IMG/VR virus record: IMGVR_UViG_3300027801_000011
Coordinates: 51,310 to 115,309 of that record
Source of the DNA: a virus
Reading direction: 5' to 3' (one strand)
DNA length: 64,000 bases
How positions within the stretch are numbered: position 1 is the stretch's first letter; each line of letters begins with the position of its first letter. A model generated the notes under the pieces. It saw only the letters and a list, made by a program, of their open reading frames with translations, was not told the origin of the DNA and ran no database searches. Below, one piece after another: positions 1-64,000 of this stretch. The position numbers and the translations under genes are program-made.

Positions 1-507
1 ATAATTACCAAGATCACTATCCACGGGTACAGCATAGACAATAGTGTTAGGTTGAAATGTGATATATTTAATGCCATCGATAGTCTTATTCTCAGTATCA
101 TCAGTCCACATAAGATCGCCCTGTAGAACGCCTTTGATACCAAGTTTAGAGAATTCAGTAAGTGCCACCTTGAATTTACTATTCAATGCACCAGATAGAT
201 CATCATCAATTTCCTTAATAGACTTATACAATTTGGGATTAACATTAAACACAGACTTTTTGGCAACAAAGAACTTACCATCATCGGGGTCTATACCAGC
301 AAAGATCGCTGGTGCGCCATCCCATTTGACAGTCATATTAACAGAAGAACGAGAAGAACCAGCCAACATATCACGTAGAGAACGAAGGAAGTTCAATGCT
401 GCCCTACCACCATCAACACCAAAGTTAATGATCTCATCCTCTAAGTGTTCAAGATGTAAGTTCTTGCCACCTTTATCTTCAGTAATCATTGTATTAAATT
501 TCATCAT
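1..507 (-). CDS. Conserved marine T4-like phage protein (DUF6267-like), runs off the window edge
   Basis: Not in the ORF track. Manual translation from ATG 507: MMKFNTMITEDKGGKNLHLEHLEDEIINFGVDGG...TVKWDGAPAIFAGIDPDDGKFFVAKKSVFN..., open to position 1. A promoter lies directly upstream. Confidence 0.75.
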   Translation of the reverse strand, partial: MMKFNTMITEDKGGKNLHLEHLEDEIINFGVDGGRAALNFLRSLRDMLAGSSRSSVNMTVKWDGAPAIFAGIDPDDGKFFVAKKSVFNVNPKLYKSIKEIDDDLSGALNSKFKVALTEFSKLGIKGVLQGDLMWTDDTENKTIDGIKYITFQPNTIVYAVPVDSDLGNY

Positions 508-512
508 GCTTC

Positions 513-543
513 TATTTATATCATAAACAATATAGTATGTCAA
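513..543 (-). promoter_or_regulatory. Composite sigma70 (TTGACA-17-TATAAA, TGn extended) plus T4 late (TATAAATA) promoter
   Basis: Minus strand TTGACA 543-538, 17 nt spacer, TATAAA 520-515 within TATAAATA 520-513; ATG follows 5 nt later. Confidence 0.8.
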
Positions 544-548
544 GTCAC

Positions 549-556
549 AATAAATA
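549..556 (+). promoter_or_regulatory. Late-promoter variant AATAAATA
   Basis: One mismatch to TATAAATA, exactly 5 nt before ATG 562. Confidence 0.5.
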
Positions 557-561
557 GAATA

Positions 562-765
562 ATGCCAGATAGATACGGAGAAAATACAAGAGAATGGATG
601 ATCATGTATAGTGATATAGAGATGGATAAAGAGTGGCATACGACTGCCTGTATAGGGGTTTGCACGCTCGAGGATGACGTATGCATAGGGTGTAATAGGA
701 CTATGGATGAGATTAGAGAAGCGTATATAGAGAGTATGCGGAGAGATTCCCATATAATCCCATAG
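562..765 (+). CDS. DUF1289-family small Cys-rich (putative Fe-S/Zn) protein
   Basis: TACIGVCTLEDDVCIGCNRTMDEI matches the DUF1289 pattern CxxxC...CxGCxRTxxEI. Confidence 0.8.
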   Translation: MPDRYGENTREWMIMYSDIEMDKEWHTTACIGVCTLEDDVCIGCNRTMDEIREAYIESMRRDSHIIP

Positions 766-774
766 GAACCCATA
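749..774 (+). repeat. Three CCCATA hexamers at exact 10-bp phasing (iteron-like)
   Basis: CCCATA at 749, 759 and 769, followed by an AT-rich tract at about 775-810. Confidence 0.6.
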
Positions 775-885
775 AAATAGGGTATTTAAATAAAGGTTAA
801 AATAAACATGATGCCGTTGTGATATGAATTTGTAGACTCTCAGCATAAGCTCCACACAGCCCTCAGAATTATTATAGAAAGGGAC

Positions 886-914
886 TTGACAATGGCCCCA
901 TATAGGTGTATATT
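886..914 (+). promoter_or_regulatory. sigma70-type early promoter
   Basis: TTGACA 886-891, 17 nt, TATATT 909-914. Confidence 0.7.
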
Positions 915-1001
915 AGGCCATGCTGGGCTTTTAAGGGTAGCTATAGAGTGTAACATTAATACAACACAGAGATAATAAACACAAATAAGCTAAATGAGTG
1001 C

Positions 1002-1030
1002 TTGACATATCCCTGCCAGCCATGTATAGT
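1002..1030 (+). promoter_or_regulatory. sigma70-type early promoter
   Basis: TTGACA 1002-1007, 17 nt, TATAGT 1025-1030. Confidence 0.8.
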
Positions 1031-1066
1031 ATTACTATAATGAGGATTAACGGTAAGGATAGAGAG

Positions 1067-1285
1067 ATGACTGAATTAACACTAGTGGCAGACGGCTGGA
1101 TGGAGAAGGGTGTACGAGTGGTATGCTGGAGATATGGTTCATATGACTATGAGATAGAGATATACAATATGAAGCTAACATCTAAGGAGACTAAGGTCAC
1201 TATACCGTATAAGGCCTCCTATGAGGCGACTATCGCCCATGTTAAGGAGATGTGTGCAGCTACTAACGCCTGTTGTGTGTATTAA
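1067..1285 (+). CDS. Hypothetical early protein
   Basis: ORF 998..1285; start moved to ATG 1067 because the upstream part overlaps the promoter and a purine-rich RBS precedes 1067. Confidence 0.6.
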   Translation: MTELTLVADGWMEKGVRVVCWRYGSYDYEIEIYNMKLTSKETKVTIPYKASYEATIAHVKEMCAATNACCVY

Positions 1286-1295
1286 AAGAAAGTAC

Positions 1296-1324
1296 TTGAC
1301 ATATACCTTATAGTGTGTTATAGT
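1296..1324 (+). promoter_or_regulatory. sigma70-type early promoter (extended -10)
   Basis: TTGACA 1296-1301, 17 nt, TG-T-TATAGT ending 1324. Confidence 0.8.
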
Positions 1325-1330
1325 ACTAAT

Positions 1331-1422
1331 AGAATTGAGAGAGTGATTCGTTAAGGTTGGATGGGTCATGTTAAAGTTCCACAATGGTGGTGTGACAAGT
1401 GAGTCGATCCTCTCTCAGCTCT
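1331..1422 (+). ncRNA. Candidate structured small RNA (about 92 nt)
   Basis: Starts at the expected +1 of promoter 1296-1324 with no plus-strand ORF. AGAATTGAGAGAG/CTCTCTCAGCTCT, TGATTCG/TGAGTCG, GTCATG/TGTGAC and CCAC-AATG-GTGG form nested stems. Confidence 0.5.
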
Positions 1423-1488
1423 CTCTAAGAAGGGTGGCCCCTTTAAACTGGCCGCCAATGTCTAATCTATAAATGTAATAAGTATCCA

Positions 1489-1692
1489 ATGAAACATCTA
1501 ACAGCAACTGAAAGGATCAACCCCCCAATGGCCAATTCCCCTATATCTTTAAGCTCCTCAGAGGCAATCACAATATCAGTATTAGAGAAGGAACTTGGTT
1601 CACCCTCTATAGATTCCCGATACAGAGAATGTATCATTAGGAGAATTGAGTACATCAAGGAGAACTTACAGGACAACATGGCCACCCCCTAA
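1489..1692 (+). CDS. Hypothetical protein
   Basis: 67-aa ORF in the direction of the early promoters; no recognisable motif. Confidence 0.45.
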   Translation: MKHLTATERINPPMANSPISLSSSEAITISVLEKELGSPSIDSRYRECIIRRIEYIKENLQDNMATP

Positions 1693-1753
1693 AACTGGAA
1701 GGGGGCCATATCCCTTAACTGGGAATAAAAATTCAGCTGGCCCAAAAAAAGAC

Positions 1754-1782
1754 TTGACAAGGCTGTTTATATGTGTTACTAT
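1754..1782 (+). promoter_or_regulatory. sigma70-type early promoter (extended -10)
   Basis: A-tract UP element, TTGACA 1754-1759, 17 nt, TG-T-TACTAT ending 1782. Confidence 0.75.
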
Positions 1783-1815
1783 AACACTTAACAATTGAGA
1801 AGGAACTACTACACT

Positions 1816-2136
1816 ATGAATGAATACAATATTGGCGACACCGTGTCCTATCTGGACGAATATAACGGAATGAAGTCTGGAGTTATCGCAGAGGTTGCCT
1901 CTGATATGGACTCCTATAACGATATGAAGCTTGAGGATGGTATTCCTTACTATGCTTCGAAGAAGCTGACAGCAGCTGCGAATAAGAAGTTAAAAAATGA
2001 AGCGAAAGCTCCGTTAACCTCTCCCGTATATGCGAAGGTCAAGCCGAAGAACATGGAATCAGTCTTCCTTATTCTGAAGAAGGATTTGGCGGCTGTTGAG
2101 GAGGAGTTTATCATGATGGATGATGTTATTGGATAA
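1816..2136 (+). CDS. Hypothetical protein
   Basis: ORF 1795..2136; ATG 1816 follows the GAGAAGGA RBS. Confidence 0.7.
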   Translation: MNEYNIGDTVSYLDEYNGMKSGVIAEVASDMDSYNDMKLEDGIPYYASKKLTAAANKKLKNEAKAPLTSPVYAKVKPKNMESVFLILKKDLAAVEEEFIMMDDVIG

Positions 2137-2674
2137 CCTTATAAGGACTGTGGATGGCGCTCTTAGTGCTGAGCAGTGTGATTACCTTATCGATATGTTT
2201 GAGAGGAACGTAGCTCTTCAAGAGACGCAGATGAATGGCAAAGGCCAATCATTAACCCGTATGAATTTGATGGGTTCCTCTCATACCCCCTTTAGAGAAG
2301 ACTTGGATTACTTAACCAAGGTCTTTAGTGCTGGTGTGGAGAAGTACAAGGCTGCATGTGGTATTCAGTCATGGCAGTTCCCGAAGAAGTATGCCCTAGA
2401 GGCCATAAAAATCAAGCGATACGAGCCTGATACTAATGAGAGCTTCCCCGATCATATAGATGTGATGGATTTAGAGATGAGCCGCCGTTTTTTGGTGATG
2501 TTTATCTACCTTACTGACAATGAGGGTGGTCAGACGTTCGTACAGGACTTTGTAAGCCCCTGTAAGCAAGGCACTATGCTATTGTTCCCACCTATGTGGC
2601 CTTGGGTTCATTCAGGCGAGTCTCCTGTGAAAACATCTAAGTATATTTTAGGGAGTTATCTGCATTATGTCTAG
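2120..2674 (+). CDS. 2OG-Fe(II) oxygenase (prolyl-4-hydroxylase-like)
   Basis: HxD (PDHID), FIYLTDNEGGQT, LLFPPMWPWVHSG and the terminal KY motif. Confidence 0.85.
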   Translation: MMLLDNLIRTVDGALSAEQCDYLIDMFERNVALQETQMNGKGQSLTRMNLMGSSHTPFREDLDYLTKVFSAGVEKYKAACGIQSWQFPKKYALEAIKIKRYEPDTNESFPDHIDVMDLEMSRRFLVMFIYLTDNEGGQTFVQDFVSPCKQGTMLLFPPMWPWVHSGESPVKTSKYILGSYLHYV

Positions 2675-3317
2675 TTTATCTCGTTTGGCTGGTTCTGTGA
2701 CGCCGGGCGCTACATTCAGTGAGAAGTTTAAGGCGAAAGTGGTTGACTTGGAACAGTCGATGCACTATAATACCGAACGAGCCACTGGAACTTGCGTTGG
2801 TGGCACCGAAGGCTATACGATGGCCGAGATGAACGATGCCCTACGGAATGATATAAGAGAATCAGGCGATTCGTTTCAAGGTCGGAACTCTTCTACTGCC
2901 TCCTTTATGACAAGATGGGACATGCATCAAACCTATGGTTCATTTTCTCTTCTGGGTGATCTAGCAATAGAGGCAGCCGCAGACATACCCCTGGCGATAC
3001 GGACGTTTGCTGATGGAAGTCCTAATCCTATATCTCTTTACGTTCAAGAGAGCTGGGGTTTGATATATAATAAGGGTCATACGTGTAAAACGCATACGCA
3101 TTGGCCTTCCACGTGGTCTTACACCTATTGTGTGGATGCATGTGAGAAATGTGCGCCTCTTTGTTTCCCAACAAATGATGGTGTTCATCCTATACCCCCA
3201 AAGCAAGGGCAGTTAATACTCTTTCCTTCTTGGGTTAATCACTTTGTGCCAGAGCATGAGTGTGATCACGAAAGAATTATGATCTCTGGCAACCTAGACG
3301 TAGATTGGAAAAAGTAA
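2667..3317 (+). CDS. Putative 2OG-Fe(II) oxygenase (TIGR02466-like, HxH type)
   Basis: WGLIY...HTHWPSTWSYTYCV...GQLILFPSWVNHFV...ERIMISGN. Confidence 0.85.
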   Translation: MSSLSRLAGSVTPGATFSEKFKAKVVDLEQSMHYNTERATGTCVGGTEGYTMAEMNDALRNDIRESGDSFQGRNSSTASFMTRWDMHQTYGSFSLLGDLAIEAAADIPLAIRTFADGSPNPISLYVQESWGLIYNKGHTCKTHTHWPSTWSYTYCVDACEKCAPLCFPTNDGVHPIPPKQGQLILFPSWVNHFVPEHECDHERIMISGNLDVDWKK

Positions 3318-3964
3318 TGCAAGGTAAAATGAGTTTAAAAGAATTAAGTGCTATGGTTAATGTCAACAATAAGGCGTTCGATGCTAATCGACGGCCTGAT
3401 ATGTACCAGCATCCGAAGAACAGACCCTTTCAAGTGGGATATCCGCTCATTCAACAGCATGTTGATCTGCCAGAGGGTGTAGATGAGGAACTTATACAGA
3501 TTATCAAGGGCCGAGGTGATACACAACGTCACAAAACGAACGTCAAAGCGGATATGACGGATTGGTTCATGCAAAAACAGCACCCACAGTTTCAATTGGT
3601 GGGCGATGTAGCGATTGAACTCGCAAAACGTGAGTCTCCCTATGACATGGCGATGGAACTGTTCGATTGTTGGGGTGTCATCTATCAAAAAGACGATTGG
3701 ACAAAGGCCCACGATCATTGGCCTCACCCGTGGTCGTTCGTTTATTACATAAGATGCGGAGTAGACGATTCGCCCCTAGCGTTCCCCGATGGATATCAAG
3801 GTGAGCATCATTTGAAGCCTGTTTCTGGTGACATGATCCTCTTTCCAGGCCATTTGAGGCACAAAGTACCCAGACAAACGCATGATTCAGAGAGAATCAT
3901 AGTGGCAGGGAACATTTCACCCATGCTTTTACCTTTGGCACACCCTTTTAGAAGGTTTGATTAG
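3317..3964 (+). CDS. Putative 2OG-Fe(II) oxygenase (TIGR02466-like), paralogue of the upstream gene
   Basis: WGVIY...HDHWPHPWSFVYYI...GDMILFPGHLRHKV...ERIIVAGN; ATG 3317 overlaps the upstream TAA (TAATG). Confidence 0.85.
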   Translation: MQGKMSLKELSAMVNVNNKAFDANRRPDMYQHPKNRPFQVGYPLIQQHVDLPEGVDEELIQIIKGRGDTQRHKTNVKADMTDWFMQKQHPQFQLVGDVAIELAKRESPYDMAMELFDCWGVIYQKDDWTKAHDHWPHPWSFVYYIRCGVDDSPLAFPDGYQGEHHLKPVSGDMILFPGHLRHKVPRQTHDSERIIVAGNISPMLLPLAHPFRRFD

Positions 3965-3980
3965 TCTAAATAAACTTCAC

Positions 3981-4199
3981 ATGACAATAAGAACCACAAA
4001 AACGGGAAACAAGTTTCGTGTAATGGTCTTAGAAGACCCTAATGTTCCAGATGTGTATCTGGAGTATCAGAGCGGACTGAGCTTTGAGGAGGCACATGAG
4101 ATGTTAGCCTTCTACGCAGACCAAGGAAAGAATGACTTGGTACTTGAAGAATACTATCCAGATGCTAATCGTATAGGACGCAATCCCGAGCTCCATTAA
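3981..4199 (+). CDS. Hypothetical protein
   Basis: ORF 3957..4199; ATG 3981 follows the late-like TCTAAATA 3965-3972. Confidence 0.6.
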   Translation: MTIRTTKTGNKFRVMVLEDPNVPDVYLEYQSGLSFEEAHEMLAFYADQGKNDLVLEEYYPDANRIGRNPELH

Positions 4200-4203
4200 T
4201 CCT

Positions 4204-4211
4204 TATAAATA
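4204..4211 (+). promoter_or_regulatory. T4 late promoter
   Basis: TATAAATA, 5 nt before the gp5 ATG. Confidence 0.85.
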
Positions 4212-4216
4212 GGTTT

Positions 4217-5731
4217 ATGGAAACAGAAAATCAATATTTTATGGGCATGGACGGATTCGTATGGTTCGTTGGTGTTGTTGAAGATCGTAACGATCCAGAC
4301 CAACAAGGCAGGGTTCGAATACGCTGTCTAGGATATCATAGTCAGAACCATCATGAGGTTCCAACAACTGATCTACCTTGGGCTCACGTTATGCATCCCG
4401 TCACAGACCCTTCTATGCATGGAATGGGCAACAGTCCTTCTTGGCTTGTTGAAGGCTCTTGGATTATCGGATTCTTTCGAGATGCAATAGAGAAACAACA
4501 ACCCATCATCATAGGTTCAATGCCTGGCCAACCTTCTGAGGTTGCGAACTACCGAACAGGGTTCAACGATCCTCGACACAAAGAGTCCACTCAGACAAAT
4601 GATGCTGGTATTAAAGAATATGCAGCCAACCCAGAAGATGAGGCGGATTACGGCCCCTATCCTTTGGGAGCGATAAAGGATAACTCTCTACCAGAAGACA
4701 AACAAACGAAATTCAGTAGGTTCTCTGGACACACTGTCGGAGAAACGGACACAAGTCGTTTGGGTAGAGGTATAACATCAGAAAATCATGCTGCACTATC
4801 ACGAAGACGCAAGCAACGCCGTACGAAGATACCTACTGCCACCAAACCATTCATACCTACGGTTGAAAACCTTAGTGTAAATGGAACTAATAAAGCAGAT
4901 GTGATGAAACCGTGGGATGAATTGCATCCTAAAGGTCTAACCAAGGATGCATCTCCCTATATCTCAGCCGCTTATCCATACAACCACGTATATGAGAGCG
5001 AGTCTGGTCATCTTATGGAGATTGACGATACGCCAGGCGGAGAAAGACTCCACAGAGAGCATATGTCTGGTACGTTTGAAGAGATTCATCCAAAAGGAGA
5101 TAAGGTTGTCAAGGTTGTCGGATCGAACTACGAGATTATCGCTGGTTCCTCTAATGTTATTATAACAGGAGATGTAAATCTTACAATAGAAGGCACGAAG
5201 AAAGAACTTATCAAGGGAGATTACGTTCTAGAGGTAGAAGGCGATTATACGAGGAAGATACATAAGAACGAGAGAATGAAAGTTGGGTCTGGAATAGGTG
5301 GCAACCTAGAACAAGAGATTGTTGGAAACAATTCCTTCAATATCAATGGTGCAGTAAAGGGCCGGATTAATAAAGACTCCGATACTACCATTGTAGGAAA
5401 CCAACAACACACCGTAGAGGGATTCCAACGTACTTCTATCACAGGAGACATCGGCAGGAAGTCTACTAAGGGTTCTATTATGGATGAGGCGTTTGTTAAC
5501 TACTCTCAACTGTCGATATCTGGTATCATGTCTGTCAAGTCTGGTACAACAGGTAACTTTAAGACTGCTGATGTCATGACAATTCATTCAGAGGCCGCAA
5601 CCAATTGGCGTTCCGAAGGCTTGGTTACAGAAACCTTCGAAGCAAGTCATACTAATAACACTACAGGGATTTTCGACTTGAACGTATCGACTGAAGTTGA
5701 TATCGACAGTGCGTTGATTAACTTAAACTAG
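4217..5731 (+). CDS. gp5: Baseplate hub/spike protein gp5 (no lysozyme domain)
   Basis: FVWFVGVVEDRNDP..GRVRIRCLGYH..LPWA OB domain, YPYNHVYESESGH..EIDDTPGGERL and VxGxxxxx beta-helix repeats. Confidence 0.95.
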   Translation: METENQYFMGMDGFVWFVGVVEDRNDPDQQGRVRIRCLGYHSQNHHEVPTTDLPWAHVMHPVTDPSMHGMGNSPSWLVEGSWIIGFFRDAIEKQQPIIIGSMPGQPSEVANYRTGFNDPRHKESTQTNDAGIKEYAANPEDEADYGPYPLGAIKDNSLPEDKQTKFSRFSGHTVGETDTSRLGRGITSENHAALSRRRKQRRTKIPTATKPFIPTVENLSVNGTNKADVMKPWDELHPKGLTKDASPYISAAYPYNHVYESESGHLMEIDDTPGGERLHREHMSGTFEEIHPKGDKVVKVVGSNYEIIAGSSNVIITGDVNLTIEGTKKELIKGDYVLEVEGDYTRKIHKNERMKVGSGIGGNLEQEIVGNNSFNINGAVKGRINKDSDTTIVGNQQHTVEGFQRTSITGDIGRKSTKGSIMDEAFVNYSQLSISGIMSVKSGTTGNFKTADVMTIHSEAATNWRSEGLVTETFEASHTNNTTGIFDLNVSTEVDIDSALINLN

Positions 5732-5739
5732 GAGATGTT

Positions 5740-6036
5740 ATGCCAGAAGTAACAAGAGTGGAATCAGACCAGCATGTAGGACACGCAAGTCCTACGCCAG
5801 GCCCATTCCACAAAACAGCATATGCAACAGGTTCGCCAGATGTGTTTGTGAATGGTAAAAAGTGTACACGTATTACAGACACTACGGCTTGTGGTGATCC
5901 AGCTGTGGTAGGAAGTGCAACTGTATTTGCAAACGGTCTTAAAGTTCATCGTAAAGGTGACGGGACAGGTGGTCATGCTTCATGGGTTCCTAATGCTTCT
6001 GCATCTGGTTCACCTAATGTGTTTGCTGGAGGTTAA
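5740..6036 (+). CDS. gp5.4: PAAR spike-tip protein
   Basis: GSPDVFVNG, GSATVFANG and GSPNVFAG repeats with His/Cys ligands; follows gp5. Confidence 0.92.
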   Translation: MPEVTRVESDQHVGHASPTPGPFHKTAYATGSPDVFVNGKKCTRITDTTACGDPAVVGSATVFANGLKVHRKGDGTGGHASWVPNASASGSPNVFAGG

Positions 6037-6038
6037 CT

Positions 6039-6758
6039 ATGGATTTTAATGTACCTAATTTGCCAGGCGCTAGTGCCATATACAATAAGATTGCAGCCAA
6101 AGTTGCGGATATCGAAAAGGATATTAAAGCAGCGCTAGATATTACGGCTTCTGAAATCAAAGCGATCATGGATGCTAACATGGTAGACCTTGTGGAAAGA
6201 ACCAAAGGTCTTATTCCAGAGTTGCCGACTACCACTCCTGTAAATTTTCAAGCAGAGGTGGAAGGTTTGCTTTCTATGGCACCCACTAGTGCTATCTATG
6301 CGGAAAAGCTTGCATCACTAACAACAAGTTTTGGCCCAGGCCTAAAAGATGCTGGATATGCGTTAGATGATTTGGTAGTTGCTGGAGCAGCTGCATTGAA
6401 AGGTGATGCTGCCAGTCTGGCCGGAGCAATACCTAACTTTGAAATACCGCCTGGTTCTCTAGATGCAATTGAAGTTGCACACGCATCTTTAATGCCAGAC
6501 CTGTTAACCTTAAAAGAGGCCGCTCATAAATTTTCGGAAGATGTTTCGGAAGATGATATCAAAGGATTGTTTGGAGATAAGTTCTCTACGGAAGAATTAA
6601 ATAAAACCAAAACTGCTATGGAAGCTCATGCGAAACAGATTGAAAAGGTATGGGGAGCTAAAATGAAAAGACTTGGAGTTGAAATTGAAGCAAGGGCAGA
6701 AGAAGTTAGAAAAGATTCACAAAACATCGGCACTTCAGCTGAAGTTATATCACTATAG
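6039..6758 (+). CDS. Hypothetical alpha-helical protein in the baseplate operon
   Basis: 239-aa ORF with GGAGG RBS, tightly packed after gp5.4. Confidence 0.75.
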   Translation: MDFNVPNLPGASAIYNKIAAKVADIEKDIKAALDITASEIKAIMDANMVDLVERTKGLIPELPTTTPVNFQAEVEGLLSMAPTSAIYAEKLASLTTSFGPGLKDAGYALDDLVVAGAAALKGDAASLAGAIPNFEIPPGSLDAIEVAHASLMPDLLTLKEAAHKFSEDVSEDDIKGLFGDKFSTEELNKTKTAMEAHAKQIEKVWGAKMKRLGVEIEARAEEVRKDSQNIGTSAEVISL

Positions 6759-6766
6759 GATTAGTT

Positions 6767-7030
6767 ATGGGTAAGAAGAAATCAAGAGAAGGACAAACAT
6801 CGAAAGGTGAGCGTAGGAATGTTGTTGCTGGGAAGGGCCCCGATTGGAGTCCCCTAGAAACTCTACATCATAAGGTAGATGCTTGGAAACGGGGGAAACC
6901 AGTAATGCTAACTATTGCTAACCCTATTAAGAGTGAAACGTCAAAACCATTTGTAAAAGTACAAGCAACAGACGTTTGGGGTAAATATACTCCTTATCTA
7001 ATGAAGCACAATCCTGCCGCCGGAGTATAA
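6767..7030 (+). CDS. Hypothetical basic protein
   Basis: 87-aa ORF with AGGA RBS; MGKKKSR..TSKGERRNV. Confidence 0.7.
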   Translation: MGKKKSREGQTSKGERRNVVAGKGPDWSPLETLHHKVDAWKRGKPVMLTIANPIKSETSKPFVKVQATDVWGKYTPYLMKHNPAAGV

Positions 7031-7033
7031 ATA
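7026..7033 (+). promoter_or_regulatory. T4 late promoter
   Basis: TATAAATA followed by GAAGAAG, the same context as 15296. Confidence 0.85.
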
Positions 7034-7050
7034 GAAGAAGGAGTTAATAA

Positions 7051-7515
7051 ATGTCTACTACGAATACAAATTATGCATGGCGAAATACCGATGTTGCTCG
7101 TGATGCCGCTGGAGCAGGGGCATCCCGTAGTTCCAATTTGTATACAGACCTTGATTTATTCTTTAGTAAAAACAATACTACTGGTGACGTTAATACACTA
7201 ACAGATGTTGCCGCTGTTAAGCGGTCTATACGTAATTTGGTATTGACCAATCAATATGAGAAACCCTTTCATCCAGAAATTTTCTCTGGGGTAAGGGGGC
7301 AGTTGTTTGAACTGATGACTCCTATAACAGCAGTCATTATAGCACGCCAAGTTGAAGATGTTATCACAAACTTTGAACCAAGGGCCAGACTAGTTGGTGT
7401 ACGTGCTACACCAGACCTTGATCGTAATATGTATGAAATAACCGTAGAATTTTATATTGTTAATGCTCCTACTGAATTGGTTGACTTAACACTAACATTA
7501 GAGAGAGTACGATAA
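7051..7515 (+). CDS. gp25: Baseplate wedge subunit gp25
   Basis: YTDLDLFF..AVKRSIRNLVLTN.YEKPFHPE..LFE..FEPRA. Confidence 0.95.
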   Translation: MSTTNTNYAWRNTDVARDAAGAGASRSSNLYTDLDLFFSKNNTTGDVNTLTDVAAVKRSIRNLVLTNQYEKPFHPEIFSGVRGQLFELMTPITAVIIARQVEDVITNFEPRARLVGVRATPDLDRNMYEITVEFYIVNAPTELVDLTLTLERVR

Positions 7516-9425
7516 TGGCCACAGGAACAAATCGAAGATTAGATGTAACAGAGTTTGATTTTGATGAGGTAAAATCAAATCTAAAAACTTTCCTCAAAGG
7601 GCAGTCTCAGTTTAAAGATTATGACTTTGAAGGTGCTGGTATTAACGTGCTTCTAGATACTCTCGCTTACAACACTCACTACCTTGGTTATAACTTGAAC
7701 ATGGTTGCTAATGAGATGTTCTTGGACAGTTCTACTCTACGTTCTAGTATAGTATCACATGCAAAGACACTAGGATACGAAGTTAGTTCTGCAAGGGCTT
7801 CTTATGCGGAAGTTAATATTGTCCTAAACGATGCTTCCAAGGCCTCCGCTGTTATGCCTGCTGGTACAAAGTTTTTAACCAAATTAGATAATATAGATTA
7901 TCAGTATGTCACTGTAGCAGATGTTGTGGCTTCAAGTACTGGAGTGGAGATTCCTTTTAACAATATTAAGATATATGAAGGATCGTATATAACAACACGA
8001 TACGTTGTAGACTCTACCGATCTTAATCAGAGATTTCTTATAAACGACAACTCTACTGATACGACAACTCTTACTGTTAAGGTACAGAACTCCGTATCTG
8101 ATTCTACGACAACCAAATACACCAGAGCATCTGACATAACTCAATTGATAGGTGATTCTACAGTTTACTTCTTACAGGAAGTCGAGAACGGAAAGACGGA
8201 AATCTATTTCGGTGACGGTGTTACTAGTGCTAAAGTTCTGGACGGTAATGTAGTTTACCTTGAATATGTTATATCAAACAAGGCCGCTGGAAATGGTGCG
8301 AAAGACTTTACTCCATCTGGGGGTATTGATTCAGTAACAGACGTTACGGTCACTACACTTAACAGATCGATAGGTGGTGCAGAATCAGAATCACTGGCTT
8401 CTATAAAACTAAATGCTCCCTTGGATTACGCTTCTCAAGGGCGATGTGTTACTACGGAAGACTATAAAGTTTATGCAAGGAAACTGTTTCCGCAAACTCA
8501 AGCGGTAATGGTGTTCGGCGGAGAAGCCGGTTCCTTTGATCCTAGTCTTGGTGTAACAAGTACAGCGTCTTATGGTAGAGTTTATATATCAATCAAATCT
8601 ACCACAGGAAATAATTTAACAATATCTCAGAAAGAGCTACTTGTATCTCAGTTAGGAAAATTTAATGTTGCTTCTATTACTCCTGTCATTATTGACCCAG
8701 ACGTAACCTCACTAATTTTGAATATTGGATTCAAATACGACTCCAGTAAAACCACCAAAGAAAAATCTGGCCTGCAAACTGCCGTTATCAATGAGTTAAA
8801 AGATTATAACAACAAACAGCTAAAATCTTTTAACCAAGTATTCCGTTTCTCTAACGTGTCTGCTATTGTTGATAGTGTGGACACATCGATTTTAAATAAT
8901 ACAATGACTGTTACTATGTCTAAAAAAATCGAACCAGTGCTAAATGTTAAACGTGGTTACTTCCTATATTTCAATAACCCAATTTACAACCCCCATCCGA
9001 CACATAACGAAGAGAATGGCGGTGTTACTACTTCATCAGGCTTCTATCAAGACGGGAATACTACTAACGAAATATTCTTTGATGATGATGGTGAGGGGAA
9101 TATGAGAACATACTATATTTCTGGTATTACCAGATTATATACAAATCGTCTAGCAGGGAAAATTGATTACAATACAGGCTCAATCGTAATCAACTCTATC
9201 AACATTACGAAGATGTCTAAAGTGGATGGATTGAAAACAACTACAATCCGAATTACTGCTTTACCGACATCTAAAGATATTGTACCTGTTCGAAATCAGA
9301 TATTAGAATTAGACATAGTGAACTTAGGATGCGTAGGAGAAATAGATACAATTGCTGTTGGGGATGCTGGTGCTAGTTCAACCTATACCACCACACCTTC
9401 AGCTCCAGATAATAAGAGTTATTAA
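7515..9425 (+). CDS. gp6: Baseplate wedge subunit gp6
   Basis: DFDEVKSNLK..DYDFEG..LAYNTHY..NEMFLDS..RSSIVSHAK.LGY; SQGRCVTTEDY. Confidence 0.95.
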   Translation: MATGTNRRLDVTEFDFDEVKSNLKTFLKGQSQFKDYDFEGAGINVLLDTLAYNTHYLGYNLNMVANEMFLDSSTLRSSIVSHAKTLGYEVSSARASYAEVNIVLNDASKASAVMPAGTKFLTKLDNIDYQYVTVADVVASSTGVEIPFNNIKIYEGSYITTRYVVDSTDLNQRFLINDNSTDTTTLTVKVQNSVSDSTTTKYTRASDITQLIGDSTVYFLQEVENGKTEIYFGDGVTSAKVLDGNVVYLEYVISNKAAGNGAKDFTPSGGIDSVTDVTVTTLNRSIGGAESESLASIKLNAPLDYASQGRCVTTEDYKVYARKLFPQTQAVMVFGGEAGSFDPSLGVTSTASYGRVYISIKSTTGNNLTISQKELLVSQLGKFNVASITPVIIDPDVTSLILNIGFKYDSSKTTKEKSGLQTAVINELKDYNNKQLKSFNQVFRFSNVSAIVDSVDTSILNNTMTVTMSKKIEPVLNVKRGYFLYFNNPIYNPHPTHNEENGGVTTSSGFYQDGNTTNEIFFDDDGEGNMRTYYISGITRLYTNRLAGKIDYNTGSIVINSINITKMSKVDGLKTTTIRITALPTSKDIVPVRNQILELDIVNLGCVGEIDTIAVGDAGASSTYTTTPSAPDNKSY

Positions 9426-9428
9426 CAG

Positions 9429-12400
9429 ATGGCGCCCTTTGATGCAGAATTAACAACTAAAATTTCTCCACTGATAGAAGGCCAGGTGCCTGATTATCTT
9501 CAGGCAGAGAATCCAAAGTTTGTCGAATTTCTAAAACAGTATTATCAGTTTTTGGAAGCTGCTGAACTACGGGTCAGTGGTATTATTAATAATATAGTTT
9601 TAGAGAATACTGATGTTCGATATCTACGTAGTGAAGATGGCACAAAGATTGTTGCTGAATCAGGCGTAGGTACTACTGGTAAATTTATCGAAGGTGAATT
9701 AATAACTGGTACTGATACCAAAGCTACAGCTACAGTTTTGATTGATGATCTAGATCAAGAAAAACCTAGATTGTTTATTTCCTCTACTCAGAAATTTAAT
9801 ATAGGTGAAACGGTCACGGGTGCAACTTCTGGTGCTTCTGCTCAGATCATTCAGTATCGTGCTAATCCTATTCAGAACATACAACAACTATTAGATTACT
9901 CCAATGTGGACAATACTACTTCCACAGTATTAGATGAAATGCAACGGCAGTTTATGGATGCTATTCCAGAGACTTTGGCTAATGGAGTTTCTAAGAGAAA
10001 TCTATTAAAGAATATTAAAGACCTCTATGCGGCTAAAGGAACTTCTGAAGGACATAAACTCTTTATGCGTTTGATGTTTGCTGAAGAGGCAGAAATCTTC
10101 TATCCTACACAATACATGTTAAGAGCATCAGATGGTAACTGGACTAAGAAATCTGTTATCCGTTGTGAAAATTCACAAGGAGCAAATGGTCAAGAAGTTA
10201 TAGGACAGACACTAGTAGGACGATCCTCTGGTGCTTCAGTCTTTGTTATTAATGCAGTTACGTTTGCCCAAGGTAGTGCTTCCATAACAGAATTCGATGT
10301 AGACTTACGATATGTTGTTGGTACTTTTATTGATGGTGAAACTCTAACGGCCGATGGACTACTAACCTTCACCGAACAAAATTTTACTATTCAAAAGATT
10401 ATCGCAAGTGCCACAGTAGATAACGGTGGTATACTTTACAATGCTGGTGACATTATTTCTATTAGTGCTGGTGGTAACAATGCAGCTCGTGCTCAAGTCA
10501 ACACTACTGGTGTTGGTACTGTGGATGGTGTTCATATCGATACTGGGGGTTCTGGTTATAGAGTTGGCGATAGATTTGTTTTCACTAGTGATGCTACATC
10601 TCAACCAGCTGAGGGTTATGTCTCTTCTATTGGTGGATCGTTTCTTTTAGAAAACAATGAAAATATAGACGGTGTGATCAGCGAAGATTACTTATCACAG
10701 GAAGAAAATACAACTTATCAATATGCAGATATTAATATAGGACTAGAAGAAGGTGGTTCACTATTAATAGATGCTACAGACTCCAGCGGGACAGATGAGA
10801 ATTGGTATTTTGATTATGAGGCCGCCGTTGAACGAAAGTTAATAGCGGACGGTAATGCTTCTAAAAGAATTACCTTTGAAGCTAACACCAACTTAACGTA
10901 TGGTGAAATCGCAAACGTGATAGTGACAACCAGAGGCGCTGGTTATATTAGGTTGCCTCAAATTTCAATAACATCTGTGAATGGTACAGGTGGTAAAATT
11001 ATTCCTACTACAAATACTATTGGTACAATTCAAGATGTGTCTATTGTTGATGCTGGGTTTAACTATAAGGTTGTTCCCGAAGCAGCCGTTGATGCTAAGT
11101 TTATTGTTAAACAAGTCTCTGGATCATTTTCTGCGGCAGAGAAATTAACAACTCACACAGGTACAGTTACGGGTTGGAGTTCCCAAGATCAAGTACTCTC
11201 AGTTTCAATTGAAGATGTTATCCGTATTAAGATGGAACAAGAGACTGCTGACATAAATGAGAATATCCAATTAGAAGTAAATACCGATAATGAATTTAAT
11301 AGAGTACTAGGTGAGAATGCTGTAGAAGGAAACACTGGCCCAGAACTAGTTGCTAGAGGTTTGGATGATGTAGACACTACTGGTATTGTAGTAAAAGAAG
11401 AATACAGATATGATATAGAAGATCAACTAGTACTTGATTCAGATGGTAGTACTAAGGTAACAATTCCTTTAGAACGGCCGTCTGCCCCAGGCCCTAGAGC
11501 AGTCTTCAATCAACCATCTGTGGCATCAGGCATGACGCCGTTTCCGCCTTTACGACATCAATTTCCAGACCCTGGCTTGGGGGGATATGATAATGACGGC
11601 GCACTCTTTAGAGAGAACGTAGAACTTGAACAAAGATTTGTTGGCCCCGATGGTTTTGAGGATACTATTTTTGATGGTGTGACTAAGTTGCCTTCTCTTA
11701 CTACTTACAGTGGTGCGTTTTCTGATGTTAACCTTCTATTAGAAGGTACTGCTGTGGGTGATGATCTACAATTAAATGGCACAGATGCAAGTCAGACTGA
11801 CGCTGGTGATGATTTCCGTCAAGAAGATGGATCAACAGGCTCTGGTATGGGCGACAAGTTGATACAGGAATCCTTGGATGATGGTAATAGAGTTCGATAC
11901 GAAACTCATGGCATGGTGGATAACCTCCAGTATAAGAAAGATAAGTTTCAATTAAACGGAACTAAAGAACAAGTATATACTAGTGGTGGTTGGGTTGATG
12001 CAGATCGAGCAACTTCTGAAGAGTTACAGATAGTCAGCAGTCACGTTGTTGTTGAACCTGGCAAAGAAGGTGATAGAATTATTACAGAAGACGGCGTTGA
12101 TCTTATAGTGCTGGATGGTACTAATGGTAAAGCGCTTTTTAGAATAGGGTCTGCTGCGACATTCTGGGAGAAGACACTTGACGAAGGTAGCTACCTTAGA
12201 AACGAACCATTGCCAGATCGATATGTTAATGTTGAACACCCATCATCTAGAATAGTAGATGATACAGATGGTATTTTACTAGAAGATGCATCTGCTCAAT
12301 CTACTGTTAACTGGACAGAGTATTTGATTCTACAGGGTCAAGATGGTACTTCTAATTCTGATGCTGACGGTTGGTATACTGAGTACACAGATTATAAAGC

Positions 12401-15287
12401 TTCTCATGGTAACGATGATAGAGACATTTGGATTTTAGAAGATGGAGATTGTGTCTTATCAGAAGAGTCTGTAGATGACCCTAATGGTGGATTTGATGCT
12501 GCCACATTATTGGCAAGGACTACTAATTCGGGAAGTAGAGTTATACTCGACAATAATATTGTGGGTGGTCTTGATGATATTCATATTGTTCTAGATGGGA
12601 CAGATACAGAATTGACAAATGCCGGCGGGTATATGCTTCACGATGGTTTCTCTACAACAGAAAGAGGTGGAACAACTCTAGTACAAGAGAGTGGACTTGC
12701 TGCTGGTCTTTCGGCAGAAAGTGATGCTGTTCCTGGCGATGAATTAACTCACGAAACGCAAAGCTTTACATCTGGTAATATCGTAATGAATGCTTACGAT
12801 GATAATAATTTGTATGCTGGGTTTGATGTTGTAACCGAAAGCTTACAGAACTTTATTGGACAAACAATTTCTACTGGCCAAGGAACGGCAGTTATTATTG
12901 GTGCTAACCTTGGTAAAGTTTCTGTTAATATTGGATTTATAACAACAGACGTTGGTAGATATTCATCTACGAATAGTTTGATATCAGAAGATGTTATTCG
13001 TATTCAAGATTCATATTACTATCAAGACTTCTCTTACGAAGTTCGTATTGGTCAATCTGTCAACACATACATGAATGAATTGAAACGTGCAGTTCATCCA
13101 GCTGGTTTCATTCCATTTGGTAGGGTTACTATTGCTAGTCTGATGTCTGTGTCTATGTCACCAGCTGGTATTGGTCGTGTCGATCCTCCGTTGGCGTCCT
13201 TCTCTCCAGTACTTGCTTCTTCTCTTAGAGAATTGTTTGAATTGAGAATCAATCACAGATTGGGTATACCTAAAGTATTTGAACAAGGTAGTTTGTTTGC
13301 TGAACTTAGATTAGAGAACGGCACTTCAGATTTCAACTTTGTTTTGGATGGTACTGAATATGGTACACTACTAGAAGCAGAAGAAGGCGGTGTTATCAGT
13401 CTTGAGGAATCTCATGACGATGGAGATAACATTTGTATTGTTGCTGGAGATGATGGATCACAAGTTGATGCTGGGGATAATATTTCATTAGACGGTACGG
13501 ACATATTCGGCACAGACAATGTAGATGTGCTTGGTGAAGTTAGTTCTATACTTCTAGATGGTTCTAATATTGTAGACGGTGCTGTACAGGATGCTGGTTC
13601 TTCTTTATTGTTAGACGGTAGTGCTCTTGGTGTATACAATCTTATAGATGCCGATAGTAATCAACTAGTATTAAACGGTACTAGTGTTGATGGAAATACT
13701 CCAAATAGTAAAGTAGTACATGAAGATGGAGATCATGTTGGTGCAAAAATAATAACAGATTCTATTCAAACTACAAGTGGCCAAGTATTTGATTCCTCAG
13801 AAAATATAGTTTCAGAATCCTCTATGGGTGGCGCTCTTACATTACAAGATAGTTCTGGTAAACTAATGAGTGAGGCTGCAGCTGGTGTTTCCGATTCAGA
13901 TCGTGAAAATCTTTTCATCAGAATGTTAAAGGTAAAAATTTCTGTACCGAAACCCAGAGCGCTTAACTCTGTTGGACTTAGTTCAATGGGTATATCTGAT
14001 ATGTTCAGTGATGCCTTTGGTGCAACACACATACAATTAGAAGATGCCCTACGGAAACGTGGGCCAACGATTAACGCTTCTAGACTTGTTCTTGATGGTT
14101 TAGATGTTGGTGGTAAAGATGATCCATTAGATGTTAAAAACCAAGGCGAAGCAATTGAGATGGAAGTATCTCAAGCTGTTAACTTAGGTTCTGGTCTAAA
14201 GTTTTCTGACTTTAATAAGAAGAACACTTGGACTATTGATTTGGAAGATGGAACTGGAAGCATATACTTAGAAGATTATGCTGGCGGTTTCCTTGTTTCT
14301 GAAGATGAAATAGTTTCACCACTATTATCAAACTTCTTAGAACAAGATATTTTGTTGAGAGAAAATGATATTGATCACGTTTCTGATTGGGGGAGATTAC
14401 AATTAAACAGAACTGCTGTCGATAGCGATGATGAATTTGATTTCATTGTTCTTAATGCTATTGATGCTACGGGCCGAGGTGATGGAGATTATGTCTTAAA
14501 AGAAACTTACTCTGAATATCACAAGTCTGTAGATGGCGATCTTGGTGGACTAGGAATACTTACAGAAGATTCTGATCAGTCTGGTAAGTATCAGTTAGAG
14601 AATCCAAGAAACTTCTTTATGTTATATGATGGTATATATTCTGAGACTCAAGGGTGGACAGATGATGGCACGCCGATGACGCTTGAAGATGGTTCCAACT
14701 TACTTACCGAAGTCACAGACCCATTTGGAATTAGTATACTTCTAGAAGAAGGTTCAGCTACAACGAGTGGTTCAAAGTTGTTGTTAGATTCTCAAAGACT
14801 TTCATTAGAAGATCATATTAACGATGGTCATGTGCCTGATAGTAACTGGGGTGATAATTCTTATTATCCAGAATTTACACGGCCAACAGAAATTAAAATT
14901 CGTCCAGTAGGAAGAATATCCCTACAGGATGAAAGGGCTATTACAGAATTGGTTCTGGATAGTCACGAAGTATCAACGGGCCCACTGGTCGTAGATAGTC
15001 AAGGTGACAATATCATCTTTGATCGTACAACTTTATCTGGAGACGATATTGGGGATAAGGTTATGGTTGAATCCAATGCCGAAGTTATCCTTGATCAGTG
15101 TGCCGGCGGTATGTTACTAGATGCAGATGGCGGTATGGTTAGTTTTGAAGAAGGTACTCATGCTAGTCTAATTGCTACAGGTAAGGCGTTCTTACCTCTA
15201 GGTGCTGAGGCGGAAACTTTCGATAATGAGACTAGGACTACATTTGACAGTACCAATCAAACTTACGATGTTGTCGAAGGCAGCTAA
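9429..15287 (+). CDS. gp7: Baseplate wedge initiator gp7-like, greatly expanded by acidic repeats
   Basis: Follows gp6; LLKNIKDLYAAKGT, IQDSYYYQDFSYEVR..HPAGF gp7 motifs; C-terminal TFD..TFDST..YD. Confidence 0.85.
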   Translation: MAPFDAELTTKISPLIEGQVPDYLQAENPKFVEFLKQYYQFLEAAELRVSGIINNIVLENTDVRYLRSEDGTKIVAESGVGTTGKFIEGELITGTDTKATATVLIDDLDQEKPRLFISSTQKFNIGETVTGATSGASAQIIQYRANPIQNIQQLLDYSNVDNTTSTVLDEMQRQFMDAIPETLANGVSKRNLLKNIKDLYAAKGTSEGHKLFMRLMFAEEAEIFYPTQYMLRASDGNWTKKSVIRCENSQGANGQEVIGQTLVGRSSGASVFVINAVTFAQGSASITEFDVDLRYVVGTFIDGETLTADGLLTFTEQNFTIQKIIASATVDNGGILYNAGDIISISAGGNNAARAQVNTTGVGTVDGVHIDTGGSGYRVGDRFVFTSDATSQPAEGYVSSIGGSFLLENNENIDGVISEDYLSQEENTTYQYADINIGLEEGGSLLIDATDSSGTDENWYFDYEAAVERKLIADGNASKRITFEANTNLTYGEIANVIVTTRGAGYIRLPQISITSVNGTGGKIIPTTNTIGTIQDVSIVDAGFNYKVVPEAAVDAKFIVKQVSGSFSAAEKLTTHTGTVTGWSSQDQVLSVSIEDVIRIKMEQETADINENIQLEVNTDNEFNRVLGENAVEGNTGPELVARGLDDVDTTGIVVKEEYRYDIEDQLVLDSDGSTKVTIPLERPSAPGPRAVFNQPSVASGMTPFPPLRHQFPDPGLGGYDNDGALFRENVELEQRFVGPDGFEDTIFDGVTKLPSLTTYSGAFSDVNLLLEGTAVGDDLQLNGTDASQTDAGDDFRQEDGSTGSGMGDKLIQESLDDGNRVRYETHGMVDNLQYKKDKFQLNGTKEQVYTSGGWVDADRATSEELQIVSSHVVVEPGKEGDRIITEDGVDLIVLDGTNGKALFRIGSAATFWEKTLDEGSYLRNEPLPDRYVNVEHPSSRIVDDTDGILLEDASAQSTVNWTEYLILQGQDGTSNSDADGWYTEYTDYKASHGNDDRDIWILEDGDCVLSEESVDDPNGGFDAATLLARTTNSGSRVILDNNIVGGLDDIHIVLDGTDTELTNAGGYMLHDGFSTTERGGTTLVQESGLAAGLSAESDAVPGDELTHETQSFTSGNIVMNAYDDNNLYAGFDVVTESLQNFIGQTISTGQGTAVIIGANLGKVSVNIGFITTDVGRYSSTNSLISEDVIRIQDSYYYQDFSYEVRIGQSVNTYMNELKRAVHPAGFIPFGRVTIASLMSVSMSPAGIGRVDPPLASFSPVLASSLRELFELRINHRLGIPKVFEQGSLFAELRLENGTSDFNFVLDGTEYGTLLEAEEGGVISLEESHDDGDNICIVAGDDGSQVDAGDNISLDGTDIFGTDNVDVLGEVSSILLDGSNIVDGAVQDAGSSLLLDGSALGVYNLIDADSNQLVLNGTSVDGNTPNSKVVHEDGDHVGAKIITDSIQTTSGQVFDSSENIVSESSMGGALTLQDSSGKLMSEAAAGVSDSDRENLFIRMLKVKISVPKPRALNSVGLSSMGISDMFSDAFGATHIQLEDALRKRGPTINASRLVLDGLDVGGKDDPLDVKNQGEAIEMEVSQAVNLGSGLKFSDFNKKNTWTIDLEDGTGSIYLEDYAGGFLVSEDEIVSPLLSNFLEQDILLRENDIDHVSDWGRLQLNRTAVDSDDEFDFIVLNAIDATGRGDGDYVLKETYSEYHKSVDGDLGGLGILTEDSDQSGKYQLENPRNFFMLYDGIYSETQGWTDDGTPMTLEDGSNLLTEVTDPFGISILLEEGSATTSGSKLLLDSQRLSLEDHINDGHVPDSNWGDNSYYPEFTRPTEIKIRPVGRISLQDERAITELVLDSHEVSTGPLVVDSQGDNIIFDRTTLSGDDIGDKVMVESNAEVILDQCAGGMLLDADGGMVSFEEGTHASLIATGKAFLPLGAEAETFDNETRTTFDSTNQTYDVVEGS

Positions 15288-15295
15288 CGACTTCG

Positions 15296-15303
15296 TATAA
15301 ATA
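15296..15303 (+). promoter_or_regulatory. T4 late promoter
   Basis: TATAAATA. Confidence 0.85.
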
Positions 15304-15327
15304 GAAGAAGAGAAAGGGATCGTATTA

Positions 15328-16053
15328 ATGGCATATCAAACAATAGGGGTTGGTTTAGCAGCAGATGATGGGCAAGGAGATTCCTTACGTATTGGTGCGG
15401 TAAAAATAAACTCCAACTTTAATGAGATATACACAACATTCGGAGATGGATCAAGTTTAACATCTGGTATCGGTGTTGACGGCTCTATAATAACATTAAC
15501 ATCCCCAACAATCAACACTCCTACTATAGTAGGTGTTGTATTAGGTATTCAAACATCTGCAAATATTGTAACCCTTGCTACCACGACAGTTAACGGTACT
15601 ACATTAAAAGCAGGCGGATTGACGTTGGCTGAAGGTTCAATAACGGACAGTACTGGTGCTATTAGTTTCTCAAATGAAAATCTTACGACAACTGGTACTA
15701 TTAACAGTGGACAGATATCAACAGATGGAGTTTTATATATTACTGGTGGTGTATCTGGTGGAGAAGTTAGTTTTCTTCAAGTAGAAGGTACAGCTGACGG
15801 AAGTGAACTAAACTTTAAAGCAATCGATCCTACTGGAGATCGTACTCTAACCTTTCCAGACATTACGGGAACTATTATCACATCAGCTGATACAAACACG
15901 GTAACTGGAGTTATGCTTGCTGCTGATACGGTAGTGGAAGCAAACATGGCGAATGACTCAATAAGTTCAGTTGAATTGAAAAGTCTTTCTACATTACTAA
16001 TTAAAAATTCTGGCGGCACAACTTTAAAGACACATTACGGTGCTGGTGCATAA
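15328..16053 (+). CDS. Short baseplate-anchored fibre/adaptor with gp9/gp10-like N-terminus
   Basis: MAYQTIGVG..DDGQGDSLRIGAVKINSNFNEIY is the gp9/10-type attachment motif; C-terminus shared with the 24234 fibre. Confidence 0.75.
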   Translation: MAYQTIGVGLAADDGQGDSLRIGAVKINSNFNEIYTTFGDGSSLTSGIGVDGSIITLTSPTINTPTIVGVVLGIQTSANIVTLATTTVNGTTLKAGGLTLAEGSITDSTGAISFSNENLTTTGTINSGQISTDGVLYITGGVSGGEVSFLQVEGTADGSELNFKAIDPTGDRTLTFPDITGTIITSADTNTVTGVMLAADTVVEANMANDSISSVELKSLSTLLIKNSGGTTLKTHYGAGA

Positions 16054-16056
16054 ATA
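16049..16056 (+). promoter_or_regulatory. Late promoter variant CATAAATA
   Basis: Overlaps a stop codon upstream of gp8; the same arrangement occurs at 27319 and 28296, and the variant recurs at 48313. Confidence 0.65.
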
Positions 16057-16072
16057 GAACGAGGATAAAAAA

Positions 16073-17569
16073 ATGACAGCAATAATTACGGAAAGATTTA
16101 GGCAACACAATGCGACTCAATTCTTTGAGTCCTTTAGTGAAGCTTCTGGGAACTCTTATTACCTTTTCATAGGTAAAGCGACTCCCTTCACCACAGGAAC
16201 ATCTGGAGGCTCGGATGGCGCTCCACCTACACCAGTAGATGGAATAAGTGAAGAGTTTTATGTGTGGGATGATATGATTGCTGCTAAACAAATTACTGGT
16301 AGTTTTATAAGTTATGCAATTCCTCGGCGTGACTTTGCTAACGGTACAATTTATGATATGTATGATCACGCAGTTAGTTCTTCTAATGTAACTACTTCTG
16401 GTGCTACAAACATATACGACTCAAGTTTCTTCTTCTTAACTGCTGATTATCGTGTATATCAAATACTAGACAACAATGGCGGAGTTGCATTTAGTGGTTC
16501 TGCTCCTACATCAGAATCTACTGCCCCATTCGAATCTGGTGGATATGTTCTTCAGTATATGTACTCTCTCACATCTTCAGAAGTTGAGAAGTACTTGACA
16601 ACAGACTTTATGCCTGTTAGTACAGACACAGCAGTTAGTTCGGCCGCAGTCGATGGATCGATTGTTTCCCTTAAAGTAACTGGTGGTTCTGGATATTCAG
16701 ATGGAACTTACTACGCTGCCATATATGGAGATGGTACAAGTCAAGGAACTTCCTCTGGTGGTATTGTAAGAGTTACCGTTGTTAGTGGTGCTGTTGCATC
16801 TTTCGGTCTTACTGCTGGAACAGACACAACAATTCATGCTATCGGTTCTGGATACACTTACGGAAAAGTAAACCTTGCTTCTGGATATACCTTTTCAGAT
16901 ACATCCCTATCAACTGCCTCGGCAATGGGTGGTACTGGTGGAGTGGTAGAAGTTGTAATTAGTCCTAAAGGTGGTCATGGTTATAATGCTGTTGAACAAC
17001 TTGGTGGACATTATCTTATGATGAACACAACTCTAACACAGTCTGAAGGCGATGACTTCACTACTGCTAACGATTTTCGAAGAGTGGGTGTTGTTGTAGA
17101 CCCTTATATTTACGGTACATCTACATTATCTACTGCTTCAACTGTAAGACAAACATATGCTTTAAACTTAACAACCATCAGTGGTACTTTTGATATTGAT
17201 GAGAAAATATCACAACAGACTACTGGTGCGATTGGCAAGGTTGTTGATTGGGACTCTAGTTTAAATATTCTTTATTACCAACAAGAAAGGTTTGGGGATT
17301 ATGGAACGAATGGTTCTACTGGTTCCTATGTTGCTTTTAGTGGCGCAAACAGAGTTACTGGATCAACTTCAAATGCTTATGGTACTCCAGATGCAGCTTC
17401 GGATAGTGCGGTTACTCTTGCTGGTGGCGCTACAATGTCATTTACAAATGGATATGCAAATCCAGAGTTACAACCAGATAGTGGCAATATAATTTATATA
17501 GAAAATAGAAAACCGATTAGTCGATCATCTGACCAAACGGAAGACATTAAACTTATTGTGGAGTTCTAA
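16073..17569 (+). CDS. gp8: Baseplate wedge subunit gp8
   Basis: MTAIITERFR..YLFIGK..WDDMIAAK..YDMYDH..FMPV; C-terminal SGNIIYIENRKPISRSSDQTEDIKLIVEF. Confidence 0.93.
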   Translation: MTAIITERFRQHNATQFFESFSEASGNSYYLFIGKATPFTTGTSGGSDGAPPTPVDGISEEFYVWDDMIAAKQITGSFISYAIPRRDFANGTIYDMYDHAVSSSNVTTSGATNIYDSSFFFLTADYRVYQILDNNGGVAFSGSAPTSESTAPFESGGYVLQYMYSLTSSEVEKYLTTDFMPVSTDTAVSSAAVDGSIVSLKVTGGSGYSDGTYYAAIYGDGTSQGTSSGGIVRVTVVSGAVASFGLTAGTDTTIHAIGSGYTYGKVNLASGYTFSDTSLSTASAMGGTGGVVEVVISPKGGHGYNAVEQLGGHYLMMNTTLTQSEGDDFTTANDFRRVGVVVDPYIYGTSTLSTASTVRQTYALNLTTISGTFDIDEKISQQTTGAIGKVVDWDSSLNILYYQQERFGDYGTNGSTGSYVAFSGANRVTGSTSNAYGTPDAASDSAVTLAGGATMSFTNGYANPELQPDSGNIIYIENRKPISRSSDQTEDIKLIVEF

Positions 17570-17572
17570 AAA

Positions 17573-20500
17573 ATGCCAATTAAAACCGATTTAAATGTAA
17601 CGCCGTATTACGACGATTACAACGAAGAGAATAATTTTCATCAAATTCTCTCTAGGCCTGGTTATGCTATCCAAGCAAGAGAGTTAACTCAGATGCAATC
17701 CATCTTGAGGAATTCTGTAGAACATATTAGTAATTTTGTTTTGCAAGAAGGTTCCGTGGTGGTTCCTGGCCAACTGAGAGTTATGAATGATTTTAGTTTC
17801 ATTAAATTGGCGGCAGATTTCGGAGGAGAAGCAGTAGACGTTACTCAGTATCTTGGTACAGAAATTCAAGGTGTTACTTCTGGTGTTAAGGCACATGTAC
17901 AACATGTGATTGCTGGAACAACTACAGAACAGCCAACTCTCTATCTACGTTATACTTCAACTGGTTCTGATAATACATCCACAGTATTTAATGACGGTGA
18001 AATACTTAAAGCTAATTTAAAGTCTATAGTTAACGGTTCTACAACTTATGCTATCGGTGCTAATTCTGCTCAAGCACATAGTACTAAGGCAACAGGTCAA
18101 GGATTAGGCGCTGTTATACAATCTGGTATCTATTATCTAAGAGGTTGTTTTGTACATGTTGCAGAACAGACACTAATCATATCTAAGTATACTACCTTTG
18201 GGCCTGGAACTTCTGTACGGGTTGGTTTTACTGTTAAAGAAACTATTGTTACTCCAGAGACAAATACTACTCTACTAGACAATGCTTCTGGAACTTCCAA
18301 CTATGCAGCCAAAGGTGCTCATAGATTGCACATCGATGCGAAGTTATCTTTCCTACCAAAAGGATCAACTGATGATGGTAATTTTACTGAACTTATGATC
18401 ACGGATAATGGAATATCTGTTTCTCCTATCGACAGGGCTCAGTTAGGTTCCATAATAGATACCCTTGCTCGTAGGACTTATGACGAATCTGGTGATTACA
18501 CGGTTCGTAATTTCCAATATGAAAATATGGAATCGGTTACTCTTAATGAAAACCTTGGTGTTTATAATAAGGGTGATGTTACATCCGGCGGCAAAATAGC
18601 ATCAAATGCTTTGCTTGCTCTTAAAGTATCGCCTGGTAAAGCATATATCAGAGGTTTCGAGATTGAAAAATTAACGAATACTTTTGTAGACATCCCCAAA
18701 GCTAGAACGGTTAGTTCAATCAACGCTGGTGTTACAACATACGATATTGGTAACTTCCTAAACGTAACTAACGTATTTGGAACGCCTGACGTTTCATTTA
18801 TTAGTGGTGAGACTACTCCCTATAAACAAATCTCTTTGTTTGATGACGTTACCCAAATTAGGGGTGTATCATCTGGTAATCGTATTGGTGTGGCACGTGC
18901 AAGGACAATAGAATATTCTACTGGTACAGTTGGCCAAACGACTTCTGTGTTCAAGTGTTATTTGTTTGATATTCGCCCATTCACCCAATTAACATTGAGT
19001 GATACTCCTAGTCCTACCCTTGAAGCAAATCATGTTCTGGGTGGTGTACAGGTTAAGGGTGAAACCTCTAAAGCAACTGGTTGGGTATTTGCTGATGGTA
19101 CTTCTGGAGAAAACGTGTATCTCACAAATGTTTCTGGTATATTTAAAGATGGAGAAAAGATTACAGCCTCTGATTCAGTGGAATCAGACGGCATTGTAGA
19201 AAACTCTGGTAATGTAGACATTACTATCTTACGGTCACGTATTAACACGATTAGTGAAGCCCGTCAACTACACATGACAGATGTCGATAGTGGACAGAAC
19301 TTCTCAGCTGATATTGTTTTAAATGCTCTACCAACCACGGAGTCTTATTTGACTTTGGATGGTACAAATGAATTTGGATTGAATGGTAATGAGAATATTG
19401 TCGGAGAATTAGATAATGTTCCTATCGGCCTTAACCGTGGTGCTACTGGTGGTACAGGTTCTACTCTACCTCAGGCTAAATTGAAATTATCAGAAAAGAA
19501 TATTGGAGTATTTAAATTACCGAAGACAGGTATTAAAACTCATCTAACAACTGCTAATGCTGGTGCAAGTGATACTACTTATTACTTACGTAGACAATAT
19601 GTCACAACCTCATCCTCAGTTGGTGTCGTAACAATTAGTGCTGGAACGAATGAGGTGTTTACCTCTCACAGTGAAGTTGACTATACAGTTTCTATTCTTT
19701 CACAAGGTTCTGGTGGTCTAGGACAAGCTGGTGATATAGTTAGTGCGTCTACTGGTTTCTCTGGTGCTGGTACATCTACTGCCACTATCACGAATAATGA
19801 CATTTTTGGTAACGGTGCCAAGTTAAAGATCACCGCTACTCTGCTTAAGAGTTCTGCTAATGCTAAGACTAAGACTGTTAAACTAATGAAACAGATGAAA
19901 GTGGTTGGCGGCGCTACTGGTGCATATGGAACCAGACCAAAAGATAAAACTATCTCTCTAGGAAGGGCAGATTGTTTTAAACTTGTTGCCGTTCTAGACT
20001 CAGAGAGTGAGACTACTGATGCGGTTGCTCCATCTATGACACTGGGTACAATTATTGGTAACTTCATTAAAGGTGAAGAGATTATTGGTGATCAATCTGG
20101 CGCAGTAGGTAGAATTATAACAACATCTAGTCCTATGAAATTTGTTCGAAAACGTGGTACTACGGCAATCTTTACGTCTGGTGAAACAATTACAGGTTTC
20201 TCTAGTGGTGCGAAATGCCCAGTTCTTGTTGTAACAACTGGTGACACTAATATCACAGAACGATATGAACTTGATATGGGCCAACGAGATAACTACTATG
20301 ACATATCTAGAGTTGTTAGGAAACCAAATGTGGGTATGCCTCTTGGTAGAATTCTAGTTATTTATGACTATCTAGAACATGGTACAGGTGACTTCTTTAC
20401 AGTTGATTCCTATATTGATGTTGCTGACCAAATGACATATGAAGATATTCCAAAATACTCTGCTACAAAAGTCGATCCAGATGATCCAGCTCCAACTGGT

Positions 20501-23500
20501 GAGTATGATCTACAGGACGTTTTAGATATGCGGCCGAGGGTTGAAAATATTGCTGGAAGTTCTACAAACGTAGAATTAGTAGATTCGATAACAGGAAGCT
20601 CATTTGATTTTGCCAACAGGCAGTTTGATGGTACGGGTGCTTCTACTGTTAACTTTATGAAACCTGGCGGTTTGATTATAACTGATTTTGAATACTTCTT
20701 GCCTTATCGGGGTAGATTGTATCTAGAAAAATCTGGAAATATTAAATTTAAGGCTGGTACTGCTGATGAAAATCCAAGGATGCCTGATCCTGTAGCAGAC
20801 ACTATGCAACTTGCCACCATGCTTGTTCCTGCTTATACATTTAAACCTACAGATGTTAATGTTGTGAAAGAGAAGAATCGTAGATACACAATGAGGGACA
20901 TTGGTAAGTTAGACGAACGTCTTTCTCATGTAGAATACTATACTGCTCTAAGTCTACTGGAACGAGATGCTGAAAGTTTTCAGATACAGGACGCTAACGG
21001 ACTTGATAGATTTAAGTCTGGTTTCGTAGTCGATAGTTTCTCTGGTCATAAGATTGGTGATGCTAAACACAAAGATTATAAATGTTCTATTGATATGACT
21101 CTAAATGAACTGAGGCCTTTATGTTCTCCTAAGGCGATTAAGTTACAAGAGTCTATATCTACAGATGCTTTACGGACTTCTGCAAACTATTCTAAGAAGG
21201 GTGATCTTATTACTCTACCATATACAGAGGTTCTTTATCAAGAACAACCATATGCTTCTAGGGTGGAACGTGTTACACCATTGCTCATGTCTACTTGGAC
21301 AGGTCAGATTGATCTTGATCCAGCTGGAGATGAGTGGTTTGAAACTGAAACTGCTCCAGATTTAATTATTAATGTCGAAGGTAATTTTGATACTTTCTCT
21401 GCTGCTAACGCTCGATCTGTTGGCACAGTGTGGGGTGCTTGGTCAACTGTTTGGGGTGGTTCATCTTCTTCATCAACTTCAACCTTTACTGGAAACGCCA
21501 CGGTTACTCGTACAACTACAACTTCACGTGGAACAAGTAACCGTTCTGGTGTTCAGACGGACATTATACCACAGATTGACCTTGAGAGTCAAGGAACAAG
21601 AGTTATTCAACGTGCATTTATTCCTTTCATGAGGGCAGTTAATATAACCTTTACAGGGTTTGGGTTCTTCCCGAATATTAGATTGTATTGTTTCTTTGAT
21701 CAGAAAAATGTCAACTTGTATTGTACTCCTCTATCTGGATTCACTACAGACGCTGCTGATGTTAGTGGTGTGCCTGTTGCGGCTACACCGTTAATTACAA
21801 CTGCTTCTGGTGAGATTAAAGGTATACTCTCAATCCCCGATCCTAAAGTAACTGGTAATCCAAAATTTAGAACTGGTGAGATTGAATTTAGATTGACTTC
21901 TAGTTCTACTGATGTTAGAACCAAAGACCCAGAAACTGCTGGTACTACTACATTCCAAGCAGTGGGTATCTTAGAAACGGAACAAGAAACTATTATTGCT
22001 ACTCGTAATGCAAGAATGGTTAGTTCTTCCGTTAGTCAGTCCACTAGTGTAACTTCTAGATCAACGCAGCAAAGTATAGTGCAGATGGCGACGGGGGATG
22101 ATGGCGGTGGTTGTGGTGGTAATGATCCACTTGCTCAGACGTTTATTGTTAGTCCAAACCCGAAGGTCAACGAAACTTTTGACAACATGAACAACACTCG
22201 TTCATCTGGACGTTTCTTAACATCTATTGATGTATTTTTCTCTCATAAAGATGCTAACTTACCAGTGTGGATGGAAATCCATAATACAGAAAATGGTTTC
22301 CCAGGCAGTAAGATTTTGCCTTTTGCAAGAGTGGTTAAAAACCCAGCTGATATTAATATTTCTTCAGATGCCACAGTGGCGACTAGGTTTACTTTCCCTG
22401 CTCCTGTTTATGTCATGAGTGACAAAGAATATGCGATATGTCTCATGGCAACAACTCCAGAGTATAAAGTATTTATTTCTAGAATGGGTGAGACTGATAT
22501 TCTTGGTTCTCGTATGATTTCTAAACAACCTCACACGGGTACTTTATTTAAAGGACACAATAATAGAACTTGGGCTCCTTCTATGACGGAAGACCTCAAG
22601 TTTAGAATGAATGTTGCCAAATTTGATACTGGAACTATTGGTAATGTTACTCTACAGAATGCTGAGGTTCCTAAGAAAAACCTAGTGGTAAACCCATTTG
22701 TCTTTACTAATGGTAATACTGCTGTTCACATTGAACACATGAACCACGGTATGTATCTGAATACTAATAATGTTGTCATCTCTGGAATGGAATCTGGTGC
22801 TGAGACAACTCTTGCTTCTGCAATGGATGCTGCTGCAACAAGTTTAACATTAACTACCAGTACAGACTTTGATGATAGCTCTGGTAAATTTGCATATGAC
22901 TCTAGTAGTCAGTGGTGGCTTAAAATTGGTGATGAGATTATGAAATATAGTACCATTTCTGGTACTGCTGTTTCTAGTATAACAAGGGCTCAAAGTAGTA
23001 CCGCTGCTGTCTCTCATGCGGCTGGTAGTAAAGTTGAACTCTATATCTTGCATAAAGTTCCACTGCACGAAATAAATAAAACTCATGAGTCACTTGATAA
23101 TATTGGTATGGACTCATACACAGTATTGTTGACCACAGCACCTACAATTGTTGGTGGTGCATTAACTGCTACTAATGGTGGTCAAAATGTCTTTGCCACA
23201 GAGAATATAACTATGGATACAATCAATCCAATTATCTCTTCTATGGAATTGCCTGAAACAAATATGGCTGCAAATATTTTGCCGATGTCTGCTACTTCTC
23301 CAAGTGGCGATCAATCATCCTTTGTACCTACCTCAGCTGCAAATAAAATACCTATTGACTTCAATATCGATACAGATTTTGAGGAACCGTTTATGGTTGC
23401 TTCTGCGATTAATGAACAGAAAGAGAACGCTGCAAACAAATCTCTTAATATTGAAATTGCTCTAACTAGTGCTAACGAAGATGTTTCTCCCGTCATTGAT

Positions 23501-23995
23501 ATGGGAAGGGCATCATTAATGTGTGCCGCTAATAGACTTAATGTTATTGATTCTGCAACGGATGTTTATCCTCAATCAGATTGGAATTCCTCTCTTGATC
23601 CTATTGGTGATGATAATGCCGCAATTTATTTAACCAAGAAAATATCCCTAGAGAATCCTGCCACCGCTATAAAAGTATTCTTTGCTGGCCATAGACATTC
23701 TAGTGCCGATATAGAAGTTTACTATAAGATTTTGAGATCAGATGATGCGTCTGAATTTGATGATTTGAGTTACGTTGCATTTAATGGAACTGGTGGCCCA
23801 GATCAACACACTAATGCATCTACGACAAAACAAAGTTTCACGGAATACTTGTACAGTGCTGGTGTGAATGACGATGGTGATGGAACTCCTTTGGATGAGT
23901 TTATATCTTTTCAGATTAAGATCGTCATGAAAGGAACTAATACAGCAGAACCGCCTAGGATTAAAGAACTTAGAGCAATAGCATTGGCGATGTGA
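17573..23995 (+). CDS. Large virion structural protein, VrlC/DUF4815 family
   Basis: PYYDDY..RPGYAIQARELTQMQSIL, LARRTYDESGDY, RRYTMRDIGKL..EYYTALSLLE, RFKSGFVVDSF, DPLAQTF, PPRIKELRAIALA. Confidence 0.9.
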   Translation: MPIKTDLNVTPYYDDYNEENNFHQILSRPGYAIQARELTQMQSILRNSVEHISNFVLQEGSVVVPGQLRVMNDFSFIKLAADFGGEAVDVTQYLGTEIQGVTSGVKAHVQHVIAGTTTEQPTLYLRYTSTGSDNTSTVFNDGEILKANLKSIVNGSTTYAIGANSAQAHSTKATGQGLGAVIQSGIYYLRGCFVHVAEQTLIISKYTTFGPGTSVRVGFTVKETIVTPETNTTLLDNASGTSNYAAKGAHRLHIDAKLSFLPKGSTDDGNFTELMITDNGISVSPIDRAQLGSIIDTLARRTYDESGDYTVRNFQYENMESVTLNENLGVYNKGDVTSGGKIASNALLALKVSPGKAYIRGFEIEKLTNTFVDIPKARTVSSINAGVTTYDIGNFLNVTNVFGTPDVSFISGETTPYKQISLFDDVTQIRGVSSGNRIGVARARTIEYSTGTVGQTTSVFKCYLFDIRPFTQLTLSDTPSPTLEANHVLGGVQVKGETSKATGWVFADGTSGENVYLTNVSGIFKDGEKITASDSVESDGIVENSGNVDITILRSRINTISEARQLHMTDVDSGQNFSADIVLNALPTTESYLTLDGTNEFGLNGNENIVGELDNVPIGLNRGATGGTGSTLPQAKLKLSEKNIGVFKLPKTGIKTHLTTANAGASDTTYYLRRQYVTTSSSVGVVTISAGTNEVFTSHSEVDYTVSILSQGSGGLGQAGDIVSASTGFSGAGTSTATITNNDIFGNGAKLKITATLLKSSANAKTKTVKLMKQMKVVGGATGAYGTRPKDKTISLGRADCFKLVAVLDSESETTDAVAPSMTLGTIIGNFIKGEEIIGDQSGAVGRIITTSSPMKFVRKRGTTAIFTSGETITGFSSGAKCPVLVVTTGDTNITERYELDMGQRDNYYDISRVVRKPNVGMPLGRILVIYDYLEHGTGDFFTVDSYIDVADQMTYEDIPKYSATKVDPDDPAPTGEYDLQDVLDMRPRVENIAGSSTNVELVDSITGSSFDFANRQFDGTGASTVNFMKPGGLIITDFEYFLPYRGRLYLEKSGNIKFKAGTADENPRMPDPVADTMQLATMLVPAYTFKPTDVNVVKEKNRRYTMRDIGKLDERLSHVEYYTALSLLERDAESFQIQDANGLDRFKSGFVVDSFSGHKIGDAKHKDYKCSIDMTLNELRPLCSPKAIKLQESISTDALRTSANYSKKGDLITLPYTEVLYQEQPYASRVERVTPLLMSTWTGQIDLDPAGDEWFETETAPDLIINVEGNFDTFSAANARSVGTVWGAWSTVWGGSSSSSTSTFTGNATVTRTTTTSRGTSNRSGVQTDIIPQIDLESQGTRVIQRAFIPFMRAVNITFTGFGFFPNIRLYCFFDQKNVNLYCTPLSGFTTDAADVSGVPVAATPLITTASGEIKGILSIPDPKVTGNPKFRTGEIEFRLTSSSTDVRTKDPETAGTTTFQAVGILETEQETIIATRNARMVSSSVSQSTSVTSRSTQQSIVQMATGDDGGGCGGNDPLAQTFIVSPNPKVNETFDNMNNTRSSGRFLTSIDVFFSHKDANLPVWMEIHNTENGFPGSKILPFARVVKNPADINISSDATVATRFTFPAPVYVMSDKEYAICLMATTPEYKVFISRMGETDILGSRMISKQPHTGTLFKGHNNRTWAPSMTEDLKFRMNVAKFDTGTIGNVTLQNAEVPKKNLVVNPFVFTNGNTAVHIEHMNHGMYLNTNNVVISGMESGAETTLASAMDAAATSLTLTTSTDFDDSSGKFAYDSSSQWWLKIGDEIMKYSTISGTAVSSITRAQSSTAAVSHAAGSKVELYILHKVPLHEINKTHESLDNIGMDSYTVLLTTAPTIVGGALTATNGGQNVFATENITMDTINPIISSMELPETNMAANILPMSATSPSGDQSSFVPTSAANKIPIDFNIDTDFEEPFMVASAINEQKENAANKSLNIEIALTSANEDVSPVIDMGRASLMCAANRLNVIDSATDVYPQSDWNSSLDPIGDDNAAIYLTKKISLENPATAIKVFFAGHRHSSADIEVYYKILRSDDASEFDDLSYVAFNGTGGPDQHTNASTTKQSFTEYLYSAGVNDDGDGTPLDEFISFQIKIVMKGTNTAEPPRIKELRAIALAM

Positions 23996-23996
23996 T

Positions 23997-24233
23997 ATGA
24001 GCGAATCAAAATTAATATCTGTTGAAGGAAAACCTGCTCTTGTAAGAGAGGAAGCTTCTGGTGCAATTATAAATAGGGATAGAGATGCTTATGATCAGGC
24101 AGTTAAGAGGGCTCGTTCAGCATCCGATCAAAGAGATGCTATAAGAGACACAACAAGAGAGATAAATACATTAAAGTGCGAAATGCATGAAATTAAAAGT
24201 CTATTACAATCTCTAGTGGAAGGTAAAAATTAA
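23997..24233 (+). CDS. Small conserved protein following VrlC
   Basis: VEG...LVREEASGAIIN and C-terminal coiled coil EINTLKCEMHEIKSLLQSL. Confidence 0.8.
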   Translation: MSESKLISVEGKPALVREEASGAIINRDRDAYDQAVKRARSASDQRDAIRDTTREINTLKCEMHEIKSLLQSLVEGKN

Positions 24234-27200
24234 ATGGCTATTACAGCATCACAGTTAACGACATCTCAAACTCTAGAAGAGTTTAGATTAGAATATAACA
24301 AGCTTCAAGACGATGTGACTATCCTAAAAGATAATCCCACTTTTGGATCAAATCTCGTTTTCGAAGGTGCTATAGCTGATGCCCATGAAACGACACTCTC
24401 TGTTGTAAACCCCACAGCGGATCGAACTGTACTTGTTCCAGATTCTAGTGGTACTATATTTCTATCAGACACAACCCCCCTAAGAATTGCTGATGGTGGT
24501 ACTATTGGTTCTGTATCAGACGCTGACTCTATGACAATTGCTAGTACGGGTGTAATTACCTTTAGTCAGAAAAATAACTTCACACTAGGTATGACTGTTA
24601 ATGACGGTCAAACAATCGGTTCTGTTAGTACTGCCGCTGCAATGACAATTGCTTCTACAGGTATTGTAACATTTATTGATGATATCCTTATCAAAGATGA
24701 TGGAACTATTGGTTCTGCTTCGGCAACCACTGCCATGACAATTGGTTCTGGTGGTATAGTAACATTCGTAGATGACATCATAATCAAAGACGTTGGAACA
24801 ATTGGTTCTGCCACAACACCTGGCGCTATGACAATAGCTGCAAATGGAACCGTTACTTTTGCTGTAGGGCCCGTATATCCCGATGGTTCAATAGTCCTTC
24901 TGGATATAGACATTGATGGTGGAACAGACATTGGTGCTGATCTTGTTGATGCCGATCTAATTATTGTCGATGATGGCGCTAATGGTACAAACAGAAAAAG
25001 TGCTGTATCACGAATTAAAACCTATATTGCTGACGTTACACTAACAACGCCTGCTCAACCAAATATTACTTCACTAGGAACACTTACTACACTTACTGTT
25101 GATAACGTAATTATCAATGGAGCGACAGTTGGACATACAGGTGATACTGATTTAATGACATTAGCAGATCAGTTGGTAACTGTTGCTGGCGCTTTAACTG
25201 CTACAGGAGTTGTGACTGCTGGTGGATTTACAATTGGTTCTGCTGTAATAAATGAAGCAGACCTAGAAGCGATTGATGGTATAACTGCCGGAACGGCTGC
25301 TGCTTCAAAAGCACTAGTACTAGATGCTAATGGTGATATCGTAATCGCAGACGGCGACAAGTTCAACTTCGGCGGTGGTAGTGATATGATAATATACCAT
25401 GACGCTGCAAATTCTTATATCACTAACAAAACGGGTATAATGAAACTTGCAACGGAAACTTCTGGTATTGCGGTGACGATTGGTCACACTACATCTGAAG
25501 TAACAATCGGAGATAACCTAACTGTTGCTGGTAACTTAACAGTTCAAGGAACTCAGACTGTTGTTGATACCGTAACCATGAACGCAGCTAATGCTATTAT
25601 ATTTGAGGGTGCTACGCCAGATGAATGGGAAACCACCCTAACAATAACAGACCCTACTGCTGATAGAACAATTACTCTACCAAATGAAACTGGTACTGTA
25701 CATACTTCTGGTGGAAGTATTACAATCCCAGATGCTGGAACCATAGGTTCGGCCTCATCAACTAGTGCTATTACAATTGCTAGTAACGGTGTTGTTTCTT
25801 TTAGTAGTCACATCAAAATAGCTGATGCTGGTACAATCGGTTCTGCTAGTGCAACGGATGCGATGACAATTGCATCAACTGGTATCGTAACATTTAAAGA
25901 CGATATTCTACTCAAAGATGCTGGCACAATCGGTGTCGCAAGTTCTACTTCTGCCATAACAATTGCTTCTACTGGTATTGTTTCTTTTGTAGACGATATC
26001 GCAATTAAAGACGGTGGAACAATAGGAACTGCTACTGATGCTGACTCAATTACGATTGCATCTGATGGTGTAGTTACACTCAGTCAAAGAAGTGTTCACA
26101 ATGCTGGTATAACAATTAATAATGCTGGAGAAATTGGTTCTGTAGGTGATCCAGATGCAATGTCCATTACCAATGTTGGTGTAGTAACTTTCAGTCAAAG
26201 AGATATTCATAGTGCTGGTATAACACTTGCCGATGATGGTCAGATAGGTTCTGCCTCTGATGCAGATTCAATAGCAATCGCTTCAACAGGCCTTGTATCA
26301 TTTAGTCAAGGTGTGTCCCTTATTGGTGACGAAATGGAATTACGTTGGTATGAAGGTTCGAACTATGTTGGATTTGCTGCACACAGTACACTCGCTGGAA
26401 ATCAGATTTGGAAATTGCCTGTTGCAGATGCTTCTTCTAGCGGTGACGCTTTGGTTTCTGATGGTGCTGGTAATCTTTCATTCTCTGGTACAGTAGGAAG
26501 TAATGCCGCAAGCTTTACTCTGATTGCAACTAATACTACAGACGCAACTCATTTCCCAGTATTTGTTGATACTGCTACGGGTAATGAAAATCCAAGAACA
26601 GACACAGGGTATACTTACAATCCTAATAGTGGAACATTAACATCCACAATATTTGCTGGTAACGTAACGGGTAACTTGACAGGTACAGTTAATACCGCAG
26701 CTCAAGGAAGTATAACTTCATTGGGTACTCTAACAAGTCTCGTAATTGCAGATGCTGGAACCATAGGTTCAGCCTCTGATACAGATGCAATGACGATCAG
26801 TTCTGCTGGTGTTGTTACATTCTCTTCTGATATTGTAGTTACAGGAACCACAACCCTTAACGGTAACTTGGTTCTGGGCGATGCGGCTGCCGATACATTA
26901 ACAATCGGGGCAACAATTGCTGGTGCAACACCTCTAGTATTTGAGGGTGGTACTCCTAATGATCACGAAACATCTTTTGCCTTTACTAATCCTACTGCTG
27001 ATCGTACTATCACTTTTCCAGATCAAACTGGTACTGTACATACTTCTGGTGGTAGTATCCAAATTCCAGACGGTGGAACAATAGGAACTGCTACTGATGC
27101 TGACTCTATGACAATTGCATCTGCTGGTGTAGTTACCTTTAGTCAGATACCAATTCTGCCAGCTTCTTCAATTCCCGTTGGCGCCTTGGTAGATGATTCA

Positions 27201-27323
27201 ATAACAGAAGCAAAAATGGCCGATGATGCGATTAGTTCTGTACAGTTAAAAACTCTATCAACTCTGTTAATTAAAAATTCTAGTGGTACAACACTGAAAA
27301 CAATGCATACGGCGGGGGCATAA
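24234..27323 (+). CDS. Repeat-rich tail fibre/whisker-like protein
   Basis: N-terminal TLEEFRLEYN anchor; 12 copies of an approximately 31-aa IxDxGTIGSxxxxxAMTIASxGxVTF repeat; three FEG..ETTL....PTADRT modules. Confidence 0.8.
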   Translation: MAITASQLTTSQTLEEFRLEYNKLQDDVTILKDNPTFGSNLVFEGAIADAHETTLSVVNPTADRTVLVPDSSGTIFLSDTTPLRIADGGTIGSVSDADSMTIASTGVITFSQKNNFTLGMTVNDGQTIGSVSTAAAMTIASTGIVTFIDDILIKDDGTIGSASATTAMTIGSGGIVTFVDDIIIKDVGTIGSATTPGAMTIAANGTVTFAVGPVYPDGSIVLLDIDIDGGTDIGADLVDADLIIVDDGANGTNRKSAVSRIKTYIADVTLTTPAQPNITSLGTLTTLTVDNVIINGATVGHTGDTDLMTLADQLVTVAGALTATGVVTAGGFTIGSAVINEADLEAIDGITAGTAAASKALVLDANGDIVIADGDKFNFGGGSDMIIYHDAANSYITNKTGIMKLATETSGIAVTIGHTTSEVTIGDNLTVAGNLTVQGTQTVVDTVTMNAANAIIFEGATPDEWETTLTITDPTADRTITLPNETGTVHTSGGSITIPDAGTIGSASSTSAITIASNGVVSFSSHIKIADAGTIGSASATDAMTIASTGIVTFKDDILLKDAGTIGVASSTSAITIASTGIVSFVDDIAIKDGGTIGTATDADSITIASDGVVTLSQRSVHNAGITINNAGEIGSVGDPDAMSITNVGVVTFSQRDIHSAGITLADDGQIGSASDADSIAIASTGLVSFSQGVSLIGDEMELRWYEGSNYVGFAAHSTLAGNQIWKLPVADASSSGDALVSDGAGNLSFSGTVGSNAASFTLIATNTTDATHFPVFVDTATGNENPRTDTGYTYNPNSGTLTSTIFAGNVTGNLTGTVNTAAQGSITSLGTLTSLVIADAGTIGSASDTDAMTISSAGVVTFSSDIVVTGTTTLNGNLVLGDAAADTLTIGATIAGATPLVFEGGTPNDHETSFAFTNPTADRTITFPDQTGTVHTSGGSIQIPDGGTIGTATDADSMTIASAGVVTFSQIPILPASSIPVGALVDDSITEAKMADDAISSVQLKTLSTLLIKNSSGTTLKTMHTAGA
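26009..26047 (+). repeat. 39-bp exact direct repeat inside the fibre gene (second copy 27068-27106)
   Basis: AGACGGTGGAACAATAGGAACTGCTACTGATGCTGACTC appears twice; a 28-bp repeat also occurs at 25687-25714 and 27025-27052. Confidence 0.85.
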
Positions 27324-27346
27324 ATAATGTATAAGGAGATTATCCA

Positions 27347-28300
27347 TTGACTGTTCGAACGCCATTAAAACTTGACGGAAGTAACGATCTTCAAGAAATG
27401 ACTGCTGGTGAAATTCTTTTGGTACAACAAAAGATGATCTATACCTATGCTGGCAATCCTACTGCACAATTGACATATGTAAGTGCTAGTGGTGCTTTGA
27501 TCGCTGCTATTAGTGATACAAGATTGCAAGCTGGTGCAAGGTCACAGTCTTCAACTGCTTTTGTTGCAGAAGGATCAACTGCTGAACCTTCTACTGTTAC
27601 AGTGTCCCACGATAAAGTAAACTTGGGGTATGTTGTTACAGGAAGTATTGCCAACCCTGCCGATGATGGAACAACTTTCCCTGTGTATTATGATTCCTCT
27701 ACTTCTTCTATTCAAGCAATGACTTTAGCAGATACCTTAGATACCTTTGTGTATCCTGCTGTTGATCTAATGGTTGTTAGTTCTGAAAGTGGAAACACAG
27801 GTGGAACTTATACAATAACAACTTCTGCTACTGCTGCTTCTGGTTACACACAAGTAAGTGCCAATCCTATTTTTACCGACACAAGAGCAAATACGGGCGC
27901 ATATTCTGCTGCTGGTATTCCAGAAACATTAGATCAACCAACTACGATTACAAGTTATTACTTACACAGACGGAATGGTACAGATGTTACGGTCAATGCA
28001 CCACCCTTAGTTATTAACGCTCAGAATGATCTTCAACAGATGAGTGATGCAACAATCGCTTCAGAACTTGCTAATTGGTTGAGATATACAGCGGCCCACA
28101 ATGCTGCTGGTTACAAGATTAATTACCTCATGGCCTCAAGTGGAGGCGCTACAAGAGGAACTGCTATTGTTGATACTAGACTAAATGGTGCTGGTGCTTA
28201 TGGAACATTACAAGTTGGTGATGATTACCGTTCACAAGAATTTCCAAATGGATCAGCTGCAACCATAGCTACGTATAACCTACGTATAGTTAAAGCATAA
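27347..28300 (+). CDS. Putative virion structural protein (fibre-tip/associated), TTG start
   Basis: AAGGAG RBS 8 nt before TTG; CATAAATA at 27319; Thr/Ser/Ala-rich with an internal duplication (PLKLDGSNDLQEM / PLVINAQNDLQQM; DTRL twice). Confidence 0.7.
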   Translation: MTVRTPLKLDGSNDLQEMTAGEILLVQQKMIYTYAGNPTAQLTYVSASGALIAAISDTRLQAGARSQSSTAFVAEGSTAEPSTVTVSHDKVNLGYVVTGSIANPADDGTTFPVYYDSSTSSIQAMTLADTLDTFVYPAVDLMVVSSESGNTGGTYTITTSATAASGYTQVSANPIFTDTRANTGAYSAAGIPETLDQPTTITSYYLHRRNGTDVTVNAPPLVINAQNDLQQMSDATIASELANWLRYTAAHNAAGYKINYLMASSGGATRGTAIVDTRLNGAGAYGTLQVGDDYRSQEFPNGSAATIATYNLRIVKA

Positions 28301-28320
28301 ATAAAGGATAGGAGATAATA

Positions 28321-28896
28321 ATGGCTGATAACGACTATAAACCGATTGCCGGTGAACCTTTCCCTTTTTGTGGTAGGATCGTAGAGGCATACTATACGAA
28401 TCCAGAATTGGATACGGTAGCTGTTCTGTGGCATGATACAGGCGATTCAGCTGAAACACAAACATTGCGAGAGTATTACATTGCAGTTGATGAGGAAAAT
28501 GAACAATTTCAGTATCTACTGAAGGAATTTAGTTATGACTCTATTGATGAGTGTACACGTGATCGCAATGAAGCAACCAGAACAGAATTTAGAGATGCTT
28601 TTCATAGGTATGCTACAGAGAATAATTTATATGGTCATGGGGATGATGGAACCAATCGGGCGCCTGAACCAGAAGCAATGGTAGCGCCGGCAGAAGAAAC
28701 TATGCCATCTGTAGATATTATGTTTGAGTATGATGAAGAAGATGAAGTCCAAAAAGAATCTTTGTTTAAAATGAAACTAAAAATGTTCGAACAGGACGTA
28801 ATCCAAAAAAGCAAAGCAAAGGTTAAAAAAGCTGCAATCCGTAAAGCAAAAACTCCATTGGAGGCTCTAGTAGCATATTCCGCTTTTATCAAATAG
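28321..28896 (+). CDS. Hypothetical protein (late; possible fibre assembly factor)
   Basis: AGGAG RBS and CATAAATA at 28296; acidic body with a basic C-terminus. Confidence 0.7.
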   Translation: MADNDYKPIAGEPFPFCGRIVEAYYTNPELDTVAVLWHDTGDSAETQTLREYYIAVDEENEQFQYLLKEFSYDSIDECTRDRNEATRTEFRDAFHRYATENNLYGHGDDGTNRAPEPEAMVAPAEETMPSVDIMFEYDEEDEVQKESLFKMKLKMFEQDVIQKSKAKVKKAAIRKAKTPLEALVAYSAFIK

Positions 28897-28900
28897 GTAC

Positions 28901-28929
28901 TTGACTTTAATTATAACTTGTGATATGAT
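28901..28929 (+). promoter_or_regulatory. sigma70-type promoter heading the tailoring-enzyme operon
   Basis: TTGACT 28901-28906, 17 nt, TG-A-TATGAT ending 28929. Confidence 0.75.
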
Positions 28930-28949
28930 GTTCTTATTTGTGGGAGTAG

Positions 28950-30290
28950 GTGATGAATATACTAGGGATATCTGAGGGATTTCATGATGCAAGCGTGTGT
29001 TTAATCAGAGGTCACACTATTGTACATGCTTCCCATGCTGAGAGATACAGCGGAGTCAAAAACGACAAATGGGTACATCCTTCCCAATGGCCTGTTTCAG
29101 ATCGCAATCAACCAGACATAGTTGCATACTATGAGAAACCTTTTCGTAAAAACCTAAGACGTTTGTATGCTGGACAATCCTGGCAAACCCCCAGAGTTAA
29201 TTATGACTTTAATTACGGACACCATGAATCTCATGCGGCCGCTGGGTATTATACGTCACCCTTCAATGAATGTAATATTCTAGTTATCGATGCTATCGGT
29301 GAATGGGATACTATTTCTATATGGAAGGCAAAAGATGATAAGATGACTAAGTTGCAGTCATGGAAATATCCGTATTCTCTTGGCCTCCTCTATTCTGCAA
29401 TCACCCAACGTATAGGACTAAAACCCAACGAAGATGAATATATCACGATGGGGATGTCTGCTTATGGAGAACCCAAGTATAATTTAGAAGATCAACTGTG
29501 GGAGAACAATCATAAGGGATGTGGAGACATATACCCAAAAGCCACCTCAGAAGACCTGGCAGCATCCGTTCAGCTGCTCTATGAGAGGGAGTTACTTAAA
29601 CTTGTGGACTTATGTCCCAGTGAAAATCTAGTAATTATGGGAGGGTGTGCTTTAAATTGTGCAGCTAATTCTAAGATAAAAGGAAAGAATATCTGGATCA
29701 TGCCCGCCCCTGGCGATGCTGGTTCTGCTATTGGGGCAGCGGCCTTAGTTCTAAAGACAAAACTAAAGTGGCGAAATCCTTATCTTGGTTATCCTATAAT
29801 GCAAGGTTTACATTTGAACGAAATAATAGAAACATTAGAAACAAATAAGATTGTTGGTATTGCAAATGGTAGGGCAGAGTTTGGGCCCAGGGCATTAGGT
29901 AATCGATCTCTTCTTGCTGATCCACGATATGATATAAAGGATACTGTGAATAAGATCAAACGCAGACAGTTGTTTCGTCCTTTCGCACCAGCAATTCTGG
30001 AAGAGTATGCAGACGAATACTTTGAGGGCCCTATGAATGAGTACATGCAATTTGTCGCAAAAGCAAAGCATGACTATAGTTCTGTTACTCATGTTGATGG
30101 CACTGCCAGAGTGCAAGTAGTGAAGAAAAATTGTGGTTCACAAATAAGACAAATATTAGAGGTGTGGTATGAAAAGACAGGATGTCCTATGTTACTCAAT
30201 ACCTCTTTAAATATTAAAGGCAAACCTATGGTTAATACGTGGGAAGACGCCCAACAATGGAGTAAGTTATATAATGTCCCTGTTTTCTAA
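28950..30290 (+). CDS. O-carbamoyltransferase (NodU/CmcH/TobZ family)
   Basis: ILGISEGFHDAS, ERYSGVKND, HHESHAAA, DAIGEW, GGCALNC, PGDAGSAIGAA, EFGPRALGNRS, FRPFAP, HVDGTARVQ, LLNTSLN. Confidence 0.95.
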   Translation: MMNILGISEGFHDASVCLIRGHTIVHASHAERYSGVKNDKWVHPSQWPVSDRNQPDIVAYYEKPFRKNLRRLYAGQSWQTPRVNYDFNYGHHESHAAAGYYTSPFNECNILVIDAIGEWDTISIWKAKDDKMTKLQSWKYPYSLGLLYSAITQRIGLKPNEDEYITMGMSAYGEPKYNLEDQLWENNHKGCGDIYPKATSEDLAASVQLLYERELLKLVDLCPSENLVIMGGCALNCAANSKIKGKNIWIMPAPGDAGSAIGAAALVLKTKLKWRNPYLGYPIMQGLHLNEIIETLETNKIVGIANGRAEFGPRALGNRSLLADPRYDIKDTVNKIKRRQLFRPFAPAILEEYADEYFEGPMNEYMQFVAKAKHDYSSVTHVDGTARVQVVKKNCGSQIRQILEVWYEKTGCPMLLNTSLNIKGKPMVNTWEDAQQWSKLYNVPVF

Positions 30291-31080
30291 ACGCAAGAAG
30301 TTAATTATAGGTGGTTGTTCCTACACAGACAACTATGCAGAAAAACAAAAGATGCCAGAGTTTCCTATATGGGGAGAAGTTCTAGCTGATAAGTTGGATA
30401 TGGATTTGATTAATCTAGCATCGTGTGGTTATAGTAATAAAGCAATTTATCACACTCTTACAGAATCTATGCTAACCAATAAGAACGTAGGTCTAGTTGT
30501 TTCTATGTGGAGTGAATGGCAGAGGTTTGGAGCCTATGTAGATGTGAGCACGAAAATGTTAAACAGACACCCGTGGAGATGCTTTCTACCAGAAAGAACT
30601 GTTAAGGACGCTGAATGGCACGATCAATTTTATACGAATGGAACTATCAATCCAAAGAAGCAAGGACTAAAATACGATATAAGTAAAGCAATTATTGCAA
30701 AGGGACTTGACTCTATTAAAGCCGGCACGGTTGAAACCTTGGGTTATATGTATGCTTTTCAAAACGCATGTGAACAAGAGGGAGTAGACTACTTACAAAT
30801 ACAGGGATGTCAACCTCTGATGAGCAAATCAGAACCAATGAATGGTATGCAGTATAGAGAATTGTGCAATCATATTATTGAAAGTCCCTACATCGAAAGA
30901 ATGAGTAGTGCCTTTATGGGTTGGCCGATTGATGAACGAATTGGTGGTTATAGTATCGACAACAAATTAAAAGACGAACACAGGTTCAGTCCAGAAGATA
31001 CACACCCGAATGAAGAAGGCCACCTATTAATGGCAGAAAGGATATTTGAAGAATATGAAAAAATATATACTGAAACTTAA
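30274..31080 (+). CDS. SGNH/GDSL hydrolase-like protein
   Basis: Block I GCSYT, NLASCGYSN and block V DTHPNEEGH. Confidence 0.8.
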   Translation: MSLFSKRKKLIIGGCSYTDNYAEKQKMPEFPIWGEVLADKLDMDLINLASCGYSNKAIYHTLTESMLTNKNVGLVVSMWSEWQRFGAYVDVSTKMLNRHPWRCFLPERTVKDAEWHDQFYTNGTINPKKQGLKYDISKAIIAKGLDSIKAGTVETLGYMYAFQNACEQEGVDYLQIQGCQPLMSKSEPMNGMQYRELCNHIIESPYIERMSSAFMGWPIDERIGGYSIDNKLKDEHRFSPEDTHPNEEGHLLMAERIFEEYEKIYTET

Positions 31081-31228
31081 ACTATTCTTATCTGGATTTA
31101 AAAGGCAGAATAATAAAGAAGAAGCTGGATTCATATATGAATTTGATGATAAGAGATTTAAAGACCTTACACAAGAAGAACAGGGGATACAGGTTCAGAA
31201 AAACTGGAACAGGTATATGAAGAAATGA
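31055..31228 (+). CDS. Small basic protein with an FIY motif
   Basis: MKKYILKLKLFLSGFKRQNNKEEAGFIYE...; overlaps both neighbours. Confidence 0.6.
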   Translation: MKKYILKLKLFLSGFKRQNNKEEAGFIYEFDDKRFKDLTQEEQGIQVQKNWNRYMKK

Positions 31229-31950
31229 AATTAGTAGCAATAGGAGATAGTTATACTATTAATGGTTCATGGCCAGACCTGTTAGCTGAAAAACTTGATA
31301 TGGAATGTATTAACTTTGGAGGCGATGGATCAGGCAATCAATTTATCATATCTAAAGTGTTAGATACTTTATTGCTTGAAGATGTTGGGTTGGTTGTTGT
31401 TCAATGGAGCGAATGGCAAAGGTTAGATTTCGAACATCACCCTAAGAGAAATAAGGGCTGGACTTCATTACACCCACATAGAGACAACTCTAGAGTAGAA
31501 AAATATCCCATGAGTTTAGAAGGAAGATGGACTATGATGGAGTATAGTAATTTTGTAGCATCTACTATGCTTTCCCTTAGACTCTTTGTCATTGCTCAGA
31601 AACTATTAAAAGATATTCCTCACCTTATGATGCAAGGGCCATATCCCCTAATTCAACCACAATATGACATGGGTAGAGCCGAGAGTTATAAATGGAACTA
31701 TAGTGAGGAAATGAAAAAGGTGTATTCAAACTGCTTAGATCATCAGCTAATGAATCAGATAGAAGAGGACACGTTTATCGGTTGGCCAATAATTGGAATG
31801 GGTGGATATAGTATGGACGGACTACTTGACGAAAATGATAGTACGAGACAAAAATACAGACAGGGCAACAACAACAGCACCCCCAATGATGCTGGAAATG
31901 AGATGATTTCGAAGGATATATATAAAGTATATAAGAAGGTTTATGGATGA
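31225..31950 (+). CDS. SGNH-like paralogue lacking the block V His
   Basis: GDSYT, NFGGDGSGN and WSEWQR are shared with 30274; STPNDAGN replaces THPNEEGH. Confidence 0.75.
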   Translation: MKLVAIGDSYTINGSWPDLLAEKLDMECINFGGDGSGNQFIISKVLDTLLLEDVGLVVVQWSEWQRLDFEHHPKRNKGWTSLHPHRDNSRVEKYPMSLEGRWTMMEYSNFVASTMLSLRLFVIAQKLLKDIPHLMMQGPYPLIQPQYDMGRAESYKWNYSEEMKKVYSNCLDHQLMNQIEEDTFIGWPIIGMGGYSMDGLLDENDSTRQKYRQGNNNSTPNDAGNEMISKDIYKVYKKVYG

Positions 31951-32699
31951 ATACAATATTATGCGTAAGGTGGGGTGACAAGTATGATCATACCTATGTT
32001 GAAAAACTAAAGGAACAGTGCGAACAAAATTGCTCTGTTCCATTTAACTTCTACTGTCTCACAGACAAACCAACTAAGCCATATGATATAAAACTTCCAA
32101 CTGAGTTGGATGAGTACTACTTAGAGGATCGTGGATTCTTTTGGGCGTATAGGAAGTATTATGCATTTGCATTGGCTGGTGATGATAATAAACTAAACGT
32201 AAAACATTTTTCTAGAATTAAGGGCGACAAATTCTTGCTGTTAGACCTTGATGTTATCATACACCAAGACCTTAAATATTTCTTTGATCTTCCTATGGAC
32301 AAGCCTTGGATGGTACGTGGATGGTGGAATAACATAGATACAGTTAAACAAAACTTTGCTAAACACAAATCTACGCCTCTTAACTCTTCCGTGATACGAT
32401 GGGATCGTGGGCAATTAGAAAGTGTCTATAAGAAAATCAAAACAAATGCTGAAGTAATCTTCTTTACATACCCCAGTGCCGATAACTATTTTAATCATCA
32501 CTGGTATAACTGTTGGGATGAAGACAAGGGATTCTTTAAAGCTTTCCCCAAAGGTGACGTATACTCTTGGTATAAGGGTAATGTATATCCTCATGATATG
32601 GCACCAAAGAAAATAAGAGAAGATCATAAAATATGTCTATTCAATAACTCTGGATATGATGAAGGCGACAACGATGATGAGATAAAGGAACTATGGTGA
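31947..32699 (+). CDS. GT-A fold glycosyltransferase
   Basis: ILCVRWGDKY..YVEKL..FYCLTD, DLD (DxD) and NSSVIRW. Confidence 0.8.
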   Translation: MNTILCVRWGDKYDHTYVEKLKEQCEQNCSVPFNFYCLTDKPTKPYDIKLPTELDEYYLEDRGFFWAYRKYYAFALAGDDNKLNVKHFSRIKGDKFLLLDLDVIIHQDLKYFFDLPMDKPWMVRGWWNNIDTVKQNFAKHKSTPLNSSVIRWDRGQLESVYKKIKTNAEVIFFTYPSADNYFNHHWYNCWDEDKGFFKAFPKGDVYSWYKGNVYPHDMAPKKIREDHKICLFNNSGYDEGDNDDEIKELW

Positions 32700-33343
32700 A
32701 TTATATAAAGTACACGCCTGAACTGGCAAACGATTGGAAACAAGCAGCTGCAGATGTTAAGAAAGATTACCCCCATCAGTTCAGACGCACTTTAGACGCT
32801 AGTACGGAATCTCAATTAAAAAGTAAACTATGGCTCGTTAACACCTTAAAAGAATTGGCGATGGATTCGTTGATACCAGACAACCCCCGTGTTGCTTTGG
32901 TAGGTGGCTGGTTTGCGAACTACCTAACACCTTTATTGTTTGATGTAATGTATGCTAAACAGGTATTCAATTATGAGATTGATAATGATGCAAAAGAAAT
33001 AAGCTACAAATACAATAAGAGATATAAGGATTCAGATAAATATCAATGTTCTGTTAAAGACGTTATGATGAAGTCTTTAGGAGACAACTATGATATTATT
33101 ATTAATTGTTCATGTGAACACATGTTTCCCATGACAAAATTCTATGAATGGAATCCAGACTTGCCTGATCCAGTGTATGTCTTACAATCCACAGATGAAG
33201 ACTGCTTTGATGATCATATCAATTGTGTGAGCTCCCCCGAAGAGTTAGCAAAACAAAACAGAATAACAGAAGTGTTATATTCGGGAACGAAGAAGTTACC
33301 TAACGGAATGAACCGTTTTATGGTTATAGGATATCCTTCATGA
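32693..33343 (+). CDS. Class I SAM-dependent methyltransferase-like protein
   Basis: SQLKSKLWL, VALVGGWF, YEID, DIIINCSCEHM and RFMVIG Rossmann pattern. Confidence 0.65.
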   Translation: MVNYIKYTPELANDWKQAAADVKKDYPHQFRRTLDASTESQLKSKLWLVNTLKELAMDSLIPDNPRVALVGGWFANYLTPLLFDVMYAKQVFNYEIDNDAKEISYKYNKRYKDSDKYQCSVKDVMMKSLGDNYDIIINCSCEHMFPMTKFYEWNPDLPDPVYVLQSTDEDCFDDHINCVSSPEELAKQNRITEVLYSGTKKLPNGMNRFMVIGYPS

Positions 33344-34032
33344 CAATTGTCGAGTGGTGCAGAGAGAATGATGTTTGGTATCTTAAAATGGATATAGAGA
33401 TACCAGAAGTATGCATTAAAGAAGCACAAGCAGTATACGATGAAGGGTTCTTTGTAGATCACAGATATGGAGATGGAGATGGTTGGCGTTCTGCTGCAAT
33501 ACATAGCTTCGTCCACGAAGACGCAAAAGATACCAGCATGGGTTGGCATCATACTAAAAACCCAGATGGCCATGGCTTACACGAAAGCAAAGTTAAATGG
33601 GGGTGGACTGAAATTGCAGAAACTGCTCCAGAGACTAAGAGGTGGTTAGAAGACTTTCCACACAAGTCTTATAGACGTTTACGTTTCATGTTATTGGAAC
33701 CACAGGGACGTATAGTAGCCCACAACGATTCTAATAAAAAAAGAGATGACGAAGGAAGAACTAGAAACATTGCTGGTGCAATAAACCTTGCGTTCTACCA
33801 ACCAAAAAATTGTTATCTGAGAAGGGTAGATACTAAAGAAGAGTTGCCCTTTCAAAACTGTACAGGGTTTTGGTTCGACAATGGTGTACACCACGAAGCA
33901 TATAACGCCTCTGAAGAAAATAGATTTCACTTTATTATGCATGGTGGATTTAATTCAGAGCGTAAAGAACTTATGAAGAGGTCGCTTGCAAAGCAATTTG
34001 GCAACGATGTTCTGAAGGAAATTGATGAGTAA
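33340..34032 (+). CDS. Aspartyl/asparaginyl beta-hydroxylase family (2OG-Fe(II))
   Basis: RLRFMLLEPQGRIVAHND, FDNGVHHEAYNASEENRFHFI. Confidence 0.85.
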   Translation: MTIVEWCRENDVWYLKMDIEIPEVCIKEAQAVYDEGFFVDHRYGDGDGWRSAAIHSFVHEDAKDTSMGWHHTKNPDGHGLHESKVKWGWTEIAETAPETKRWLEDFPHKSYRRLRFMLLEPQGRIVAHNDSNKKRDDEGRTRNIAGAINLAFYQPKNCYLRRVDTKEELPFQNCTGFWFDNGVHHEAYNASEENRFHFIMHGGFNSERKELMKRSLAKQFGNDVLKEIDE

Positions 34033-35278
34033 GCTTAAAGACTTGGAGTGGTTCTGTCCTCAGCCGTTCATGAACACTGTGATGAATCACGATCTTATTC
34101 CAAAGGCATGTTGTGTGCTAAAGCAGTGGCCTGGAAATGAAATACGTGAAACTGGTAAGACATCTATTATGGAAGTTCATAATTCAGATTTTATGAAAGA
34201 TTTCCGTAAAGAATTCTTAAACGGTGGCGGGCCAATATCTGATAAATTGTGCATGGTCTGTAAGGAACAAGAAAAACATTCCTCCACAGAAAGTCATCGA
34301 CTAACGTATCTAGATAAGTTTGATGAAGAACATGGAGAGTATAGAGAACATCTAGAGGCTCTTGAGGAGTACATTGATACAGACCAAAGCGATTCTATGT
34401 ATTTGACGTTTGAATATAATGCTCCTAATAACTTCTGCAACCTCAAATGTAACATGTGTTCCCCCATGAATTCATCTACATACGCCAAAGAGAATAAAGC
34501 AATAGGTGTTTCTAATGGAGCTCTAAGGGATGAGACTTGGATCAATCTTGAAGATGATATGTCAAGATATGAGGATGTGCTTAAAAACCTTATAGAATTG
34601 AAACTAGTTGGTGGTGAGACACTTGCTCTTCCTCAAAACTATGCGATGATGGATAAAGCAATAGAGATGGGCGTGTCTAAACAAATGAGACTTGTTATGA
34701 CTACAAATGCAACGCTGACTCCGAAGATGGGTAAGCATGGCGATGTGTTTGATTATGTCCCATACTTTAAAGATTGTCAAATGAATATCTCTATAGAATT
34801 TTGGGGAGAGAAGAATAACTATCTACGGTTCCCATCTAAATGGGAAAAGATTATGAAGAATGTTAAAAAGTTTGCTAAGATGCCCAGAACTAGGATACTA
34901 TTTGCTACCTGTGTTAGTTCTCTAACGATAGGATATCTACACGAAGTAGCTATAGCTGTTGATGCTCTGATAGAAAAAGAACCACACATTTACAATAGTT
35001 TTGCAACTGGCAGTTTGGTTATTGGTGGAACCAACTTATATACTGTAACAGCAATCCCAGAGGGAATTAGAGAAGAGTATCTTGAGACAATTTATAGTCG
35101 TGCTCCCCGAAACCATGCTCCCACATTCTTGAAACTGGCCAACTATCTAACAGAGATGCCTTTTGATCAAGACCTACATAATAGAATGATGATTGACGTA
35201 GCTAAGCGTGATAAATTTCGAGGAACCGTGTTGACAGATTTGTTCCCAGAGTGGAAACCATATTATGAAAAACTTTGA
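34025..35278 (+). CDS. Radical SAM protein with N-terminal twitch/SPASM-like Cys domain
   Basis: CNLKCNMC (CxxxCxxC), GGET, TTNAT, YLRFPSKW; N-terminal FCPQPF..ACC..CMVC. Confidence 0.9.
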   Translation: MSKLKDLEWFCPQPFMNTVMNHDLIPKACCVLKQWPGNEIRETGKTSIMEVHNSDFMKDFRKEFLNGGGPISDKLCMVCKEQEKHSSTESHRLTYLDKFDEEHGEYREHLEALEEYIDTDQSDSMYLTFEYNAPNNFCNLKCNMCSPMNSSTYAKENKAIGVSNGALRDETWINLEDDMSRYEDVLKNLIELKLVGGETLALPQNYAMMDKAIEMGVSKQMRLVMTTNATLTPKMGKHGDVFDYVPYFKDCQMNISIEFWGEKNNYLRFPSKWEKIMKNVKKFAKMPRTRILFATCVSSLTIGYLHEVAIAVDALIEKEPHIYNSFATGSLVIGGTNLYTVTAIPEGIREEYLETIYSRAPRNHAPTFLKLANYLTEMPFDQDLHNRMMIDVAKRDKFRGTVLTDLFPEWKPYYEKL

Positions 35279-36839
35279 TGAGTTTGGCAATGTAATAGTT
35301 GGGCGGGACGTAATGCCCTTCCGGCATCACGCCCTTGAACTATCAATTGTAGAACCATTTTTGGCATTTAAAGCTCTGTGGGAAAAAGAAACCAAAGACA
35401 TCAAAAATAAAAAAGAGTTAGAACACTTATTATTTGTAGTTGTATATCCAGACAAGTTGAAGTGGGCGTTTCATATTGAGAAACAACTACAAACAACTAC
35501 AATACAAACCTCAGGCGGTGTCACTGGCGCTGGTACTGGTCACAATCAAATATTGTGTCTAGAGAGTGAACTCCATAATACCCTACAAAACTCTAAAGCC
35601 TCCCATGCGATGATAGTAACGGTGGGTATGGTCTTTAATATGACTAAAGTAAATACTTCTATAACAAGATTTTATGAATTTGCAGAGACAGACGTATACG
35701 CTAGAGGTCATATTATAGCCCGCCCAGAAGATAAGGCATATCTACATCATCAACATATAGAGATAAACTTAAACCAGTGGAAAGGTTTAGGATCACCTAA
35801 AGTATATGAGAGGTGGCCTGTGTTTGAAAGATCAGAAGAAAACTTTCATGATGATTATACTCCACATTGGATTCTGCCTAAAGATCGCCCATTGATTAAT
35901 AACTTTACAGACGAAGAACGAAAAAATAAACATTTTGCATATCATATGGCGAACAGAAAAGATATACAGGAAATAAATTGGAGAGCGATGACACCACAGT
36001 TGCCAGACTATTGGTGGAAAAGTGCCGCAACTTTTAAGCATACACCTAAAGGAAGAGGGTTCTATGGTTGGCGTCAAAGGGTGGATAGGAGTGATCCTTA
36101 TTTTGATATCTTGATGAACAGGATGACTGAGGTTTTTTACGCTGAAAATACTGAAGAAGTTGGCCAACTCCCAACTGATAAATTTGATTTAATTATTACA
36201 CCAACAGCTGGTTATAGTGGAGAAGTGTTTGCTGAAAAACTAGATTTCGATGGAGAAATTATATTCTATGATTATTGTCATGAAAATGTTGAGATCAAAA
36301 AATCGATTGTTGATATGAATATGAGTCTTGATGAGATATCTATTTTGAAAAAGTATTGGAGTAAGGGCGTGGGTAATCGCAAAAATGGTAAAACTAGAAC
36401 CCATATGATTACGTTTAATTCCAATCAACTTTCTAATGGCAAGGAACTTAAAAAACGATCTGAGACTTTTGGAACTTGGGAAGAACTACAAGCCCTACAA
36501 GGTAAAATGTCTGATAACTATAAAGTTGATTTTTGGTTGATGGATTTGGTGTGTATGTCTGATCCCGATTGGTATCGGCCGACCAATATTTACTCAGATC
36601 ACTCCGACATACACAACAAATCGGGATATACAACAACTGAGAATTTTATAGATAAGATAAAGGGGAAGCGTGTGTTTATGGATTGTAGTAATATTTTCGG
36701 ATATCATATAGTACATGCTTGTTGGTCTTTATCTCAACTAGTTGAAAGTTATGAAAGACTTGTTAAACTGCTACAAGAGAACACCGAATATTTCTACTTA
36801 AAGGGAACTCGGCCCGGCAAACAGAAAATAAGAATATGA
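35265..36839 (+). CDS. Hypothetical 524-aa protein, possible C-terminal methyltransferase-like domain
   Basis: Long coupled ORF; RSEENFHDDYTPHWI; IIFYDY and FMDCSNIFGY weakly suggest a Rossmann fold. Confidence 0.6.
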   Translation: MKNFDEFGNVIVGRDVMPFRHHALELSIVEPFLAFKALWEKETKDIKNKKELEHLLFVVVYPDKLKWAFHIEKQLQTTTIQTSGGVTGAGTGHNQILCLESELHNTLQNSKASHAMIVTVGMVFNMTKVNTSITRFYEFAETDVYARGHIIARPEDKAYLHHQHIEINLNQWKGLGSPKVYERWPVFERSEENFHDDYTPHWILPKDRPLINNFTDEERKNKHFAYHMANRKDIQEINWRAMTPQLPDYWWKSAATFKHTPKGRGFYGWRQRVDRSDPYFDILMNRMTEVFYAENTEEVGQLPTDKFDLIITPTAGYSGEVFAEKLDFDGEIIFYDYCHENVEIKKSIVDMNMSLDEISILKKYWSKGVGNRKNGKTRTHMITFNSNQLSNGKELKKRSETFGTWEELQALQGKMSDNYKVDFWLMDLVCMSDPDWYRPTNIYSDHSDIHNKSGYTTTENFIDKIKGKRVFMDCSNIFGYHIVHACWSLSQLVESYERLVKLLQENTEYFYLKGTRPGKQKIRI

Positions 36840-37540
36840 AGATATTAGCATTAAGAATTGGTGATAAGTATGGCCCAGAGTATGAAGACTATTTGAATAA
36901 AAAACTATCCAAATATGACATACATTGGATGCATGAGCCGTATGATGAAAGAGTTACCTTACAGTGGAATAAGATGTGGGGTATGCAGTTGGATCAAAAT
37001 GAGCCTATTTGTGTCATGGACATAGATGTTCTTCTCATGGGCGACTACGAAAGAATATTTGACTATCCTATTATGCGTGGACAATTCCTTGCAATGCCTG
37101 GCTGGTGGAGAGACACAAAGAAAGAAGGTTACTCTATCAACGGTGGATTCTTTAAGTACTATCCGAAGGACTGTAAGTATATCTACGATAAGTTTATGAA
37201 AGATATACACGGGTGGCAGAGACACTACATTGATAATGGGGTTACAAAAGGCCCTGTTAATGGAGAGCAGTACTTTGTCGAAGACTCAGTATTACAAAAA
37301 TTAGAACTTATCACATTACCCAAAGAATGGTTTACTCGCTGGGTTGTAGACTCCGATATTGTAGGTAGGAGTATGACTACATGGCAAGTACAGATCACAC
37401 GTAAGTATCGGGAGATAACAGGGAACGACTATATATTCCTTGGTGGTGAGTTTCATCCAGATATCAAATTCGTACACTTCACACACAGAAATAACAAGCC
37501 TCATGAATGGGAATACTATGAACAAATTCGTTTACGTTAG
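36836..37540 (+). CDS. GT-A fold glycosyltransferase, paralogue of 31947
   Basis: ILALRIGDKYGPEY, WNK, DID (DxD), INGGF, GEQYFV, KFVHFT..NKPH. Confidence 0.8.
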   Translation: MKILALRIGDKYGPEYEDYLNKKLSKYDIHWMHEPYDERVTLQWNKMWGMQLDQNEPICVMDIDVLLMGDYERIFDYPIMRGQFLAMPGWWRDTKKEGYSINGGFFKYYPKDCKYIYDKFMKDIHGWQRHYIDNGVTKGPVNGEQYFVEDSVLQKLELITLPKEWFTRWVVDSDIVGRSMTTWQVQITRKYREITGNDYIFLGGEFHPDIKFVHFTHRNNKPHEWEYYEQIRLR

Positions 37541-38681
37541 TCATGAGTTTCGTACTCTATATCAGAGTATGTACTTCAAGAATACTCAGAAGGTCTGGGA
37601 TACTTCTTGGGTAGATGAAGACTTTAAAGAACAACTTGAATTTAAACTTCAAGAAGAACAACATATGCTTAGAAAATACACAAGGCCTCATACTGCATAC
37701 CTTAATGATATAGAAGGTGAGACTGAGCTTGTATTCAACATGAGTATGAAACATTTTGGTGAGCCCCAGAAATATGAATGGACTGCTGATCTGACAGAGA
37801 AATTTACAGACCTTCTTATGGAAAAAGCGATATCTATTAGAGACAAGGGTAGAAAAATTCAAGTATTATATTCTGGAGGAATTGACAGTTCTGCAGCACT
37901 ACTTGCTTTATATGAGGTTTGTCCTAAAGATCAGATTGAAGTTGTCATGGGAAGAACTGGCGAAGGTGGTGCTGGTTTTAGAGCTAAAGATCAGACTGAT
38001 CCTGTAAAGCAAAATCCTTGGATGTTTGATAATATTGTAAAACATTTGGATCACACATTCACTGATGATTTAAATGGTTACTGTGATCCTAGCAAATATG
38101 TGTTTGTCACAGGCAATGAAGCAGATCGTTTATTCGGGTCTACTGGTTATACTCTAATGACTCAATACTCTAAACCAGATGGTGCTGATTACCAAGAACA
38201 TTGGGGAAAGGCTCCAACTGATGAACTTGATGAAAATTGGCAATGGAACCAAAACAGGTGGTGGGGTATAACTAGGTACACATATCTTATGCAATCTTTT
38301 CGTATGATGGCAAACATTTCATGTGATAAGATTGATATGGACAACTACCAGCCCATGTTCTTTGATAGAAAGATGTTACAATTTGCTATCAATCTACATA
38401 TCCAAAAGAAACATAAGTGGTACAACTGTGGAGCCTTAGCAGATGAGAAGAAATTTAGAGATGGAAAGATGTGGATACGTGACGCTATATTTGATATAAC
38501 TAAAAATAGTTGGGTATCATATAACATGCATAAGACTATTTCATCTGCAACTGATCTTAATAAAAGGCAGTCTGTTCCTCTGCCATTGCGCTTGAAGGTG
38601 TTAGCAATAACAGAAGATGGTACAGTTGTTAATAGAAAAAATTTAATGGAATATGTCTGTAGGGAGTCTTTTACGATATGA
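37518..38681 (+). CDS. Asparagine-synthetase-like N-type ATP pyrophosphatase (PP-loop) ligase, no glutaminase domain
   Basis: YSGGIDSS and TGNEADRLFG; start set to ATG 37518 by alignment with the downstream paralogue. Confidence 0.8.
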   Translation: MNKFVYVSHEFRTLYQSMYFKNTQKVWDTSWVDEDFKEQLEFKLQEEQHMLRKYTRPHTAYLNDIEGETELVFNMSMKHFGEPQKYEWTADLTEKFTDLLMEKAISIRDKGRKIQVLYSGGIDSSAALLALYEVCPKDQIEVVMGRTGEGGAGFRAKDQTDPVKQNPWMFDNIVKHLDHTFTDDLNGYCDPSKYVFVTGNEADRLFGSTGYTLMTQYSKPDGADYQEHWGKAPTDELDENWQWNQNRWWGITRYTYLMQSFRMMANISCDKIDMDNYQPMFFDRKMLQFAINLHIQKKHKWYNCGALADEKKFRDGKMWIRDAIFDITKNSWVSYNMHKTISSATDLNKRQSVPLPLRLKVLAITEDGTVVNRKNLMEYVCRESFTI

Positions 38682-39823
38682 AAAAATTCTGCTATGTAAG
38701 TAATGATTTCAAAAATGCTTGGAGAATATTTTTTGCCAATAAGAAGATGTTATGGGATACCTCTTGGGTAGACGAATCTGTTTTGAAGAGATTCTTTGAA
38801 CTTTATAATAAAGAGAATTCTGATCTGAAGAAGTACTCTCGCCCAGCTAACTGGTATCTTAATGACCTAGAACAAAAGGATACTTATTTGTTTCCTATGG
38901 CACAATCACATTTTAACGGTGCTGGCCAGAAGTATGAATATACAGAGGGGTTGCCTTCTCTTAAAGATATCTTATTAGAGAGAGCCGCTGATATAAGGGA
39001 TCAAGGAAAACCTATTGAAATATTGTATTCTGGTGGGATAGATAGTTCAGCTGTAGTTCTTGCTTTTAATGAAGTATGTCCCAAAGATCAGCTGAAGATT
39101 TGGATGGCAGGAGATCATTGCATTACCAACAACAAAAATCTTTTTGATAAAATTGTTAGTAATTTGGAATGGGAAATGACAACAAATCTAAATGGTTGTT
39201 GTGACCCTAGTAAAAATGTATTCACATCTGGTAATGAAGCAGATAGATTGTTTGGTGCTGATGGTTACACTCAAATGATGGGACACTCAAAACGAGATGA
39301 GAATAGTAAGAACGGATATAAGATACTAGGGCCAAATGAACCACCCACTACAGATCATCCAGACAACTGGCAGTGGAACCAAGACCGATGGTGGGGTATT
39401 ACTAGTCACACATATCTAACACAGTCTTGGAGAATGTTACGTAATGTTGAATGTGATAAAATAGTTATGGATAATTTCCAGCCTTTGTTTTTTGATAAAA
39501 GAATATTACAGTATGCTATAAACATCCATATGGATGGAGAAATGAAGTGGTACAACTCTGGTCTATTGGCTGACCCTCAGAGATACAAAGAGGGCAAGAT
39601 TTGGGTAAGAAATTTTGTTTATGAAATGTCGGGCGATAAAGAATATTCTTATAATATCGGTAAGACATTAACTACTGTATCAGATATAAATGAAATGTTT
39701 AAGTTACCACTGGCTCCAGACTTTAATGTTCTTGGTGTTATGGACGATGGTACTGTTGTAAATAGAGACAATATGATGGAATATATGACCAAAGAACACA
39801 CATTGTTCTCTAATGCTATATAA
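38678..39823 (+). CDS. Asparagine-synthetase-like PP-loop ligase, tandem paralogue
   Basis: YSGGIDSS and SGNEADRLFG; colinear with 37518. Confidence 0.8.
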   Translation: MKKFCYVSNDFKNAWRIFFANKKMLWDTSWVDESVLKRFFELYNKENSDLKKYSRPANWYLNDLEQKDTYLFPMAQSHFNGAGQKYEYTEGLPSLKDILLERAADIRDQGKPIEILYSGGIDSSAVVLAFNEVCPKDQLKIWMAGDHCITNNKNLFDKIVSNLEWEMTTNLNGCCDPSKNVFTSGNEADRLFGADGYTQMMGHSKRDENSKNGYKILGPNEPPTTDHPDNWQWNQDRWWGITSHTYLTQSWRMLRNVECDKIVMDNFQPLFFDKRILQYAINIHMDGEMKWYNSGLLADPQRYKEGKIWVRNFVYEMSGDKEYSYNIGKTLTTVSDINEMFKLPLAPDFNVLGVMDDGTVVNRDNMMEYMTKEHTLFSNAI

Positions 39824-39832
39824 ATATAAATA
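39819..39832 (+). promoter_or_regulatory. Two overlapping T4 late promoters
   Basis: TATAAATATAAATA. Confidence 0.85.
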
Positions 39833-39851
39833 GAACAAGAGGAGATTAATA

Positions 39852-40196
39852 ATGGCTTTTACATTAACTACAACGTCTGTCGCAGTTAGAGATGACACAA
39901 GCACACCGTGGTTCCATGAAGTTGATAATGATGCAAGGACTGCCTTTTTAGCTTGGCGTGATACAAATTATATCGACACCAATAAAACTTCTGCATGGTC
40001 GGCTACTGAATCTGCTGATGAGACAACTCTTACTTCTGTACGACAATTTGTAGACAGGGATGGGATAAATGCATGGTTAGCGGAATCCAATGTAAAAACT
40101 CAGATGGCTGCTCGAAAAGTGTATGAAGATGCAAACGGAATTACTAGAACAGGCACAAGGATGCTTTTAGGCAGTTACCTTGCTTTCTCTGGTTAG
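39852..40196 (+). CDS. Late-expressed small protein, homologous to the C-terminal domain of the convergent kinase
   Basis: GAGGAG RBS and double late promoter; R....PW..YIDTNK..SADETTLTS..F.D..YEDANGI. Confidence 0.75.
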   Translation: MAFTLTTTSVAVRDDTSTPWFHEVDNDARTAFLAWRDTNYIDTNKTSAWSATESADETTLTSVRQFVDRDGINAWLAESNVKTQMAARKVYEDANGITRTGTRMLLGSYLAFSG

Positions 40197-40197
40197 T

Positions 40198-41106
40198 TTA
40201 TTCAACAAATGATTCTATACCTTGTTCTTTATTATACTGAGACAGCAATTCTCTTCGTGCCACAATCACTGGGTCTTCTAGATAATCAATGTTGGCTGAC
40301 TTGTCTTTAAATATAGTACGAGACGTTTTTGACAATCCATCCTTAGACATCATCGTATTGGTTGTAATCATTTTGCCAGTATCTCTATATGTTTCCATAA
40401 TATGTGCTTTGTGATCTTCTGATTGCTCTGACCATTCTACATCAACACTTGGTCTAGTCTGGATCAGTATAGTCATATAACCTTTTACTTGAGCGTCAGT
40501 CATTTTCATTCGTTCAAATTTCTGTATAGCATCTGGTTCATCGTGACGCAGAAGGCCTCGCTCCTCTCGTATTCTAATAGAGTTAGCAATAGAAACTCTG
40601 TTCAATACTTCAACAACATCAATATCAATTTTCCAAGGGACATGCTTGTGGTAGTGAGTGAGCAATTCTTCTAGTCCATTCCAACCAATCCAACGGTGAA
40701 CCATTCTAAATTCCCAGTGAGGATTACATTTGGATTTTGCTTCCCAATCTATTAGTCCAGTAAGATTTCCCTGCTCATCTACAAAAATATTCTGTCTCCA
40801 CAAGTCTCCATGAATTATACACCGTTCTTCACCCAAAGGCCCTTTTAGTTCTGCTAAGTCAAACAAAGCATCTTCTATATATTCGTCTTTAGTTGCCATC
40901 GGCATTAAAGACTTTATTACAGAGTGCATTTGGTGTGGACGGATACCTTTGACTCTGAGATTGGTACTGTGTAATTCTCCCAACAAATTTCCAAGTTGCT
41001 CGTTGAATTTACGACTAGGCATTATAGGCCCACCCTTACCATAAGTATGAGCGAGCTGTTCGCCTGGCACGTGCTGGCCCTTTATCATTTGATCTAAAGT
41101 AACCAT
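40198..41106 (-). CDS. APH/choline-kinase-like phosphotransferase fused to an approximately 95-aa domain
   Basis: Brenner motif IIHGDLWRQNIFVD and GLIDWE; LGNLLGELH. Confidence 0.85.
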   Translation of the reverse strand: MVTLDQMIKGQHVPGEQLAHTYGKGGPIMPSRKFNEQLGNLLGELHSTNLRVKGIRPHQMHSVIKSLMPMATKDEYIEDALFDLAELKGPLGEERCIIHGDLWRQNIFVDEQGNLTGLIDWEAKSKCNPHWEFRMVHRWIGWNGLEELLTHYHKHVPWKIDIDVVEVLNRVSIANSIRIREERGLLRHDEPDAIQKFERMKMTDAQVKGYMTILIQTRPSVDVEWSEQSEDHKAHIMETYRDTGKMITTNTMMSKDGLSKTSRTIFKDKSANIDYLEDPVIVARRELLSQYNKEQGIESFVE

Positions 41107-41777
41107 TCTTCTATCTCCTTGTAATTCGTAAATATTTCAGAATAATCTGGATAAGGTATTACTCCATCCTTATCTAATTCTTCATATGTAACAACAGTAT
41201 GCTCAAGTCTGGACATAAGCATGTTTGTGAATTCTTCTCTTGCCTTGTATTTATGCATCTGCTCGATTGAACCTGTAAAGGAATGTGGTTCTGGGGTTGT
41301 TCTCCATTCATAATTATACGTACAAAATTCTCTTGGAGCAGGATATCCAGGCATACTACAAAACATGGCCGTTTGTTCAAAACAAAAATGAGATACTTTA
41401 TCGTGTTGTTGAAACCAAATTAGAGTGAAATCTTTCAGTATTTTCTCAGCAATGTCAAGTCTCTTTTCTACAGGAAGCTTCCATTTCTTGGGGGTATTGG
41501 TTAATTGTAATGGCATACACTTAACAACATATGGTAGGGGGAAATTGTGGAGATGATTTAGACGCACACGCATTTCAATATCTGTTAACAAATCTTCATT
41601 AACATTCCAATTAATATCCACAGTCTTAGTTTTAAGCTCTGATTTTAGTTGGAGATTAACCATTTTGTTTCGGCCAAACCATTCATTACCATTTACTAGG
41701 TCTTTGTCTTTAGCAAACTGCTTAAGAAAATAGTAAGAACCAGAACGGGGAGTACAGACGATGCAATATTCACTCAC
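41094..41777 (-). CDS. Sulfotransferase-fold (P-loop, Stf0-like) protein
   Basis: IVCTPRSGSYYF 5'-PSB-like loop, NEWF, VVKCMP and VTYEEL. Confidence 0.7.
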   Translation of the reverse strand: MSEYCIVCTPRSGSYYFLKQFAKDKDLVNGNEWFGRNKMVNLQLKSELKTKTVDINWNVNEDLLTDIEMRVRLNHLHNFPLPYVVKCMPLQLTNTPKKWKLPVEKRLDIAEKILKDFTLIWFQQHDKVSHFCFEQTAMFCSMPGYPAPREFCTYNYEWRTTPEPHSFTGSIEQMHKYKAREEFTNMLMSRLEHTVVTYEELDKDGVIPYPDYSEIFTNYKEIEEWLL

Positions 41778-42376
41778 TCAAACCACCCTTTAATCTCTTC
41801 AATATTTTCAAATTTCTTTTCATAGTCTATGCCCATCTTAATTGTTAACACAGTTTGCACAGTGTTATCAACCTCTAATCCATACTGCTCTTGTAGATGA
41901 GCAAGAGTACTTAAAGGATCATCTAGAAAATTCTCAAACGCTACTAGAGCTCCTTCATTGTGAGTATAATAGAAATCCCAGAACTGTTCTAGCTTAGTCA
42001 TAAACCTATCATATTCTTCTTTGGTAGCTATGAGACTATTATCTTTAATCTCTGGCCTCTCAGATGCGTAATGAATGTGGTTGACTTTTGTTCGTAAACG
42101 TGTTATATGACTCAAAAATTGTGATAGTACGTCTTTTCTATACAACCAGATACAGGGAAATCCACTAATCATTTCCCCGAAGTGTTGATCTTCTGGTAGG
42201 TAGTGGGGAAGGATTTTAAGAAGGTGTGGTTGTGTTGCCCAGTTCTGCTCATCTATATCTTTATAGTCATTCTTCTTTAGCCATGAGGCAGGGTCATATA
42301 GTCCGAAGGTGTTGCAAAGGAACCTACGGAAATACGTGCTACCACTCCTAGACGTTGCAATTAACCCTATTCTCAT
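41774..42376 (-). CDS. Sulfotransferase-fold (Stf0-like) protein
   Basis: MRIGLIATSRSGSTYF, LYRKDVLSQFLS and FENFL; start set to ATG 42376. Confidence 0.75.
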   Translation of the reverse strand: MRIGLIATSRSGSTYFRRFLCNTFGLYDPASWLKKNDYKDIDEQNWATQPHLLKILPHYLPEDQHFGEMISGFPCIWLYRKDVLSQFLSHITRLRTKVNHIHYASERPEIKDNSLIATKEEYDRFMTKLEQFWDFYYTHNEGALVAFENFLDDPLSTLAHLQEQYGLEVDNTVQTVLTIKMGIDYEKKFENIEEIKGWFE

Positions 42377-42381
42377 GTACC

Positions 42382-42389
42382 TATATATA
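42382..42389. promoter_or_regulatory. Palindromic TATATATA, putative bidirectional late promoter
   Basis: The only element in the 16-bp gap between divergent ATGs 42376(-) and 42393(+). Confidence 0.55.
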
Positions 42390-42392
42390 ACT

Positions 42393-42866
42393 ATGAAAGT
42401 TATTGAATCTACATTCGAGGAAGTGTTTCCTGTCTGGCGTGACAGACTGTGGCCCAATAGGATTAGTGCAATTGAACCTATGAGTAGTCTGTGCTGGAGG
42501 CAACCAAAAGATATAATAAAGGACAGTTCGATATTCGATAAGTATGTCCCCAGTTTCTTTGCTTTGAAGATAGATGATGAAATTGTTGGAGTGAATAGTG
42601 GATTTAAAACAAGTGAGAAAGTTTATCGTTCTAGAGGATTGTGGGTAAGTGAACAACATAGAGGTAGGGGATTTGGCCAACTTCTTTTGTTACAAGCAAT
42701 AGTTCAAGGTAAAAGCGAAGACTGTCATTGGATATGGAGTATGCCACGAAAAACCGCTTTGGGGTCTTACGAGAAGGTAGGATTCAAAAAAAGAGGTAAG
42801 TGGATAGACCAAAAGGTAGAATTTGGGCCCAATTGTCTGGCTACCCGCCAGATAATATATAAATAG
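42393..42866 (+). CDS. GNAT acetyltransferase
   Basis: YRSRGLWVSEQHRGRGFGQLLL acetyl-CoA motif A and YEKVGF; start ATG 42393. Confidence 0.88.
   Translation: MKVIESTFEEVFPVWRDRLWPNRISAIEPMSSLCWRQPKDIIKDSSIFDKYVPSFFALKIDDEIVGVNSGFKTSEKVYRSRGLWVSEQHRGRGFGQLLLLQAIVQGKSEDCHWIWSMPRKTALGSYEKVGFKKRGKWIDQKVEFGPNCLATRQIIYK
42858..42865 (+). promoter_or_regulatory. T4 late promoter
   Basis: TATAAATA upstream of gp13. Confidence 0.85.
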
Positions 42867-42883
42867 AGGACAGGAGATAGTAT

Positions 42884-43702
42884 ATGGCCATTCCAACAAG
42901 TAAGACTACTTTCAAAGAATACTGCTTACGCTCATTGGGTGATGGTGTTATTGATATTAACATATCAGATGCCCAAGCGGATGATCGAATTGATGAAGCG
43001 ATTCAGTATTTCTCTCAATATCACTATGAGGGAATTGAAAGGATGTACTTAAAACATCTTATCACACAAGCAGATGTAACTAGAGCTACATCTAACACAG
43101 CATCAACTGGAACCGATCCAGCAGATGACACTATTACTGCGAGTTGGTTAGAAGGTGGAAACTATATTCCTCTGCCAACTTCTGTCATTTCTGTCGTTCA
43201 AGTATTTCCTCTTACTGGTACTGGTACTGGGGCAAACATGTTTGATGCCCGTTATCAGTTACACCTAAACGAATTGTTTGATCTCTCATCTACATCTGTT
43301 ATTCAGTATGAGATGATGAAGAACAACCTAGATTTCCTAGAACACATTCTCATTGGTGAAGCACCTATCAGATTTAACCAACATCAAAATCGTTTATATA
43401 TTGATGCCGATTGGTCTACTGATTTTGTTGCTGGTCAAGACTACATTGTTATTGAGTGTTTCCGAAAACTAGACCCAGCAACATTTACAAATGTGTATGA
43501 TGATGTTCTACTGAAACGATATGCGACTGCTCTTATTAAGAAACAATGGGGTGCAAACCTATCTAAGTTTAGTGGCGTTGCAATGCTAGGTGGTGTTACC
43601 ATGAACGGTGAAACCATTTACTCCCAAGCGCTTGAGGAGATTACCAAGTTAGAGGAAACAATCTTCTTACACGAACCTCCAATACTTATGGCGGTAGGAT
43701 AA
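42884..43702 (+). CDS. gp13: Neck protein gp13
   Basis: KEYCLRSLG..VIDINI..QADDRIDEA; LKRYATALIKKQWGANLSKFSGV.MLGGVT.NG. Confidence 0.95.
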   Translation: MAIPTSKTTFKEYCLRSLGDGVIDINISDAQADDRIDEAIQYFSQYHYEGIERMYLKHLITQADVTRATSNTASTGTDPADDTITASWLEGGNYIPLPTSVISVVQVFPLTGTGTGANMFDARYQLHLNELFDLSSTSVIQYEMMKNNLDFLEHILIGEAPIRFNQHQNRLYIDADWSTDFVAGQDYIVIECFRKLDPATFTNVYDDVLLKRYATALIKKQWGANLSKFSGVAMLGGVTMNGETIYSQALEEITKLEETIFLHEPPILMAVG

Positions 43703-43705
43703 AAA

Positions 43706-44695
43706 ATGGCCGTAAATAAACACTTTCACACCAGTGGGCGGACTGCTGTTACGTCAGAACAGAATCTATATGCTAACCTTGTATCTGAAGCAATTCAAAT
43801 CCACGGGCATGATGTGTATTATCTAGATCGTACTCTTGTTGCAGAAGACACTGTGTTTGGTGAAGATTCTCTATCTAAGTTTCAAACACAGGTTCCTATA
43901 GAAATGTATATGGAAGACAATCAATCTGGATTTGCTGGCCAGCAAGAATTGATGAGCCAATTTGGTTTACAGAATTTGAGTGAGGCAACCTTTGTCGTAA
44001 GTAAGAATCGTTTTCAAGATAAGACTAAACAGATTACAATAGAGAGTGGAACAGACACTTCTTCATCTGGAGCAATTGAGATGGAGAGTGGAACGCTAAC
44101 AACGCTAGACGGCGGGTTTCTTATTTCAGAGGCAGATGTTTCTGATTCCGACAGACCCCTAGAAGGCGATGCAATCTACCACCCTATCTTAAAGAAATTA
44201 TTTGAGATCAACTTTGTGGATCATGACGATCCTTTCAATCAATTAGACAACAACCCTGTATATAAAATGCGTTGTCGTTTATATGAATACAGTTCAGAAG
44301 CACTGGATACTGGTATATCTGCAATTGATGCTATCGAAGATGCCTTGTCTACTGACACCCTTGGTTATCAAATTTCATTAGAACAAACTACTGCTCAGAA
44401 TGAACCATTCAGATTAGAATTATTTGCTGATAATGGTTTGATTGCAGATGAGGATGGCGATAATATTATAGGTGAGGATGACTCAACTTCAGTTGGTGAG
44501 AGTATTCTTATGGAACACAATATCGATACTGGTCATGGAGGCTGGTTAATTTCAGAGGACTATATAATAGGAACAGGTGGTGTAAACACTAATAGTGTAG
44601 ATAAGTCTGCACAAAATGAATTATTTGACGAATTGGATGATACGATCTTAGACTTCTCTGAGAAAAATCCATTCGGTGATGCTGGGAGTAGTTAA
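43706..44695 (+). CDS. gp14: Neck protein gp14 with acidic repeat insertions
   Basis: EQNLY..LVSEAIQIHGHDVYYL.R, RPLEGDAIY.P, LFEINFV, LDFSEKNPFG. Confidence 0.93.
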   Translation: MAVNKHFHTSGRTAVTSEQNLYANLVSEAIQIHGHDVYYLDRTLVAEDTVFGEDSLSKFQTQVPIEMYMEDNQSGFAGQQELMSQFGLQNLSEATFVVSKNRFQDKTKQITIESGTDTSSSGAIEMESGTLTTLDGGFLISEADVSDSDRPLEGDAIYHPILKKLFEINFVDHDDPFNQLDNNPVYKMRCRLYEYSSEALDTGISAIDAIEDALSTDTLGYQISLEQTTAQNEPFRLELFADNGLIADEDGDNIIGEDDSTSVGESILMEHNIDTGHGGWLISEDYIIGTGGVNTNSVDKSAQNELFDELDDTILDFSEKNPFGDAGSS

Positions 44696-44697
44696 TT

Positions 44698-45498
44698 ATG
44701 TTAGGACAACAATTTTATCACGAAACAATTCGAAAAGTGGTTATCGCTTTTGGAAGCATGTTTAACGATATACATTTAGTACGAAAAGACAACGAAGGAA
44801 ACATTGCACAGTCAATGAAGGTTCCCTTGGCTTATGGCCCAAGACAAAAGTTTCTGGTTAGGTTGCGAGAAGACGCAGACCTTACGAAACAAGTTGCTGT
44901 TACGTTGCCTCGTATTGGTTTTGAGATTAAGGGTCTGACTTATGATCCTGCTCGTAAACTAAACCGTGTACAACAGTTTAAGAAAGTTAAGAGTGGCGCT
45001 TCTAAGCAACTAGACACACAGTATATGCCTGTGCCTTATAATATTGAATTTGATTTATATATCATGGCAAAGCAATCTGATGATGCTCTACAAATTGTAG
45101 AACAGATTTTACCTTACTTTCAACCAGACTATACGGTAACTATTAATGACAATACTGATATGGGAATCAAACGAGATGTGCCCGTAGTGTTGGGTGGTAT
45201 TACGTATGAAGATACTTATCAAGGCGAGTTTGAGAGTAGACAGACTTTAATCTACTCTTTGCAAATGACTGCTAAGTTCTATCTCTACGGGCCAGTCACT
45301 TCCACTAAGGTTATCAAAACTGTTCAGGCAGATTCATTCGCTGACATGCCAGATAAGACACCTACTAGGGAACAAAGATATACGGTTAGTCCAAAACCCG
45401 CTACTGCTAATGCAGAAGATGATTTTGGTTTTAACGAATCTAGTTCATTCTTCCAAGATGCGAAGTCCTATGATCCAGAAAGTGGAACCGACAAGTAA
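44698..45498 (+). CDS. gp15: Tail sheath stabiliser/completion protein gp15
   Basis: FYHETIRKVVIAFGSMFN, VPLAYGP.QKFL, LPRIGFE, QIVEQILPYFQP. Confidence 0.95.
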   Translation: MLGQQFYHETIRKVVIAFGSMFNDIHLVRKDNEGNIAQSMKVPLAYGPRQKFLVRLREDADLTKQVAVTLPRIGFEIKGLTYDPARKLNRVQQFKKVKSGASKQLDTQYMPVPYNIEFDLYIMAKQSDDALQIVEQILPYFQPDYTVTINDNTDMGIKRDVPVVLGGITYEDTYQGEFESRQTLIYSLQMTAKFYLYGPVTSTKVIKTVQADSFADMPDKTPTREQRYTVSPKPATANAEDDFGFNESSSFFQDAKSYDPESGTDK

Positions 45499-45908
45499 TG
45501 TCTTCTGATCCGATAGGTGAAGCTCTTGGTGTAGTCGAAGAGATTACTAAAGAAGTTGAGGTAATCGGCCCAACTTCTAGATATCCAGCGGAGCTTACAG
45601 ATGGAAATGATGATGACATCGAAGCAGATTATGTTCATCAAAGAAAGATGTTTTATGCTTTGGTCGAGAAAGGGAGTGCCGCAATTGATGGAATACTCAT
45701 GCTTGCTAAAGAAGGCGAACACCCCAGAGCGTACGAAGTAGCGGGACAACTGATAAAGAATGTTGCAGAAGTAACAGAGAAATTAGGCGATCTTCAAGAG
45801 AAAATGAAGAAACTAAAAGAGGTTCCAGGCAATGCGCCGAAGAACGTCACAAATGCCCTATTTGTAGGGTCAACTGCTGAATTGCAGAAAATGTTAAAAG
45901 GAAAGTGA
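45498..45908 (+). CDS. gp16: Terminase small subunit gp16
   Basis: EHPRAYEVAGQLIK, NALFVGSTAELQKML. Confidence 0.95.
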   Translation: MSSDPIGEALGVVEEITKEVEVIGPTSRYPAELTDGNDDDIEADYVHQRKMFYALVEKGSAAIDGILMLAKEGEHPRAYEVAGQLIKNVAEVTEKLGDLQEKMKKLKEVPGNAPKNVTNALFVGSTAELQKMLKGK

Positions 45909-45915
45909 AAATATT

Positions 45916-46167
45916 ATGAGTTTTACACAACCAAAATGGTTTGAAAAATTACCAAGAACAATTGCTAAAGCTGTTACTTGGAGAAGTTGGATGATGATTA
46001 CCAATAGTCTTATTGGGTGGATTGTCACAGGGGATTGGATGAAAGGTTTAGTAGTGGGTTTAATGGCTCTAGTCATTAACAGTATTTTGTATATATGTCA
46101 CGAAAGACTCTGGAATCGGTTTGATTGGAAGAAAGTTTCTTCTGATACAGACAAGATTGTATTATAA
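45916..46167 (+). CDS. DUF2061 small membrane protein
   Basis: RTIAKAVTWR...TG...LYICHERLWN..W. Confidence 0.85.
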   Translation: MSFTQPKWFEKLPRTIAKAVTWRSWMMITNSLIGWIVTGDWMKGLVVGLMALVINSILYICHERLWNRFDWKKVSSDTDKIVL

Positions 46168-46170
46168 ATA
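46163..46170 (+). promoter_or_regulatory. T4 late promoter
   Basis: TATAAATA upstream of the dctP-like gene. Confidence 0.85.
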
Positions 46171-46193
46171 GATACAGATAAAGGGAGACTATT

Positions 46194-47138
46194 ATGAAAA
46201 CCATTCGTTGGGTGCTAGCACACGAACCTATTGAATTATTTCTTAGGGCTGCAAAACATTTTAAAGCAACTATGGAAGAGAAGATGCCGGGCGCTATTAA
46301 CTTGGAAATCTTAACTCTATCAGAATATGCCGAGAAGTACAAGCCTGGCGAGAAGATCACAAAACACGATCTTCTTCAATTGATGGAGGACGGTGAGATA
46401 GAAATGTCTCAGATGTATACTTCTACTCTTGGACGTACTCACGCAAAAGATATGTGGGCCCTAGATATGCCGTTCATCTTTAAAGATCACGATCACGCAA
46501 AAGAAGTGCTTGAGGGTGATATCGGCAAGTCTCTCCTTGCTGGTCTTAATAAGAACAGTAATGTTCAAGGCCTTGCGTTTACCTACTCTGGTGGATTTCG
46601 AATGATCCCTGCTAACGTAGAACTACACAAGATTGAAGACTTTGAAGGTCAGAAGTTGCGTTGCAACAAATCTCCTATCGCAGAAGAAACTCTTAGTGCT
46701 GTTGGTGCTGTCCCTGTTCCTATGGAACTTGAGCAGATCAACGAAGGTGTACAGGGTGATATCATTGTTGGTGGTGAGTCTACTTATCCCCGTTTCTATG
46801 GTTTGAAACAGAATGAGTTCATGGACACAATCAACGATGCAGAACATTCATTGTTCCTTACTACAATTCTTGTTGCTAAGGATTTCTGGAACACTCTTGA
46901 TCTTGAGCTGCAAACCGAAATTGAAGATGCATCTTTTGATGCAGCTAGGGCAGAACGTGTCTGGTCTGTAGAAGACATTGACATTGTTAAGTCCAAATGT
47001 GAGAAAGATACCATTAAGGTAGTCACCATGTCTGATAAGGAACGTCTGCGTTTCAAAGAGGCAACTGAGTATATGTATGAAAAATATGATGATATGTTTA
47101 CGCCAGGGCTACTTCAAAGTATCAAATATGATGCATGA
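46194..47138 (+). CDS. dctP: TRAP solute-binding protein DctP-like, no signal peptide
   Basis: LDMPFIFKDHDHA..VLEGDIG..LL, YSGGFR, IEDFEGQKLR, GAVPVPM, H.LF, FWNTL..ELQ. Confidence 0.88.
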   Translation: MKTIRWVLAHEPIELFLRAAKHFKATMEEKMPGAINLEILTLSEYAEKYKPGEKITKHDLLQLMEDGEIEMSQMYTSTLGRTHAKDMWALDMPFIFKDHDHAKEVLEGDIGKSLLAGLNKNSNVQGLAFTYSGGFRMIPANVELHKIEDFEGQKLRCNKSPIAEETLSAVGAVPVPMELEQINEGVQGDIIVGGESTYPRFYGLKQNEFMDTINDAEHSLFLTTILVAKDFWNTLDLELQTEIEDASFDAARAERVWSVEDIDIVKSKCEKDTIKVVTMSDKERLRFKEATEYMYEKYDDMFTPGLLQSIKYDA

Positions 47139-48325
47139 AAATAATTAATCACTGTTCTCTAACAAGAACATACGGAATACGTCCAGAACTAAAACTTTAT
47201 AATCCTTTAGATTTAGAGGATATTTCTGGCTATGAATCCACTCATATTGGGGAACTGTTCAACAACTTCATCTATGGTTTAGGTGTGTTGGTTGAAACAG
47301 ATGCCCCGTATGATAGACTTGGTAGAGACAACAATCTCAACGTAGATTTCGATCCTATCCCAAAAATCCCAAATAACTGGAATAGAGAATTCGGAGATAT
47401 ATGTGACCAGAGAGCTCAAGAGTTATGGGCCCTGGGAAAACCTATTCGATGTTGGTGGTCTGGTGGTATAGACAGCACCACAACTCTTACTGCTCTTATA
47501 CGAACTAAGAAACCAGAAGACACGCTTAGTATCTGGATGAGCAAACAATCTGTTGAAGAAAATCCTACCTACTACGAAAAAATAAAGAACTTGAATATAG
47601 AGTGGGCTACTAAGGAAACTCTACTAGCAAAGAAATCTCTGTGGAATGGTAAGGTGTTAAATGTCAACGGTGAGTGTGGTGATCCTATGTACGGAACATT
47701 CGTCATTGAAAAACACATAGAAGAACTAGATGATCACTGGCACACATTTCTAGACTTTGAAGATGTAAACTTCATATACAAAGACAGTCCCATGAGAGGA
47801 CGCTTCATGGATTATCTTGAGGAACATATCACTCATTGTCCATTTGAGATTAAAAATCCTTTTGATATCGCATGGTGGTTAGCGTTTACAACCAAGTGGC
47901 AGTGGATAGAACGCCGTTGGTTTGGATTCCTAGAAGACCCATCTGGATATAAAAATCTGGTTGCTTTCTTCAACGATCCAGAGTTTCAGATATGGAGTAT
48001 GACTAATCATCATCTGAAGCATAAGGGAACGTACAAAACATACAAGTGGCCTTCTAAAAAGTACATCTATGATTTTAATCCAGATTCAAATTACTTGATG
48101 AATAAGACAAAAGAAAAAAGTTTACCTAAGACTATGGGGAGCTTTAAAACCTTTCCTTTTAGAAACCAGAATAGAGTTGTATTTGATAACGGTGACTATT
48201 ATCCGTTTGGAGATGATGGAGAGATATTCCCTATCATGCCAACAGACGTACCAAAATGGGATTTATTTAATAAGCCAGTTTGGGATAGATACAAGACTAT
48301 GGAACCTATTCGCATAAATAGTTAA
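47135..48325 (+). CDS. Asparagine-synthetase-like PP-loop ligase (third copy), coupled to DctP
   Basis: WSGGIDST and NGECGDPMYG; ATGA overlap with the dctP stop. Confidence 0.8.
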   Translation: MKIINHCSLTRTYGIRPELKLYNPLDLEDISGYESTHIGELFNNFIYGLGVLVETDAPYDRLGRDNNLNVDFDPIPKIPNNWNREFGDICDQRAQELWALGKPIRCWWSGGIDSTTTLTALIRTKKPEDTLSIWMSKQSVEENPTYYEKIKNLNIEWATKETLLAKKSLWNGKVLNVNGECGDPMYGTFVIEKHIEELDDHWHTFLDFEDVNFIYKDSPMRGRFMDYLEEHITHCPFEIKNPFDIAWWLAFTTKWQWIERRWFGFLEDPSGYKNLVAFFNDPEFQIWSMTNHHLKHKGTYKTYKWPSKKYIYDFNPDSNYLMNKTKEKSLPKTMGSFKTFPFRNQNRVVFDNGDYYPFGDDGEIFPIMPTDVPKWDLFNKPVWDRYKTMEPIRINS

Positions 48326-48340
48326 AATAGGAGAAGAGAG

Positions 48341-48751
48341 ATGCACGAATATGCTTGTAAAGTTGTACACATTGTAGACGGAGACACCGTAGATGTGGAC
48401 ATTGATTTGGGCTTTGGAATTTGGATGAAGAAAGAACGTATTCGATTGTTCGGCATTGATACTCCAGAATCTAGGACTAGAGATTTAGAAGAAAAGAAAT
48501 ATGGGTATGCTGCGAAAGATTACTTAACTGGCATGCTCGATGATGAGTTGATTATGTTGAAAACTCATAAGGATAAAGCTGGAAAGTACGGCCGCATCCT
48601 TGGTGAGTTGTGGCGTACTACTGACTTTGCAGACCAATCCATTAACGAATACATGATTGAGAAACATCATGCAGTACGGTATATGGGACAATCAAAAGAT
48701 GATATTGCTGAAGAGCATATTAAAAACAGAGAGTTTATAACGATAAAATGA
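48341..48751 (+). CDS. Thermonuclease (staphylococcal nuclease-like)
   Basis: IVDGDTVD, RIRLFGIDTPESRT and GKYGRILG; CATAAATA at 48313. Confidence 0.9.
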   Translation: MHEYACKVVHIVDGDTVDVDIDLGFGIWMKKERIRLFGIDTPESRTRDLEEKKYGYAAKDYLTGMLDDELIMLKTHKDKAGKYGRILGELWRTTDFADQSINEYMIEKHHAVRYMGQSKDDIAEEHIKNREFITIK

Positions 48752-50391
48752 ATGACACCGTATATCTTGGTAATCCAAATCTCAAGAGGGCTAATGTCAC
48801 TCAAGAGTGGACTAAGGAAGAATTAGAACAATACGCTTTGTGTATGGAAGACCCAGCGTATTTTATTATGAATTACATTAAGATTGTATCTCTTGATGAA
48901 GGTCTAGTGCCTTTCAAGATGTACGACTTTCAGAAGGATATGGTAGGTACTTTTCATAGTAATCGTTTTACTATCTGTAAATTACCTCGGCAATCTGGTA
49001 AGTCCACAACCATTATTGCTTATCTCCTTCATTATGTTTTGTTTAATGATTCTGTGAATGTTGCTATACTTGCGAACAAGGCGGCTGTTGCCCGTGATTT
49101 ACTATCACGATTACAACTCGCTTACGAACATTTACCCAAGTGGTTACAACAAGGAGTAATGTCATGGAACAAAGGAAGTCTAGAGCTTGAGAATGGTTCT
49201 AAGATTTTGGCGTCTTCTACTTCTGCTAGTGCGGTGCGTGGCGGGTCTTATAATATTATTTTCCTTGATGAGTTTGCTTACGTTCCCGCTAATGTGGCTG
49301 AACAATTCTTCAGCTCCGTCTATCCCACCATCTCCTCTGGTAAAACCTCAAAGGTGATGATCGTTTCCACCCCACATGGAATGAATATGTTTTATAAAAT
49401 GTGGACGGATGCAGAAGAAGGCCGCAACAGTTATGTACCGATAGAGGTTCATTGGAGCGAAGTGCCAGGGCGTGATGAAGCATGGAAAAAAGAAACTATC
49501 AAGAATACCTCAGAGTCACAGTTTAATACTGAGTTTGAGTGTGAATTCCTTGGTTCTATTGATACGCTTATATCCTCTAGAAAGTTGAAGACCCTTGCAT
49601 ATGTACAACCCGCTCAATCTAATGCTGGGTTCGATGTGTACGAAAAACCTATTGAAGATCACACGTATATGTTAACAGCAGACGTTTCACGTGGCACATC
49701 TCTAGATTACTCAGCTTTTGTTATGTTTGATATAACTGAGGTTCCATTTAAAATTGTTGCAAAGTACAGAGATAACGAAATAAAACCCCTTCTATTCCCA
49801 GCGAAGATATACGATGCTGCTAGGGCATACAACACAGCATACGTTTTGATTGAAGTAAATGACATTGGAGAACAGGTTGCAAACACTATGCAGTTTGACT
49901 TGGAGTATGACAACCTTGTTATGGCTAGTATGCGTGGGCGAGCGGGACAGGTACTTGGAGGTGGCTTCTCTGGTGGTAAAGCACAATTAGGGGTAAGAAC
50001 CACAAAGGCGACAAAAAAGGTTGGTTGTTCTAATCTTAAACAGTTAGTCGAAGATGACAAGCTCATAGTTCAAGATTTAGAAATAATTAGTGAACTGTCT
50101 ACGTTTATTGTGAAGGGATCATCTCACGAAGCAGATGACGGGTGTACAGATGATCTAGTTGCCTGTCTGTTCATATTTGCATGGGCCGCCGATCAACAAT
50201 ACTTCAAAGAATTAACTGATCAAGATATTCGAAGGACTATGATGCGAGAACAACAAGACGCACTAGAACAGGACATGGCTCCATTTGGATTTGTAATTAA
50301 TGGTCTAGAAGAAGATAATGTAGGTACAATGGTAGATGAGTATGGTACTAAATGGAATCCTATAGTACGAGATTACGGGACTGATTGGTAA
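48748..50391 (+). CDS. gp17: Terminase large subunit gp17
   Basis: YLGNPNLK, Walker A PRQSGKST, Walker B IFLDEFA, VSTPHG and nuclease DDLV. Confidence 0.97.
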   Translation: MNDTVYLGNPNLKRANVTQEWTKEELEQYALCMEDPAYFIMNYIKIVSLDEGLVPFKMYDFQKDMVGTFHSNRFTICKLPRQSGKSTTIIAYLLHYVLFNDSVNVAILANKAAVARDLLSRLQLAYEHLPKWLQQGVMSWNKGSLELENGSKILASSTSASAVRGGSYNIIFLDEFAYVPANVAEQFFSSVYPTISSGKTSKVMIVSTPHGMNMFYKMWTDAEEGRNSYVPIEVHWSEVPGRDEAWKKETIKNTSESQFNTEFECEFLGSIDTLISSRKLKTLAYVQPAQSNAGFDVYEKPIEDHTYMLTADVSRGTSLDYSAFVMFDITEVPFKIVAKYRDNEIKPLLFPAKIYDAARAYNTAYVLIEVNDIGEQVANTMQFDLEYDNLVMASMRGRAGQVLGGGFSGGKAQLGVRTTKATKKVGCSNLKQLVEDDKLIVQDLEIISELSTFIVKGSSHEADDGCTDDLVACLFIFAWAADQQYFKELTDQDIRRTMMREQQDALEQDMAPFGFVINGLEEDNVGTMVDEYGTKWNPIVRDYGTDW

Positions 50392-51693
50392 TTAAAACCA
50401 CACGAATATAAACGGCATTATATAGAGGGGCCAAGCAATAAACATAGAAGTTATTGCGGTTCTGATAGGATTAGCGCCTGCTATCTTTGCCGCAGTAAAA
50501 GATGATAATGCGACAGGTGGAGTTATCATCGACAACACCCCAAAATACAATACAAACATATGTGCCCAGATTTCAGTGATTCCAGCATCTACTAGAGTTG
50601 GTGCTGCTACGATTGCTACAATAAGGTATGTAGAACTAGTCGGCATACCCATTCCAAGTATTATACACAATATTGCGACTAATGTCAAGAGAAAAAACGT
50701 ATTACCTCCAGATGCTACATTAAGTATAGATGTAATATGAAAACTAAGTCCAGTTTGATCCATTATCCCTATTATAAGACCGATGGCCGCAGATAGTATA
50801 ATAAGACCATACATGCTATCAGCGATAGGGGATACCGAAGCCGTTTTTTTAAAATCCCCTGCCATTGAAATTCTTCCTTTAGGAACTGAACAGAACAGCA
50901 CTGTATAGAACAATACTGCTGGTACAAGTGCCGAGAGTGCCACTGTCCAATAAGATACTTGAAGTATTTCTGCCATGAGAAATGCAGCTGCGCCCATAAC
51001 GGGGGGCATTAGTTGACCACCCGTGGAAGCAACTGCTTCATATGCAGCTGCTTTGTGTTTTTTATATCCACATTGAATCATTAGGGGTATTGTGAGTTGC
51101 CCTGTACTCATTACATTAGCTACAGCACTACCAGAGACACTACCAAATACTGCTGAGGAAAGGATTGCTACCTTGCCGGGCGATTGAACATGTTGTAAGA
51201 TAAATTTGATAATGTAGTCTATAATTCCAAATCTTACCAAGAATTGTCCAGCAAGAACAAATAAGAATACAATACCACACATAATAGACATTGACATACC
51301 AAGCATAGCGGTGTTATCTATAACGATATGTGATATTATATCATAATAATTCCTATCTGTCAAGAGGGGAAATGAAAGAAAACACATTAATATTATGCCG
51401 AACGCTTTGCCGCTTGTCTTAAAGCAAGCATAAACAACGAGCAAACAGAGAGGTATTGATATAAAGTTTAACAGAGTTTTTTCATAATTTGCGTATTCTG
51501 TTAGATATGGATATGCAAACCACATAGCCACACCCATAGAAACTAGTAGTAGACTATATCGTTTGTAAGCGTGTCCTAGAGCTGTGAATAGTATCAGAAC
51601 GAACCACTGCTCATCAAAGGTAGGGTATCCAACATAGAAATCTATGTCAGATACGCTTACCAATAGAAAGAGGGGTAGTAAAAAGTTAGTCAA
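50392..51693 (-). CDS. TRAP transporter fused permease (TAXI-type DctQM), shortened
   Basis: SAVFGSVSGSAVANV.STG..TIPLM, EAVASTGGQLMPPVMGAAAFLMAE, ILGMGMPT..Y, AHMFVLYFG.LS.ITPPVA. Confidence 0.9.
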   Translation of the reverse strand: MTNFLLPLFLLVSVSDIDFYVGYPTFDEQWFVLILFTALGHAYKRYSLLLVSMGVAMWFAYPYLTEYANYEKTLLNFISIPLCLLVVYACFKTSGKAFGIILMCFLSFPLLTDRNYYDIISHIVIDNTAMLGMSMSIMCGIVFLFVLAGQFLVRFGIIDYIIKFILQHVQSPGKVAILSSAVFGSVSGSAVANVMSTGQLTIPLMIQCGYKKHKAAAYEAVASTGGQLMPPVMGAAAFLMAEILQVSYWTVALSALVPAVLFYTVLFCSVPKGRISMAGDFKKTASVSPIADSMYGLIILSAAIGLIIGIMDQTGLSFHITSILNVASGGNTFFLLTLVAILCIILGMGMPTSSTYLIVAIVAAPTLVDAGITEIWAHMFVLYFGVLSMITPPVALSSFTAAKIAGANPIRTAITSMFIAWPLYIMPFIFVWF

Positions 51694-52630
51694 TTAACTT
51701 CAATACTTTATACGCAAATCTAGCGCCATTATGAATAGGAACTCCGCTTTCTTTAGAGTACATATTCTTCCTGTCGAAACCGCTAACCATCTTAGACGAT
51801 TTCTTATAAACCTCAGCATTGTTGTAAAGAGCAATAACCATGCTCGAAACAACTGGAACAGGCACATCTTTATGTGCCCATAAGACATAAGGGAATGTTA
51901 GTACACGTGTTGCACCCCTTACTTCTGGTGTTCTTTTCTTAGGATGTACAGTGGTTACAGAAAAGTTTTTCCAACCATGTAGCAACCTTTTTTCTGCTTC
52001 TCCTCCATTGAGAGATAAAACACGGATACCACCGTCACTCAAAGCCTCAGCATGTAATTTCTTAGTATGGCCTGCACCAATAGCAACAATAGTCACATCC
52101 ACCCGTCCTTGCCGAAAGGCGTTCCAATTGCCTGGCAAAGAAGTTACTGGTACACGTTTAACGTCATCCCACACTAGAGCGGGGTTAGAATTAAGTAGTT
52201 TGTGTTTAATATTCCAATGGAATCCAGGCGCTCCACGAAATCCAGAAGGCACTCGTTTGCCCTTTAGATCATCATAGTTTTTGATGCCTGAGTTATCCCG
52301 AACAGCAAGTCCTGTCTGGAAGAAGTGTAAATTAGCCACAAAACGTAGATTTTTGTGTGCTTTTTTTGATGTACGGATACCTGTGTATCCCCAATAAAAG
52401 TCCGTAGGATTGCTAATCCCAAAGTCTAGTTCTTTATTATCAACCTTTTCAAGATAAGATTGAGTACCACGATGAGGGATGGGGGTTAATGTTAATCCAG
52501 CCGCTCTCATAGTTTTCGCAAGTGCAAGGCCAGTTTGTGCATTAGCACTGCCCTTTGTAGTCCCTAACGTCTCAGCTAAAGATGTAGTTGTCATGGCGAC
52601 TAATACTAGTGCCGCAATAATGAATTTCAT
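51686..52630 (-). CDS. TAXI-family TRAP solute-binding protein with Sec signal peptide
   Basis: CAGGAG RBS then MKFIIAALVLVAMTTTSLA; NLRFVANL, DSGIK..DDLKGKRV-like segment, VPIHNGA..Y. Confidence 0.85.
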   Translation of the reverse strand: MKFIIAALVLVAMTTTSLAETLGTTKGSANAQTGLALAKTMRAAGLTLTPIPHRGTQSYLEKVDNKELDFGISNPTDFYWGYTGIRTSKKAHKNLRFVANLHFFQTGLAVRDNSGIKNYDDLKGKRVPSGFRGAPGFHWNIKHKLLNSNPALVWDDVKRVPVTSLPGNWNAFRQGRVDVTIVAIGAGHTKKLHAEALSDGGIRVLSLNGGEAEKRLLHGWKNFSVTTVHPKKRTPEVRGATRVLTFPYVLWAHKDVPVPVVSSMVIALYNNAEVYKKSSKMVSGFDRKNMYSKESGVPIHNGARFAYKVLKLID

Positions 52631-52631
52631 A

Positions 52632-52943
52632 TCATACTCCTGTAATAAATTCAATTAGATCGTTGTCGAGCTTAATCCAGCAATTGGAGCAAACAACAAA
52701 TGATTCACGAATAAGGGCGAACACTTCTTGTCTGCTTTCATTACTAGTTCCTACTCGTTTGGTTAGTTTACGGATTTCAGAGTTATGTGGATAAAACTTG
52801 AGGCAAACCGTCTCAGACTCGCCACAGTGTTTACAGTGCTTATCTCCTAAATATTCATTCAAGATAACAATACGTTTACGATAATTGCGTCTAGCAACCT
52901 TCTTAATCGTATCCTTATATTTTTCATAATGAGCATTTACCAT
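52632..52943 (-). CDS. HNH-endonuclease-like Zn-binding protein, degenerate active site
   Basis: CKHCGE...CLKFYP...VVCSNCW; the usual LxFHH and CxxCH His residues are substituted. Confidence 0.65.
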   Translation of the reverse strand: MVNAHYEKYKDTIKKVARRNYRKRIVILNEYLGDKHCKHCGESETVCLKFYPHNSEIRKLTKRVGTSNESRQEVFALIRESFVVCSNCWIKLDNDLIEFITGV

Positions 52944-52948
52944 GCTTT

Positions 52949-52956
52949 TATTTATA
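52949..52956 (-). promoter_or_regulatory. T4 late promoter for the HNH-TAXI-permease operon
   Basis: TATAAATA on the minus strand, 5 nt before ATG 52943. Confidence 0.8.
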
Positions 52957-52998
52957 AGAGACTACACATATAAAAACACTCTTTAGGATTCTTTTTTT

Positions 52999-53006
52999 TA
53001 TAAATA
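52999..53006 (+). promoter_or_regulatory. T4 late promoter
   Basis: TATAAATA upstream of gp18. Confidence 0.85.
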
Positions 53007-53061
53007 TTATTAATAACAGATAAGAAAACTATCCCTTGTTAAAAAAGAAGGAGAACAAAAT

Positions 53062-55074
53062 ATGTCTTTTCTATCATCTCCTGGCGTACATGTAAAAGAG
53101 ATTGACCTTACGAATATTGTGCCTGCCGTTGCTACCACTGTTGGTGCAATTGCTGGCCCGTTCGCTAAAGGCCCAGTTTCTTCCATTACGACCATTGGGA
53201 GTGAACAAGATTTGTTGCAAGTGTTTGGTAAACCAAATGCTAGTAACTTTGAGTGGTGGTTCACAGCCGCTAACTTCCTTGCTTATTCCGATCAACTAAA
53301 GGTGATTCGTGCCGGTTCTGGAATCCTAAATGCTGGTGAAGCATCTGGTGTTTTAATCCGTGACGATGATCACTATCTACACGACTTCTGGGCCGAAACT
53401 GGTGACGGTCAAGTAACTTCTAACGATTGGTATGCACGTACTGCTGGAACTCATGGTAATTCAATTGGTATTCAGACTTGCCCATCTGCTACAGCATATG
53501 AACAGGACTTGAGTACTTCTAACCAAGTAAACGATGCTTCTGCAACTGCTGGTGAAAATGTTATCAGTGTTGATGATGCAGATGCCTCTGGTTTTGCAAT
53601 TAATATCGGTGATTTGCTCACATTTACTTCCACTAACGGTTCTATTACTCATGTGCCTGGTGATGAAGGAAATGAGTATCAAGTTACTGCTATCGCTACC
53701 AACGAACTGACGATTCGCCTTGCTGGTGATCCGAATGGTGCTGGTCTTGCCGTTGCAATTCCCGATGATTCTTTCATCCGAAGACGCTGGGCTTTCTACA
53801 ACCTCTTTAACGGGGCGCCTGGAACTTCTGCTTGGGCAACTGATAATACCCGTGGTACTGGTGATGAAATGCACATTGTTGTGTATGACACTACTGGTGA
53901 TCTAACTGGGTATGACTATGATGTTGCTGGTCAGGCAACGAATGCTGTACTTGAACGCTGGGACAGTGTAAGTAAGAATCCTGCTGCTAAGACTGCACAG
54001 GGTGGATCAAACTATTATGTTGATGTAATCTTTAGGGGTTCTCAATATATTTACTGGGGTGATCATCTTGCTGCTGGAACTAACTGGGGAACAGATGTAA
54101 CTGCTGCTATGACTGCCGTAAGTACAATTGCTATCGCAGAACTTACTGGTGGAACGGACGATTATGCAGTAAGTAACGGTGAACTCAAAACTGCTTACGA
54201 TCTGTTCTCAGACGTAGAAAGTCTTGATATTAACTTAGTACTTGCTGGGCCTTCTGGTGGTGTTACTAACAGTGCTGCTGGTATGGACACACATGGAACA
54301 ATGATTACTGATCTTTGCGAATTACGTAAAGATTGTGTAGGATTTATCTCTCCATATCGTGCCGCTACAGTTGGTGTTGCTTCCACTATCACGCAAACCT
54401 CTAATGTCGTAGATGCGTTTAATCTACTGCCATCGTCCTCTTACATAGTGTACGATAGTGGTTACAAATACATGTATGACAAGTATGCAGATGTTTATCG
54501 TTACGTACCACTAAATGGTGATATGGGCGGATTATGTGCTAATGCAGATAAAGTTGCCGATCCTTGGTATTCTCCTGCTGGATATAACCGTGGACATGTT
54601 CGTGGTGCTATTAAACTCTCTTACAACCCGAAGAACAGTGAAAGGGATCAACTATATCGTGCCAGAATTAATCCTGTTACGAACTTCCCAGGCCAAGGTG
54701 TTTTACTCTTTGGTGATAAAACTGCTCTTGCCAAACCTAGTGCATTTGATCGTATTAACGTACGCCGATTGTTCTTGGTACTTGAGAAGGCGATTGCTAC
54801 TGCTTCTAAATATCAACTCTTTGAATTCAACGATGAATTTACAAGGGCGCAGTTTAGGAACATGGTAGAACCTTTCTTGAGGGACGTACAGGGAAGACGA
54901 GGAATCTTTGACTTTAAGGTAGTCTGTGATTCATCTAATAATACAGGTGAAGTCATTGATCGTAACGAGTTTATTGGTGATATTTACATCAAACCAGCCC
55001 GTTCGATCAACTTCATTACCCTAAACTTTATTGCAGTACGAACTGGTGTTGCATTTAGTGAGGTAGGAGGTTAA
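53062..55074 (+). CDS. gp18: Tail sheath protein gp18
   Basis: SPGVHVKEIDLT, PWYSPAGYNRG, AFDRINVRRLF, LFEFNDEFTR, IKPARSINFITLNF. Confidence 0.97.
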   Translation: MSFLSSPGVHVKEIDLTNIVPAVATTVGAIAGPFAKGPVSSITTIGSEQDLLQVFGKPNASNFEWWFTAANFLAYSDQLKVIRAGSGILNAGEASGVLIRDDDHYLHDFWAETGDGQVTSNDWYARTAGTHGNSIGIQTCPSATAYEQDLSTSNQVNDASATAGENVISVDDADASGFAINIGDLLTFTSTNGSITHVPGDEGNEYQVTAIATNELTIRLAGDPNGAGLAVAIPDDSFIRRRWAFYNLFNGAPGTSAWATDNTRGTGDEMHIVVYDTTGDLTGYDYDVAGQATNAVLERWDSVSKNPAAKTAQGGSNYYVDVIFRGSQYIYWGDHLAAGTNWGTDVTAAMTAVSTIAIAELTGGTDDYAVSNGELKTAYDLFSDVESLDINLVLAGPSGGVTNSAAGMDTHGTMITDLCELRKDCVGFISPYRAATVGVASTITQTSNVVDAFNLLPSSSYIVYDSGYKYMYDKYADVYRYVPLNGDMGGLCANADKVADPWYSPAGYNRGHVRGAIKLSYNPKNSERDQLYRARINPVTNFPGQGVLLFGDKTALAKPSAFDRINVRRLFLVLEKAIATASKYQLFEFNDEFTRAQFRNMVEPFLRDVQGRRGIFDFKVVCDSSNNTGEVIDRNEFIGDIYIKPARSINFITLNFIAVRTGVAFSEVGG

Positions 55075-55076
55075 CC

Positions 55077-55610
55077 ATGGCTAATATAGATGACTTTAAA
55101 GCAAACTTACTTGGTGGTGGTGCTCGTGCCAACCAATTTAGGGTAACGATTACTCCGCCCCCAGGCATTGCAATTGGATTAGATGTTCGAAGAACTTCTT
55201 TTCTAGTAAAATCGGCAGCTCTTCCTGCTCTATCTCTTGGTGAAATCGGTATTCCATTTCGTGGACGACAGATTTTCATCGCTGGTGACAGAAATACTGC
55301 TGAGACTTGGGACGTAACTTTCCTTAATGATACGGACTTTATGATCCGTAACGCTATGGAGAGATGGTCTAATGGAATTAACGATCTTGCCAATAATACT
55401 GGTGTGGTTGCTCCATCTGATTATCAGAGTGATTTGACTGTAGAACAGTTGGATCGTGATGATGCGGTACTGAAGTCTTACATCTTTAAGAGTGCTTGGC
55501 CGACTGCTGTTTCAACAATTGCGTTGGATACTGCTGAAGCTACTGCGATTGAAGAATTCTCAGTCACGTGGAGGTTCCAACACTTTGAAGCCTCTGGCGT
55601 AAACTTCTAA
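55077..55610 (+). CDS. gp19: Tail tube protein gp19
   Basis: GGGARANQFRV, PFRGR.I.IAGDR, W..TFLND.DF.IRNA.E.W, IEEFSVTW. Confidence 0.95.
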   Translation: MANIDDFKANLLGGGARANQFRVTITPPPGIAIGLDVRRTSFLVKSAALPALSLGEIGIPFRGRQIFIAGDRNTAETWDVTFLNDTDFMIRNAMERWSNGINDLANNTGVVAPSDYQSDLTVEQLDRDDAVLKSYIFKSAWPTAVSTIALDTAEATAIEEFSVTWRFQHFEASGVNF

Positions 55611-55647
55611 TTATAAACCTACTAAATAGAAGTAGGAGAAAATTAGT

Positions 55648-57357
55648 ATGGCAGAGTTATTCGGATATAGTATAAAGAAAACCAAAGATCAGGCGTTGGG
55701 TAAAGATGAGAAATCATTTGTATCCCCAACGTCTGACGATGGTGCTGTAGAGGTTGCCGGTGGCGGCTTCTTTGGACAAGTATTAAACACTGACGGAAGA
55801 GAAAAAACTGAGATTGATCTCATCAAGCGGTATCGTGACATTTCCCAGCAGGGAGAGTGCGATACTGCTGTTGAGGACATCATCAATGAAGGTATTGTGG
55901 CCAATCAAGAAGATGTGCCCGTACATATTTCATTAGACAGAATTCCTTATTCAGATAAAATCAGACGCAAAATTAGAGATGAATTTGACGAAGTATTACG
56001 TTTACTTGATTTCGGAGTCAAGGGGCATGATGTTTTCCGTAGATGGTACGTAGATGGGCGCCTTTTCTATCACAAGGTTATTGATACGAAAGACCCTCGC
56101 AAGGGCATCACAGAATTACGTATGATTGATCCCACACGGATCAAAAAAGTACGAGAAGTAAAAAAGAGTCCAGACCCTAAGACGGGCGTTGAAATGGTAC
56201 GTTCTATCGAAGAGTATTTTGTATTCAATGATAAAGGTATTGAGAAAGCTGGTCTAGCAGGCTCTGGCGCCAACCAAGGAATTAAGATAGCATCAGATTC
56301 TATCACTTATGTTCCTTCTGGTCTAGTTAATCAAAACACAGGAATGGTAATGTCTTATCTACATAAGGCAATCAAACCTGTTAATCAGTTGCGTATGATT
56401 GAAGATTCATTAGTTATCTATCGTATCTCACGTGCGCCTGAGAGACGTATCTTCTATATTGACGTTGGTAATCTACCAAAGGTTAAAGCAGAACAGTATC
56501 TTAAAGACGTTATGAACAGGTATCGTAACAAAATGGTATATGATGCATCTACTGGAGAAATCCGTGATGATCGTAATCATATGTCTATGTTGGAAGATTT
56601 TTGGTTGCCACGGCGTGAAGGTGGTAGAGGTACAGAAATTACAACTTTGCCAGGCGGTTCTAATCTTGGAGAGATTGATGACATTACCTACTTTCAGAGA
56701 AAATTATATCGTTCACTTAACGTGCCGATTTCAAGACTTGAATCCGAAAGCGGTTTCTCTCTCGGCCGATCAACTGAGATCACTAGGGATGAACTTAAAT
56801 TCACTAAGTTTGTACAGAGAATACGGAAGAAATTCACTCCCCTATTCACTGACATACTCAAGACCCAACTACTTCTCAAAGGCATTATAGCTCAAGAGGA
56901 TTGGAAAGCTCTTCAAGAACACATTTCATATGATTTCCTAGAGGATGGTCATTTTGCCGCTCTTAAAGAATCAGAGTTACTTGAAGATCGTATTAATCAG
57001 TTGGGTACTATTGAACCTTATATCGGTACATTCTTCAGTAAAGAGTTTGTTCTGAAGAAGGTATTACATCTTAATGATTCCGAAATTCAAACAATGCGGG
57101 ATCAGATTAAGAAAGAGACAGAAACCGATCCAATGGATGGTGGAATTATTCTACCGCCAGGTGGTGACGGTATTCAACGTATTCCTGTTGATCCAATGGG
57201 AATGCCAATTGATCCGAAAATGCCTGCCGATGATAGGGCTAAGGCTGCAATGGGACTTGACCCATCAGCACCGTCTGTAACACCAACCGTTAAACAACCA
57301 GCGCCGGGTGCTGCTGGATCAGCTACTGACACACCGAACGCTTCTGGTGACAAGTAA
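55648..57357 (+). CDS. gp20: Portal protein gp20
   Basis: FRRWYVDGR, SYLHKAIKPVNQLRMIEDSLVIYRISRAPERRIFYIDVGNLPK, EDFWLPRREGGRGTEI; ACTAAATA at 55621. Confidence 0.97.
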   Translation: MAELFGYSIKKTKDQALGKDEKSFVSPTSDDGAVEVAGGGFFGQVLNTDGREKTEIDLIKRYRDISQQGECDTAVEDIINEGIVANQEDVPVHISLDRIPYSDKIRRKIRDEFDEVLRLLDFGVKGHDVFRRWYVDGRLFYHKVIDTKDPRKGITELRMIDPTRIKKVREVKKSPDPKTGVEMVRSIEEYFVFNDKGIEKAGLAGSGANQGIKIASDSITYVPSGLVNQNTGMVMSYLHKAIKPVNQLRMIEDSLVIYRISRAPERRIFYIDVGNLPKVKAEQYLKDVMNRYRNKMVYDASTGEIRDDRNHMSMLEDFWLPRREGGRGTEITTLPGGSNLGEIDDITYFQRKLYRSLNVPISRLESESGFSLGRSTEITRDELKFTKFVQRIRKKFTPLFTDILKTQLLLKGIIAQEDWKALQEHISYDFLEDGHFAALKESELLEDRINQLGTIEPYIGTFFSKEFVLKKVLHLNDSEIQTMRDQIKKETETDPMDGGIILPPGGDGIQRIPVDPMGMPIDPKMPADDRAKAAMGLDPSAPSVTPTVKQPAPGAAGSATDTPNASGDK

Positions 57358-57379
57358 TTAATTATTAAAGGAGAATAAA

Positions 57380-57547
57380 ATGAGTAGAGAATTTGTAGAT
57401 GCCACAATGAATGGTGATAACTCTAAAGCAGAAGATGATTTCAAAACATCTATTGCAGCTAAAGTTGGTGAAGTACTTGAACTTAAACGTCGAGAATTGG
57501 CCAAGAGTTTTGTAGGTACGCACGAAAAGGCGGAAAACGATGCTTAA
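57380..57547 (+). CDS. Prohead core protein gp67-like (55 aa, below the ORF-track cutoff)
   Basis: AAGGAG RBS; MSREFVDATMNGDNSKAEDDFKTSIAAKVGEVLELKRRELAKSFVG...; sits in the gp67 position after gp20. Confidence 0.7.
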   Translation: MSREFVDATMNGDNSKAEDDFKTSIAAKVGEVLELKRRELAKSFVGTHEKAENDA

Positions 57548-57788
57548 TTTCGTAGAGATTTACGAAGAAACCGTTGTGGAAAAGGACGAACATAAGAAAT
57601 CCAAAGCGTATAAGGGATTATCTCCTAAGATGCGGAGTGCTGTCGATGATATTTTCAAAAAAATGGAAGCTAAGCCGACAGATTTCCTAAATAGCTTTGA
57701 AAAAACAATTAAAGACGTTTCTAAGAAACATAATGTAATGAATAAGGATGTTATGAATTACTTTGAGAAAGAAATGTTAACGATCTAG
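57540..57788 (+). CDS. Hypothetical head-cluster protein
   Basis: 82-aa ORF overlapping the previous gene. Confidence 0.7.
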   Translation: MLNFVEIYEETVVEKDEHKKSKAYKGLSPKMRSAVDDIFKKMEAKPTDFLNSFEKTIKDVSKKHNVMNKDVMNYFEKEMLTI

Positions 57789-57799
57789 GAGAAGACTAA

Positions 57800-58168
57800 A
57801 TGGCGTTAGTTCTACAGACAATTAGTGACAGTGATTTTGAACACACAGTAAAAGTCACCACTACGGGTACGACCAGTACAACTGTTATTGCAGATGTCTC
57901 TGAACTCAAAGGCGATGCTACTAACCCACGTGTTTCAATTGTAGGCGTTACATGGTCAGTCGGGTCTGTTACCAATATTGAGTGGAACGCCGATTCAAAT
58001 GTCGTTGCACTATCTTTAACTGGAAACGGTTCTTGGACAAATATATCTATACCTAATAATGCCGGCACTGGAGTTAACGGTGATGTTCACCTTTCAACCG
58101 CTGGGGCTTCTGTTGGAACTGTTATACTACACCTTAGAAAAGTATCTGGATGGGATAATATCGTATAA
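57800..58168 (+). CDS. Hypothetical beta-rich putative virion protein
   Basis: AGGAG RBS; Thr/Val/Gly-rich; IPNNAGTGVNGDV. Confidence 0.7.
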   Translation: MALVLQTISDSDFEHTVKVTTTGTTSTTVIADVSELKGDATNPRVSIVGVTWSVGSVTNIEWNADSNVVALSLTGNGSWTNISIPNNAGTGVNGDVHLSTAGASVGTVILHLRKVSGWDNIV

Positions 58169-58860
58169 TGCTTAACGCACACACACATACAGAAATAGAT
58201 AAGGCAGTTATTCGCAGCCAACATACTCAGCGAAACTGGGATTTGAATCAAAACATTCCGAAGGCTGATATTAAGACACTACTACATGCAGTAACTAATT
58301 GTCCTAGTAAACAAAATATTGCATTTTACAAGGTACACTTTATTCAAGACCGTGACATAATTGAAGAAATTCATGAGAACACTTACGGTTTCGGAACAAC
58401 TAAAGGCCGAAAAGGTGCTGATTATGACGCTAGTGAGGTTCGTGAGACGGAGACAAATCCGCAGACCCTAGCTAATTTATTGGTGATTTTTGAAGACTAT
58501 AATTATTTAAACCACTTAGAAGGTGACATTCACAGAAATCAGGCAACTAGAGAGTATGTAATGAATGGTAAGTTGAGTGATGACCGACAGGCTGAACTTG
58601 ACAGAGATAAACAGATTGCAGTAGGTATTGCTTCTGGGTATCTTAACTTAACTGCTTCTTTGATGGGATACAAGACAGGGTGCTGTCAGTGTATGGATCA
58701 AAAGGCAATACAAAATATTGCTTTACTGGAAGAGAAACCCATTCTGTTGATGGGCGTAGGATTTCCCCAAAAGGGTGTAAGTCGGCGTCAACATCACGTA
58801 AGGGATTTCAATTTCGTAACAAAGAAAAAACAACCTATCAAATATAAGATATGGGATTGA
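58168..58860 (+). CDS. Nitroreductase-family FMN protein
   Basis: RSQHTQRNWD, L.HAVTNCPSKQN, AVGIASGYLNLTASLMGYKTGCC, LLMGVGFP. Confidence 0.85.
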   Translation: MLNAHTHTEIDKAVIRSQHTQRNWDLNQNIPKADIKTLLHAVTNCPSKQNIAFYKVHFIQDRDIIEEIHENTYGFGTTKGRKGADYDASEVRETETNPQTLANLLVIFEDYNYLNHLEGDIHRNQATREYVMNGKLSDDRQAELDRDKQIAVGIASGYLNLTASLMGYKTGCCQCMDQKAIQNIALLEEKPILLMGVGFPQKGVSRRQHHVRDFNFVTKKKQPIKYKIWD

Positions 58861-58876
58861 ACTTAGGAAGAGTGCT

Positions 58877-59533
58877 ATGGAAAACGTAAAATTATTTTCT
58901 GAACAAGTCGAAGAAGTAGAATACATTACCGAAGCCAATGACAGCGGCGGTAAGAACTACAAGATTCGGGGCATTTTTCTACAGGCGGACATTAAAAACC
59001 GTAACGGACGTATATATCCAATGGAAGTTCTTGAAAAAGAAGTCGGTAAGTATAATAAAAACTTTATCGGCGAGAAAAGGGCATATGGGGAGCTCGGACA
59101 CCCAGACGGCCCAACAGTGAATTTAGAAAGAGTTTCACACCTAACTACAAGCTTAGAGCGAGATGGAAAGAATTTCATAGGGGAGGCGAAGATTATGAAG
59201 ACCCCTATGGGAGAAATTGTGAAATCCCTTATGGATGAGGGATGTAAATTAGGTGTATCGAGTCGAGGGATGGGAAGTTTAGTTTCAAAGGGCGGTGCTA
59301 ATTACGTCAAGGATGATTTTTACCTTGCTACTGCTGCTGATATTGTTGCTGATCCTTCCGCACCAAATGCCTTTGTTGAAGGTGTTATGGAAGGAAAAGA
59401 GTGGGTATGGCAGAATGGCGCACTAATTGAATCTCATCTTATCGAATTAAAGCAGAAATTCGATGTAAAACAGCGGAATCGTAACGCAAACGTGGAGGCT
59501 TTGGAGTTTGCAAAGTTTCTTAAAAGACTATAA
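58877..59533 (+). CDS. gp21: Prohead protease gp21
   Basis: KNRNGRIYP, GELGHP, NLERVSH, LGVSSRGMGS, DIVADPSAP.AFV. Confidence 0.97.
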   Translation: MENVKLFSEQVEEVEYITEANDSGGKNYKIRGIFLQADIKNRNGRIYPMEVLEKEVGKYNKNFIGEKRAYGELGHPDGPTVNLERVSHLTTSLERDGKNFIGEAKIMKTPMGEIVKSLMDEGCKLGVSSRGMGSLVSKGGANYVKDDFYLATAADIVADPSAPNAFVEGVMEGKEWVWQNGALIESHLIELKQKFDVKQRNRNANVEALEFAKFLKRL

Positions 59534-59535
59534 TT

Positions 59536-59543
59536 TATAAATA
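59536..59543 (+). promoter_or_regulatory. T4 late promoter
   Basis: TATAAATA upstream of gp22-gp23. Confidence 0.85.
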
Positions 59544-59570
59544 AATATTACAAAGAGAAGGAGACATCCT

Positions 59571-60929
59571 ATGTCCGACGAAATTGAACAAACCATTGAG
59601 GAACTTGAAGCGGAAGTCCTTGCAGAACTAGAGGAAGCATCAGAAAAACCTCTGGGTAAAGCAATTGACTTAGGCCTAGGTTCTAATAATGCTGACGAAA
59701 CAGTCAGTAACGCTAAGAAACCAGCACCGAAAGCTGCTGGTGCCGACAACGCAGAGTCAGTTGAGGGCGAGAAAGCTCAAGACCTCGGCGGTGCGAAACC
59801 AGAAGCTAGTGTAGAAAAAGGCGCTGACGAAGACCGATCTGAGAAAGAGATTGGTAAGAAGGCATCTGCTAAAGCTTCCGCAACGAAAGACGCCCAGAAT
59901 AAGGGTGCAAAACAGGAGCCTAAAGTGAAACAAGGAAGTTCAGGCGAAGCTACGCCAGGCGAAAGCCAGAAACTTGCAGCGTCTCATGTTCCCGAAGGAG
60001 ACGAGGTTCTTGAAGAAGCACCAAAACTTACTAAGGCGCAACACATTGAGAACATTGCAAAGATGAAGAAAGGCGACATCGAAGAGATGCTTGCTGCTCA
60101 TACATCTAAACTTGCTGAAGCAGACAATGCAGAGTCCGAAGAGGAACTTGCTAAACTTAAAGCTGCTAAGGAAGAGATTGAAGAAAAAATTAAAAATATC
60201 AATGTCAAAGAAGATGTTGATGCACTTGTTGACGGGGAAGACCTGTCAGAAGAGTTTAAAGCAAAAGCTGCAACTATCTTTGAGGCCGCTGTCAAATCAA
60301 AAATTCGCTCAGAAGTAGAACGTATTGTTGAAGAGTCAGCTTCTCAAAAGGATGCAGAGGTAGATACCTTTAAGGAAGAAATGACTGACAAGGTTGATAC
60401 ATATCTAAATTACGTAGTGGAAGAATGGACGAAGGAAAATGAGTTGGCAATCGAACGTGGCCTAAAGGGCGAGATTGCAGAAGACTTTATTTCTGGACTG
60501 AAACAGTTATTTGAAGACCATTACATCGATGTGCCTGATGAGAAATATGACGTTCTCGAAGCACAGAGTGAAAAGATTTCTGAACTAGAAAGTCGTTTGA
60601 ATGAGGAGATTGAAAAGAATGTTCAGTCTTCCACGAAGACTAACGATCTAGTTCGTGAAAGTGTCATTTCTGAAGTTTCCGTGGATTTGGCAGATACCGA
60701 AATTGAAAAGTTTAAGTCCCTTACCGCTGATGTTGAGTTTACTAGTGAAGAGGCTTTCAAAGAGAAACTTAATACTCTCAAAGAAAGTTATTTCCCTAAA
60801 CAGGATCAGGCAAGTGACGTAACTACTCTAAATTATGAGGAAGAAAGCACCGCTCAGGACATTGATACGACAGATAGTATGCGTAAGTATATGTCTGCTA
60901 TCAGTCGTGATCAAAAGGCGAGTGCATAA
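59571..60929 (+). CDS. gp22: Prohead scaffold protein gp22 (long N-terminal extension)
   Basis: LSEEFKAKAATIFEAAV, VDTYLNYVVEEW..ENELAIE.G, LFEDHYIDVPDEK.DV, LKESYF. Confidence 0.95.
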   Translation: MSDEIEQTIEELEAEVLAELEEASEKPLGKAIDLGLGSNNADETVSNAKKPAPKAAGADNAESVEGEKAQDLGGAKPEASVEKGADEDRSEKEIGKKASAKASATKDAQNKGAKQEPKVKQGSSGEATPGESQKLAASHVPEGDEVLEEAPKLTKAQHIENIAKMKKGDIEEMLAAHTSKLAEADNAESEEELAKLKAAKEEIEEKIKNINVKEDVDALVDGEDLSEEFKAKAATIFEAAVKSKIRSEVERIVEESASQKDAEVDTFKEEMTDKVDTYLNYVVEEWTKENELAIERGLKGEIAEDFISGLKQLFEDHYIDVPDEKYDVLEAQSEKISELESRLNEEIEKNVQSSTKTNDLVRESVISEVSVDLADTEIEKFKSLTADVEFTSEEAFKEKLNTLKESYFPKQDQASDVTTLNYEEESTAQDIDTTDSMRKYMSAISRDQKASA

Positions 60930-60965
60930 TATTATTATAACAGATGTAAAATAAAGGAGAAACTA

Positions 60966-62306
60966 ATGTTTCAGACAGAACATCTTCAAGAAAAGTGGCA
61001 GCCAGTCCTAGAACACCCCGATCTTCCAAAGATTGAGGATTCTTACAAGCGTGCTGTTACTACTCTAATTCTAGAGAACCAAGAAAAGGCTATGCGAGAG
61101 GACGCTTCGTACCTCTCAGAAACTGCTCCTGTTAACGCCATGTCTGGCGGACAGATGGACACTTGGGATCCAATTTTGATCTCTTTGGTTCGTCGTGCAA
61201 TGCCAAACCTAATCGCTTATGACGTTTGTGGTGTACAGCCAATGACGGGCCCAACTGGTCTGATCTTTGCTATGCGTTCTTCGTTCATCTCACAAGATGG
61301 CGCAGAAGCACTCGTTGATGAGTCAATGCCCGATATCTCTAACCAAAATGCTGCCGGTACTATCGGTGGTGGTGATGTTGGTGCTACAGAAACTAACCCT
61401 GCTGTTCTTAATGACAGTCCTTCTGCTGGTACGTATGTAAGTGCTACTGGTATGACGACTGCTCAGGCTGAAGCACTGGGTGATTCTGGTGCAAATGCTT
61501 TCGGTCAGATGGCCTTCAGCATCGAGAAGTCCACGGTTACTGCTGTTACACGTGCCCTTAAAGCCGAGTACACAATGGAACTTGCACAGGATTTGAAAGC
61601 AATTCATGGTCTAGACGCTGAAACTGAGTTGGCAAACATTTTGTCTTCTGAGATTCTTGCTGAAATCAACCGTGAAGTTGTTCGTTCGCTTTATGTTACT
61701 GCTGTTGCAGGCGCACAGGTTAATACGACAACTGCTGGTATCTTTGATCTTGACACCGACTCAAATGGTCGTTGGTCAGTTGAGAAGTTTAAAGGTCTTA
61801 TGTTCGCTATCGAACGTGATGCCAATGCGATTGGTCAACAGACTCGTCGTGGTAAGGGTAACATGTTGATTGTATCTGCTGACGTTGCAAGTGCATTGAA
61901 CATGGCTGGTGTACTAGATTACACTCCTGCTCTTAATAACAACTTGAATGTAGATGATACGTCTACTACGTTCGCTGGTGTTATGAATGGTCGTTTCAAG
62001 GTTTATGTTGATCCGTATTCTGCCAATGTTGCTGCTAGTCAGTATTATGTTTGTGGTTACAAAGGTTCTTCGCCTTATGACGCTGGTTTCTTCTACTGCC
62101 CTTACGTGCCTCTTCAGATGGTTCGTGCGGTTGGTGAAAATTCCTTCCAACCTAAGATTGGTTTTAAGACTCGTTATGGTCTTGCTGCTAATCCTTTCGC
62201 AGGCGCTGGTGCAGTTGCTGCTGGTGATACCGTTAATGCTAACGCATCACTTGACGCAAATACCAATGCTTGGTATCGTCGAGTTAAAGTTACTAACCTT
62301 ATGTAA
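60966..62306 (+). CDS. gp23: Major capsid protein gp23
   Basis: DPILISLVRRAMPNLIAYDVCGVQPMTGPTGLIFAMRS, ELAQDLKAIHGLDAE, FQPKIGFKTRYG. Confidence 0.98.
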   Translation: MFQTEHLQEKWQPVLEHPDLPKIEDSYKRAVTTLILENQEKAMREDASYLSETAPVNAMSGGQMDTWDPILISLVRRAMPNLIAYDVCGVQPMTGPTGLIFAMRSSFISQDGAEALVDESMPDISNQNAAGTIGGGDVGATETNPAVLNDSPSAGTYVSATGMTTAQAEALGDSGANAFGQMAFSIEKSTVTAVTRALKAEYTMELAQDLKAIHGLDAETELANILSSEILAEINREVVRSLYVTAVAGAQVNTTTAGIFDLDTDSNGRWSVEKFKGLMFAIERDANAIGQQTRRGKGNMLIVSADVASALNMAGVLDYTPALNNNLNVDDTSTTFAGVMNGRFKVYVDPYSANVAASQYYVCGYKGSSPYDAGFFYCPYVPLQMVRAVGENSFQPKIGFKTRYGLAANPFAGAGAVAAGDTVNANASLDANTNAWYRRVKVTNLM

Positions 62307-62329
62307 AATAGGGAAGTCCTACTTTAGAA

Positions 62330-62674
62330 CTAGGGAGTGCCTTCGGGCGCTCCCTTTTTTTTGTCCCAAATGGTAAAACCGAATGTGGCACATGATGCTT
62401 CTTCATGTCTGTCAAATGTATAAATTTCACACTCCTTAGCAATCAAGAAGTCTAAGTATTCTTCCTCGTTCATACAAATTTTATCACCATCAAGAAGACG
62501 AAACATCTGGCAATCCTTACCAGAGATGTCACTTGCTATGTGATCAGTTGAAGTTTTTCCTGTCTGTGTCCACAGTACCGCATCAACAGCAGTTTTTCCT
62601 GCTGTTATGTACCACGGCAAACCACACCCAGTGAGTACTAAAAGGGTTAGTGACATAGTAATGATGAGGGGCAT
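62330..62674 (-). CDS. Putative lipoprotein
   Basis: Hydrophobic leader with lipobox LTGC; TGKTSTDHIASDISGKDC..R and four further Cys. Confidence 0.7.
   Translation of the reverse strand: MPLIITMSLTLLVLTGCGLPWYITAGKTAVDAVLWTQTGKTSTDHIASDISGKDCQMFRLLDGDKICMNEEEYLDFLIAKECEIYTFDRHEEASCATFGFTIWDKKKGAPEGTP
62332..62362 (+). terminator. Rho-independent terminator with a C(UUCG)G tetraloop
   Basis: AGGGAGTGCC-TTCG-GGCGCTCCCT followed by a T run, after gp23. Confidence 0.92.
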
Positions 62675-62681
62675 ATGATAT

Positions 62682-62697
62682 TATTTAGGCCTAAATA
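62682..62697. promoter_or_regulatory. Perfect 16-bp palindrome = back-to-back CCTAAATA late-type promoters
   Basis: TATTTAGGCCTAAATA lies between divergent ATGs 62674(-) and 62703(+). Confidence 0.65.
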
Positions 62698-62702
62698 TTT
62701 GT

Positions 62703-62786
62703 ATGAGGTGGATATGTAGAATCTATAAGATATGGAAGAAGAAACGTGAAATTAAAAAACGTGATCCGTTTATATATGGTGGTTAA
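62703..62786 (+). CDS. 27-aa basic microprotein ending in DPFIYGG
   Basis: Manual translation MRWICRIYKIWKKKREIKKRDPFIYGG; ATG is 5 nt after CCTAAATA and the stop abuts the next ATG. Confidence 0.6.
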   Translation: MRWICRIYKIWKKKREIKKRDPFIYGG

Positions 62787-63512
62787 ATGTTAATTGAAGA
62801 TTTTGAGCATTGGAAGACTAAGAGCAACTATCGTAATGATTATGATGGCATGGACAGTCCAGACGCACCTTGGCCGCTAGGTCTAGGTTATCGACCACGG
62901 GGGTGGTGGAAAAATTATCCAATACAAGATTTTAATTATAAGTATAACTCTTGGGGTTTTAGAGGCCCAGAATATGAGCAGTACTTAGGTAAACAGGTCA
63001 ACATATGTTTGGGTGACAGTTTTACTGTTAATATTGGAGGGCCGATAGAACACAGTTGGCCAACTCAGTTAGGGAAACTCTTATGGGATTTCCCTATTCT
63101 CAATTTGGGTATGGATGGCGCTGGAAACGATGCTATACGAATTGTATACGATAGGGCATGTAAATTGTTCGACGTTCAAAATGCATTTGTAATGCACAGT
63201 TATTTTCACAGAAGGTTTGAAGATAATAAATTTATACATCATAGAAACTGTCTTACTACAGATTGGCAGAACACCAAGCACCTCATAGAATCTATGGATG
63301 GTATGGATGCCTTCTGTGGGTTTATTCCAGATTGGTGTTACTCATATGAAGAGATGCACGTGGTAGACAACTCGCCTCACATGGCATATCCACATAATAA
63401 AGAAGAGTGGGTTAATAGAGATTACCACCACATGAATAAGAAACTTAACAAGAAGGTTGCAGAGCACTATTTCAATGAATTATCTCGTACTGACGCCGGA
63501 CGGCGTAGGTAG
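62787..63512 (+). CDS. SGNH/GDSL hydrolase-like protein
   Basis: YKYNSWGFRGPE, CLGDSFT, NLGMDGAGN and RDYHH. Confidence 0.8.
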   Translation: MLIEDFEHWKTKSNYRNDYDGMDSPDAPWPLGLGYRPRGWWKNYPIQDFNYKYNSWGFRGPEYEQYLGKQVNICLGDSFTVNIGGPIEHSWPTQLGKLLWDFPILNLGMDGAGNDAIRIVYDRACKLFDVQNAFVMHSYFHRRFEDNKFIHHRNCLTTDWQNTKHLIESMDGMDAFCGFIPDWCYSYEEMHVVDNSPHMAYPHNKEEWVNRDYHHMNKKLNKKVAEHYFNELSRTDAGRRR

Positions 63513-64000
63513 TACTTATCTACAAAGGGCGATAACGGTTTACCTTAACGCCAACGGAGAAGATTACTACAACACACATGAACTTCTAAACGGGTTAGAG
63601 TTAGATTATAACAACAACCTGTATAAGAAGATGAAAGGATATTCTCAGTCTATAGAAGAGATTGTTGGAATGATCGAAAAAAATGAGGCTATGTTAGTTT
63701 CTAGACTCGCTCACTATCACGTTTTGGATAGACTTGCTGGAAAGGTGCCGAAACCACCAAAGGGAGTAATAAGTAGACCTATAGATATAGATATCTTAGA
63801 ACGAAATAGGAGTGAAAATTATGATCTTTTATATGACGCTTGTAACGATCATTATGGAACTATCTTATGTTGTACACGTGATCCATTTGAGTACGCTTTA
63901 AGCTGGGGGATAAGAGACTTCACTGGCGTGTTGAATTGTTTTTCTTTGAAAGAGAAAGCAGATACGGTGAACTTTCACATGCCAATTGATCTGGAGTTCT
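63475..64000 (+). CDS. Sulfotransferase-fold P-loop protein, runs off the window edge
   Basis: Not in the ORF track. Manual translation MNYLVLTPDGVGSTYLQRAIT...THEL...CCTRDPFEYALSW (3'-PB-like RxPxxxxxS). Confidence 0.6.
   Translation, partial: MNYLVLTPDGVGSTYLQRAITVYLNANGEDYYNTHELLNGLELDYNNNLYKKMKGYSQSIEEIVGMIEKNEAMLVSRLAHYHVLDRLAGKVPKPPKGVISRPIDIDILERNRSENYDLLYDACNDHYGTILCCTRDPFEYALSWGIRDFTGVLNCFSLKEKADTVNFHMPIDLEF

Follow-up and report, generated by a model that had tools for sequence, protein, structure and literature searches.

Why does a marine T4-like phage carry, between its giant fibre gene and its neck genes, a packed block of glycosyltransferases, oxidising enzymes and group-transfer enzymes, and what do they modify? 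We examined this in a stretch of 64,000 nucleotides (hereafter the window). The block is the enzyme-rich part of a host recognition cluster of the type found in pelagimyophage-like T4 relatives, and it is made of separable parts: a near-universal five-gene core, accessory cassettes, and a GNAT gene that belongs to the genomic backbone. Our preferred reading, to which we give a probability of roughly 0.4, is that the block builds and tailors a glycan in the cytoplasm. We slightly favour a virion protein as its acceptor, with a host envelope glycan and a small metabolite still in contention. The proposal in the initial annotation that the substrate is a macromolecule and not a small metabolite is plausible.

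ORF calls on the window confirm the claim of 17 tightly packed genes, which fill positions 28950-42866; twelve of them, from the carbamoyltransferase gene through the ligase gene L3, form one plus-strand run in which each junction overlaps by 4-26 nt. On the left the island is flanked by the gene of a VrlC-like giant fibre protein (17573..23995, plus strand; Pfam DUF4815, 9e-55), which by position equals the 'putative VrlC' of Pelagibacter phage Mosig. The right landmark is a gp13-like neck protein (42884..43702, plus strand), whose gene has a separate late promoter at 42858, and homologues of gp13, gp14 and gp15 run rightwards from 42884. The gp23 protein is 73% identical to that of Mosig and 72% to that of Melnitz. 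As described by Zaragoza-Solas et al. 2020 (PMC7029224), the host recognition cluster of pelagimyophages and cyanomyophages extends from VrlC to gp14 and holds glycosyltransferases, LPS-type genes and radical-SAM cassettes. The island occupies exactly this interval, and its content, which includes glycosyltransferases and a radical SAM enzyme, is non-syntenic and varies cassette by cassette, so that the term 'undescribed', first applied to it, was too strong. Two backbone genes on the plus strand (27347..28896), F1 (317 aa, rich in Ser and Thr, sharing 47% identity with a protein of Mosig) and F2 (191 aa, acidic but Lys-rich at its C-terminus, no match in the GenBank phages searched), precede the module in every locus that spans it and are both kept in relatives that lack it.

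The conservation of the island was assessed in 28 complete relatives or, for some genes, in 74 loci, and architectures were tallied over about 140 loci. The initial annotation had named a lack of co-occurrence or conserved linkage across related phages as grounds for refutation; such linkage was found for five genes, G5, G6, HYD, U524 and GT2, which keep one order and occur together in 26-28 of the 28 complete relatives. The other twelve are variable. At the level of folds and motifs most of the original gene labels are supported, those of the methyltransferase, both SGNH proteins and one sulfotransferase being weak in databases.

All core genes are on the plus strand. GT2 (36836..37540), the most conserved, is predicted from its fold to be a retaining-type GT-A (GT8-like) glycosyltransferase: its AF2 model (pLDDT 80.5) matches LgtC, UGGT, GlyE, LARGE1, PBCV-1 A64R and glycogenin in Foldseek at 1e-6 to 1e-4, the matches at or below 1e-3 number 94 and are all GT-A among those listed, and the motif D62-x-D64 is invariant in alignment A7, while no Pfam family scores over threshold. 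Its paralogue G5 (31947..32699; 28/28 loci; hhalign 93% to GT2) is a GT-A-type glycosyltransferase with a DxD motif and no match in GenBank phages. HYD (33340..34032; 26/28 loci) is an AspH-family Fe(II)/2OG oxygenase with an intact HxD...H motif, recognised by Pfam PF05118 (1e-8, 35.5 bits against a gathering threshold of 22.6) and by AspH structures at 1e-5, and its residues H128, D130, H185 and R195 are invariant. G6 (32693..33343; 28/28 loci) has a class I SAM-methyltransferase-like fold, suggested by weak matches to a spermidine-synthase fold (1.5e-3) and to a Mosig 'methyltransferase' (29% identity). U524 (35265..36839; 27/28 loci), a protein of 524 aa with no Pfam, PDB or PHROG match, has a His-rich N-terminal and middle part; its C-terminal half is modelled as a class I methyltransferase fold, since for residues 289-524 VIA-align gives Z up to 10 with every match a methyltransferase, and Foldseek finds NNMT at 5e-3, the structure model itself being poor (pLDDT 56). 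In other organisms U524-type domains are fused to AspH domains, in both orders, or to radical-SAM domains; these fusions are independent, and some occur on many contigs, of up to 786 kb.

Median identities of 73% for GT2 and 74% for HYD, compared with 68% for gp13 and with 49% for VrlC and 44% for F2, indicate that conservation of the core equals that of the neck proteins and greatly exceeds that of the fibres. Four of its five genes fall in no Pfam or PHROG family, and a search of 50,697 GenBank phage records gave no orthologue of the core families (weak matches only, 26% for GT2 and 29-32% for G6). A search of 185,579 species genomes found no close homologue of the GT-A pair or of U524. Both results argue against a recent pickup of host LPS genes. 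Clustered at 90% identity, the GT2 family itself makes up 959 clusters in public marine metagenomes, and it occurs on 253 IMG/VR contigs.

The accessory genes come and go as cassettes. The first comprises a short-form O-carbamoyltransferase of the NodU/CmcH type (28950..30290, plus strand; 9/28 loci, median identity 76%), which matches both Pfam domains, N and C, at 1e-41 and 1e-49 in a length of only 446 aa; two paralogous SGNH/GDSL-like hydrolases, S1 (30274..31080) and S2 (31225..31950), both on the plus strand, assigned from the GxSxT, GxN and DxHPNxxGH blocks of alignment A6, with weak database matches (DUF6071 1.7e-5, GDSL 0.16); and the small 'FIY' protein (31055..31228, plus strand), which has a basic amphipathic N-terminus followed by a GFIYE-acidic segment. 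The last represents a genuine conserved ORF family, with HMM matches in 37 loci, nearly always directly 3' of an SGNH gene. A mobile radical SAM enzyme with an N-terminal twitch-like Cys cluster (34022..35278, plus strand; 11/28 loci) scores 234 bits with NF033640 (cut-off 170), carries its CX3CX2C motif at C139/143/146 and the N-terminal cluster at C12/30/31/77/80, and is encoded at other genome positions as well in relatives. Two tandem PP-loop (SGGIDS) AsnB-like amidoligases without a glutaminase domain, L2 and L3 (37518..39823, plus strand), occur in 8/74 and 5/74 loci. They are followed by a small protein (39852..40196, plus strand; 5/74 loci) behind a T4-type late promoter, TATAAATA, at 39819, and by an inverted cassette (40198..42457, minus strand; 11-13 of 74 loci) with an APH-like kinase (Pfam, 1e-10) and two Stf0-like sulfotransferase-fold proteins that share a T(P/S)RSGS loop, one of them below the Pfam cut-off. 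The GNAT acetyltransferase (42394..42866, plus strand; Pfam, 3.5e-11) is found in 62/74 loci, is kept in module-less relatives and adjoins F2 in the loci L169-L173.

In our preferred reading, the products of the phage-specific core operon would work together in the cytoplasm to build and tailor a glycan. Both GT-A enzymes, of the retaining type, would move sugars from host nucleotide sugars onto an acceptor, which the oxygenase and U524, working as a pair, may hydroxylate and probably methylate. The cassette of carbamoyltransferase, SGNH and FIY proteins would add or edit carbamoyl or acyl groups, and swappable cassettes could contribute radical chemistry (the twitch radical SAM enzyme), amidation of carboxylates (the PP-loop ligases), phosphorylation (the kinase) and sulfation (the two sulfotransferase-like proteins). 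The preferred acceptor would be a virion protein of the same late transcript, from among the fibre or whisker proteins whose genes lie directly before the module, and the particle would thereby gain an optional coat of glycans. The order of the chemistry and the acceptor are what we infer here. This reading draws support from the GT-A fold of the core transferases, the intact oxygenase triad and the predicted methyltransferase fold of U524; from the independent fusions of U524 with AspH and radical-SAM domains; and from a core that is conserved like the neck proteins and lacks a GenBank-phage orthologue. The overlapping stops and starts of the twelve genes also favour it, as does transcription: in most relatives only 14-43 nt, with no promoter, separate the module from F2, so that it would be read together with the late fibre genes. 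A 19-residue hydropathy scan for transmembrane helices and signal peptides detected neither in the island's proteins, all of which are predicted to be soluble, and the fold matches include a viral precedent, the capsid glycosyltransferase A64R of PBCV-1. However, the top match, LgtC, acts in lipooligosaccharide synthesis, and the fold therefore cannot tell one kind of acceptor from another. A narrower proposal, that the oxygenase-U524 pair and the two virus-specific GT-A enzymes constitute an uncharacterised system placing a hydroxylated or methylated glycan on fibres or neck, tuned by the cassettes with carbamoyl, sulfate, phosphate or amide groups, is tentative and, in our estimate, rather doubtful.

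Several observations count against a virion acceptor. In this phage the only gap ahead of the island, of 53 nt, holds a sigma70-like, early-type promoter, TTGACT-17-TATGAT with an extended TG (28901..28929, plus strand); it is retained in the nearest relatives (L057/58, where it is a perfect TTGACA-17-TATAAT, and L064/L047) and missing from most others. The module is missing altogether from near-identical phages (gp13 99.3-99.6%), and virions therefore assemble in its absence. A sub-module of HYD, U524 and the radical SAM enzyme adjoins gp32/PhoH in L007, away from structural genes, and recurs in Bdellovibrionota MAGs beside GT2, YdjC, AsnB and carbamoyltransferase genes. Finally, none of the window proteins has the EGF-type acceptor motif CX[DN]XXXX[FY]XC, and the U524 model is poor.

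Some of these same observations suit an alternative that is possible but, in our view, unlikely to be correct: remodelling of the host envelope, in which precursors of LPS, capsule or another surface glycan would be changed in the cytoplasm during infection, and the altered 'glycotype' would prevent superinfection or stop progeny from readsorbing, as has been proposed for the glycosyltransferases of the pelagimyophage cluster. The early-type promoter of this sub-clade and the neighbours of the bacterial sub-module point this way, as do the sugar aminotransferase and epimerase of the Mosig island; presence or absence of the module and the flux of its cassettes are typical of arms-race loci; and host O-chain modification is the published interpretation of the region (PMC7029224, in its available text; PMC12379486). 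However, the core enzymes are highly conserved, in contrast to hypervariable host surface loci, the GT-A pair and U524 are without close relatives in the bacterial genomes searched, and the promoterless module of most relatives follows late fibre genes. Seroconversion of the O-antigen by GtrABC or Oac has the same outcome, an altered host surface glycan, but relies on integral membrane proteins and is typical of temperate phages, whereas every product of the island is soluble; the hydropathy scan revealed no flippase, no polymerase, no Gtr/Oac-type transferase or acyltransferase and no other membrane protein among them.

Tailoring of a soluble glycoside or another metabolite made during infection is improbable. 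Comparable sets of carbamoyl, methyl, sulfate, acetyl and phosphate transfer, together with a twitch radical SAM enzyme, serve Nod-factor and aminoglycoside tailoring, and the solubility of the enzymes would fit. Distant versions of the module are radical-SAM-rich clusters (six radical SAMs in L018), and N_Twi_rSAM is expanded in Bdellovibrionota genomes to 7-32 copies. Of the satellite genes reported from other structural intervals of the window, Pfam bore out DctP, the TAXI-type binding protein and the nitroreductase; it also confirmed DctM and DUF2061, but found no match for a putative SGNH plus sulfotransferase after gp23. The DctP protein has no leader peptide and is coupled to a carboxylate-adenylating ligase, again compatible with a small molecule. 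In the sxt clusters of cyanobacteria an O-carbamoyltransferase, a tiny protein and a GDSL-type hydrolase succeed one another in sxtI-sxtJ-sxtK-sxtL (PMC2679770); the island's order of carbamoyltransferase, FIY and SGNH is parallel to this in arrangement only, and scaffold-forming genes like those of the sxt pathway are not seen in the window. The scan of the window ORFs found no nucleotide-sugar, NRPS or PKS gene, in agreement with the initial annotation; the island has no exporter, and Pfam gave no match for the FIY protein.

It is very unlikely that FIY is a precursor peptide matured in a RiPP-like manner by the radical SAM enzyme, the oxygenase and the ligases. In favour are its small size, its conservation and the invariant FIYE-acidic motif, together with 12 loci in which its gene immediately precedes that of the radical SAM enzyme, an enzyme that weakly matches a ryptide maturase (5e-4, far below the cut-off). 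However, FIY tracks the carbamoyltransferase and SGNH genes (29 of 37 loci) and is inherited independently of the radical SAM gene, which 15 of these loci have and 14 lack; it is missing from the commonest, core-only architecture, and the island has neither protease nor exporter. Hypermodification of phage DNA bases, for which glycosyltransferases, PP-loop and radical-SAM enzymes of other phage systems are a generally known precedent, is the least credible reading. No TGT/DpdA homologue or ThyA-type hydroxymethylase was found in the 115-kb record, although with that record only about 64% complete this negative is not decisive, and Pfam gave no QueC- or QueE-type match for the island's PP-loop and radical-SAM proteins.

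Few large phages of the sea are as abundant as those of the pelagimyophage type, and the GT2 family is widespread. A conserved core within a hypervariable region, which near-identical phages nevertheless lack, suggests a specific, selectable trait; the candidates are decoration of the particle and editing of the host surface, and either could influence which SAR11-type hosts are infected and superinfected. For biochemistry, the fusions of the oxygenase with U524 offer a concrete handle.

Among known systems, virus-encoded glycosylation of virions, as in PBCV-1 and on the capsid or tail of mycobacteriophages, likewise has GT-A transferases beside structural genes; the GT2 model aligns with A64R at 3e-5 (Foldseek), with a TM score of 0.52-0.57. 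To our knowledge, those systems do not include AspH-type oxygenases, U524, radical SAM enzymes or sulfotransferases. The cultured phage Mosig (EXVC030M, MT647606) has an analogous island at 55-73 kb, adjoining VrlC and an F1 homologue. It shares the carbamoyltransferase, the G6-like methyltransferase, a weak GT2-like ORF and radical SAM enzymes, includes two Asp_Arg_Hydrox proteins, a GNAT and nitroreductases, and has no detectable orthologue of U524, HYD or G5; its sugar aminotransferase, epimerase and TauD dioxygenase are additions that the window lacks. A close likeness is to the host recognition cluster as described in the available text of PMC7029224, in genomic address, in the mixture of fibre, glycosyltransferase, LPS-type and radical-SAM genes and in cassette-wise variability. 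No new category is opened, because both this type of island and the competing hypotheses about it are already in the literature. That text treats the enzymes collectively and stresses their variability, whereas here a fixed five-gene core, conserved like the neck proteins and lacking orthologues in cultured phages, is resolved; new as well are the composite structure of the island, the predicted fold and the fusions of U524, and the near-identical relatives without the module.

The window derives from a 115-kb IMG/VR viral contig (bases 51310-115309; estimated completeness ~64%), whose major capsid protein gp23 is 73% identical to that of the cultured Pelagibacter phage Mosig, 72% to that of the OM43 phage Melnitz, and 66% to that of HTVC008M. 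Its structural genes follow a T4-like order: gp5, gp25, gp6, a gp9/10-like protein, gp8, and a 2140-aa VrlC/DUF4815 protein (17573-23995) precede the island, and gp13, gp14, gp15, terminase, the tail sheath-side genes, gp22, and gp23 follow it. Three successive 2OG-Fe(II) oxygenase genes are located upstream of gp5 (2120-3964, plus strand), and a staphylococcal-nuclease-like gene (48341-48751, plus strand) lies immediately 5' of the large terminase gene. A megablast search of the island against GenBank phages gave no match.

The tightly packed 17-gene island described in the initial annotation is borne out: 17 open reading frames (ORFs) occupy positions 28950-42866. From the carbamoyltransferase gene to that of the second PP-loop ligase, each stop overlaps the following start by 4-26 nt, so that 12 genes form one coupled run. 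The small late gene lies behind the T4-type late promoter TATAAATA at 39819, the kinase and two sulfotransferase-like genes are inverted relative to the remainder, and the GNAT gene ends the island immediately before the gp13 late promoter (42858).

Gene-by-gene annotation showed the original labels to be largely right. Pfam supports the carbamoyltransferase, AspH-family oxygenase, radical SAM, APH-type kinase, and GNAT assignments. The radical SAM protein, the only island protein with an NCBIfam match, is an N-terminal-twitch enzyme (NF033640; 234 bits vs a cut-off of 170) with the CX3CX2C motif and an N-terminal Cys cluster. Both SGNH paralogues have the GxSxT, GxN, and DxxH blocks, and the two island ligases (37518-39823) share SGGIDS and the lack of a glutaminase domain with a third at 47135. 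The presumed sulfotransferases have a common T(P/S)RSGS loop, but their Pfam sulfotransferase matches are sub-threshold and confined to one of the pair; the methyltransferase label of G6 (32693-33343) is weakly supported. Ten island proteins fall into no PHROGs family, and PDB profile searches with the ligases, the 524-aa protein U524 (35265-36839), and the proteins G5 (31947-32699) and GT2 (36836-37540) gave nothing meaningful. A PP-loop assignment of GT2 was rejected in favor of GT-A on sequence motifs, an Atlas lead, and the fold search. The small late protein was rejected as a kinase C-terminal domain, BLASTP finding no similarity (E 1.9); at the position of this gene, the related locus L058 has a free ORF (15368-15772, plus strand) with 25% identity to kinase residues 171-301.

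Among the satellite genes in other structural intervals, DctP, DctM, the TAXI-type binding protein, nitroreductase, and DUF2061 were confirmed, but the SGNH and sulfotransferase pair after gp23 was not. DUF2061, a membrane protein, is followed by a DctP-family binding protein without leader peptide and the third PP-loop ligase (45916-48325, plus strand). DctP and PP-loop ligases occur inside the island of four relatives (L114, L115, L124, and L127), with DUF2061 only in L114 and L115; thus these three genes belong to the same accessory pool as the island genes. Between the terminase and tail genes, on the opposite strand (50392-52654, minus), lie genes for a DctM TRAP membrane subunit (~9 hydrophobic segments) and the TAXI-type protein, which has an N-terminal hydrophobic anchor.

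With the radical SAM, U524, GT2, and F2 proteins as queries, IMG/VR yielded about 200 related loci, on which we mapped the window proteins. The recurrent order begins with VrlC, a 78-aa protein, sometimes a 1029-aa fibre, and the backbone genes F1 and F2, followed by an optional carbamoyltransferase-SGNH-FIY cassette, an optional radical SAM gene, G5, G6, the oxygenase HYD (33340-34032), a second optional radical SAM position, U524, and GT2. Between GT2 and the terminal GNAT and gp13 lie either ligases, the small protein, and the inverted kinase and sulfotransferases, or DctP, DUF2061, and ligase, all optional. In the 28 loci that span F2 to GT2 in full, G5 and G6 are always present, U524 is found in 27 and HYD in 26, radical SAM in 11, and carbamoyltransferase in nine. 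On the right side, 74 loci are complete from GT2 to gp13, with GNAT in 62, sulfotransferase-like genes in 13, the kinase in 11, and the ligases in eight and five. By these counts the 17 genes resolve into a five-gene core (G5, G6, HYD, U524, and GT2) and accessories.

The FIY peptide (31055-31228) proved to be a real ORF, with HMM matches in 37 loci, nearly always directly 3' of an SGNH gene. Its N-terminus is basic and amphipathic, and its FIYE-acidic motif is invariant; a regular-expression search found no such small ORF beside carbamoyltransferases in bacterial loci, Mosig, or distant phage loci.

G5 and GT2 are paralogues (hhalign 93%), and the GT-A label was upheld by the GT2 model (pLDDT 80.5), which matches retaining GT-A enzymes at 1e-6 to 1e-4, including LgtC, the UGGT catalytic domain, GlyE, LARGE1, PBCV-1 A64R, and glycogenin. 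U524 has no sequence match in Pfam, NCBIfam, PHROG, or PDB. Its family comprises 338 clusters at 90% identity, all from marine metagenomes and all "hypothetical"; an exhaustive profile search gave 422 representative clusters. The AF2 model is poor overall (pLDDT 56) and assignable in its C-terminal half alone: residues 289-524 consistently align to class I SAM methyltransferases (Z up to 10.0), which make up all 50 matches listed, and Foldseek matched NNMT at 5e-3. The window protein exceeds most of its relatives (443-477 aa) by ~70 aa, which fall in low-confidence parts of the model. Six longer family members have an Asp_Arg_Hydrox domain before or after the U524-type region, and two have radical SAM domains, one also with a B12-binding domain (P0267, P0268, P0308, P0349, P0368, P0386, P0323, and P0375). 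Several fusions are found on many contigs, some of 100-786 kb; a search of genome contigs with the AspH-U524 fusion P0308 gave no match. The existence of fusions in either order argues for joint action of the oxygenase and U524, in many cases together with a radical SAM enzyme.

Distant phage contigs retain the G6-HYD-U524-radical SAM set, sometimes with carbamoyltransferase; the set adjoins PhoH and gp32 in one (L007) and lies among six radical SAM genes in another (L018). In metagenome-assembled genomes (MAGs) of Bdellovibrionota, HYD, a U524-like gene, and two N-terminal-twitch radical SAMs occur together, neighbored by GT2, YdjC, a B12 radical SAM, a full-length carbamoyltransferase, and an AsnB with glutaminase domain. 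The twitch family is expanded in these MAGs to 7-32 copies per genome, with none above cut-off in 14 control genomes. The individual counts are 7, 22, and 32 in G001-G003 (the genomes of loci L068, L067, and L070), and ~15 such genes form an array within 35 kb (G002:C80:36-70 kb).

Median identities to the window are 73% for GT2, 74% for HYD, 76% for carbamoyltransferase, and 64% for G5; 68%, 63%, and 74% for the neck-side proteins gp13, gp14, and gp15; and 41-57% for fibre-side proteins. In tblastn against 50,697 GenBank phage records, U524, HYD, and G5 had no match, GT2 one weak match, and G6 two. The species-genome search covered the GT-A and U524 profiles, whose matches among 185,579 genomes were at most 21-24% identical, a misbinned phage contig aside. 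As both searches gave at most weak or distant matches, the core looks phage-specific and old rather than a recent host import. Two module-bearing phage contigs, L066 (CAJWSQ010000087.1) and P0118, are binned in MAGs labelled Flavobacteriales and Pelagibacteraceae, probably through mis-binning or as infected-cell DNA.

The module is absent from five contigs, where F1-F2 are directly followed by GNAT-gp13, and one more runs from F2 straight to gp15. Comparison of L169-L173 and L187 with L081 and L097 revealed a clean F2/GNAT junction with a 45-47 nt gap. Module-less and core-bearing phages, the latter with either the radical SAM or the carbamoyltransferase cassette, share 99.3-99.6% identity in gp13, 92% in F1, and 85-87% in F2. 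The module is therefore optional, a cassette that members of a single phage lineage may carry or lack; F1 and F2, still 85-92% identical where it is missing, do not depend on it, which weakens the case for F2 as a partner or substrate tied to the module.

The one gap preceding the island holds a sigma70-like promoter (TTGACT-17-TATGAT, extended TG); going upstream in the window, the first late promoter is at 24068. The site is retained in the nearest relatives and perfect in L057/L058. In most relatives only 14-43 nt separate the module from F2 and the site is absent, so this promoter is restricted to the sub-clade of the window and was rejected as a general feature. Abutting F2 without its own promoter, the module would in most relatives be transcribed with the late fibre genes. 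As far as promoter sequences go, the evidence on timing is mixed for the window phage, and for the family it favors expression late in infection.

All proposed chemistry requires cytoplasmic cofactors (nucleotide sugars, SAM, 2OG, carbamoyl phosphate, ATP, and PAPS), and the island proteins all lack signal peptides and convincing membrane segments. Our tentative reading, with a probability of roughly 0.4, is that the island would be a cytoplasmic glycan-building and tailoring cassette, a virion protein being the slightly favored acceptor. This acceptor is suggested by late-operon placement in most relatives, structural-gene-like conservation, phage-specific families, the lack of membrane machinery, and viral precedent among the fold matches. 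Against it, phages can do without the module, an early-type promoter precedes it in the window sub-clade, and the sub-module is also found away from structural regions. Remodelling of the host envelope is a possible but less probable role, and a small-molecule product is doubtful. A RiPP role of the FIY protein is quite improbable on the tests run, as FIY tracks carbamoyltransferase and SGNH (29 of 37 such loci) and not radical SAM; DNA modification seems the least probable alternative, no TGT/DpdA homologue or ThyA-type hydroxymethylase having been found in the ~64% complete 115-kb record.

The island was initially presented as a candidate undescribed modification pathway. The feature is real and well delimited, but "undescribed" is too strong, since the island belongs to an already described type, the "host recognition cluster" (HRC) of pelagimyophages. 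Zaragoza-Solas et al. (PMC7029224) defined the HRC as a large island without synteny that in every case lies between VrlC and gp14. Besides fibres it contains many fibre-unrelated genes, among which glycosyltransferases stand out; even the genomes closest to each other differ in it by radical SAM cassettes, and modification of the host O-chain against co-infection was proposed. Structural variants cluster in this region according to a 2025 study (PMC12379486), and marine T4-like genomes carrying as many as 12 radical SAM genes were reported in 2017 (PMC5332604). The Mosig island is analogous to that of the window, but stocked differently. To this known island type, our analysis adds a resolved conserved core, the apparent oxygenase-U524 coupling, the carbamoyltransferase-SGNH-FIY cassette, and a clean presence/absence polymorphism.

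What the first reader, a model, noticed from the sequence alone, without database searches (positions are those of the whole stretch)
37518..39823. Tandem glutaminase-less asparagine-synthetase-like ligases (third copy at 47135)
Seen: two colinear paralogues share WDTSWVDE, YSGGIDSS, EVCPKDQ, GNEADRLFG, NWQWNQ.RWWGIT, KWYN.G.LAD and DGTVVNR.N.MEY. A more distant third copy has SGGIDS and GECGDPMYG. None has an N-terminal Cys/Ntn glutaminase domain. Known: this synthetase domain adenylates carboxylates for amide formation (AsnB, beta-lactam synthetase, lasso cyclase). Inference: these are ATP-dependent carboxylate-amine ligases using an external amine, possibly as a heterodimer acting on peptide Asp/Glu or uronic acids.
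Basis: partly seen in the sequence, partly recalled or inferred. Interest (0 to 1): 0.8.

Follow-up and report, generated by a model that had tools for sequence, protein, structure and literature searches.

The report
Phage asparagine-synthetase-like amide ligases, multi-copy
A marine T4-like phage carries four copies of a stand-alone enzyme shaped like the bond-forming half of asparagine synthetase; it belongs to a large, unstudied, mostly phage-borne family that tends to sit beside tail-fibre genes, and its substrate is unknown.

Summary
The genes at 37518-38681 and 38678-39823 are 46% identical, translationally coupled paralogues. The gene at 47135-48325 is a distant third copy. A fourth copy lies outside the window.

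None reaches Pfam's Asn_synthase threshold. A confident AlphaFold model nevertheless matches beta-lactam synthetase, human and E. coli asparagine synthetase, carbapenam synthetase and TsnB9 best (Z 11-12.5 over 220-240 residues). Other PP-loop enzymes score lower over only about 150 residues. The PP-loop and the GE..D..FG motif are intact, and there is no glutaminase domain.

The family has about 660 clusters at 50% identity. Those looked up are metagenomic and unnamed. It reaches five tandem copies per phage.

It lies just downstream of tail-fibre genes in four unrelated phage lineages. It is often followed by a small dimeric alpha+beta-barrel protein. It also recurs next to TRAP acid-binding or transport genes.

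Best reading: ATP-dependent carboxylate-adenylating amide ligases using an external amine. The substrate is probably a sugar acid or organic acid tied to fibre or surface decoration. An obligate heterodimer is not supported, because most relatives have one copy at this position.

This scan has reported the same family on other phage DNA.

The parts
37518..38681 (+). AsnB-synthetase-like PP-loop ligase, copy 1 (387 aa; alternative start 37503)
   Evidence: PP-loop YSGGIDSS, GNEADRLFG and QPMFFDRKMLQFAINL are intact. It carries a 13-residue insertion relative to copy 2.
38678..39823 (+). AsnB-synthetase-like PP-loop ligase, copy 2 (381 aa), translationally coupled to copy 1
   Evidence: AF2 model pLDDT 86, pTM 0.88. 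Fold matches: beta-lactam synthetase Z 12.5, ASNS 12.1, CarA 11.8, AsnB 11.7, TsnB9 11.0.
47135..48325 (+). Distant third copy (396 aa), separate clade, AsnB-like E-x-x-D spacing (GECGD)
39852..40196 (+). Small partner protein (114 aa) with a dimeric alpha+beta-barrel (ABM/Dabb) fold, directly downstream of the ligase pair
   Evidence: AF2 pLDDT 89. ActVA-Orf6 Z 9.7 over 102 aa, and many ABM proteins at Z 8-9. It follows a ligase gene in 15+ viral loci, in 1-3 copies. It also lies near the ligase gene in Xanthomonas and Comamonas prophages.
39819..39832 (+). Doubled T4-type late promoter TATAAATA in front of the small partner gene
40198..41106 (-). APH/Mph-like small-molecule kinase core fused to a C-terminal copy of the small partner domain (residues 211-298)
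   Evidence: Profile of the small-protein family hits the C-terminus at E 1e-19.
36836..37540 (+). Probable GT-A-type nucleotide-sugar transferase (234 aa) immediately upstream, overlapping the start of copy 1
   Evidence: Atlas score 0.99 to viral clusters auto-named nucleotide-diphospho-sugar transferase, and 0.95 to a GT8 cluster. It has a DxD motif and is distantly related to 31947-32699 (hhalign E 6e-5). This is a lead, not proven.
46194..47138 (+). DctP-type (TRAP) binding protein without a signal peptide; its stop overlaps the start of copy 3
   Evidence: Pfam DctP E 5e-44. The N-terminus MKTIRWVLAHEP has no leader. The conserved Arg aligns with the solved binding proteins, and the best PDB match is 4N8Y at E 2e-23, which binds galacturonate (PMC11668362).
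46163..46170 (+). Late promoter TATAAATA driving the DctP-like gene and copy 3
24068..24075 (+). Late promoter TATAAATA, the nearest upstream of the same-strand gene run from the 1029-aa fibre-region gene through the enzyme island to the ligase pair
   Evidence: No other TATAAATA lies between 24075 and 39819.
33340..34032 (+). Asp/Asn beta-hydroxylase-like 2OG oxygenase in the same island; this type of gene recurs next to family members elsewhere
   Evidence: Pfam PF05118 E 1e-8. An AspH-like gene is adjacent to the ligase gene in L003/L035 and in the podophage L049.

Best explanation
The three window genes, plus a fourth elsewhere in the genome, encode stand-alone, N-terminally truncated relatives of the synthetase (C-terminal) domain of class-II asparagine synthetase.

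Inferred mechanism, by analogy with AsnB, beta-lactam synthetase and carbapenam synthetase: the PP-loop binds ATP-Mg. A substrate carboxylate is adenylated with release of pyrophosphate. An external nucleophile (ammonia or an amine, since there is no glutaminase domain) then attacks to give an amide.

They are late-expressed accessory genes of a large, mostly phage-borne, multi-copy family that rides with tail-fibre modules.

The most likely substrate class is a small sugar acid or organic acid, free or as a glycan unit. For copy 3 it would be handed over by the signal-less DctP-type binding protein. For the tandem pair it would be processed together with the downstream alpha+beta-barrel protein and the surrounding glycosyltransferase-like, kinase, sulfotransferase and carbamoyltransferase genes. 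The product probably decorates the fibres or the cell surface.

Shown here: fold, motifs, copy number, synteny and promoters. Inferred: adenylation chemistry, external amine and substrate class.
For: Fold. AF2 pLDDT 86. The twelve best PDB entries are all AsnB-class enzymes, at Z 11.0-12.5 over 216-239 aligned residues. The next family, GMP synthetase, scores 10.1 over 152 residues (Foldseek ranks the same enzymes first).

Motifs. SGGIDS maps to AsnB 234-239. (T/N)GE..D..(F/Y)G maps to AsnB SGEGSDEVFGG 345-355, collinear in hhalign and hmmsearch. The PP-loop Ser, Gly and Asp residues (S118-S123 in copy 2) are invariant across all four copies, as are Lys307 and Lys329. 3 of 30 distant family members hit Pfam Asn_synthase weakly. 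BFVD holds same-length viral look-alikes that UniProt names 'Asparagine synthase'.

Family size. 664 representative clusters at E<=1e-3.

Acid-binding link. Copy 3 overlaps the stop of a leaderless DctP-type protein that keeps the carboxylate-binding Arg. In L004, five tandem copies are followed by DctQ-DctM-DctP. In L027 the same TRAP set lies two genes away.

Partner. An ABM/Dabb-fold protein follows the ligase gene in marine phages and in Mu-like prophages of Xanthomonas and Comamonas.

Island neighbours are small-molecule or sugar-type enzymes. Late promoters.
Against: No biochemical data exist.

Sequence-level similarity to AsnB is weak: Pfam E 0.27, PDB profile E 0.05, hhalign probability 19-26% against a single AsnB sequence.

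The C-terminal motif matches (PFLD-like, EKxxLR-like, K449-like) were made by eye. Only the first has modest support (44-48 of 2000 shuffles reach the score) and it is not significant for copy 3.

In the tandem pair's clade the Glu is shifted by one position (G-N/C/S-E-A-D) relative to AsnB's E-x-x-D.

Near-orthologous copies sit in different contexts: after ThyX, between gp15 and gp16, and after the 524-aa gene. Neighbourhood is therefore a weak guide. Adjacency to TRAP genes could simply reflect a small number of insertion hot spots.

No uronic-acid synthesis gene (UDP-glucose dehydrogenase) and no APS kinase were found in the record, which is 64% complete.
Confidence: 0.5

Rival explanations
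1. Protein-directed ligases. They adenylate Asp/Glu side chains or a C-terminus of tail-fibre (virion) proteins, giving side-chain amides or isopeptide cross-links. They would act as part of a fibre post-translational modification kit alongside hydroxylases, glycosyltransferases, a kinase and sulfotransferases.
For: Family members lie just downstream of tail-fibre genes in four unrelated lineages. These are the window; the SU10-portal podophage L049, with a tail-fibre-tip gene four called ORFs upstream; Pseudomonas phage Cygsa01, one gene after a fibre with a Peptidase_S74 chaperone domain; and Mu-like prophages, ordered baseplate gp47, fibre S-like, 199-aa gene, ligase. Asp/Asn beta-hydroxylase-like or prolyl-hydroxylase-like 2OG oxygenases sit next to the ligase gene in several contexts. 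The genes are late-expressed. Lasso cyclases show that the AsnB fold can act on peptides (established knowledge).
Against: The conserved partner has an ABM/Dabb fold, not a peptide-recognition (RRE) fold. No precursor peptide or leader protease was recognised. Copies also occur in replication or nucleotide-metabolism regions. The end of the fibre module is a common site for accessory cargo, so adjacency may be positional only.
Confidence: 0.22
2. Ring-forming enzymes of the beta-lactam synthetase / carbapenam synthetase type, or serial amide-bond builders, in a phage-encoded small natural-product pathway. Each paralogue would perform one step.
For: Beta-lactam synthetase and CarA are among the top fold matches (Z 12.5 and 11.8). 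2OG oxygenases, radical SAM enzymes, ABM-fold proteins, a carbamoyltransferase and sulfotransferases are typical tailoring enzymes. Up to five tandem paralogues occur.
Against: Z values for AsnB/ASNS are tied with those for beta-lactam synthetase. No scaffold-forming enzyme (crotonase, CEAS, NRPS or PKS) was detected among the neighbours. Strong late-promoter control is unusual for a metabolite pathway.
Confidence: 0.08
3. Nucleic-acid-directed PP-loop enzymes, modifying tRNA or DNA bases in the manner of TilS, QueC or MnmA, or serving as a Mom-like anti-restriction module.
For: Cygsa01's copies are annotated MnmA. The fourth copy lies between ThyX and gp32. In Mu-like prophages the genes sit after the fibre genes, where Mu carries its late DNA-modification gene mom (position from established knowledge; context). 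Bdellovibrionales contexts include a CmoA-like methyltransferase.
Against: Fold matches to TilS (Z 7.8), MnmA (4.8), LarE (7.7) and NAD synthetase (9.2) are lower and cover only the ~130-150-residue PP-loop core. No Pfam hit to the QueC, TilS, MnmA or NAD synthase models appeared at E<=1. The AsnB-specific second motif is present.
Confidence: 0.08
4. The proteins are plain ammonia-dependent asparagine (or glutamine) synthetases that boost an amino-acid pool during infection.
For: They share the AsnB fold and lack a glutaminase domain. The phage also carries acid transport and binding genes.
Against: The proteins are highly divergent, with four copies in this genome and runs of five in others (25-48% identity between this genome's copies), which does not fit one housekeeping reaction. 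They fall far below the equivalog model TIGR01536 (13 bits against 267). The N-terminal region is new.
Confidence: 0.04

Closest known systems
Synthetase (C-terminal) domain of class-II asparagine synthetase and its relatives: E. coli AsnB (1ct9), human ASNS (6gq3, 8sue, 9b6c), beta-lactam synthetase (1jgt, 1mc1), carbapenam synthetase CarA (1q15, 1q19), hydroxyamidotransferase TsnB9 (7ylz)
   Same: They share the PP-loop SGGxDS and the downstream GE..D..FG(G) motif. The overall fold matches over 216-239 residues, including the helical C-terminal subdomain (Z 11.0-12.5). The expected chemistry is also the same: carboxylate adenylation followed by amide formation.
   Different: These proteins are about 380 aa against 500-560, with no Ntn glutaminase domain and no degenerate N-domain. 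They have a new ~90-residue N-terminal region with its own conserved motifs (RP..LND / DRT). They fall below the Pfam and NCBIfam thresholds. In the tandem pair's clade the Glu is shifted by one residue. The family is mostly phage-borne and multi-copy.
Lasso-peptide cyclases (McjC type; AsnB-fold enzymes acting on peptides)
   Same: They have the AsnB-type adenylating fold, lack glutaminase activity, and are associated in some clusters with kinases, sulfotransferases and hydroxylases (recalled from the literature, not tested here).
   Different: No precursor peptide, RRE protein or leader protease was found. The conserved small neighbour has an ABM/Dabb fold, not an RRE fold.
Stand-alone ammonia-dependent PP-loop amidoligases: NH3-dependent NAD+ synthetase NadE, the GMP synthetase ATP-PPase subunit, QueC
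   Same: They have a stand-alone PP-loop ATP pyrophosphatase core and use an external nitrogen donor.
   Different: The fold match covers only the ~135-155-residue core (Z 8-10). They lack the AsnB second motif and the C-terminal subdomain.
AsnB-family sugar or cell-wall amidotransferases (WbpS-type uronamide formation; AsnB1/LtsA amidation of meso-diaminopimelate)
   Same: They are AsnB-type enzymes that amidate a carboxylate of a surface glycan or peptidoglycan unit, inside glycan gene clusters. This is the functional analogy favoured here and comes from established knowledge.
   Different: Those enzymes keep the glutaminase domain and are clear PF00733 members.
The same unnamed phage family reported earlier in this scan on other genomes (e1-5347964, e1-5374598, e1-5705260, e1-5725053, e1-5826969, e1-5978855)
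   Same: Those notes also describe stand-alone AsnB-fold ligases, tandem copies, an unknown substrate and association with acid-binding proteins.
   Different: Those notes stress an upstream helper protein of unknown fold. Here the conserved neighbour is a downstream ABM/Dabb-fold protein, and the fibre-gene adjacency and the Mu-like prophage homes are new.

Membership tests
AsnB-type synthetase domain (Pfam PF00733 Asn_synthase) | PP-loop SGGxDS ATP pyrophosphatase motif | tested here: met
   YSGGIDSS occurs twice and WSGGIDST once. The PP-loop Ser, Gly and Asp residues are invariant in 17- and 35-sequence family alignments, with Ile/Leu/Val at position 121. The whole motif is invariant across all four genome copies.
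AsnB-type synthetase domain (Pfam PF00733 Asn_synthase) | Score above the curated family threshold | tested here: not met
   PF00733 E 0.27, 11.3 bits against a 21-bit cut-off for copy 2 only. TIGR01536 scores 13.4 against 267 bits. 3 of 30 distant relatives reach E<0.01.
AsnB-type synthetase domain (Pfam PF00733 Asn_synthase) | Second catalytic motif (S/T)GEGxDE(L/V)FGG (AsnB E348/D351) | tested here: met
   Collinear alignment of VTGE.GDQLFGS / NGECGDPMYG / TGNEADRLFG to AsnB 344-356. In the tandem pair the Glu is displaced by one residue.
AsnB-type synthetase domain (Pfam PF00733 Asn_synthase) | Whole-domain fold including the C-terminal helical subdomain | tested here: met
   VIA-align Z 11.0-12.5, rmsd 4.0-4.8 A, 216-239 residues aligned to 12 AsnB-class entries. 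Model residues 1-376 are spanned.
AsnB-type synthetase domain (Pfam PF00733 Asn_synthase) | Catalytic lysine equivalent to AsnB K449 and the PFLD / EKxxLR motifs | tested here: inconclusive
   Correspondences were made by eye. Lys307 and Lys329 are invariant in the four copies. In the Smith-Waterman test of the C-terminal segment, 44-48 of 2000 shuffles reach the score for the pair, and the result is not significant for copy 3.
Glutamine-dependent class-II amidotransferase (full-length AsnB) | N-terminal Ntn glutaminase domain with Cys at position 1 after Met removal | tested here: not met
   The proteins begin MNK, MKK and MKI. The PP-loop is at ~residue 118 against 234 in AsnB. The modelled N-terminus is mostly helical.
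AsnB-type synthetase domain (Pfam PF00733 Asn_synthase) | Substrate-dependent ATP-PPi exchange / acyl-adenylate formation | not testable with these tools
   This needs purified protein.
Lasso-peptide cyclase system | Co-located precursor peptide with an RRE (PqqD-like) protein and a leader protease | tested here: not met
   The conserved small neighbour folds as an ABM/Dabb barrel. No protease or RRE family was found among the neighbours by Pfam, PHROGs or NCBIfam. Several neighbours remain unannotated.
tRNA/nucleobase PP-loop enzymes (MnmA, TilS, QueC) | Match to the family models, or closest fold | tested here: not met
   No Pfam hit to these families at E<=1. Fold scores: TilS Z 7.8, MnmA Z 4.8. 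QueC appears only as a PP-loop-only sequence match at E 0.38. The MnmA label in Cygsa01 rests on the PP-loop only.
Beta-lactam synthetase / carbapenam synthetase pathways | Partner enzymes that make the beta-amino acid substrate (CEAS or CarB crotonase) | tested here: inconclusive
   None was detected among the annotated neighbours, but several neighbours have no recognisable family.

The most novel reading that the evidence does not exclude
A phage-borne 'acid capture and amide ligation' system. Multi-copy truncated AsnB-fold ligases would work with leaderless TRAP-type binding proteins and an ABM-fold partner to attach small organic or sugar acids through amide bonds to tail fibres or their glycans. 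This would tune adsorption or host range. Such ATP-dependent enzymatic decoration of phage receptor-binding organelles has not been described, yet the genes occur in marine T4-like phages, podophages, a Pseudomonas phage and Mu-like prophages.
Probability: 0.25. Interest if true: 0.8.

Novelty: new variant of a known kind. Interest (0 to 1): 0.55.

Why it matters
The family has about 660 clusters at 50% identity, yet every member looked up is an unnamed metagenomic protein, and none of the ten clusters looked up holds an NCBI or UniRef record. It is carried in up to five copies by abundant marine T4-like phages related to those of SAR11 and OM43.

It keeps the catalytic core of a well-understood enzyme class, so its chemistry can be tested directly. 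It also recurs next to tail-fibre genes in unrelated phages. If it modifies fibres or surface glycans, it would be a new layer of host-range control.

In practical terms, the only cultured-phage copies, in Pseudomonas phage Cygsa01, are mis-annotated as MnmA. That phage offers a tractable system for a knock-out.

Tried and rejected
- **Heterodimer idea.** Rejected as a requirement. The tree shows the pair is a lineage-specific duplication, and most related loci have a single copy at that position.
- **Lasso/RiPP reading.** The small neighbour is not an RRE.
- **QueC / TilS / MnmA placement.** Not supported.
- **Cultured-phage collection.** DNA and protein BLAST with copies 1 and 2 found nothing. 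Copy 3 and the Xanthomonas homologue hit only Cygsa01.
- **PDB sequence searches.** Family profiles gave only PP-loop-level hits.
- **Neighbour profiles against the PDB.** The 234-, 524- and 250-aa neighbours gave nothing. The 216-aa neighbour gave a weak spermidine-synthase-like hit.
- **The search for related loci on bacterial genomes.** Alignments A3 and A4 failed for lack of a conserved stretch. Alignment A1, the tandem-pair clade, found no relative in bacterial genomes. A narrower type-C alignment found 25 loci.
- **Own-genome searches.** APS kinase and UDP-glucose dehydrogenase were both absent.
- **Literature.** Full-text searches found no description of this family; these searches were not exhaustive.
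- **Small protein versus kinase C-terminus.** Pairwise BLAST found nothing. A family profile did find the match.
Full report
**What the window is.** It is part of a 115,309-base IMG/VR virus record, bases 51310-115309, estimated 64% complete. The phage is a marine T4-like myophage. It has neck genes gp13/14/15, small and large terminase, sheath and tube. Its large terminase is 68-69% identical to those of Methylophilales phage Melnitz and Pelagibacter phage HTVC008M, family Kyanoviridae.

**Observation.** The ORFs at 37518-38681 and 38678-39823 are colinear paralogues, 46% identical with E 2e-126. All the quoted motifs are present. The first gene's stop overlaps the second's start behind a GGGAG site. 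The ORF at 47135-48325 is a distant relative, 31% identical over 112 residues with E 3e-10. None begins with Met-Cys. The PP-loop lies near residue 118, against 234 in E. coli AsnB.
- A profile search of the whole record found a fourth, intact 354-aa copy outside the window at G000:C1:30736-31800. It lies between a tryptophan-halogenase-like gene plus thyX on one side and gp32 on the other.

**What they are.** Standard libraries do not recognise them.
- Pfam gives only Asn_synthase at E 0.27 on the PP-loop. PHROGs gives weak PAPS-reductase hits. NCBIfam gives asn_synth_AEB at 13 bits.
- A 17-sequence family alignment gave a confident AlphaFold model, pLDDT 86 and pTM 0.88.
- The twelve best PDB entries are all AsnB-class enzymes: beta-lactam synthetase Z 12.5, human ASNS 12.1, CarA 11.8, E. 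coli AsnB 11.7 and TsnB9 11.0, with 216-239 residues aligned.
- The next families (GMP synthetase, NAD synthetase, TilS, LarE) score Z 7.5-10.1 over only 125-165 residues. MnmA scores 4.8.
- Profile comparisons with E. coli AsnB align the PP-loop and, collinearly, the AsnB motif SGEGSDEVFGG. This corresponds to NGECGDPMYG in copy 3 and TGNEADRLFG in the pair, where the Glu is displaced by one residue.
- Further C-terminal correspondences (PFLD-like, EKxxLR-like, K449-like) were made by eye. Only the first has modest statistical support.
- The model's first ~90 residues align with the end of the AsnB N-domain and the linker. The family therefore looks like an N-terminally truncated AsnB relative rather than a bare PP-loop protein.
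That is not met.

**Size and spread of the family.**
- A word-indexed search found 16 clusters of close relatives, unnamed or labelled 'hypothetical protein'.
- An exhaustive profile search found 664 representative clusters at E<=1e-3 and 94 at E<=1e-10, mostly 320-400 aa.
- Ten clusters looked up are metagenomic 'hypothetical proteins', apart from one algal transcriptome entry. None is in NCBI or UniRef.
- BFVD holds same-length viral look-alikes, some auto-named 'Asparagine synthase'.
- Among 50,697 cultured-phage records, only Pseudomonas phage Cygsa01 has relatives. It carries a tandem pair annotated MnmA.
- Copy number is high. This genome has four. Locus L004 has five in tandem between gp16 and the terminase. 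L047, another T4-like phage, has five within 8 kb.
- The tree shows the window's pair as sisters (support 92/85). Copy 3 falls in a separate clade. Near-orthologous genes occupy different genomic positions in different phages.

**Context of the tandem pair.** Thirty-seven related viral loci show a conserved cassette between the fibre genes and gp13. Its order is:
- fibre-region genes;
- carbamoyltransferase and DUF6071 genes;
- two unknown genes, one with a weak Rossmann methyltransferase-like match;
- an Asp/Asn hydroxylase-like oxygenase;
- radical SAM genes and a 524-aa unknown;
- a probable GT-A transferase;
- one or two ligase genes;
- one to three small ~100-aa genes;
- on the other strand, an APH/Mph-like kinase and two sulfotransferase-like genes;
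- a GNAT gene in the related loci (in the window, a 185-aa ORF at 42309-42866 that I did not scan holds this position);
- then gp13 (supporting).

No T4-type late promoter lies between 24068 and 39819, so the pair is probably transcribed with the fibre-region gene at 24234. A doubled TATAAATA precedes the small gene.

**The small partner protein.** It folds as a dimeric alpha+beta barrel (ABM/Dabb), pLDDT 89, ActVA-Orf6 Z 9.7. Its domain also forms the C-terminus of the window's kinase, at profile E 1e-19.

**Context of copy 3.** It is driven by the late promoter at 46163. Its start overlaps the stop of a DctP-type binding protein that has no signal peptide and keeps the conserved Arg. The best solved relative of that protein, 4N8Y, binds galacturonate (PMC11668362). 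Relatives with other ligands score almost as well. Complete TRAP sets (DctQ, DctM, DctP) follow the five ligase genes of L004 and lie two genes from a ligase gene in L027.

**Contexts elsewhere.**
- In a podophage with an SU10-type portal (L049), the ligase gene lies four called ORFs downstream of a tail-fibre-tip gene. An NlpC/P60 gene and three small ORFs lie between them, and an Asp/Asn hydroxylase gene follows the ligase gene directly.
- In Cygsa01 the pair follows a fibre gene with a Peptidase_S74 chaperone domain.
- A narrower alignment found 25 loci in bacterial genomes.
- In Xanthomonas albilineans, the genes upstream of the ligase gene are a Mu gp47-type baseplate gene (E 7e-43) and a Mu fibre-S-like gene. 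ORF sizes show the same layout in Xanthomonas sp. GPE 39 and Undibacterium. A homologue of the small Dabb protein lies downstream in both Xanthomonas loci and in Comamonas phosphati (E ~1e-9 to 1e-10). These loci are Mu-like prophages or tailocins.
- Bdellovibrionales loci have tandem pairs next to a CmoA-like methyltransferase gene.
- The family therefore sits after fibre genes in four unrelated lineages. It also occurs in replication regions.

**Interpretation.**
- Shown: an AsnB-type adenylating fold with intact nucleotide-binding motifs, no glutaminase domain, late promoters, multi-copy expansion, and recurrent neighbours (fibre genes, the ABM-fold partner, TRAP binding or transport genes, 2OG oxygenases).
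- Inferred: carboxylate adenylation and amide formation with an external amine.
- Substrate: I favour a sugar acid or organic acid whose product ends up on fibres or the cell surface. The evidence is the binding-protein coupling, the small-molecule-type partner fold, and neighbours that are sugar or small-molecule enzymes.
- Rivals: a protein side-chain target on the fibres is the main one. Ring formation, nucleic-acid modification and plain asparagine synthesis are less likely.
- Caveat: gene neighbourhood is weak evidence here, because the genes move between a few insertion hot spots.

**Prior knowledge.**
- Islands of glycosyltransferase genes are known in marine cyanomyoviruses and are thought to alter cell surfaces (PMC12801897).
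- That paper cites work on virion glycosylation in mycobacteriophages.
- PP-loop enzymes with protein substrates have been proposed for QatC-QatB (PMC13376578 abstract).
- I found no paper describing this family.
- Earlier notes of this scan report the same family on other phage genomes, also linked to acid-binding proteins. My TRAP/DctP observations were made before I read those notes and agree with them.

**Limits.** Only two structure predictions were available, so copy 3 and the neighbours were not modelled.

Noticed in passing
G000:C1:30736-31800 (L045:9736-10800), outside the window: A fourth intact copy of the ligase family (354 aa, 39% identical to copy 2). It lies between a tryptophan-halogenase-like gene plus thyX on one side and a weakly MptE/Maf-like gene plus gp32 on the other.
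   Followed up: partly
window 39852-40196 and 40198-41106: The small protein has an ABM/Dabb fold and is preceded by a doubled late promoter. The same domain is fused to the C-terminus of the convergent APH-like kinase here. In related phages the kinase lacks this domain, and 1-3 free copies occur instead.
   Followed up: yes
L004:6335-15135: Five tandem ligase paralogues lie between gp16 and the large terminase gene. They are directly followed by a complete TRAP transporter (DctQ, DctM, DctP).
   Followed up: partly
L047:8470-16201: Another T4-like phage carries five ligase paralogues within 8 kb in a PhoH / RNase H region, with a cupin-domain gene between them.
   Followed up: partly
L040 (Pseudomonas phage Cygsa01, PP179332.1 11421-13570): Two tandem genes annotated 'tRNA-specific 2-thiouridylase MnmA' belong to this AsnB-like family. 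The annotation is probably wrong. They lie just after a fibre gene with a Peptidase_S74 chaperone domain.
   Followed up: partly
L066 (Xanthomonas albilineans CFBP2523), L057, L055, L060, L061: Mu-like prophage or tailocin regions in the order baseplate gp47-type gene, fibre S-like gene, 199-aa gene, ligase gene. A Dabb-type small protein lies downstream in L066, L057 and L055.
   Followed up: partly
window 46194-47138: A DctP-type binding protein with no signal peptide, so presumably cytoplasmic. It keeps the carboxylate-binding Arg. Its best solved relative binds galacturonate.
   Followed up: partly
window 36836-37540 and 31947-32699: Two distantly related genes share GDKY, DxD and GWW motifs and are probably GT-A-type sugar transferases. 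Neither is recognised by Pfam.
   Followed up: partly
window 34022-35278: A twitch-domain radical SAM protein that scores above the NCBIfam cut-off (NF033640, 234 bits). Related loci carry two other radical SAM types at the same place.
   Followed up: no
window 50392-52654 (minus strand): Two genes (433 and 322 aa) sit behind a minus-strand late promoter between the terminase and sheath genes, conserved in several related loci. A first-reader note calls them a TAXI-TRAP transporter. I did not test this.
   Followed up: no
window 35265-36839: A 524-aa protein conserved in 14 related loci directly upstream of the transferase and ligase genes has no recognisable family. The Atlas lists a 688-aa viral cluster carrying an Asp/Asn hydroxylase domain among its look-alikes (score 0.83).
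   Followed up: partly

Follow-up and report, generated by a model that had tools for sequence, protein, structure and literature searches.

A small barrel-fold protein linked, and in one lineage fused, to a kinase with a reduced N-lobe in pelagimyophage-like marine phages

Two convergent genes of an uncultured, T4-like marine phage raise the question why a small protein and the tail of an enzyme encoded next to it should look alike. The first gene encodes a free protein (P0001) and the second a kinase (P0002) whose C-terminal part resembles it. A sequence-only reading of the window (the whole stretch of 64,000 nucleotides of viral DNA analysed here) had aligned the two by eye and had proposed a scaffold, carrier or substrate protein onto which the fused copy docks the kinase. 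Here we ask whether the two copies are homologous, whether the fusion is genuine and what the small protein may do for the enzymes around it.

Layout of the locus and the late-type promoter

The stop codons of the convergent free gene and kinase gene are one base apart (40197), and the open reading frames (Table 1) confirm both the coordinates and the 1-bp gap given earlier. The free gene was also correctly placed directly after the ligase pair: it starts 29 nt past the stop of the second ligase-like gene (end 39823). The doubled TATAAATA reported upstream of it is real. The two octamers lie at 39819-39826 and 39825-39832, overlapping each other as well as the stop codon of the ligase-like gene upstream, and the GAGGAG 7 nt ahead of the ATG agrees with the strong ribosome binding site that had been claimed. 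The whole window contains 12 copies of TATAAATA against 6.0 expected, a number that was reached in none of 100 shuffles, and the octamer stands 23-34 nt upstream of the small gene in at least eight related contigs. Sigma-70-like promoter and terminator signals were not above chance between 39600 and 43000. The free protein had been called strongly late-expressed. What stands of this is a late-type promoter of its own, as in the relatives; from these consensus motifs the gene would be expressed late, and the level of expression is likewise a reading of motifs.

Table 1. Features of the kinase locus, in coordinates of the window
Feature	Position	Strand	Remarks
Two tandem PP-loop (SGGIDS) ligase-like paralogues	37440..39823	+	directly upstream of the free gene
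Overlapping pair of T4-type late-promoter consensus octamers (TATAAATA twice)	39819..39832	+	sequence read
Shine-Dalgarno-like GAGGAG	39839..39844	+	7 nt before ATG of the free gene; sequence read
Free gene P0001	39852..40196	+	114-aa protein
Barrel domain of free P0001	residues 3-107 of 39852..40196	+	AlphaFold pLDDT 89, pTM 0.78
Hydrophobic C-terminal tail of free copy, residues 101-114 (...RMLLGSYLAFSG)	40152..40193	+	pLDDT 46-68
Kinase gene P0002	40198..41106	-	302 aa, with fused C-terminal domain
Fused barrel domain of kinase, residues 210-302	40201..40479	-	HMM, AlphaFold and structural match
Linker, about residues 200-209, kinase core to C-terminal domain	40480..40509	-	pLDDT <50 at 202-206
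Kinase core, residues 1-199, APH/Mph-type C-lobe and hinge	40510..41106	-	Pfam APH
Sulfotransferase-like paralogue 1	41094..41777	-	13-nt overlap of its stop with the kinase start; synteny kept in all related loci
Sulfotransferase-like paralogue 2	41774..42457	-	first gene of three-gene minus-strand operon; start possibly 42382

One domain family, free and fused to a kinase

Taken as a pair, the two copies in the window are not significantly alike, and homology is provable only by way of profiles. BLASTP of P0001 against P0002 gave a best E of 1.9 and no match within the pairing with the C-terminal domain. Smith-Waterman and semi-global alignments of P0001 with the C-terminal 95 aa of the kinase gave z of 2.4-2.8, a score equalled in 16-23 of 1000 shuffles; the N-terminal part of the kinase gave z about 0. 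At the profile level homology is decisive. An HMM built from 15 free family members, from which both window sequences had been left out, matched residues 216-299 of P0002 with 59.3 bits (E 2e-14 at Z = 1e6) and the fused relative P0005 with 51.9 bits. When either window copy was used as a query, tblastn reached the same small ORFs in related contigs, among them positions 4625-4879 of L002 with E 7e-14 for the kinase tail and E 1e-4 for the free protein. The free protein and the kinase tail (residues 210-302) are paralogues of long standing within one domain family. The by-eye alignment was right in assigning them to one family, but the sequence pair alone does not carry that conclusion.

A comparison of profiles and structures had been suggested as a check, and the structural side of it agrees. 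AlphaFold gives both copies the same order of elements, beta-alpha-beta-beta-alpha-alpha-beta (E4-12, H27-41, E46-53, E59-66, H69-77, H79-94, E98-107 in the free copy; E210-217, H230-241, E246-253, E259-266, H269-277, H279-295, E298-301 in the fused copy, with pLDDT 83-94 across residues 210-301). ActVA-Orf6 (1lq9_A) is the best solved match for both. In VIA the free copy matched it with Z 9.5, followed by 2od6_A (Z 9.3) and 4zos_A (Z 9.2), and its top structural matches were all ABM/Dabb/EthD/LsrG or dimeric ferredoxin-like proteins; in Foldseek its E values ranged from 6e-4 to 5e-3. The fused copy matched 1lq9_A with Z 9.1 and rmsd 2.4 over 92 aligned residues. According to the models both copies have the dimeric alpha+beta barrel type of fold (ABM/Dabb-type ferredoxin-like), as had been guessed from the letters.

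The free protein falls into no Pfam, PHROG or NCBIfam family at threshold. Among 37 members none reached the cut-off of a Pfam clan family, the best sub-threshold matches being to DUF1330 (three members, E 0.039), DUF4286 (two, E 0.032) and ABM (one, E 0.0042). The free protein has no homologue in the GenBank phage collection, and 17 true relative clusters were found among 1.84 billion representatives. The barrel family is previously undescribed and, as far as seen, restricted to phages. It shares with the ABM/Dabb superfamily (ActVA-Orf6, SnoaB, EthD, LsrG, IsdG; PF03992) a length of about 100 aa, the same ferredoxin-like topology (both copies match over their full length with Z 8-9.5) and the faint sequence echoes of DUF1330, DUF4286 and ABM. 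It differs from that superfamily in its own set of motifs, in reaching no Pfam threshold, in its apparent restriction to phages and in its linkage to a kinase and a PP-loop ligase.

The motifs of the family are R13, DTGK, a hairpin S-x-D-G-L-T-x-T and Y...NGI. R13 is the sole invariant residue, and K45 and S54 are each missing in some members. The conserved polar residues (R13, D/T/G/K 42-45, S54, D56, Y91, N95) lie mostly in loops at the ends of strands and helices, as judged from secondary structure alone. Divergence is fast, with 20-45% identity between members. The C-termini vary as well. The hydrophobic tail of the free copy in the window, which ends in ...YLAFSG, is lineage-specific and missing from other members, a loose acidic motif [ST]xE[EDT][VIT] closes about half of the family, and in 22 of 56 tails two or more of the last five residues are acidic. 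The fused copies end in SFVE or TFIE. Three long proteins that had appeared as tandem-domain forms, P0014 (1272 aa), P0019 (829 aa) and P0028 (651 aa), are low-complexity repeat proteins and were discarded as false positives.

It might be asked whether the fusion is only an assembly artefact or the result of a recently lost stop codon, as the kinase has only 180-211 aa, unfused, in 33 of 34 lineages in the fetched contigs and another long form, P0004, does look chimeric (497 aa, the N-terminal part of the kinase joined to an autotransporter beta-domain, with abrupt divergence at about residue 165, for which reason it was rejected as a fusion). This is very improbable, for the architecture is intact in three separately assembled, near-identical contigs that differ by natural substitutions (G000, L001, L038), and it recurs in P0005, a 53%-identical protein from another metagenome. 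Since the free genes of relatives lie on the strand opposite to the kinase, read-through cannot make the fusion. The fused copies keep all family motifs at a domain identity of 48% between P0002 and P0005, and the fused domain of the window forms one clade with P0005 and L001 (SH-aLRT 98). The fusion is genuine and old. In the fused lineage one paralogue joined the C-terminus of the kinase by a flexible linker, and a second, different paralogue stayed free.

Further fusions did not come to light. A profile search among longer proteins for other fusions of the domain and a region search with kinase residues 205-302 both returned only the cluster of the window itself; both missed P0005, so their sensitivity is limited. 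A metagenome scan with P0005 gave no match. The kinase is the only enzyme seen with the domain, in one lineage, and three kinase lineages have no small gene nearby, so that the earlier suggestion of an organising hub for the pathway found no support.

The kinase and its conserved neighbourhood

The kinase matches the Pfam family APH (PF01636) with 42.3 bits against a cut-off of 23.2 (E 1e-10), its residues 30-139 corresponding to profile positions 92-212. It keeps the catalytic HGD..N (99-106) and the metal-binding DWE (120-122), and H99, G100, D101, N106, D120 and W121 are invariant across 23 kinase sequences. The kinase profile matches Mph(2') in the PDB with E 5.5e-11, profile position 22 falling near residue 118 of Mph(2'), and residues 3-205 of the model align with residues 76-301 of 5igh (Z 10.3 over 166 residues). 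In other words the phage kinase begins at a point that corresponds to about residue 74-76 of Mph(2') and most of the N-lobe is missing, including what we take to be the site of the glycine-rich loop, the strand with the nucleotide-binding Lys and helix C. Neither the kinase of the window nor its family shows a complete bilobal kinase fold with a nucleotide-binding N-lobe. The enzyme thus resembles the APH / macrolide 2'-phosphotransferases (PF01636; Mph(2')-I 5igh, Mph(C)) in HGDxxxxN, DWE and the helical substrate subdomain, but differs from them in lacking most of the N-lobe and, in one lineage, in its C-terminal barrel domain. The supply of an N-lobe by an upstream gene was considered and rejected: the two upstream proteins are end-to-end paralogues with no extra domain. 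The sole kinase match in the GenBank phage collection was a partial C-lobe of a Staphylococcus phage, covering 20% of the query.

These two upstream proteins are sulfotransferase-like and clearly related to each other (hhalign probability 99.6%, E 7e-25). Paralogue 2 matches Sulfotransfer_3 (E 2e-4, 22.1 bits against a cut-off of 27) and Stf0 (E 3.5e-4, 20.6 bits against 22) below threshold, and the sub-threshold match to Sulfotransfer_3 was found in three of ten homologues of these genes. The gathering threshold for sulfotransferases (PF13469 / PF09037) was not reached and the best PDB match had E 0.76. A P-loop-like motif xTxRSGS is invariant in these proteins. Because the Pfam matches are sub-threshold, we keep the label sulfotransferase-like. 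On the other side of the locus, the PP-loop residues S118, G119, G120, D122 and S123 are invariant in 13 ligase-like sequences. The ligase-like genes have no Pfam match at E 0.01 and no PDB match at E 0.1; a faint match to the asparagine-synthase model TIGR01536 (E 0.029) scored 13 bits against a cut-off of 267.

The kinase family comprises 34 lineages (95% clusters), 31 of them with informative flanks. In 28 of these 31 the small gene lies within 3 kb of the kinase in one to three copies: in 17 it converges on the kinase and abuts it, in three it follows about 650 nt downstream, and in eight it lies just beyond both sulfotransferase-like genes. Three lineages (L015, L018, L028) keep the short kinase and have no small gene within the visible flanks. 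Overall the copy number of the small gene ranges from 0 to 3 and varies by lineage-specific tandem duplication. The module begins with a GNAT gene, followed by sulfotransferase-like gene 2, sulfotransferase-like gene 1 and the kinase, the last three reading towards one to three small genes which are themselves transcribed in the opposite direction, behind one or more genes of the PP-loop ligase family. The small gene is usually located just downstream of a gene of the ligase family, its tightest neighbour; in some lineages this neighbour is a paralogue without SGGIDS. In relatives two further genes stand between the ligase gene and the small gene, a mini nucleotidyltransferase and one that is APS-kinase-like. 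No APS kinase was found in the 115-kb genome record to which the window belongs, which is 64% complete.

The module belongs to pelagimyophage-like marine T4 phages and is located in the structural late region, beside gp13-gp15. By gp15 the closest cultured phages are HTVC008M (61%) and Melnitz (60%), neither of which has the kinase or the small protein. The host recognition cluster of pelagimyophages lies before gp14 and is rich in glycan and LPS-type genes (PMC7029224). Our module has the same position, between fibre and neck genes, as that cluster in HTVC008M-like phages. It differs in content: the text on the cluster has no sulfotransferase and only an unrelated adenylate kinase (PMC7029224), so that the present module is not described there.

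What the small protein may do

The reading we favour, with a probability of about 0.4, makes the small protein an abundant partner of the kinase and the ligase, or else their substrate or carrier, tethered in cis in the fused lineage. It would be a stoichiometric partner of the kinase, and probably also of the ligase, and would most likely be what these enzymes act on, or the carrier of what they act on. Its own late promoter would allow production in excess. The exposed loop motifs (DTGK, the S-x-D-G-L-T hairpin, Y...NGI and R13) may form a recognition or acceptor surface, and the fused kinase may hold one copy in cis and make contact with a free one by the barrel-type dimerisation that is usual for the fold. 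The wider module looks like a pathway of tailoring by sulfation and phosphorylation.

Several observations point in this direction. The free and fused copies share homology and a common fold, the small gene keeps within 3 kb of the kinase in nearly all informative lineages, and fusion is classically taken to indicate that two proteins are coupled physically or functionally. Having its own TATAAATA on a tiny gene that follows an enzyme gene, here and in eight relatives, suggests stoichiometric use, and a copy number of 0-3 is a sign of such use rather than of a catalytic one. The ligase-family gene as tightest neighbour, the PAPS-supply-like genes of relatives, the acidic C-terminal motif in about half of the family and the C-terminal place in the fusion, which leaves the domain's own C-terminus free, are consistent with it as well. 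Against it stand the full-length model of the fused protein, which has a pTM of 0.52, a low-confidence linker and no confident packing of the two parts, and the three lineages with a short kinase and no small gene in view. Moreover, most characterised proteins of the fold are enzymes or binders of small ligands, the closest kinases phosphorylate small molecules (macrolide sugars, aminoglycosides) and not proteins, and late expression is read from promoter motifs. K45 and S54 are not universal and the acidic tail is missing in the free copy of the window; because R13 alone is invariant and the acidic tail is not universal, no single universal acceptor site can be named.

A known system offers an analogy for the partner, substrate or carrier reading. 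In LysW systems a small acidic carrier works with the ATP-dependent ligase LysX and the kinase LysZ. The phage module likewise encodes a small, presumably abundant protein beside a ligase-like gene and a kinase, with an acidic tail in many members. It departs from LysW systems in the fold (barrel-type instead of zinc-ribbon-like), in the ligase (PP-loop instead of ATP-grasp) and in an acidic C-terminal acceptor motif that is not strictly conserved. We regard the likeness as analogy only, not as membership. A more specific version, in which the barrel protein is a new type of carrier or acceptor that is modified, itself or on a tethered group, first by the ligase, then by an N-lobe-less kinase active only when clamped on it, and then by sulfotransferase-like enzymes whose PAPS comes from phage genes, seems decidedly unlikely. 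If true, abundant ocean phages would possess a modification pathway that depends on a carrier and is templated by a protein.

Alternatively, the small protein could be an enzyme or a small-ligand-binding subunit of a small-molecule pathway, probably one of sugar tailoring, for example an isomerase, mutarotase or cofactor-free oxygenase at the step immediately before or after that of the kinase. In this case the fusion would serve to channel an intermediate, with the free paralogue as the other half of the dimeric barrel. The structural neighbours are all ABM/Dabb-type enzymes, including LsrG, which acts on the product of a kinase, and the rhamnose mutarotase YiiL; the kinases most like this one are O-phosphotransferases for small molecules; and R13, D/T/G/K 42-45, S54, D56, Y91 and N95 could line an active site. 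Pelagimyophage islands at the same position are rich in glycan genes (PMC7029224). A late promoter dedicated to one gene inside an array of enzymes fits this explanation poorly, however, as do the variable copy number, the fast divergence, the location of the conserved residues mostly in loops and not inside strands or helices (by secondary structure alone) and the failure of every family member to reach the ABM/Dabb Pfam thresholds. On balance we think an enzymatic or ligand-binding role somewhat unlikely.

The reduced kinase suggests another possibility, namely a split kinase whose other half is the barrel protein, lying over the cleft of the C-lobe in place of the lost N-lobe and providing nucleotide-binding residues in trans, or in cis when fused. 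A precedent exists in HipBST, where the N-terminal subdomain that the kinase HipT lacks has its counterpart in the small protein HipS. As with HipT, the phage enzyme has the fold of a kinase, is truncated and has the gene of a protein of about 100 aa as its neighbour. It belongs to another kinase family, though, its small companion is folded differently from the part that is lost and nothing in the phage locus suggests a toxin-antitoxin context. Counterparts to roughly the first 73 residues of Mph(2') are missing from the kinase family, which yet keeps HGD..N and DWE; its companion has the size of an N-lobe, is tightly linked and in one lineage fused; and the Lys of DTGK is frequently conserved and the Arg invariant. 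But fold and order of elements differ from those of a kinase N-lobe, the domain is fused at the C-terminus, where AlphaFold leaves it undocked (pTM 0.52), three lineages with equally short kinases have no small gene nearby and the Lys of DTGK is missing in several members. We consider a split kinase improbable.

Of similarly low probability is a late structural or accessory protein, abundant and without any tie to the kinase, whose adjacency would reflect the architecture of the island and whose fusion would be a neutral accident. The position of the gene beside gp13-gp15, its late promoter and the kinase lineages that lack it would all suit such a protein, but the linkage within 3 kb survives rearrangements into three different geometries, the fused domain and all its motifs are kept across the divergence of P0002 and P0005, and the cultured phages without the kinase, HTVC008M and Melnitz, are also without the small protein.

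The pelagimyophage relatives that carry the module rank with the most common large phages of the ocean surface. The module, conserved in at least 34 lineages and entirely uncharacterised, includes a new barrel family and an unclassified family of PP-loop ligases. For kinase biochemistry, a C-lobe that is conserved although most of the N-lobe is missing is an uncommon subject, and the natural fusion is a hint of joint action by the kinase and the barrel protein. Work on this pair could reveal the target of modification late in infection, be it the phages' own virion, a released product or the surface of the host.

One domain, free and fused to a kinase

The sequence-only reading had the same small domain occurring both as a free protein (P0001) and as the C-terminal part of a kinase (P0002). 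From this pair alone the similarity is not demonstrable: BLASTP gave no match, and in shuffle tests the kinase's C-terminal 95 aa reached z values of 2.4-2.8, its remainder about 0. At the level of sequence the proof is supplied by relatives. With P0001 as query, phmmer was run exhaustively over 1.84 billion representatives and returned 20 matches. Of these, 17 were free proteins with lengths of 73-134 aa; the other three, all long, were low-complexity repeat proteins and were rejected as false positives. An HMM made from 15 free proteins, with both window sequences left out, matched residues 216-299 of P0002 (59.3 bits, E 2e-14 in a million-sequence space), which establishes that the free protein and the C-terminal domain of the kinase are the same domain. 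Both window copies match one and the same small ORF in related viral contigs, and a multiple alignment revealed motifs common to free and fused copies: an invariant Arg ending strand 1, (Y)xDTGK, S-x-D-G-L-T-x-T and Y-x3-N-G-I.

The guess that this domain has a fold of the dimeric alpha-beta barrel type was borne out by predicted structures. With the family alignment, AlphaFold predicted a beta-alpha-beta-beta-alpha-alpha-beta topology for P0001 (pLDDT 89, pTM 0.78), and the tops of both the Foldseek and the exhaustive VIA lists (PDB representatives) consisted entirely of dimeric alpha+beta barrel proteins. The structural matches included ActVA-Orf6 (Z 9.5), marine 'dimeric ferredoxin-like' proteins (Z 9.3), SnoaB, LsrG, IsdG, Dabb and EthD. 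The full-length kinase model shows the same order of elements at residues 210-301 (pLDDT 83-94), and this domain matches 1lq9_A, the ActVA-Orf6 chain that P0001 also matches, with Z 9.1 (92 residues, rmsd 2.4 A). No Pfam, PHROG or NCBIfam model reached threshold for the small-protein family (there were faint echoes only of DUF1330, DUF4286 and ABM), and its near neighbours in BFVD and the ESM Atlas were uncharacterised viral clusters only. The family is therefore new within a known fold superfamily, and apparently phage-restricted.

The fusion is genuine. The window and two related contigs, L001 and L038, all carry an intact 302-aa form; codon changes separate these contigs from the window, two of them non-synonymous and one or two synonymous. 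A second fused kinase from another metagenome (P0005) shares this architecture and is 53% identical to P0002. Maximum-likelihood phylogeny placed the three fused domains in a single clade (SH-aLRT 98) nested among free proteins, and the window's free copy fell into a separate group with L010 and the database protein P0013. Free and fused copies are thus old paralogues, and one fusion event is enough to explain them. Since the free genes of relatives lie on the strand opposite to the kinase, a lost stop codon did not make the fusion. It is rare: searches of limited sensitivity found no other fused kinases or other enzymes bearing the domain. The proposal that the domain is an 'organising hub' of the pathway is unsupported, as these searches showed it carried by the kinase alone, in one lineage. 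A 497-aa ENA protein (P0004, contig of 2031 bp) with 83% identity to the kinase across the first two-thirds, followed by an autotransporter beta-domain (PF03797), is probably a chimeric metagenome assembly.

The phage and its conserved gene neighbourhood

The source virus is a T4-like myophage, and its record of 115,309 bp has an estimated completeness of 64%. Genes for the neck protein gp14 and the tail-sheath stabiliser gp15 lie just downstream of the locus; by gp15 comparison the closest cultured phages are Pelagibacter phage HTVC008M (61%) and Methylophilales phage Melnitz (60%). The free gene and the kinase gene, convergent and with a single base between their stops, are located at the right end of an island of genes bounded by fibre genes and gp13, a location that agrees with the pelagimyophage 'host recognition cluster' (PMC7029224). 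Another ORF of the window matches NCBIfam NF033640 over its full length, at 234 bits (cut-off 170), and so encodes a twitch-domain radical SAM protein; the module of L023 includes a radical SAM protein as well.

Features of the locus in the window and in related viral contigs (L-numbers)
Feature	Location	Strand	Remarks
Radical SAM ORF	window 34022-35278	+	418 aa
Ligase pair	window 37440-39823	+	invariant SGGxDS motif
Two overlapping TATAAATA octamers	window 39819-39832	+	upstream of P0001 gene
GAGGAG	7 nt upstream of P0001 ATG	+	
Free ORF P0001	window 39852..40196	+	114 aa
Kinase ORF P0002	window 40198..41106	-	302 aa
APH/Mph-type C-lobe	window 40510-41106; L002-L062 ORFs	-	34 lineages (strand for window)
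Two sulfotransferase-like genes	window 41094-42457	-	upstream of kinase
Shortened ligase-family paralogue	L029:1757-2464, L032:1662-2441, L034:1662-2387, L058:1854-2627	-	directly upstream of small genes
Overlapping cytidylyltransferase-like/APS-kinase-like pair	L002:4884-5566, L023:4858-5555, L015:4611-5386, L018:2941-3647, L028:4539-5218	-	
Three tandem small-gene copies	L019:4536-5834, L032:641-1559, L058:924-1863	-	some lineages
Small gene, convergent	abutting kinase 3' end		17 lineages
Small gene	~650 nt downstream of kinase		3 lineages
Small gene	2.1-2.8 kb upstream of kinase, just past two sulfotransferase-like genes		8 lineages
Small gene	flanks too short to place it		3 lineages
Small gene	locally absent		3 lineages (L015, L018, L028)

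We surveyed 59 contigs that carry the kinase, which group into 34 lineages at 95% identity. On the kinase side the order is gp15-gp14-gp13, GNAT, then sulfotransferase-like gene 2, sulfotransferase-like gene 1 and the kinase in one direction; beyond the kinase, on the opposite strand, lie the small gene or genes, the ligase-family gene or genes, and genes for a 234-aa and a 524-aa protein. Immediately upstream of the small gene there is almost always a gene of the PP-loop ligase family. The window's ligase pair had no Pfam or PDB match (asparagine synthase only at E 0.029) and on sequence grounds is an unclassified PP-loop family. The shortened paralogue of four relatives has lost the PP-loop SGGIDS, replaced for example by DEAWGPS, and looks like a catalytically dead copy retained for binding.

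The two sulfotransferase-like genes, so worded because they gave sub-threshold matches only, are mutual paralogues (hhalign 99.6%) with an xTxRSGS P-loop-like motif invariant in both; the overlap between the two is 4 nt, and that of the second with the start of the kinase is 13 nt. Where the small gene is locally absent, the kinase is directly followed by two genes: one encodes a mini cytidylyltransferase-like protein of 110-122 aa, which in L028 faintly echoes ATP-sulfurylase, and the other an APS-kinase-like P-loop protein of about 150 aa. In L002 and L023 these two genes separate the small gene from the ligase. The window's 115-kb record does not contain this pair. Because they stand alongside two sulfotransferase-like paralogues, these genes may together with them represent a phage-encoded PAPS supply for sulfation.

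Lineage-specific tandem duplications have given the small gene a copy number of 0-3; the third copy of L019 encodes a 208-aa protein with an insertion inside the domain. In 8 relatives TATAAATA, the T4-type late-promoter consensus octamer, lies 23-34 nt before the small gene, whose expression would be late, judging from consensus motifs only.

Possible roles of the small protein

We infer that the small protein would be required in greater quantity than the enzymes, which would handle it as a substrate, carrier or docking partner. Several features point this way: one tiny gene within an enzyme array has its own putative late promoter, its copy number varies, the family diverges fast and conserves polar residues mostly in loops, and a ligase-family gene and the kinase are its constant company. 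In the fused lineage the kinase would hold one copy in cis via a flexible linker (pLDDT below 50 at residues 202-206), and this copy would meet the free paralogue via the dimer interface expected of the fold. Docking by such putative hetero-oligomerisation, as the sequence-only reading had proposed, is plausible. To the whole arrangement, handling by the enzymes and a cis copy meeting the free paralogue, we assign a probability of about 0.4. Its C-terminal position leaves the fused copy's own C-terminus unblocked. In about half of the small-protein family (56 distinct sequences) the C-terminus is an acidic-then-hydrophobic [ST]xE[EDT][VIT]-COOH; fused copies terminate in SFVE or TFIE, and the window's free copy has the unique hydrophobic tail RMLLGSYLAFSG instead.

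The main rival, which we rate as rather unlikely, makes the small protein an enzyme or ligand-binding subunit in a sugar-tailoring pathway. In its favour, proteins of this sort are the structural neighbours of the small protein, and the relatives of the kinase act on small molecules.

A kinase without most of its N-lobe

The kinase has no counterpart of roughly residues 1-73 of Mph(2'), as follows from three offsets: its residues 30-139 align to positions 92-212 of the Pfam APH profile, a profile of 23 homologues aligns from position 22 onward at residue ~118 of macrolide 2'-phosphotransferases, and residue 3 of the model coincides with residue 76 of Mph(2')-I in a superposition of 166 residues with Z 10.3. 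In canonical APH/Mph enzymes this stretch forms most of the N-lobe, with the glycine-rich loop, the Lys-bearing strand and helix C. The HGD..N and DWE of these enzymes are retained in the phage kinase, both invariant. Unfused kinases measure 180-211 aa in 33 of 33 lineages, so the truncation is a conserved feature of the family rather than the result of damage. The family as a whole corresponds to an APH/Mph-type C-lobe without about the first two-thirds of the N-lobe.

A split kinase, with the barrel domain standing in for the absent N-lobe, is attractive in view of this truncation but improbable, as the barrel fold differs from that of an N-lobe, the full-length model shows no confident docking (pTM 0.52) and three lineages combine a short kinase with absence of the small gene nearby. 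A conserved kinase that lacks most of its N-lobe and keeps its catalytic residues intact is odd in its own right.
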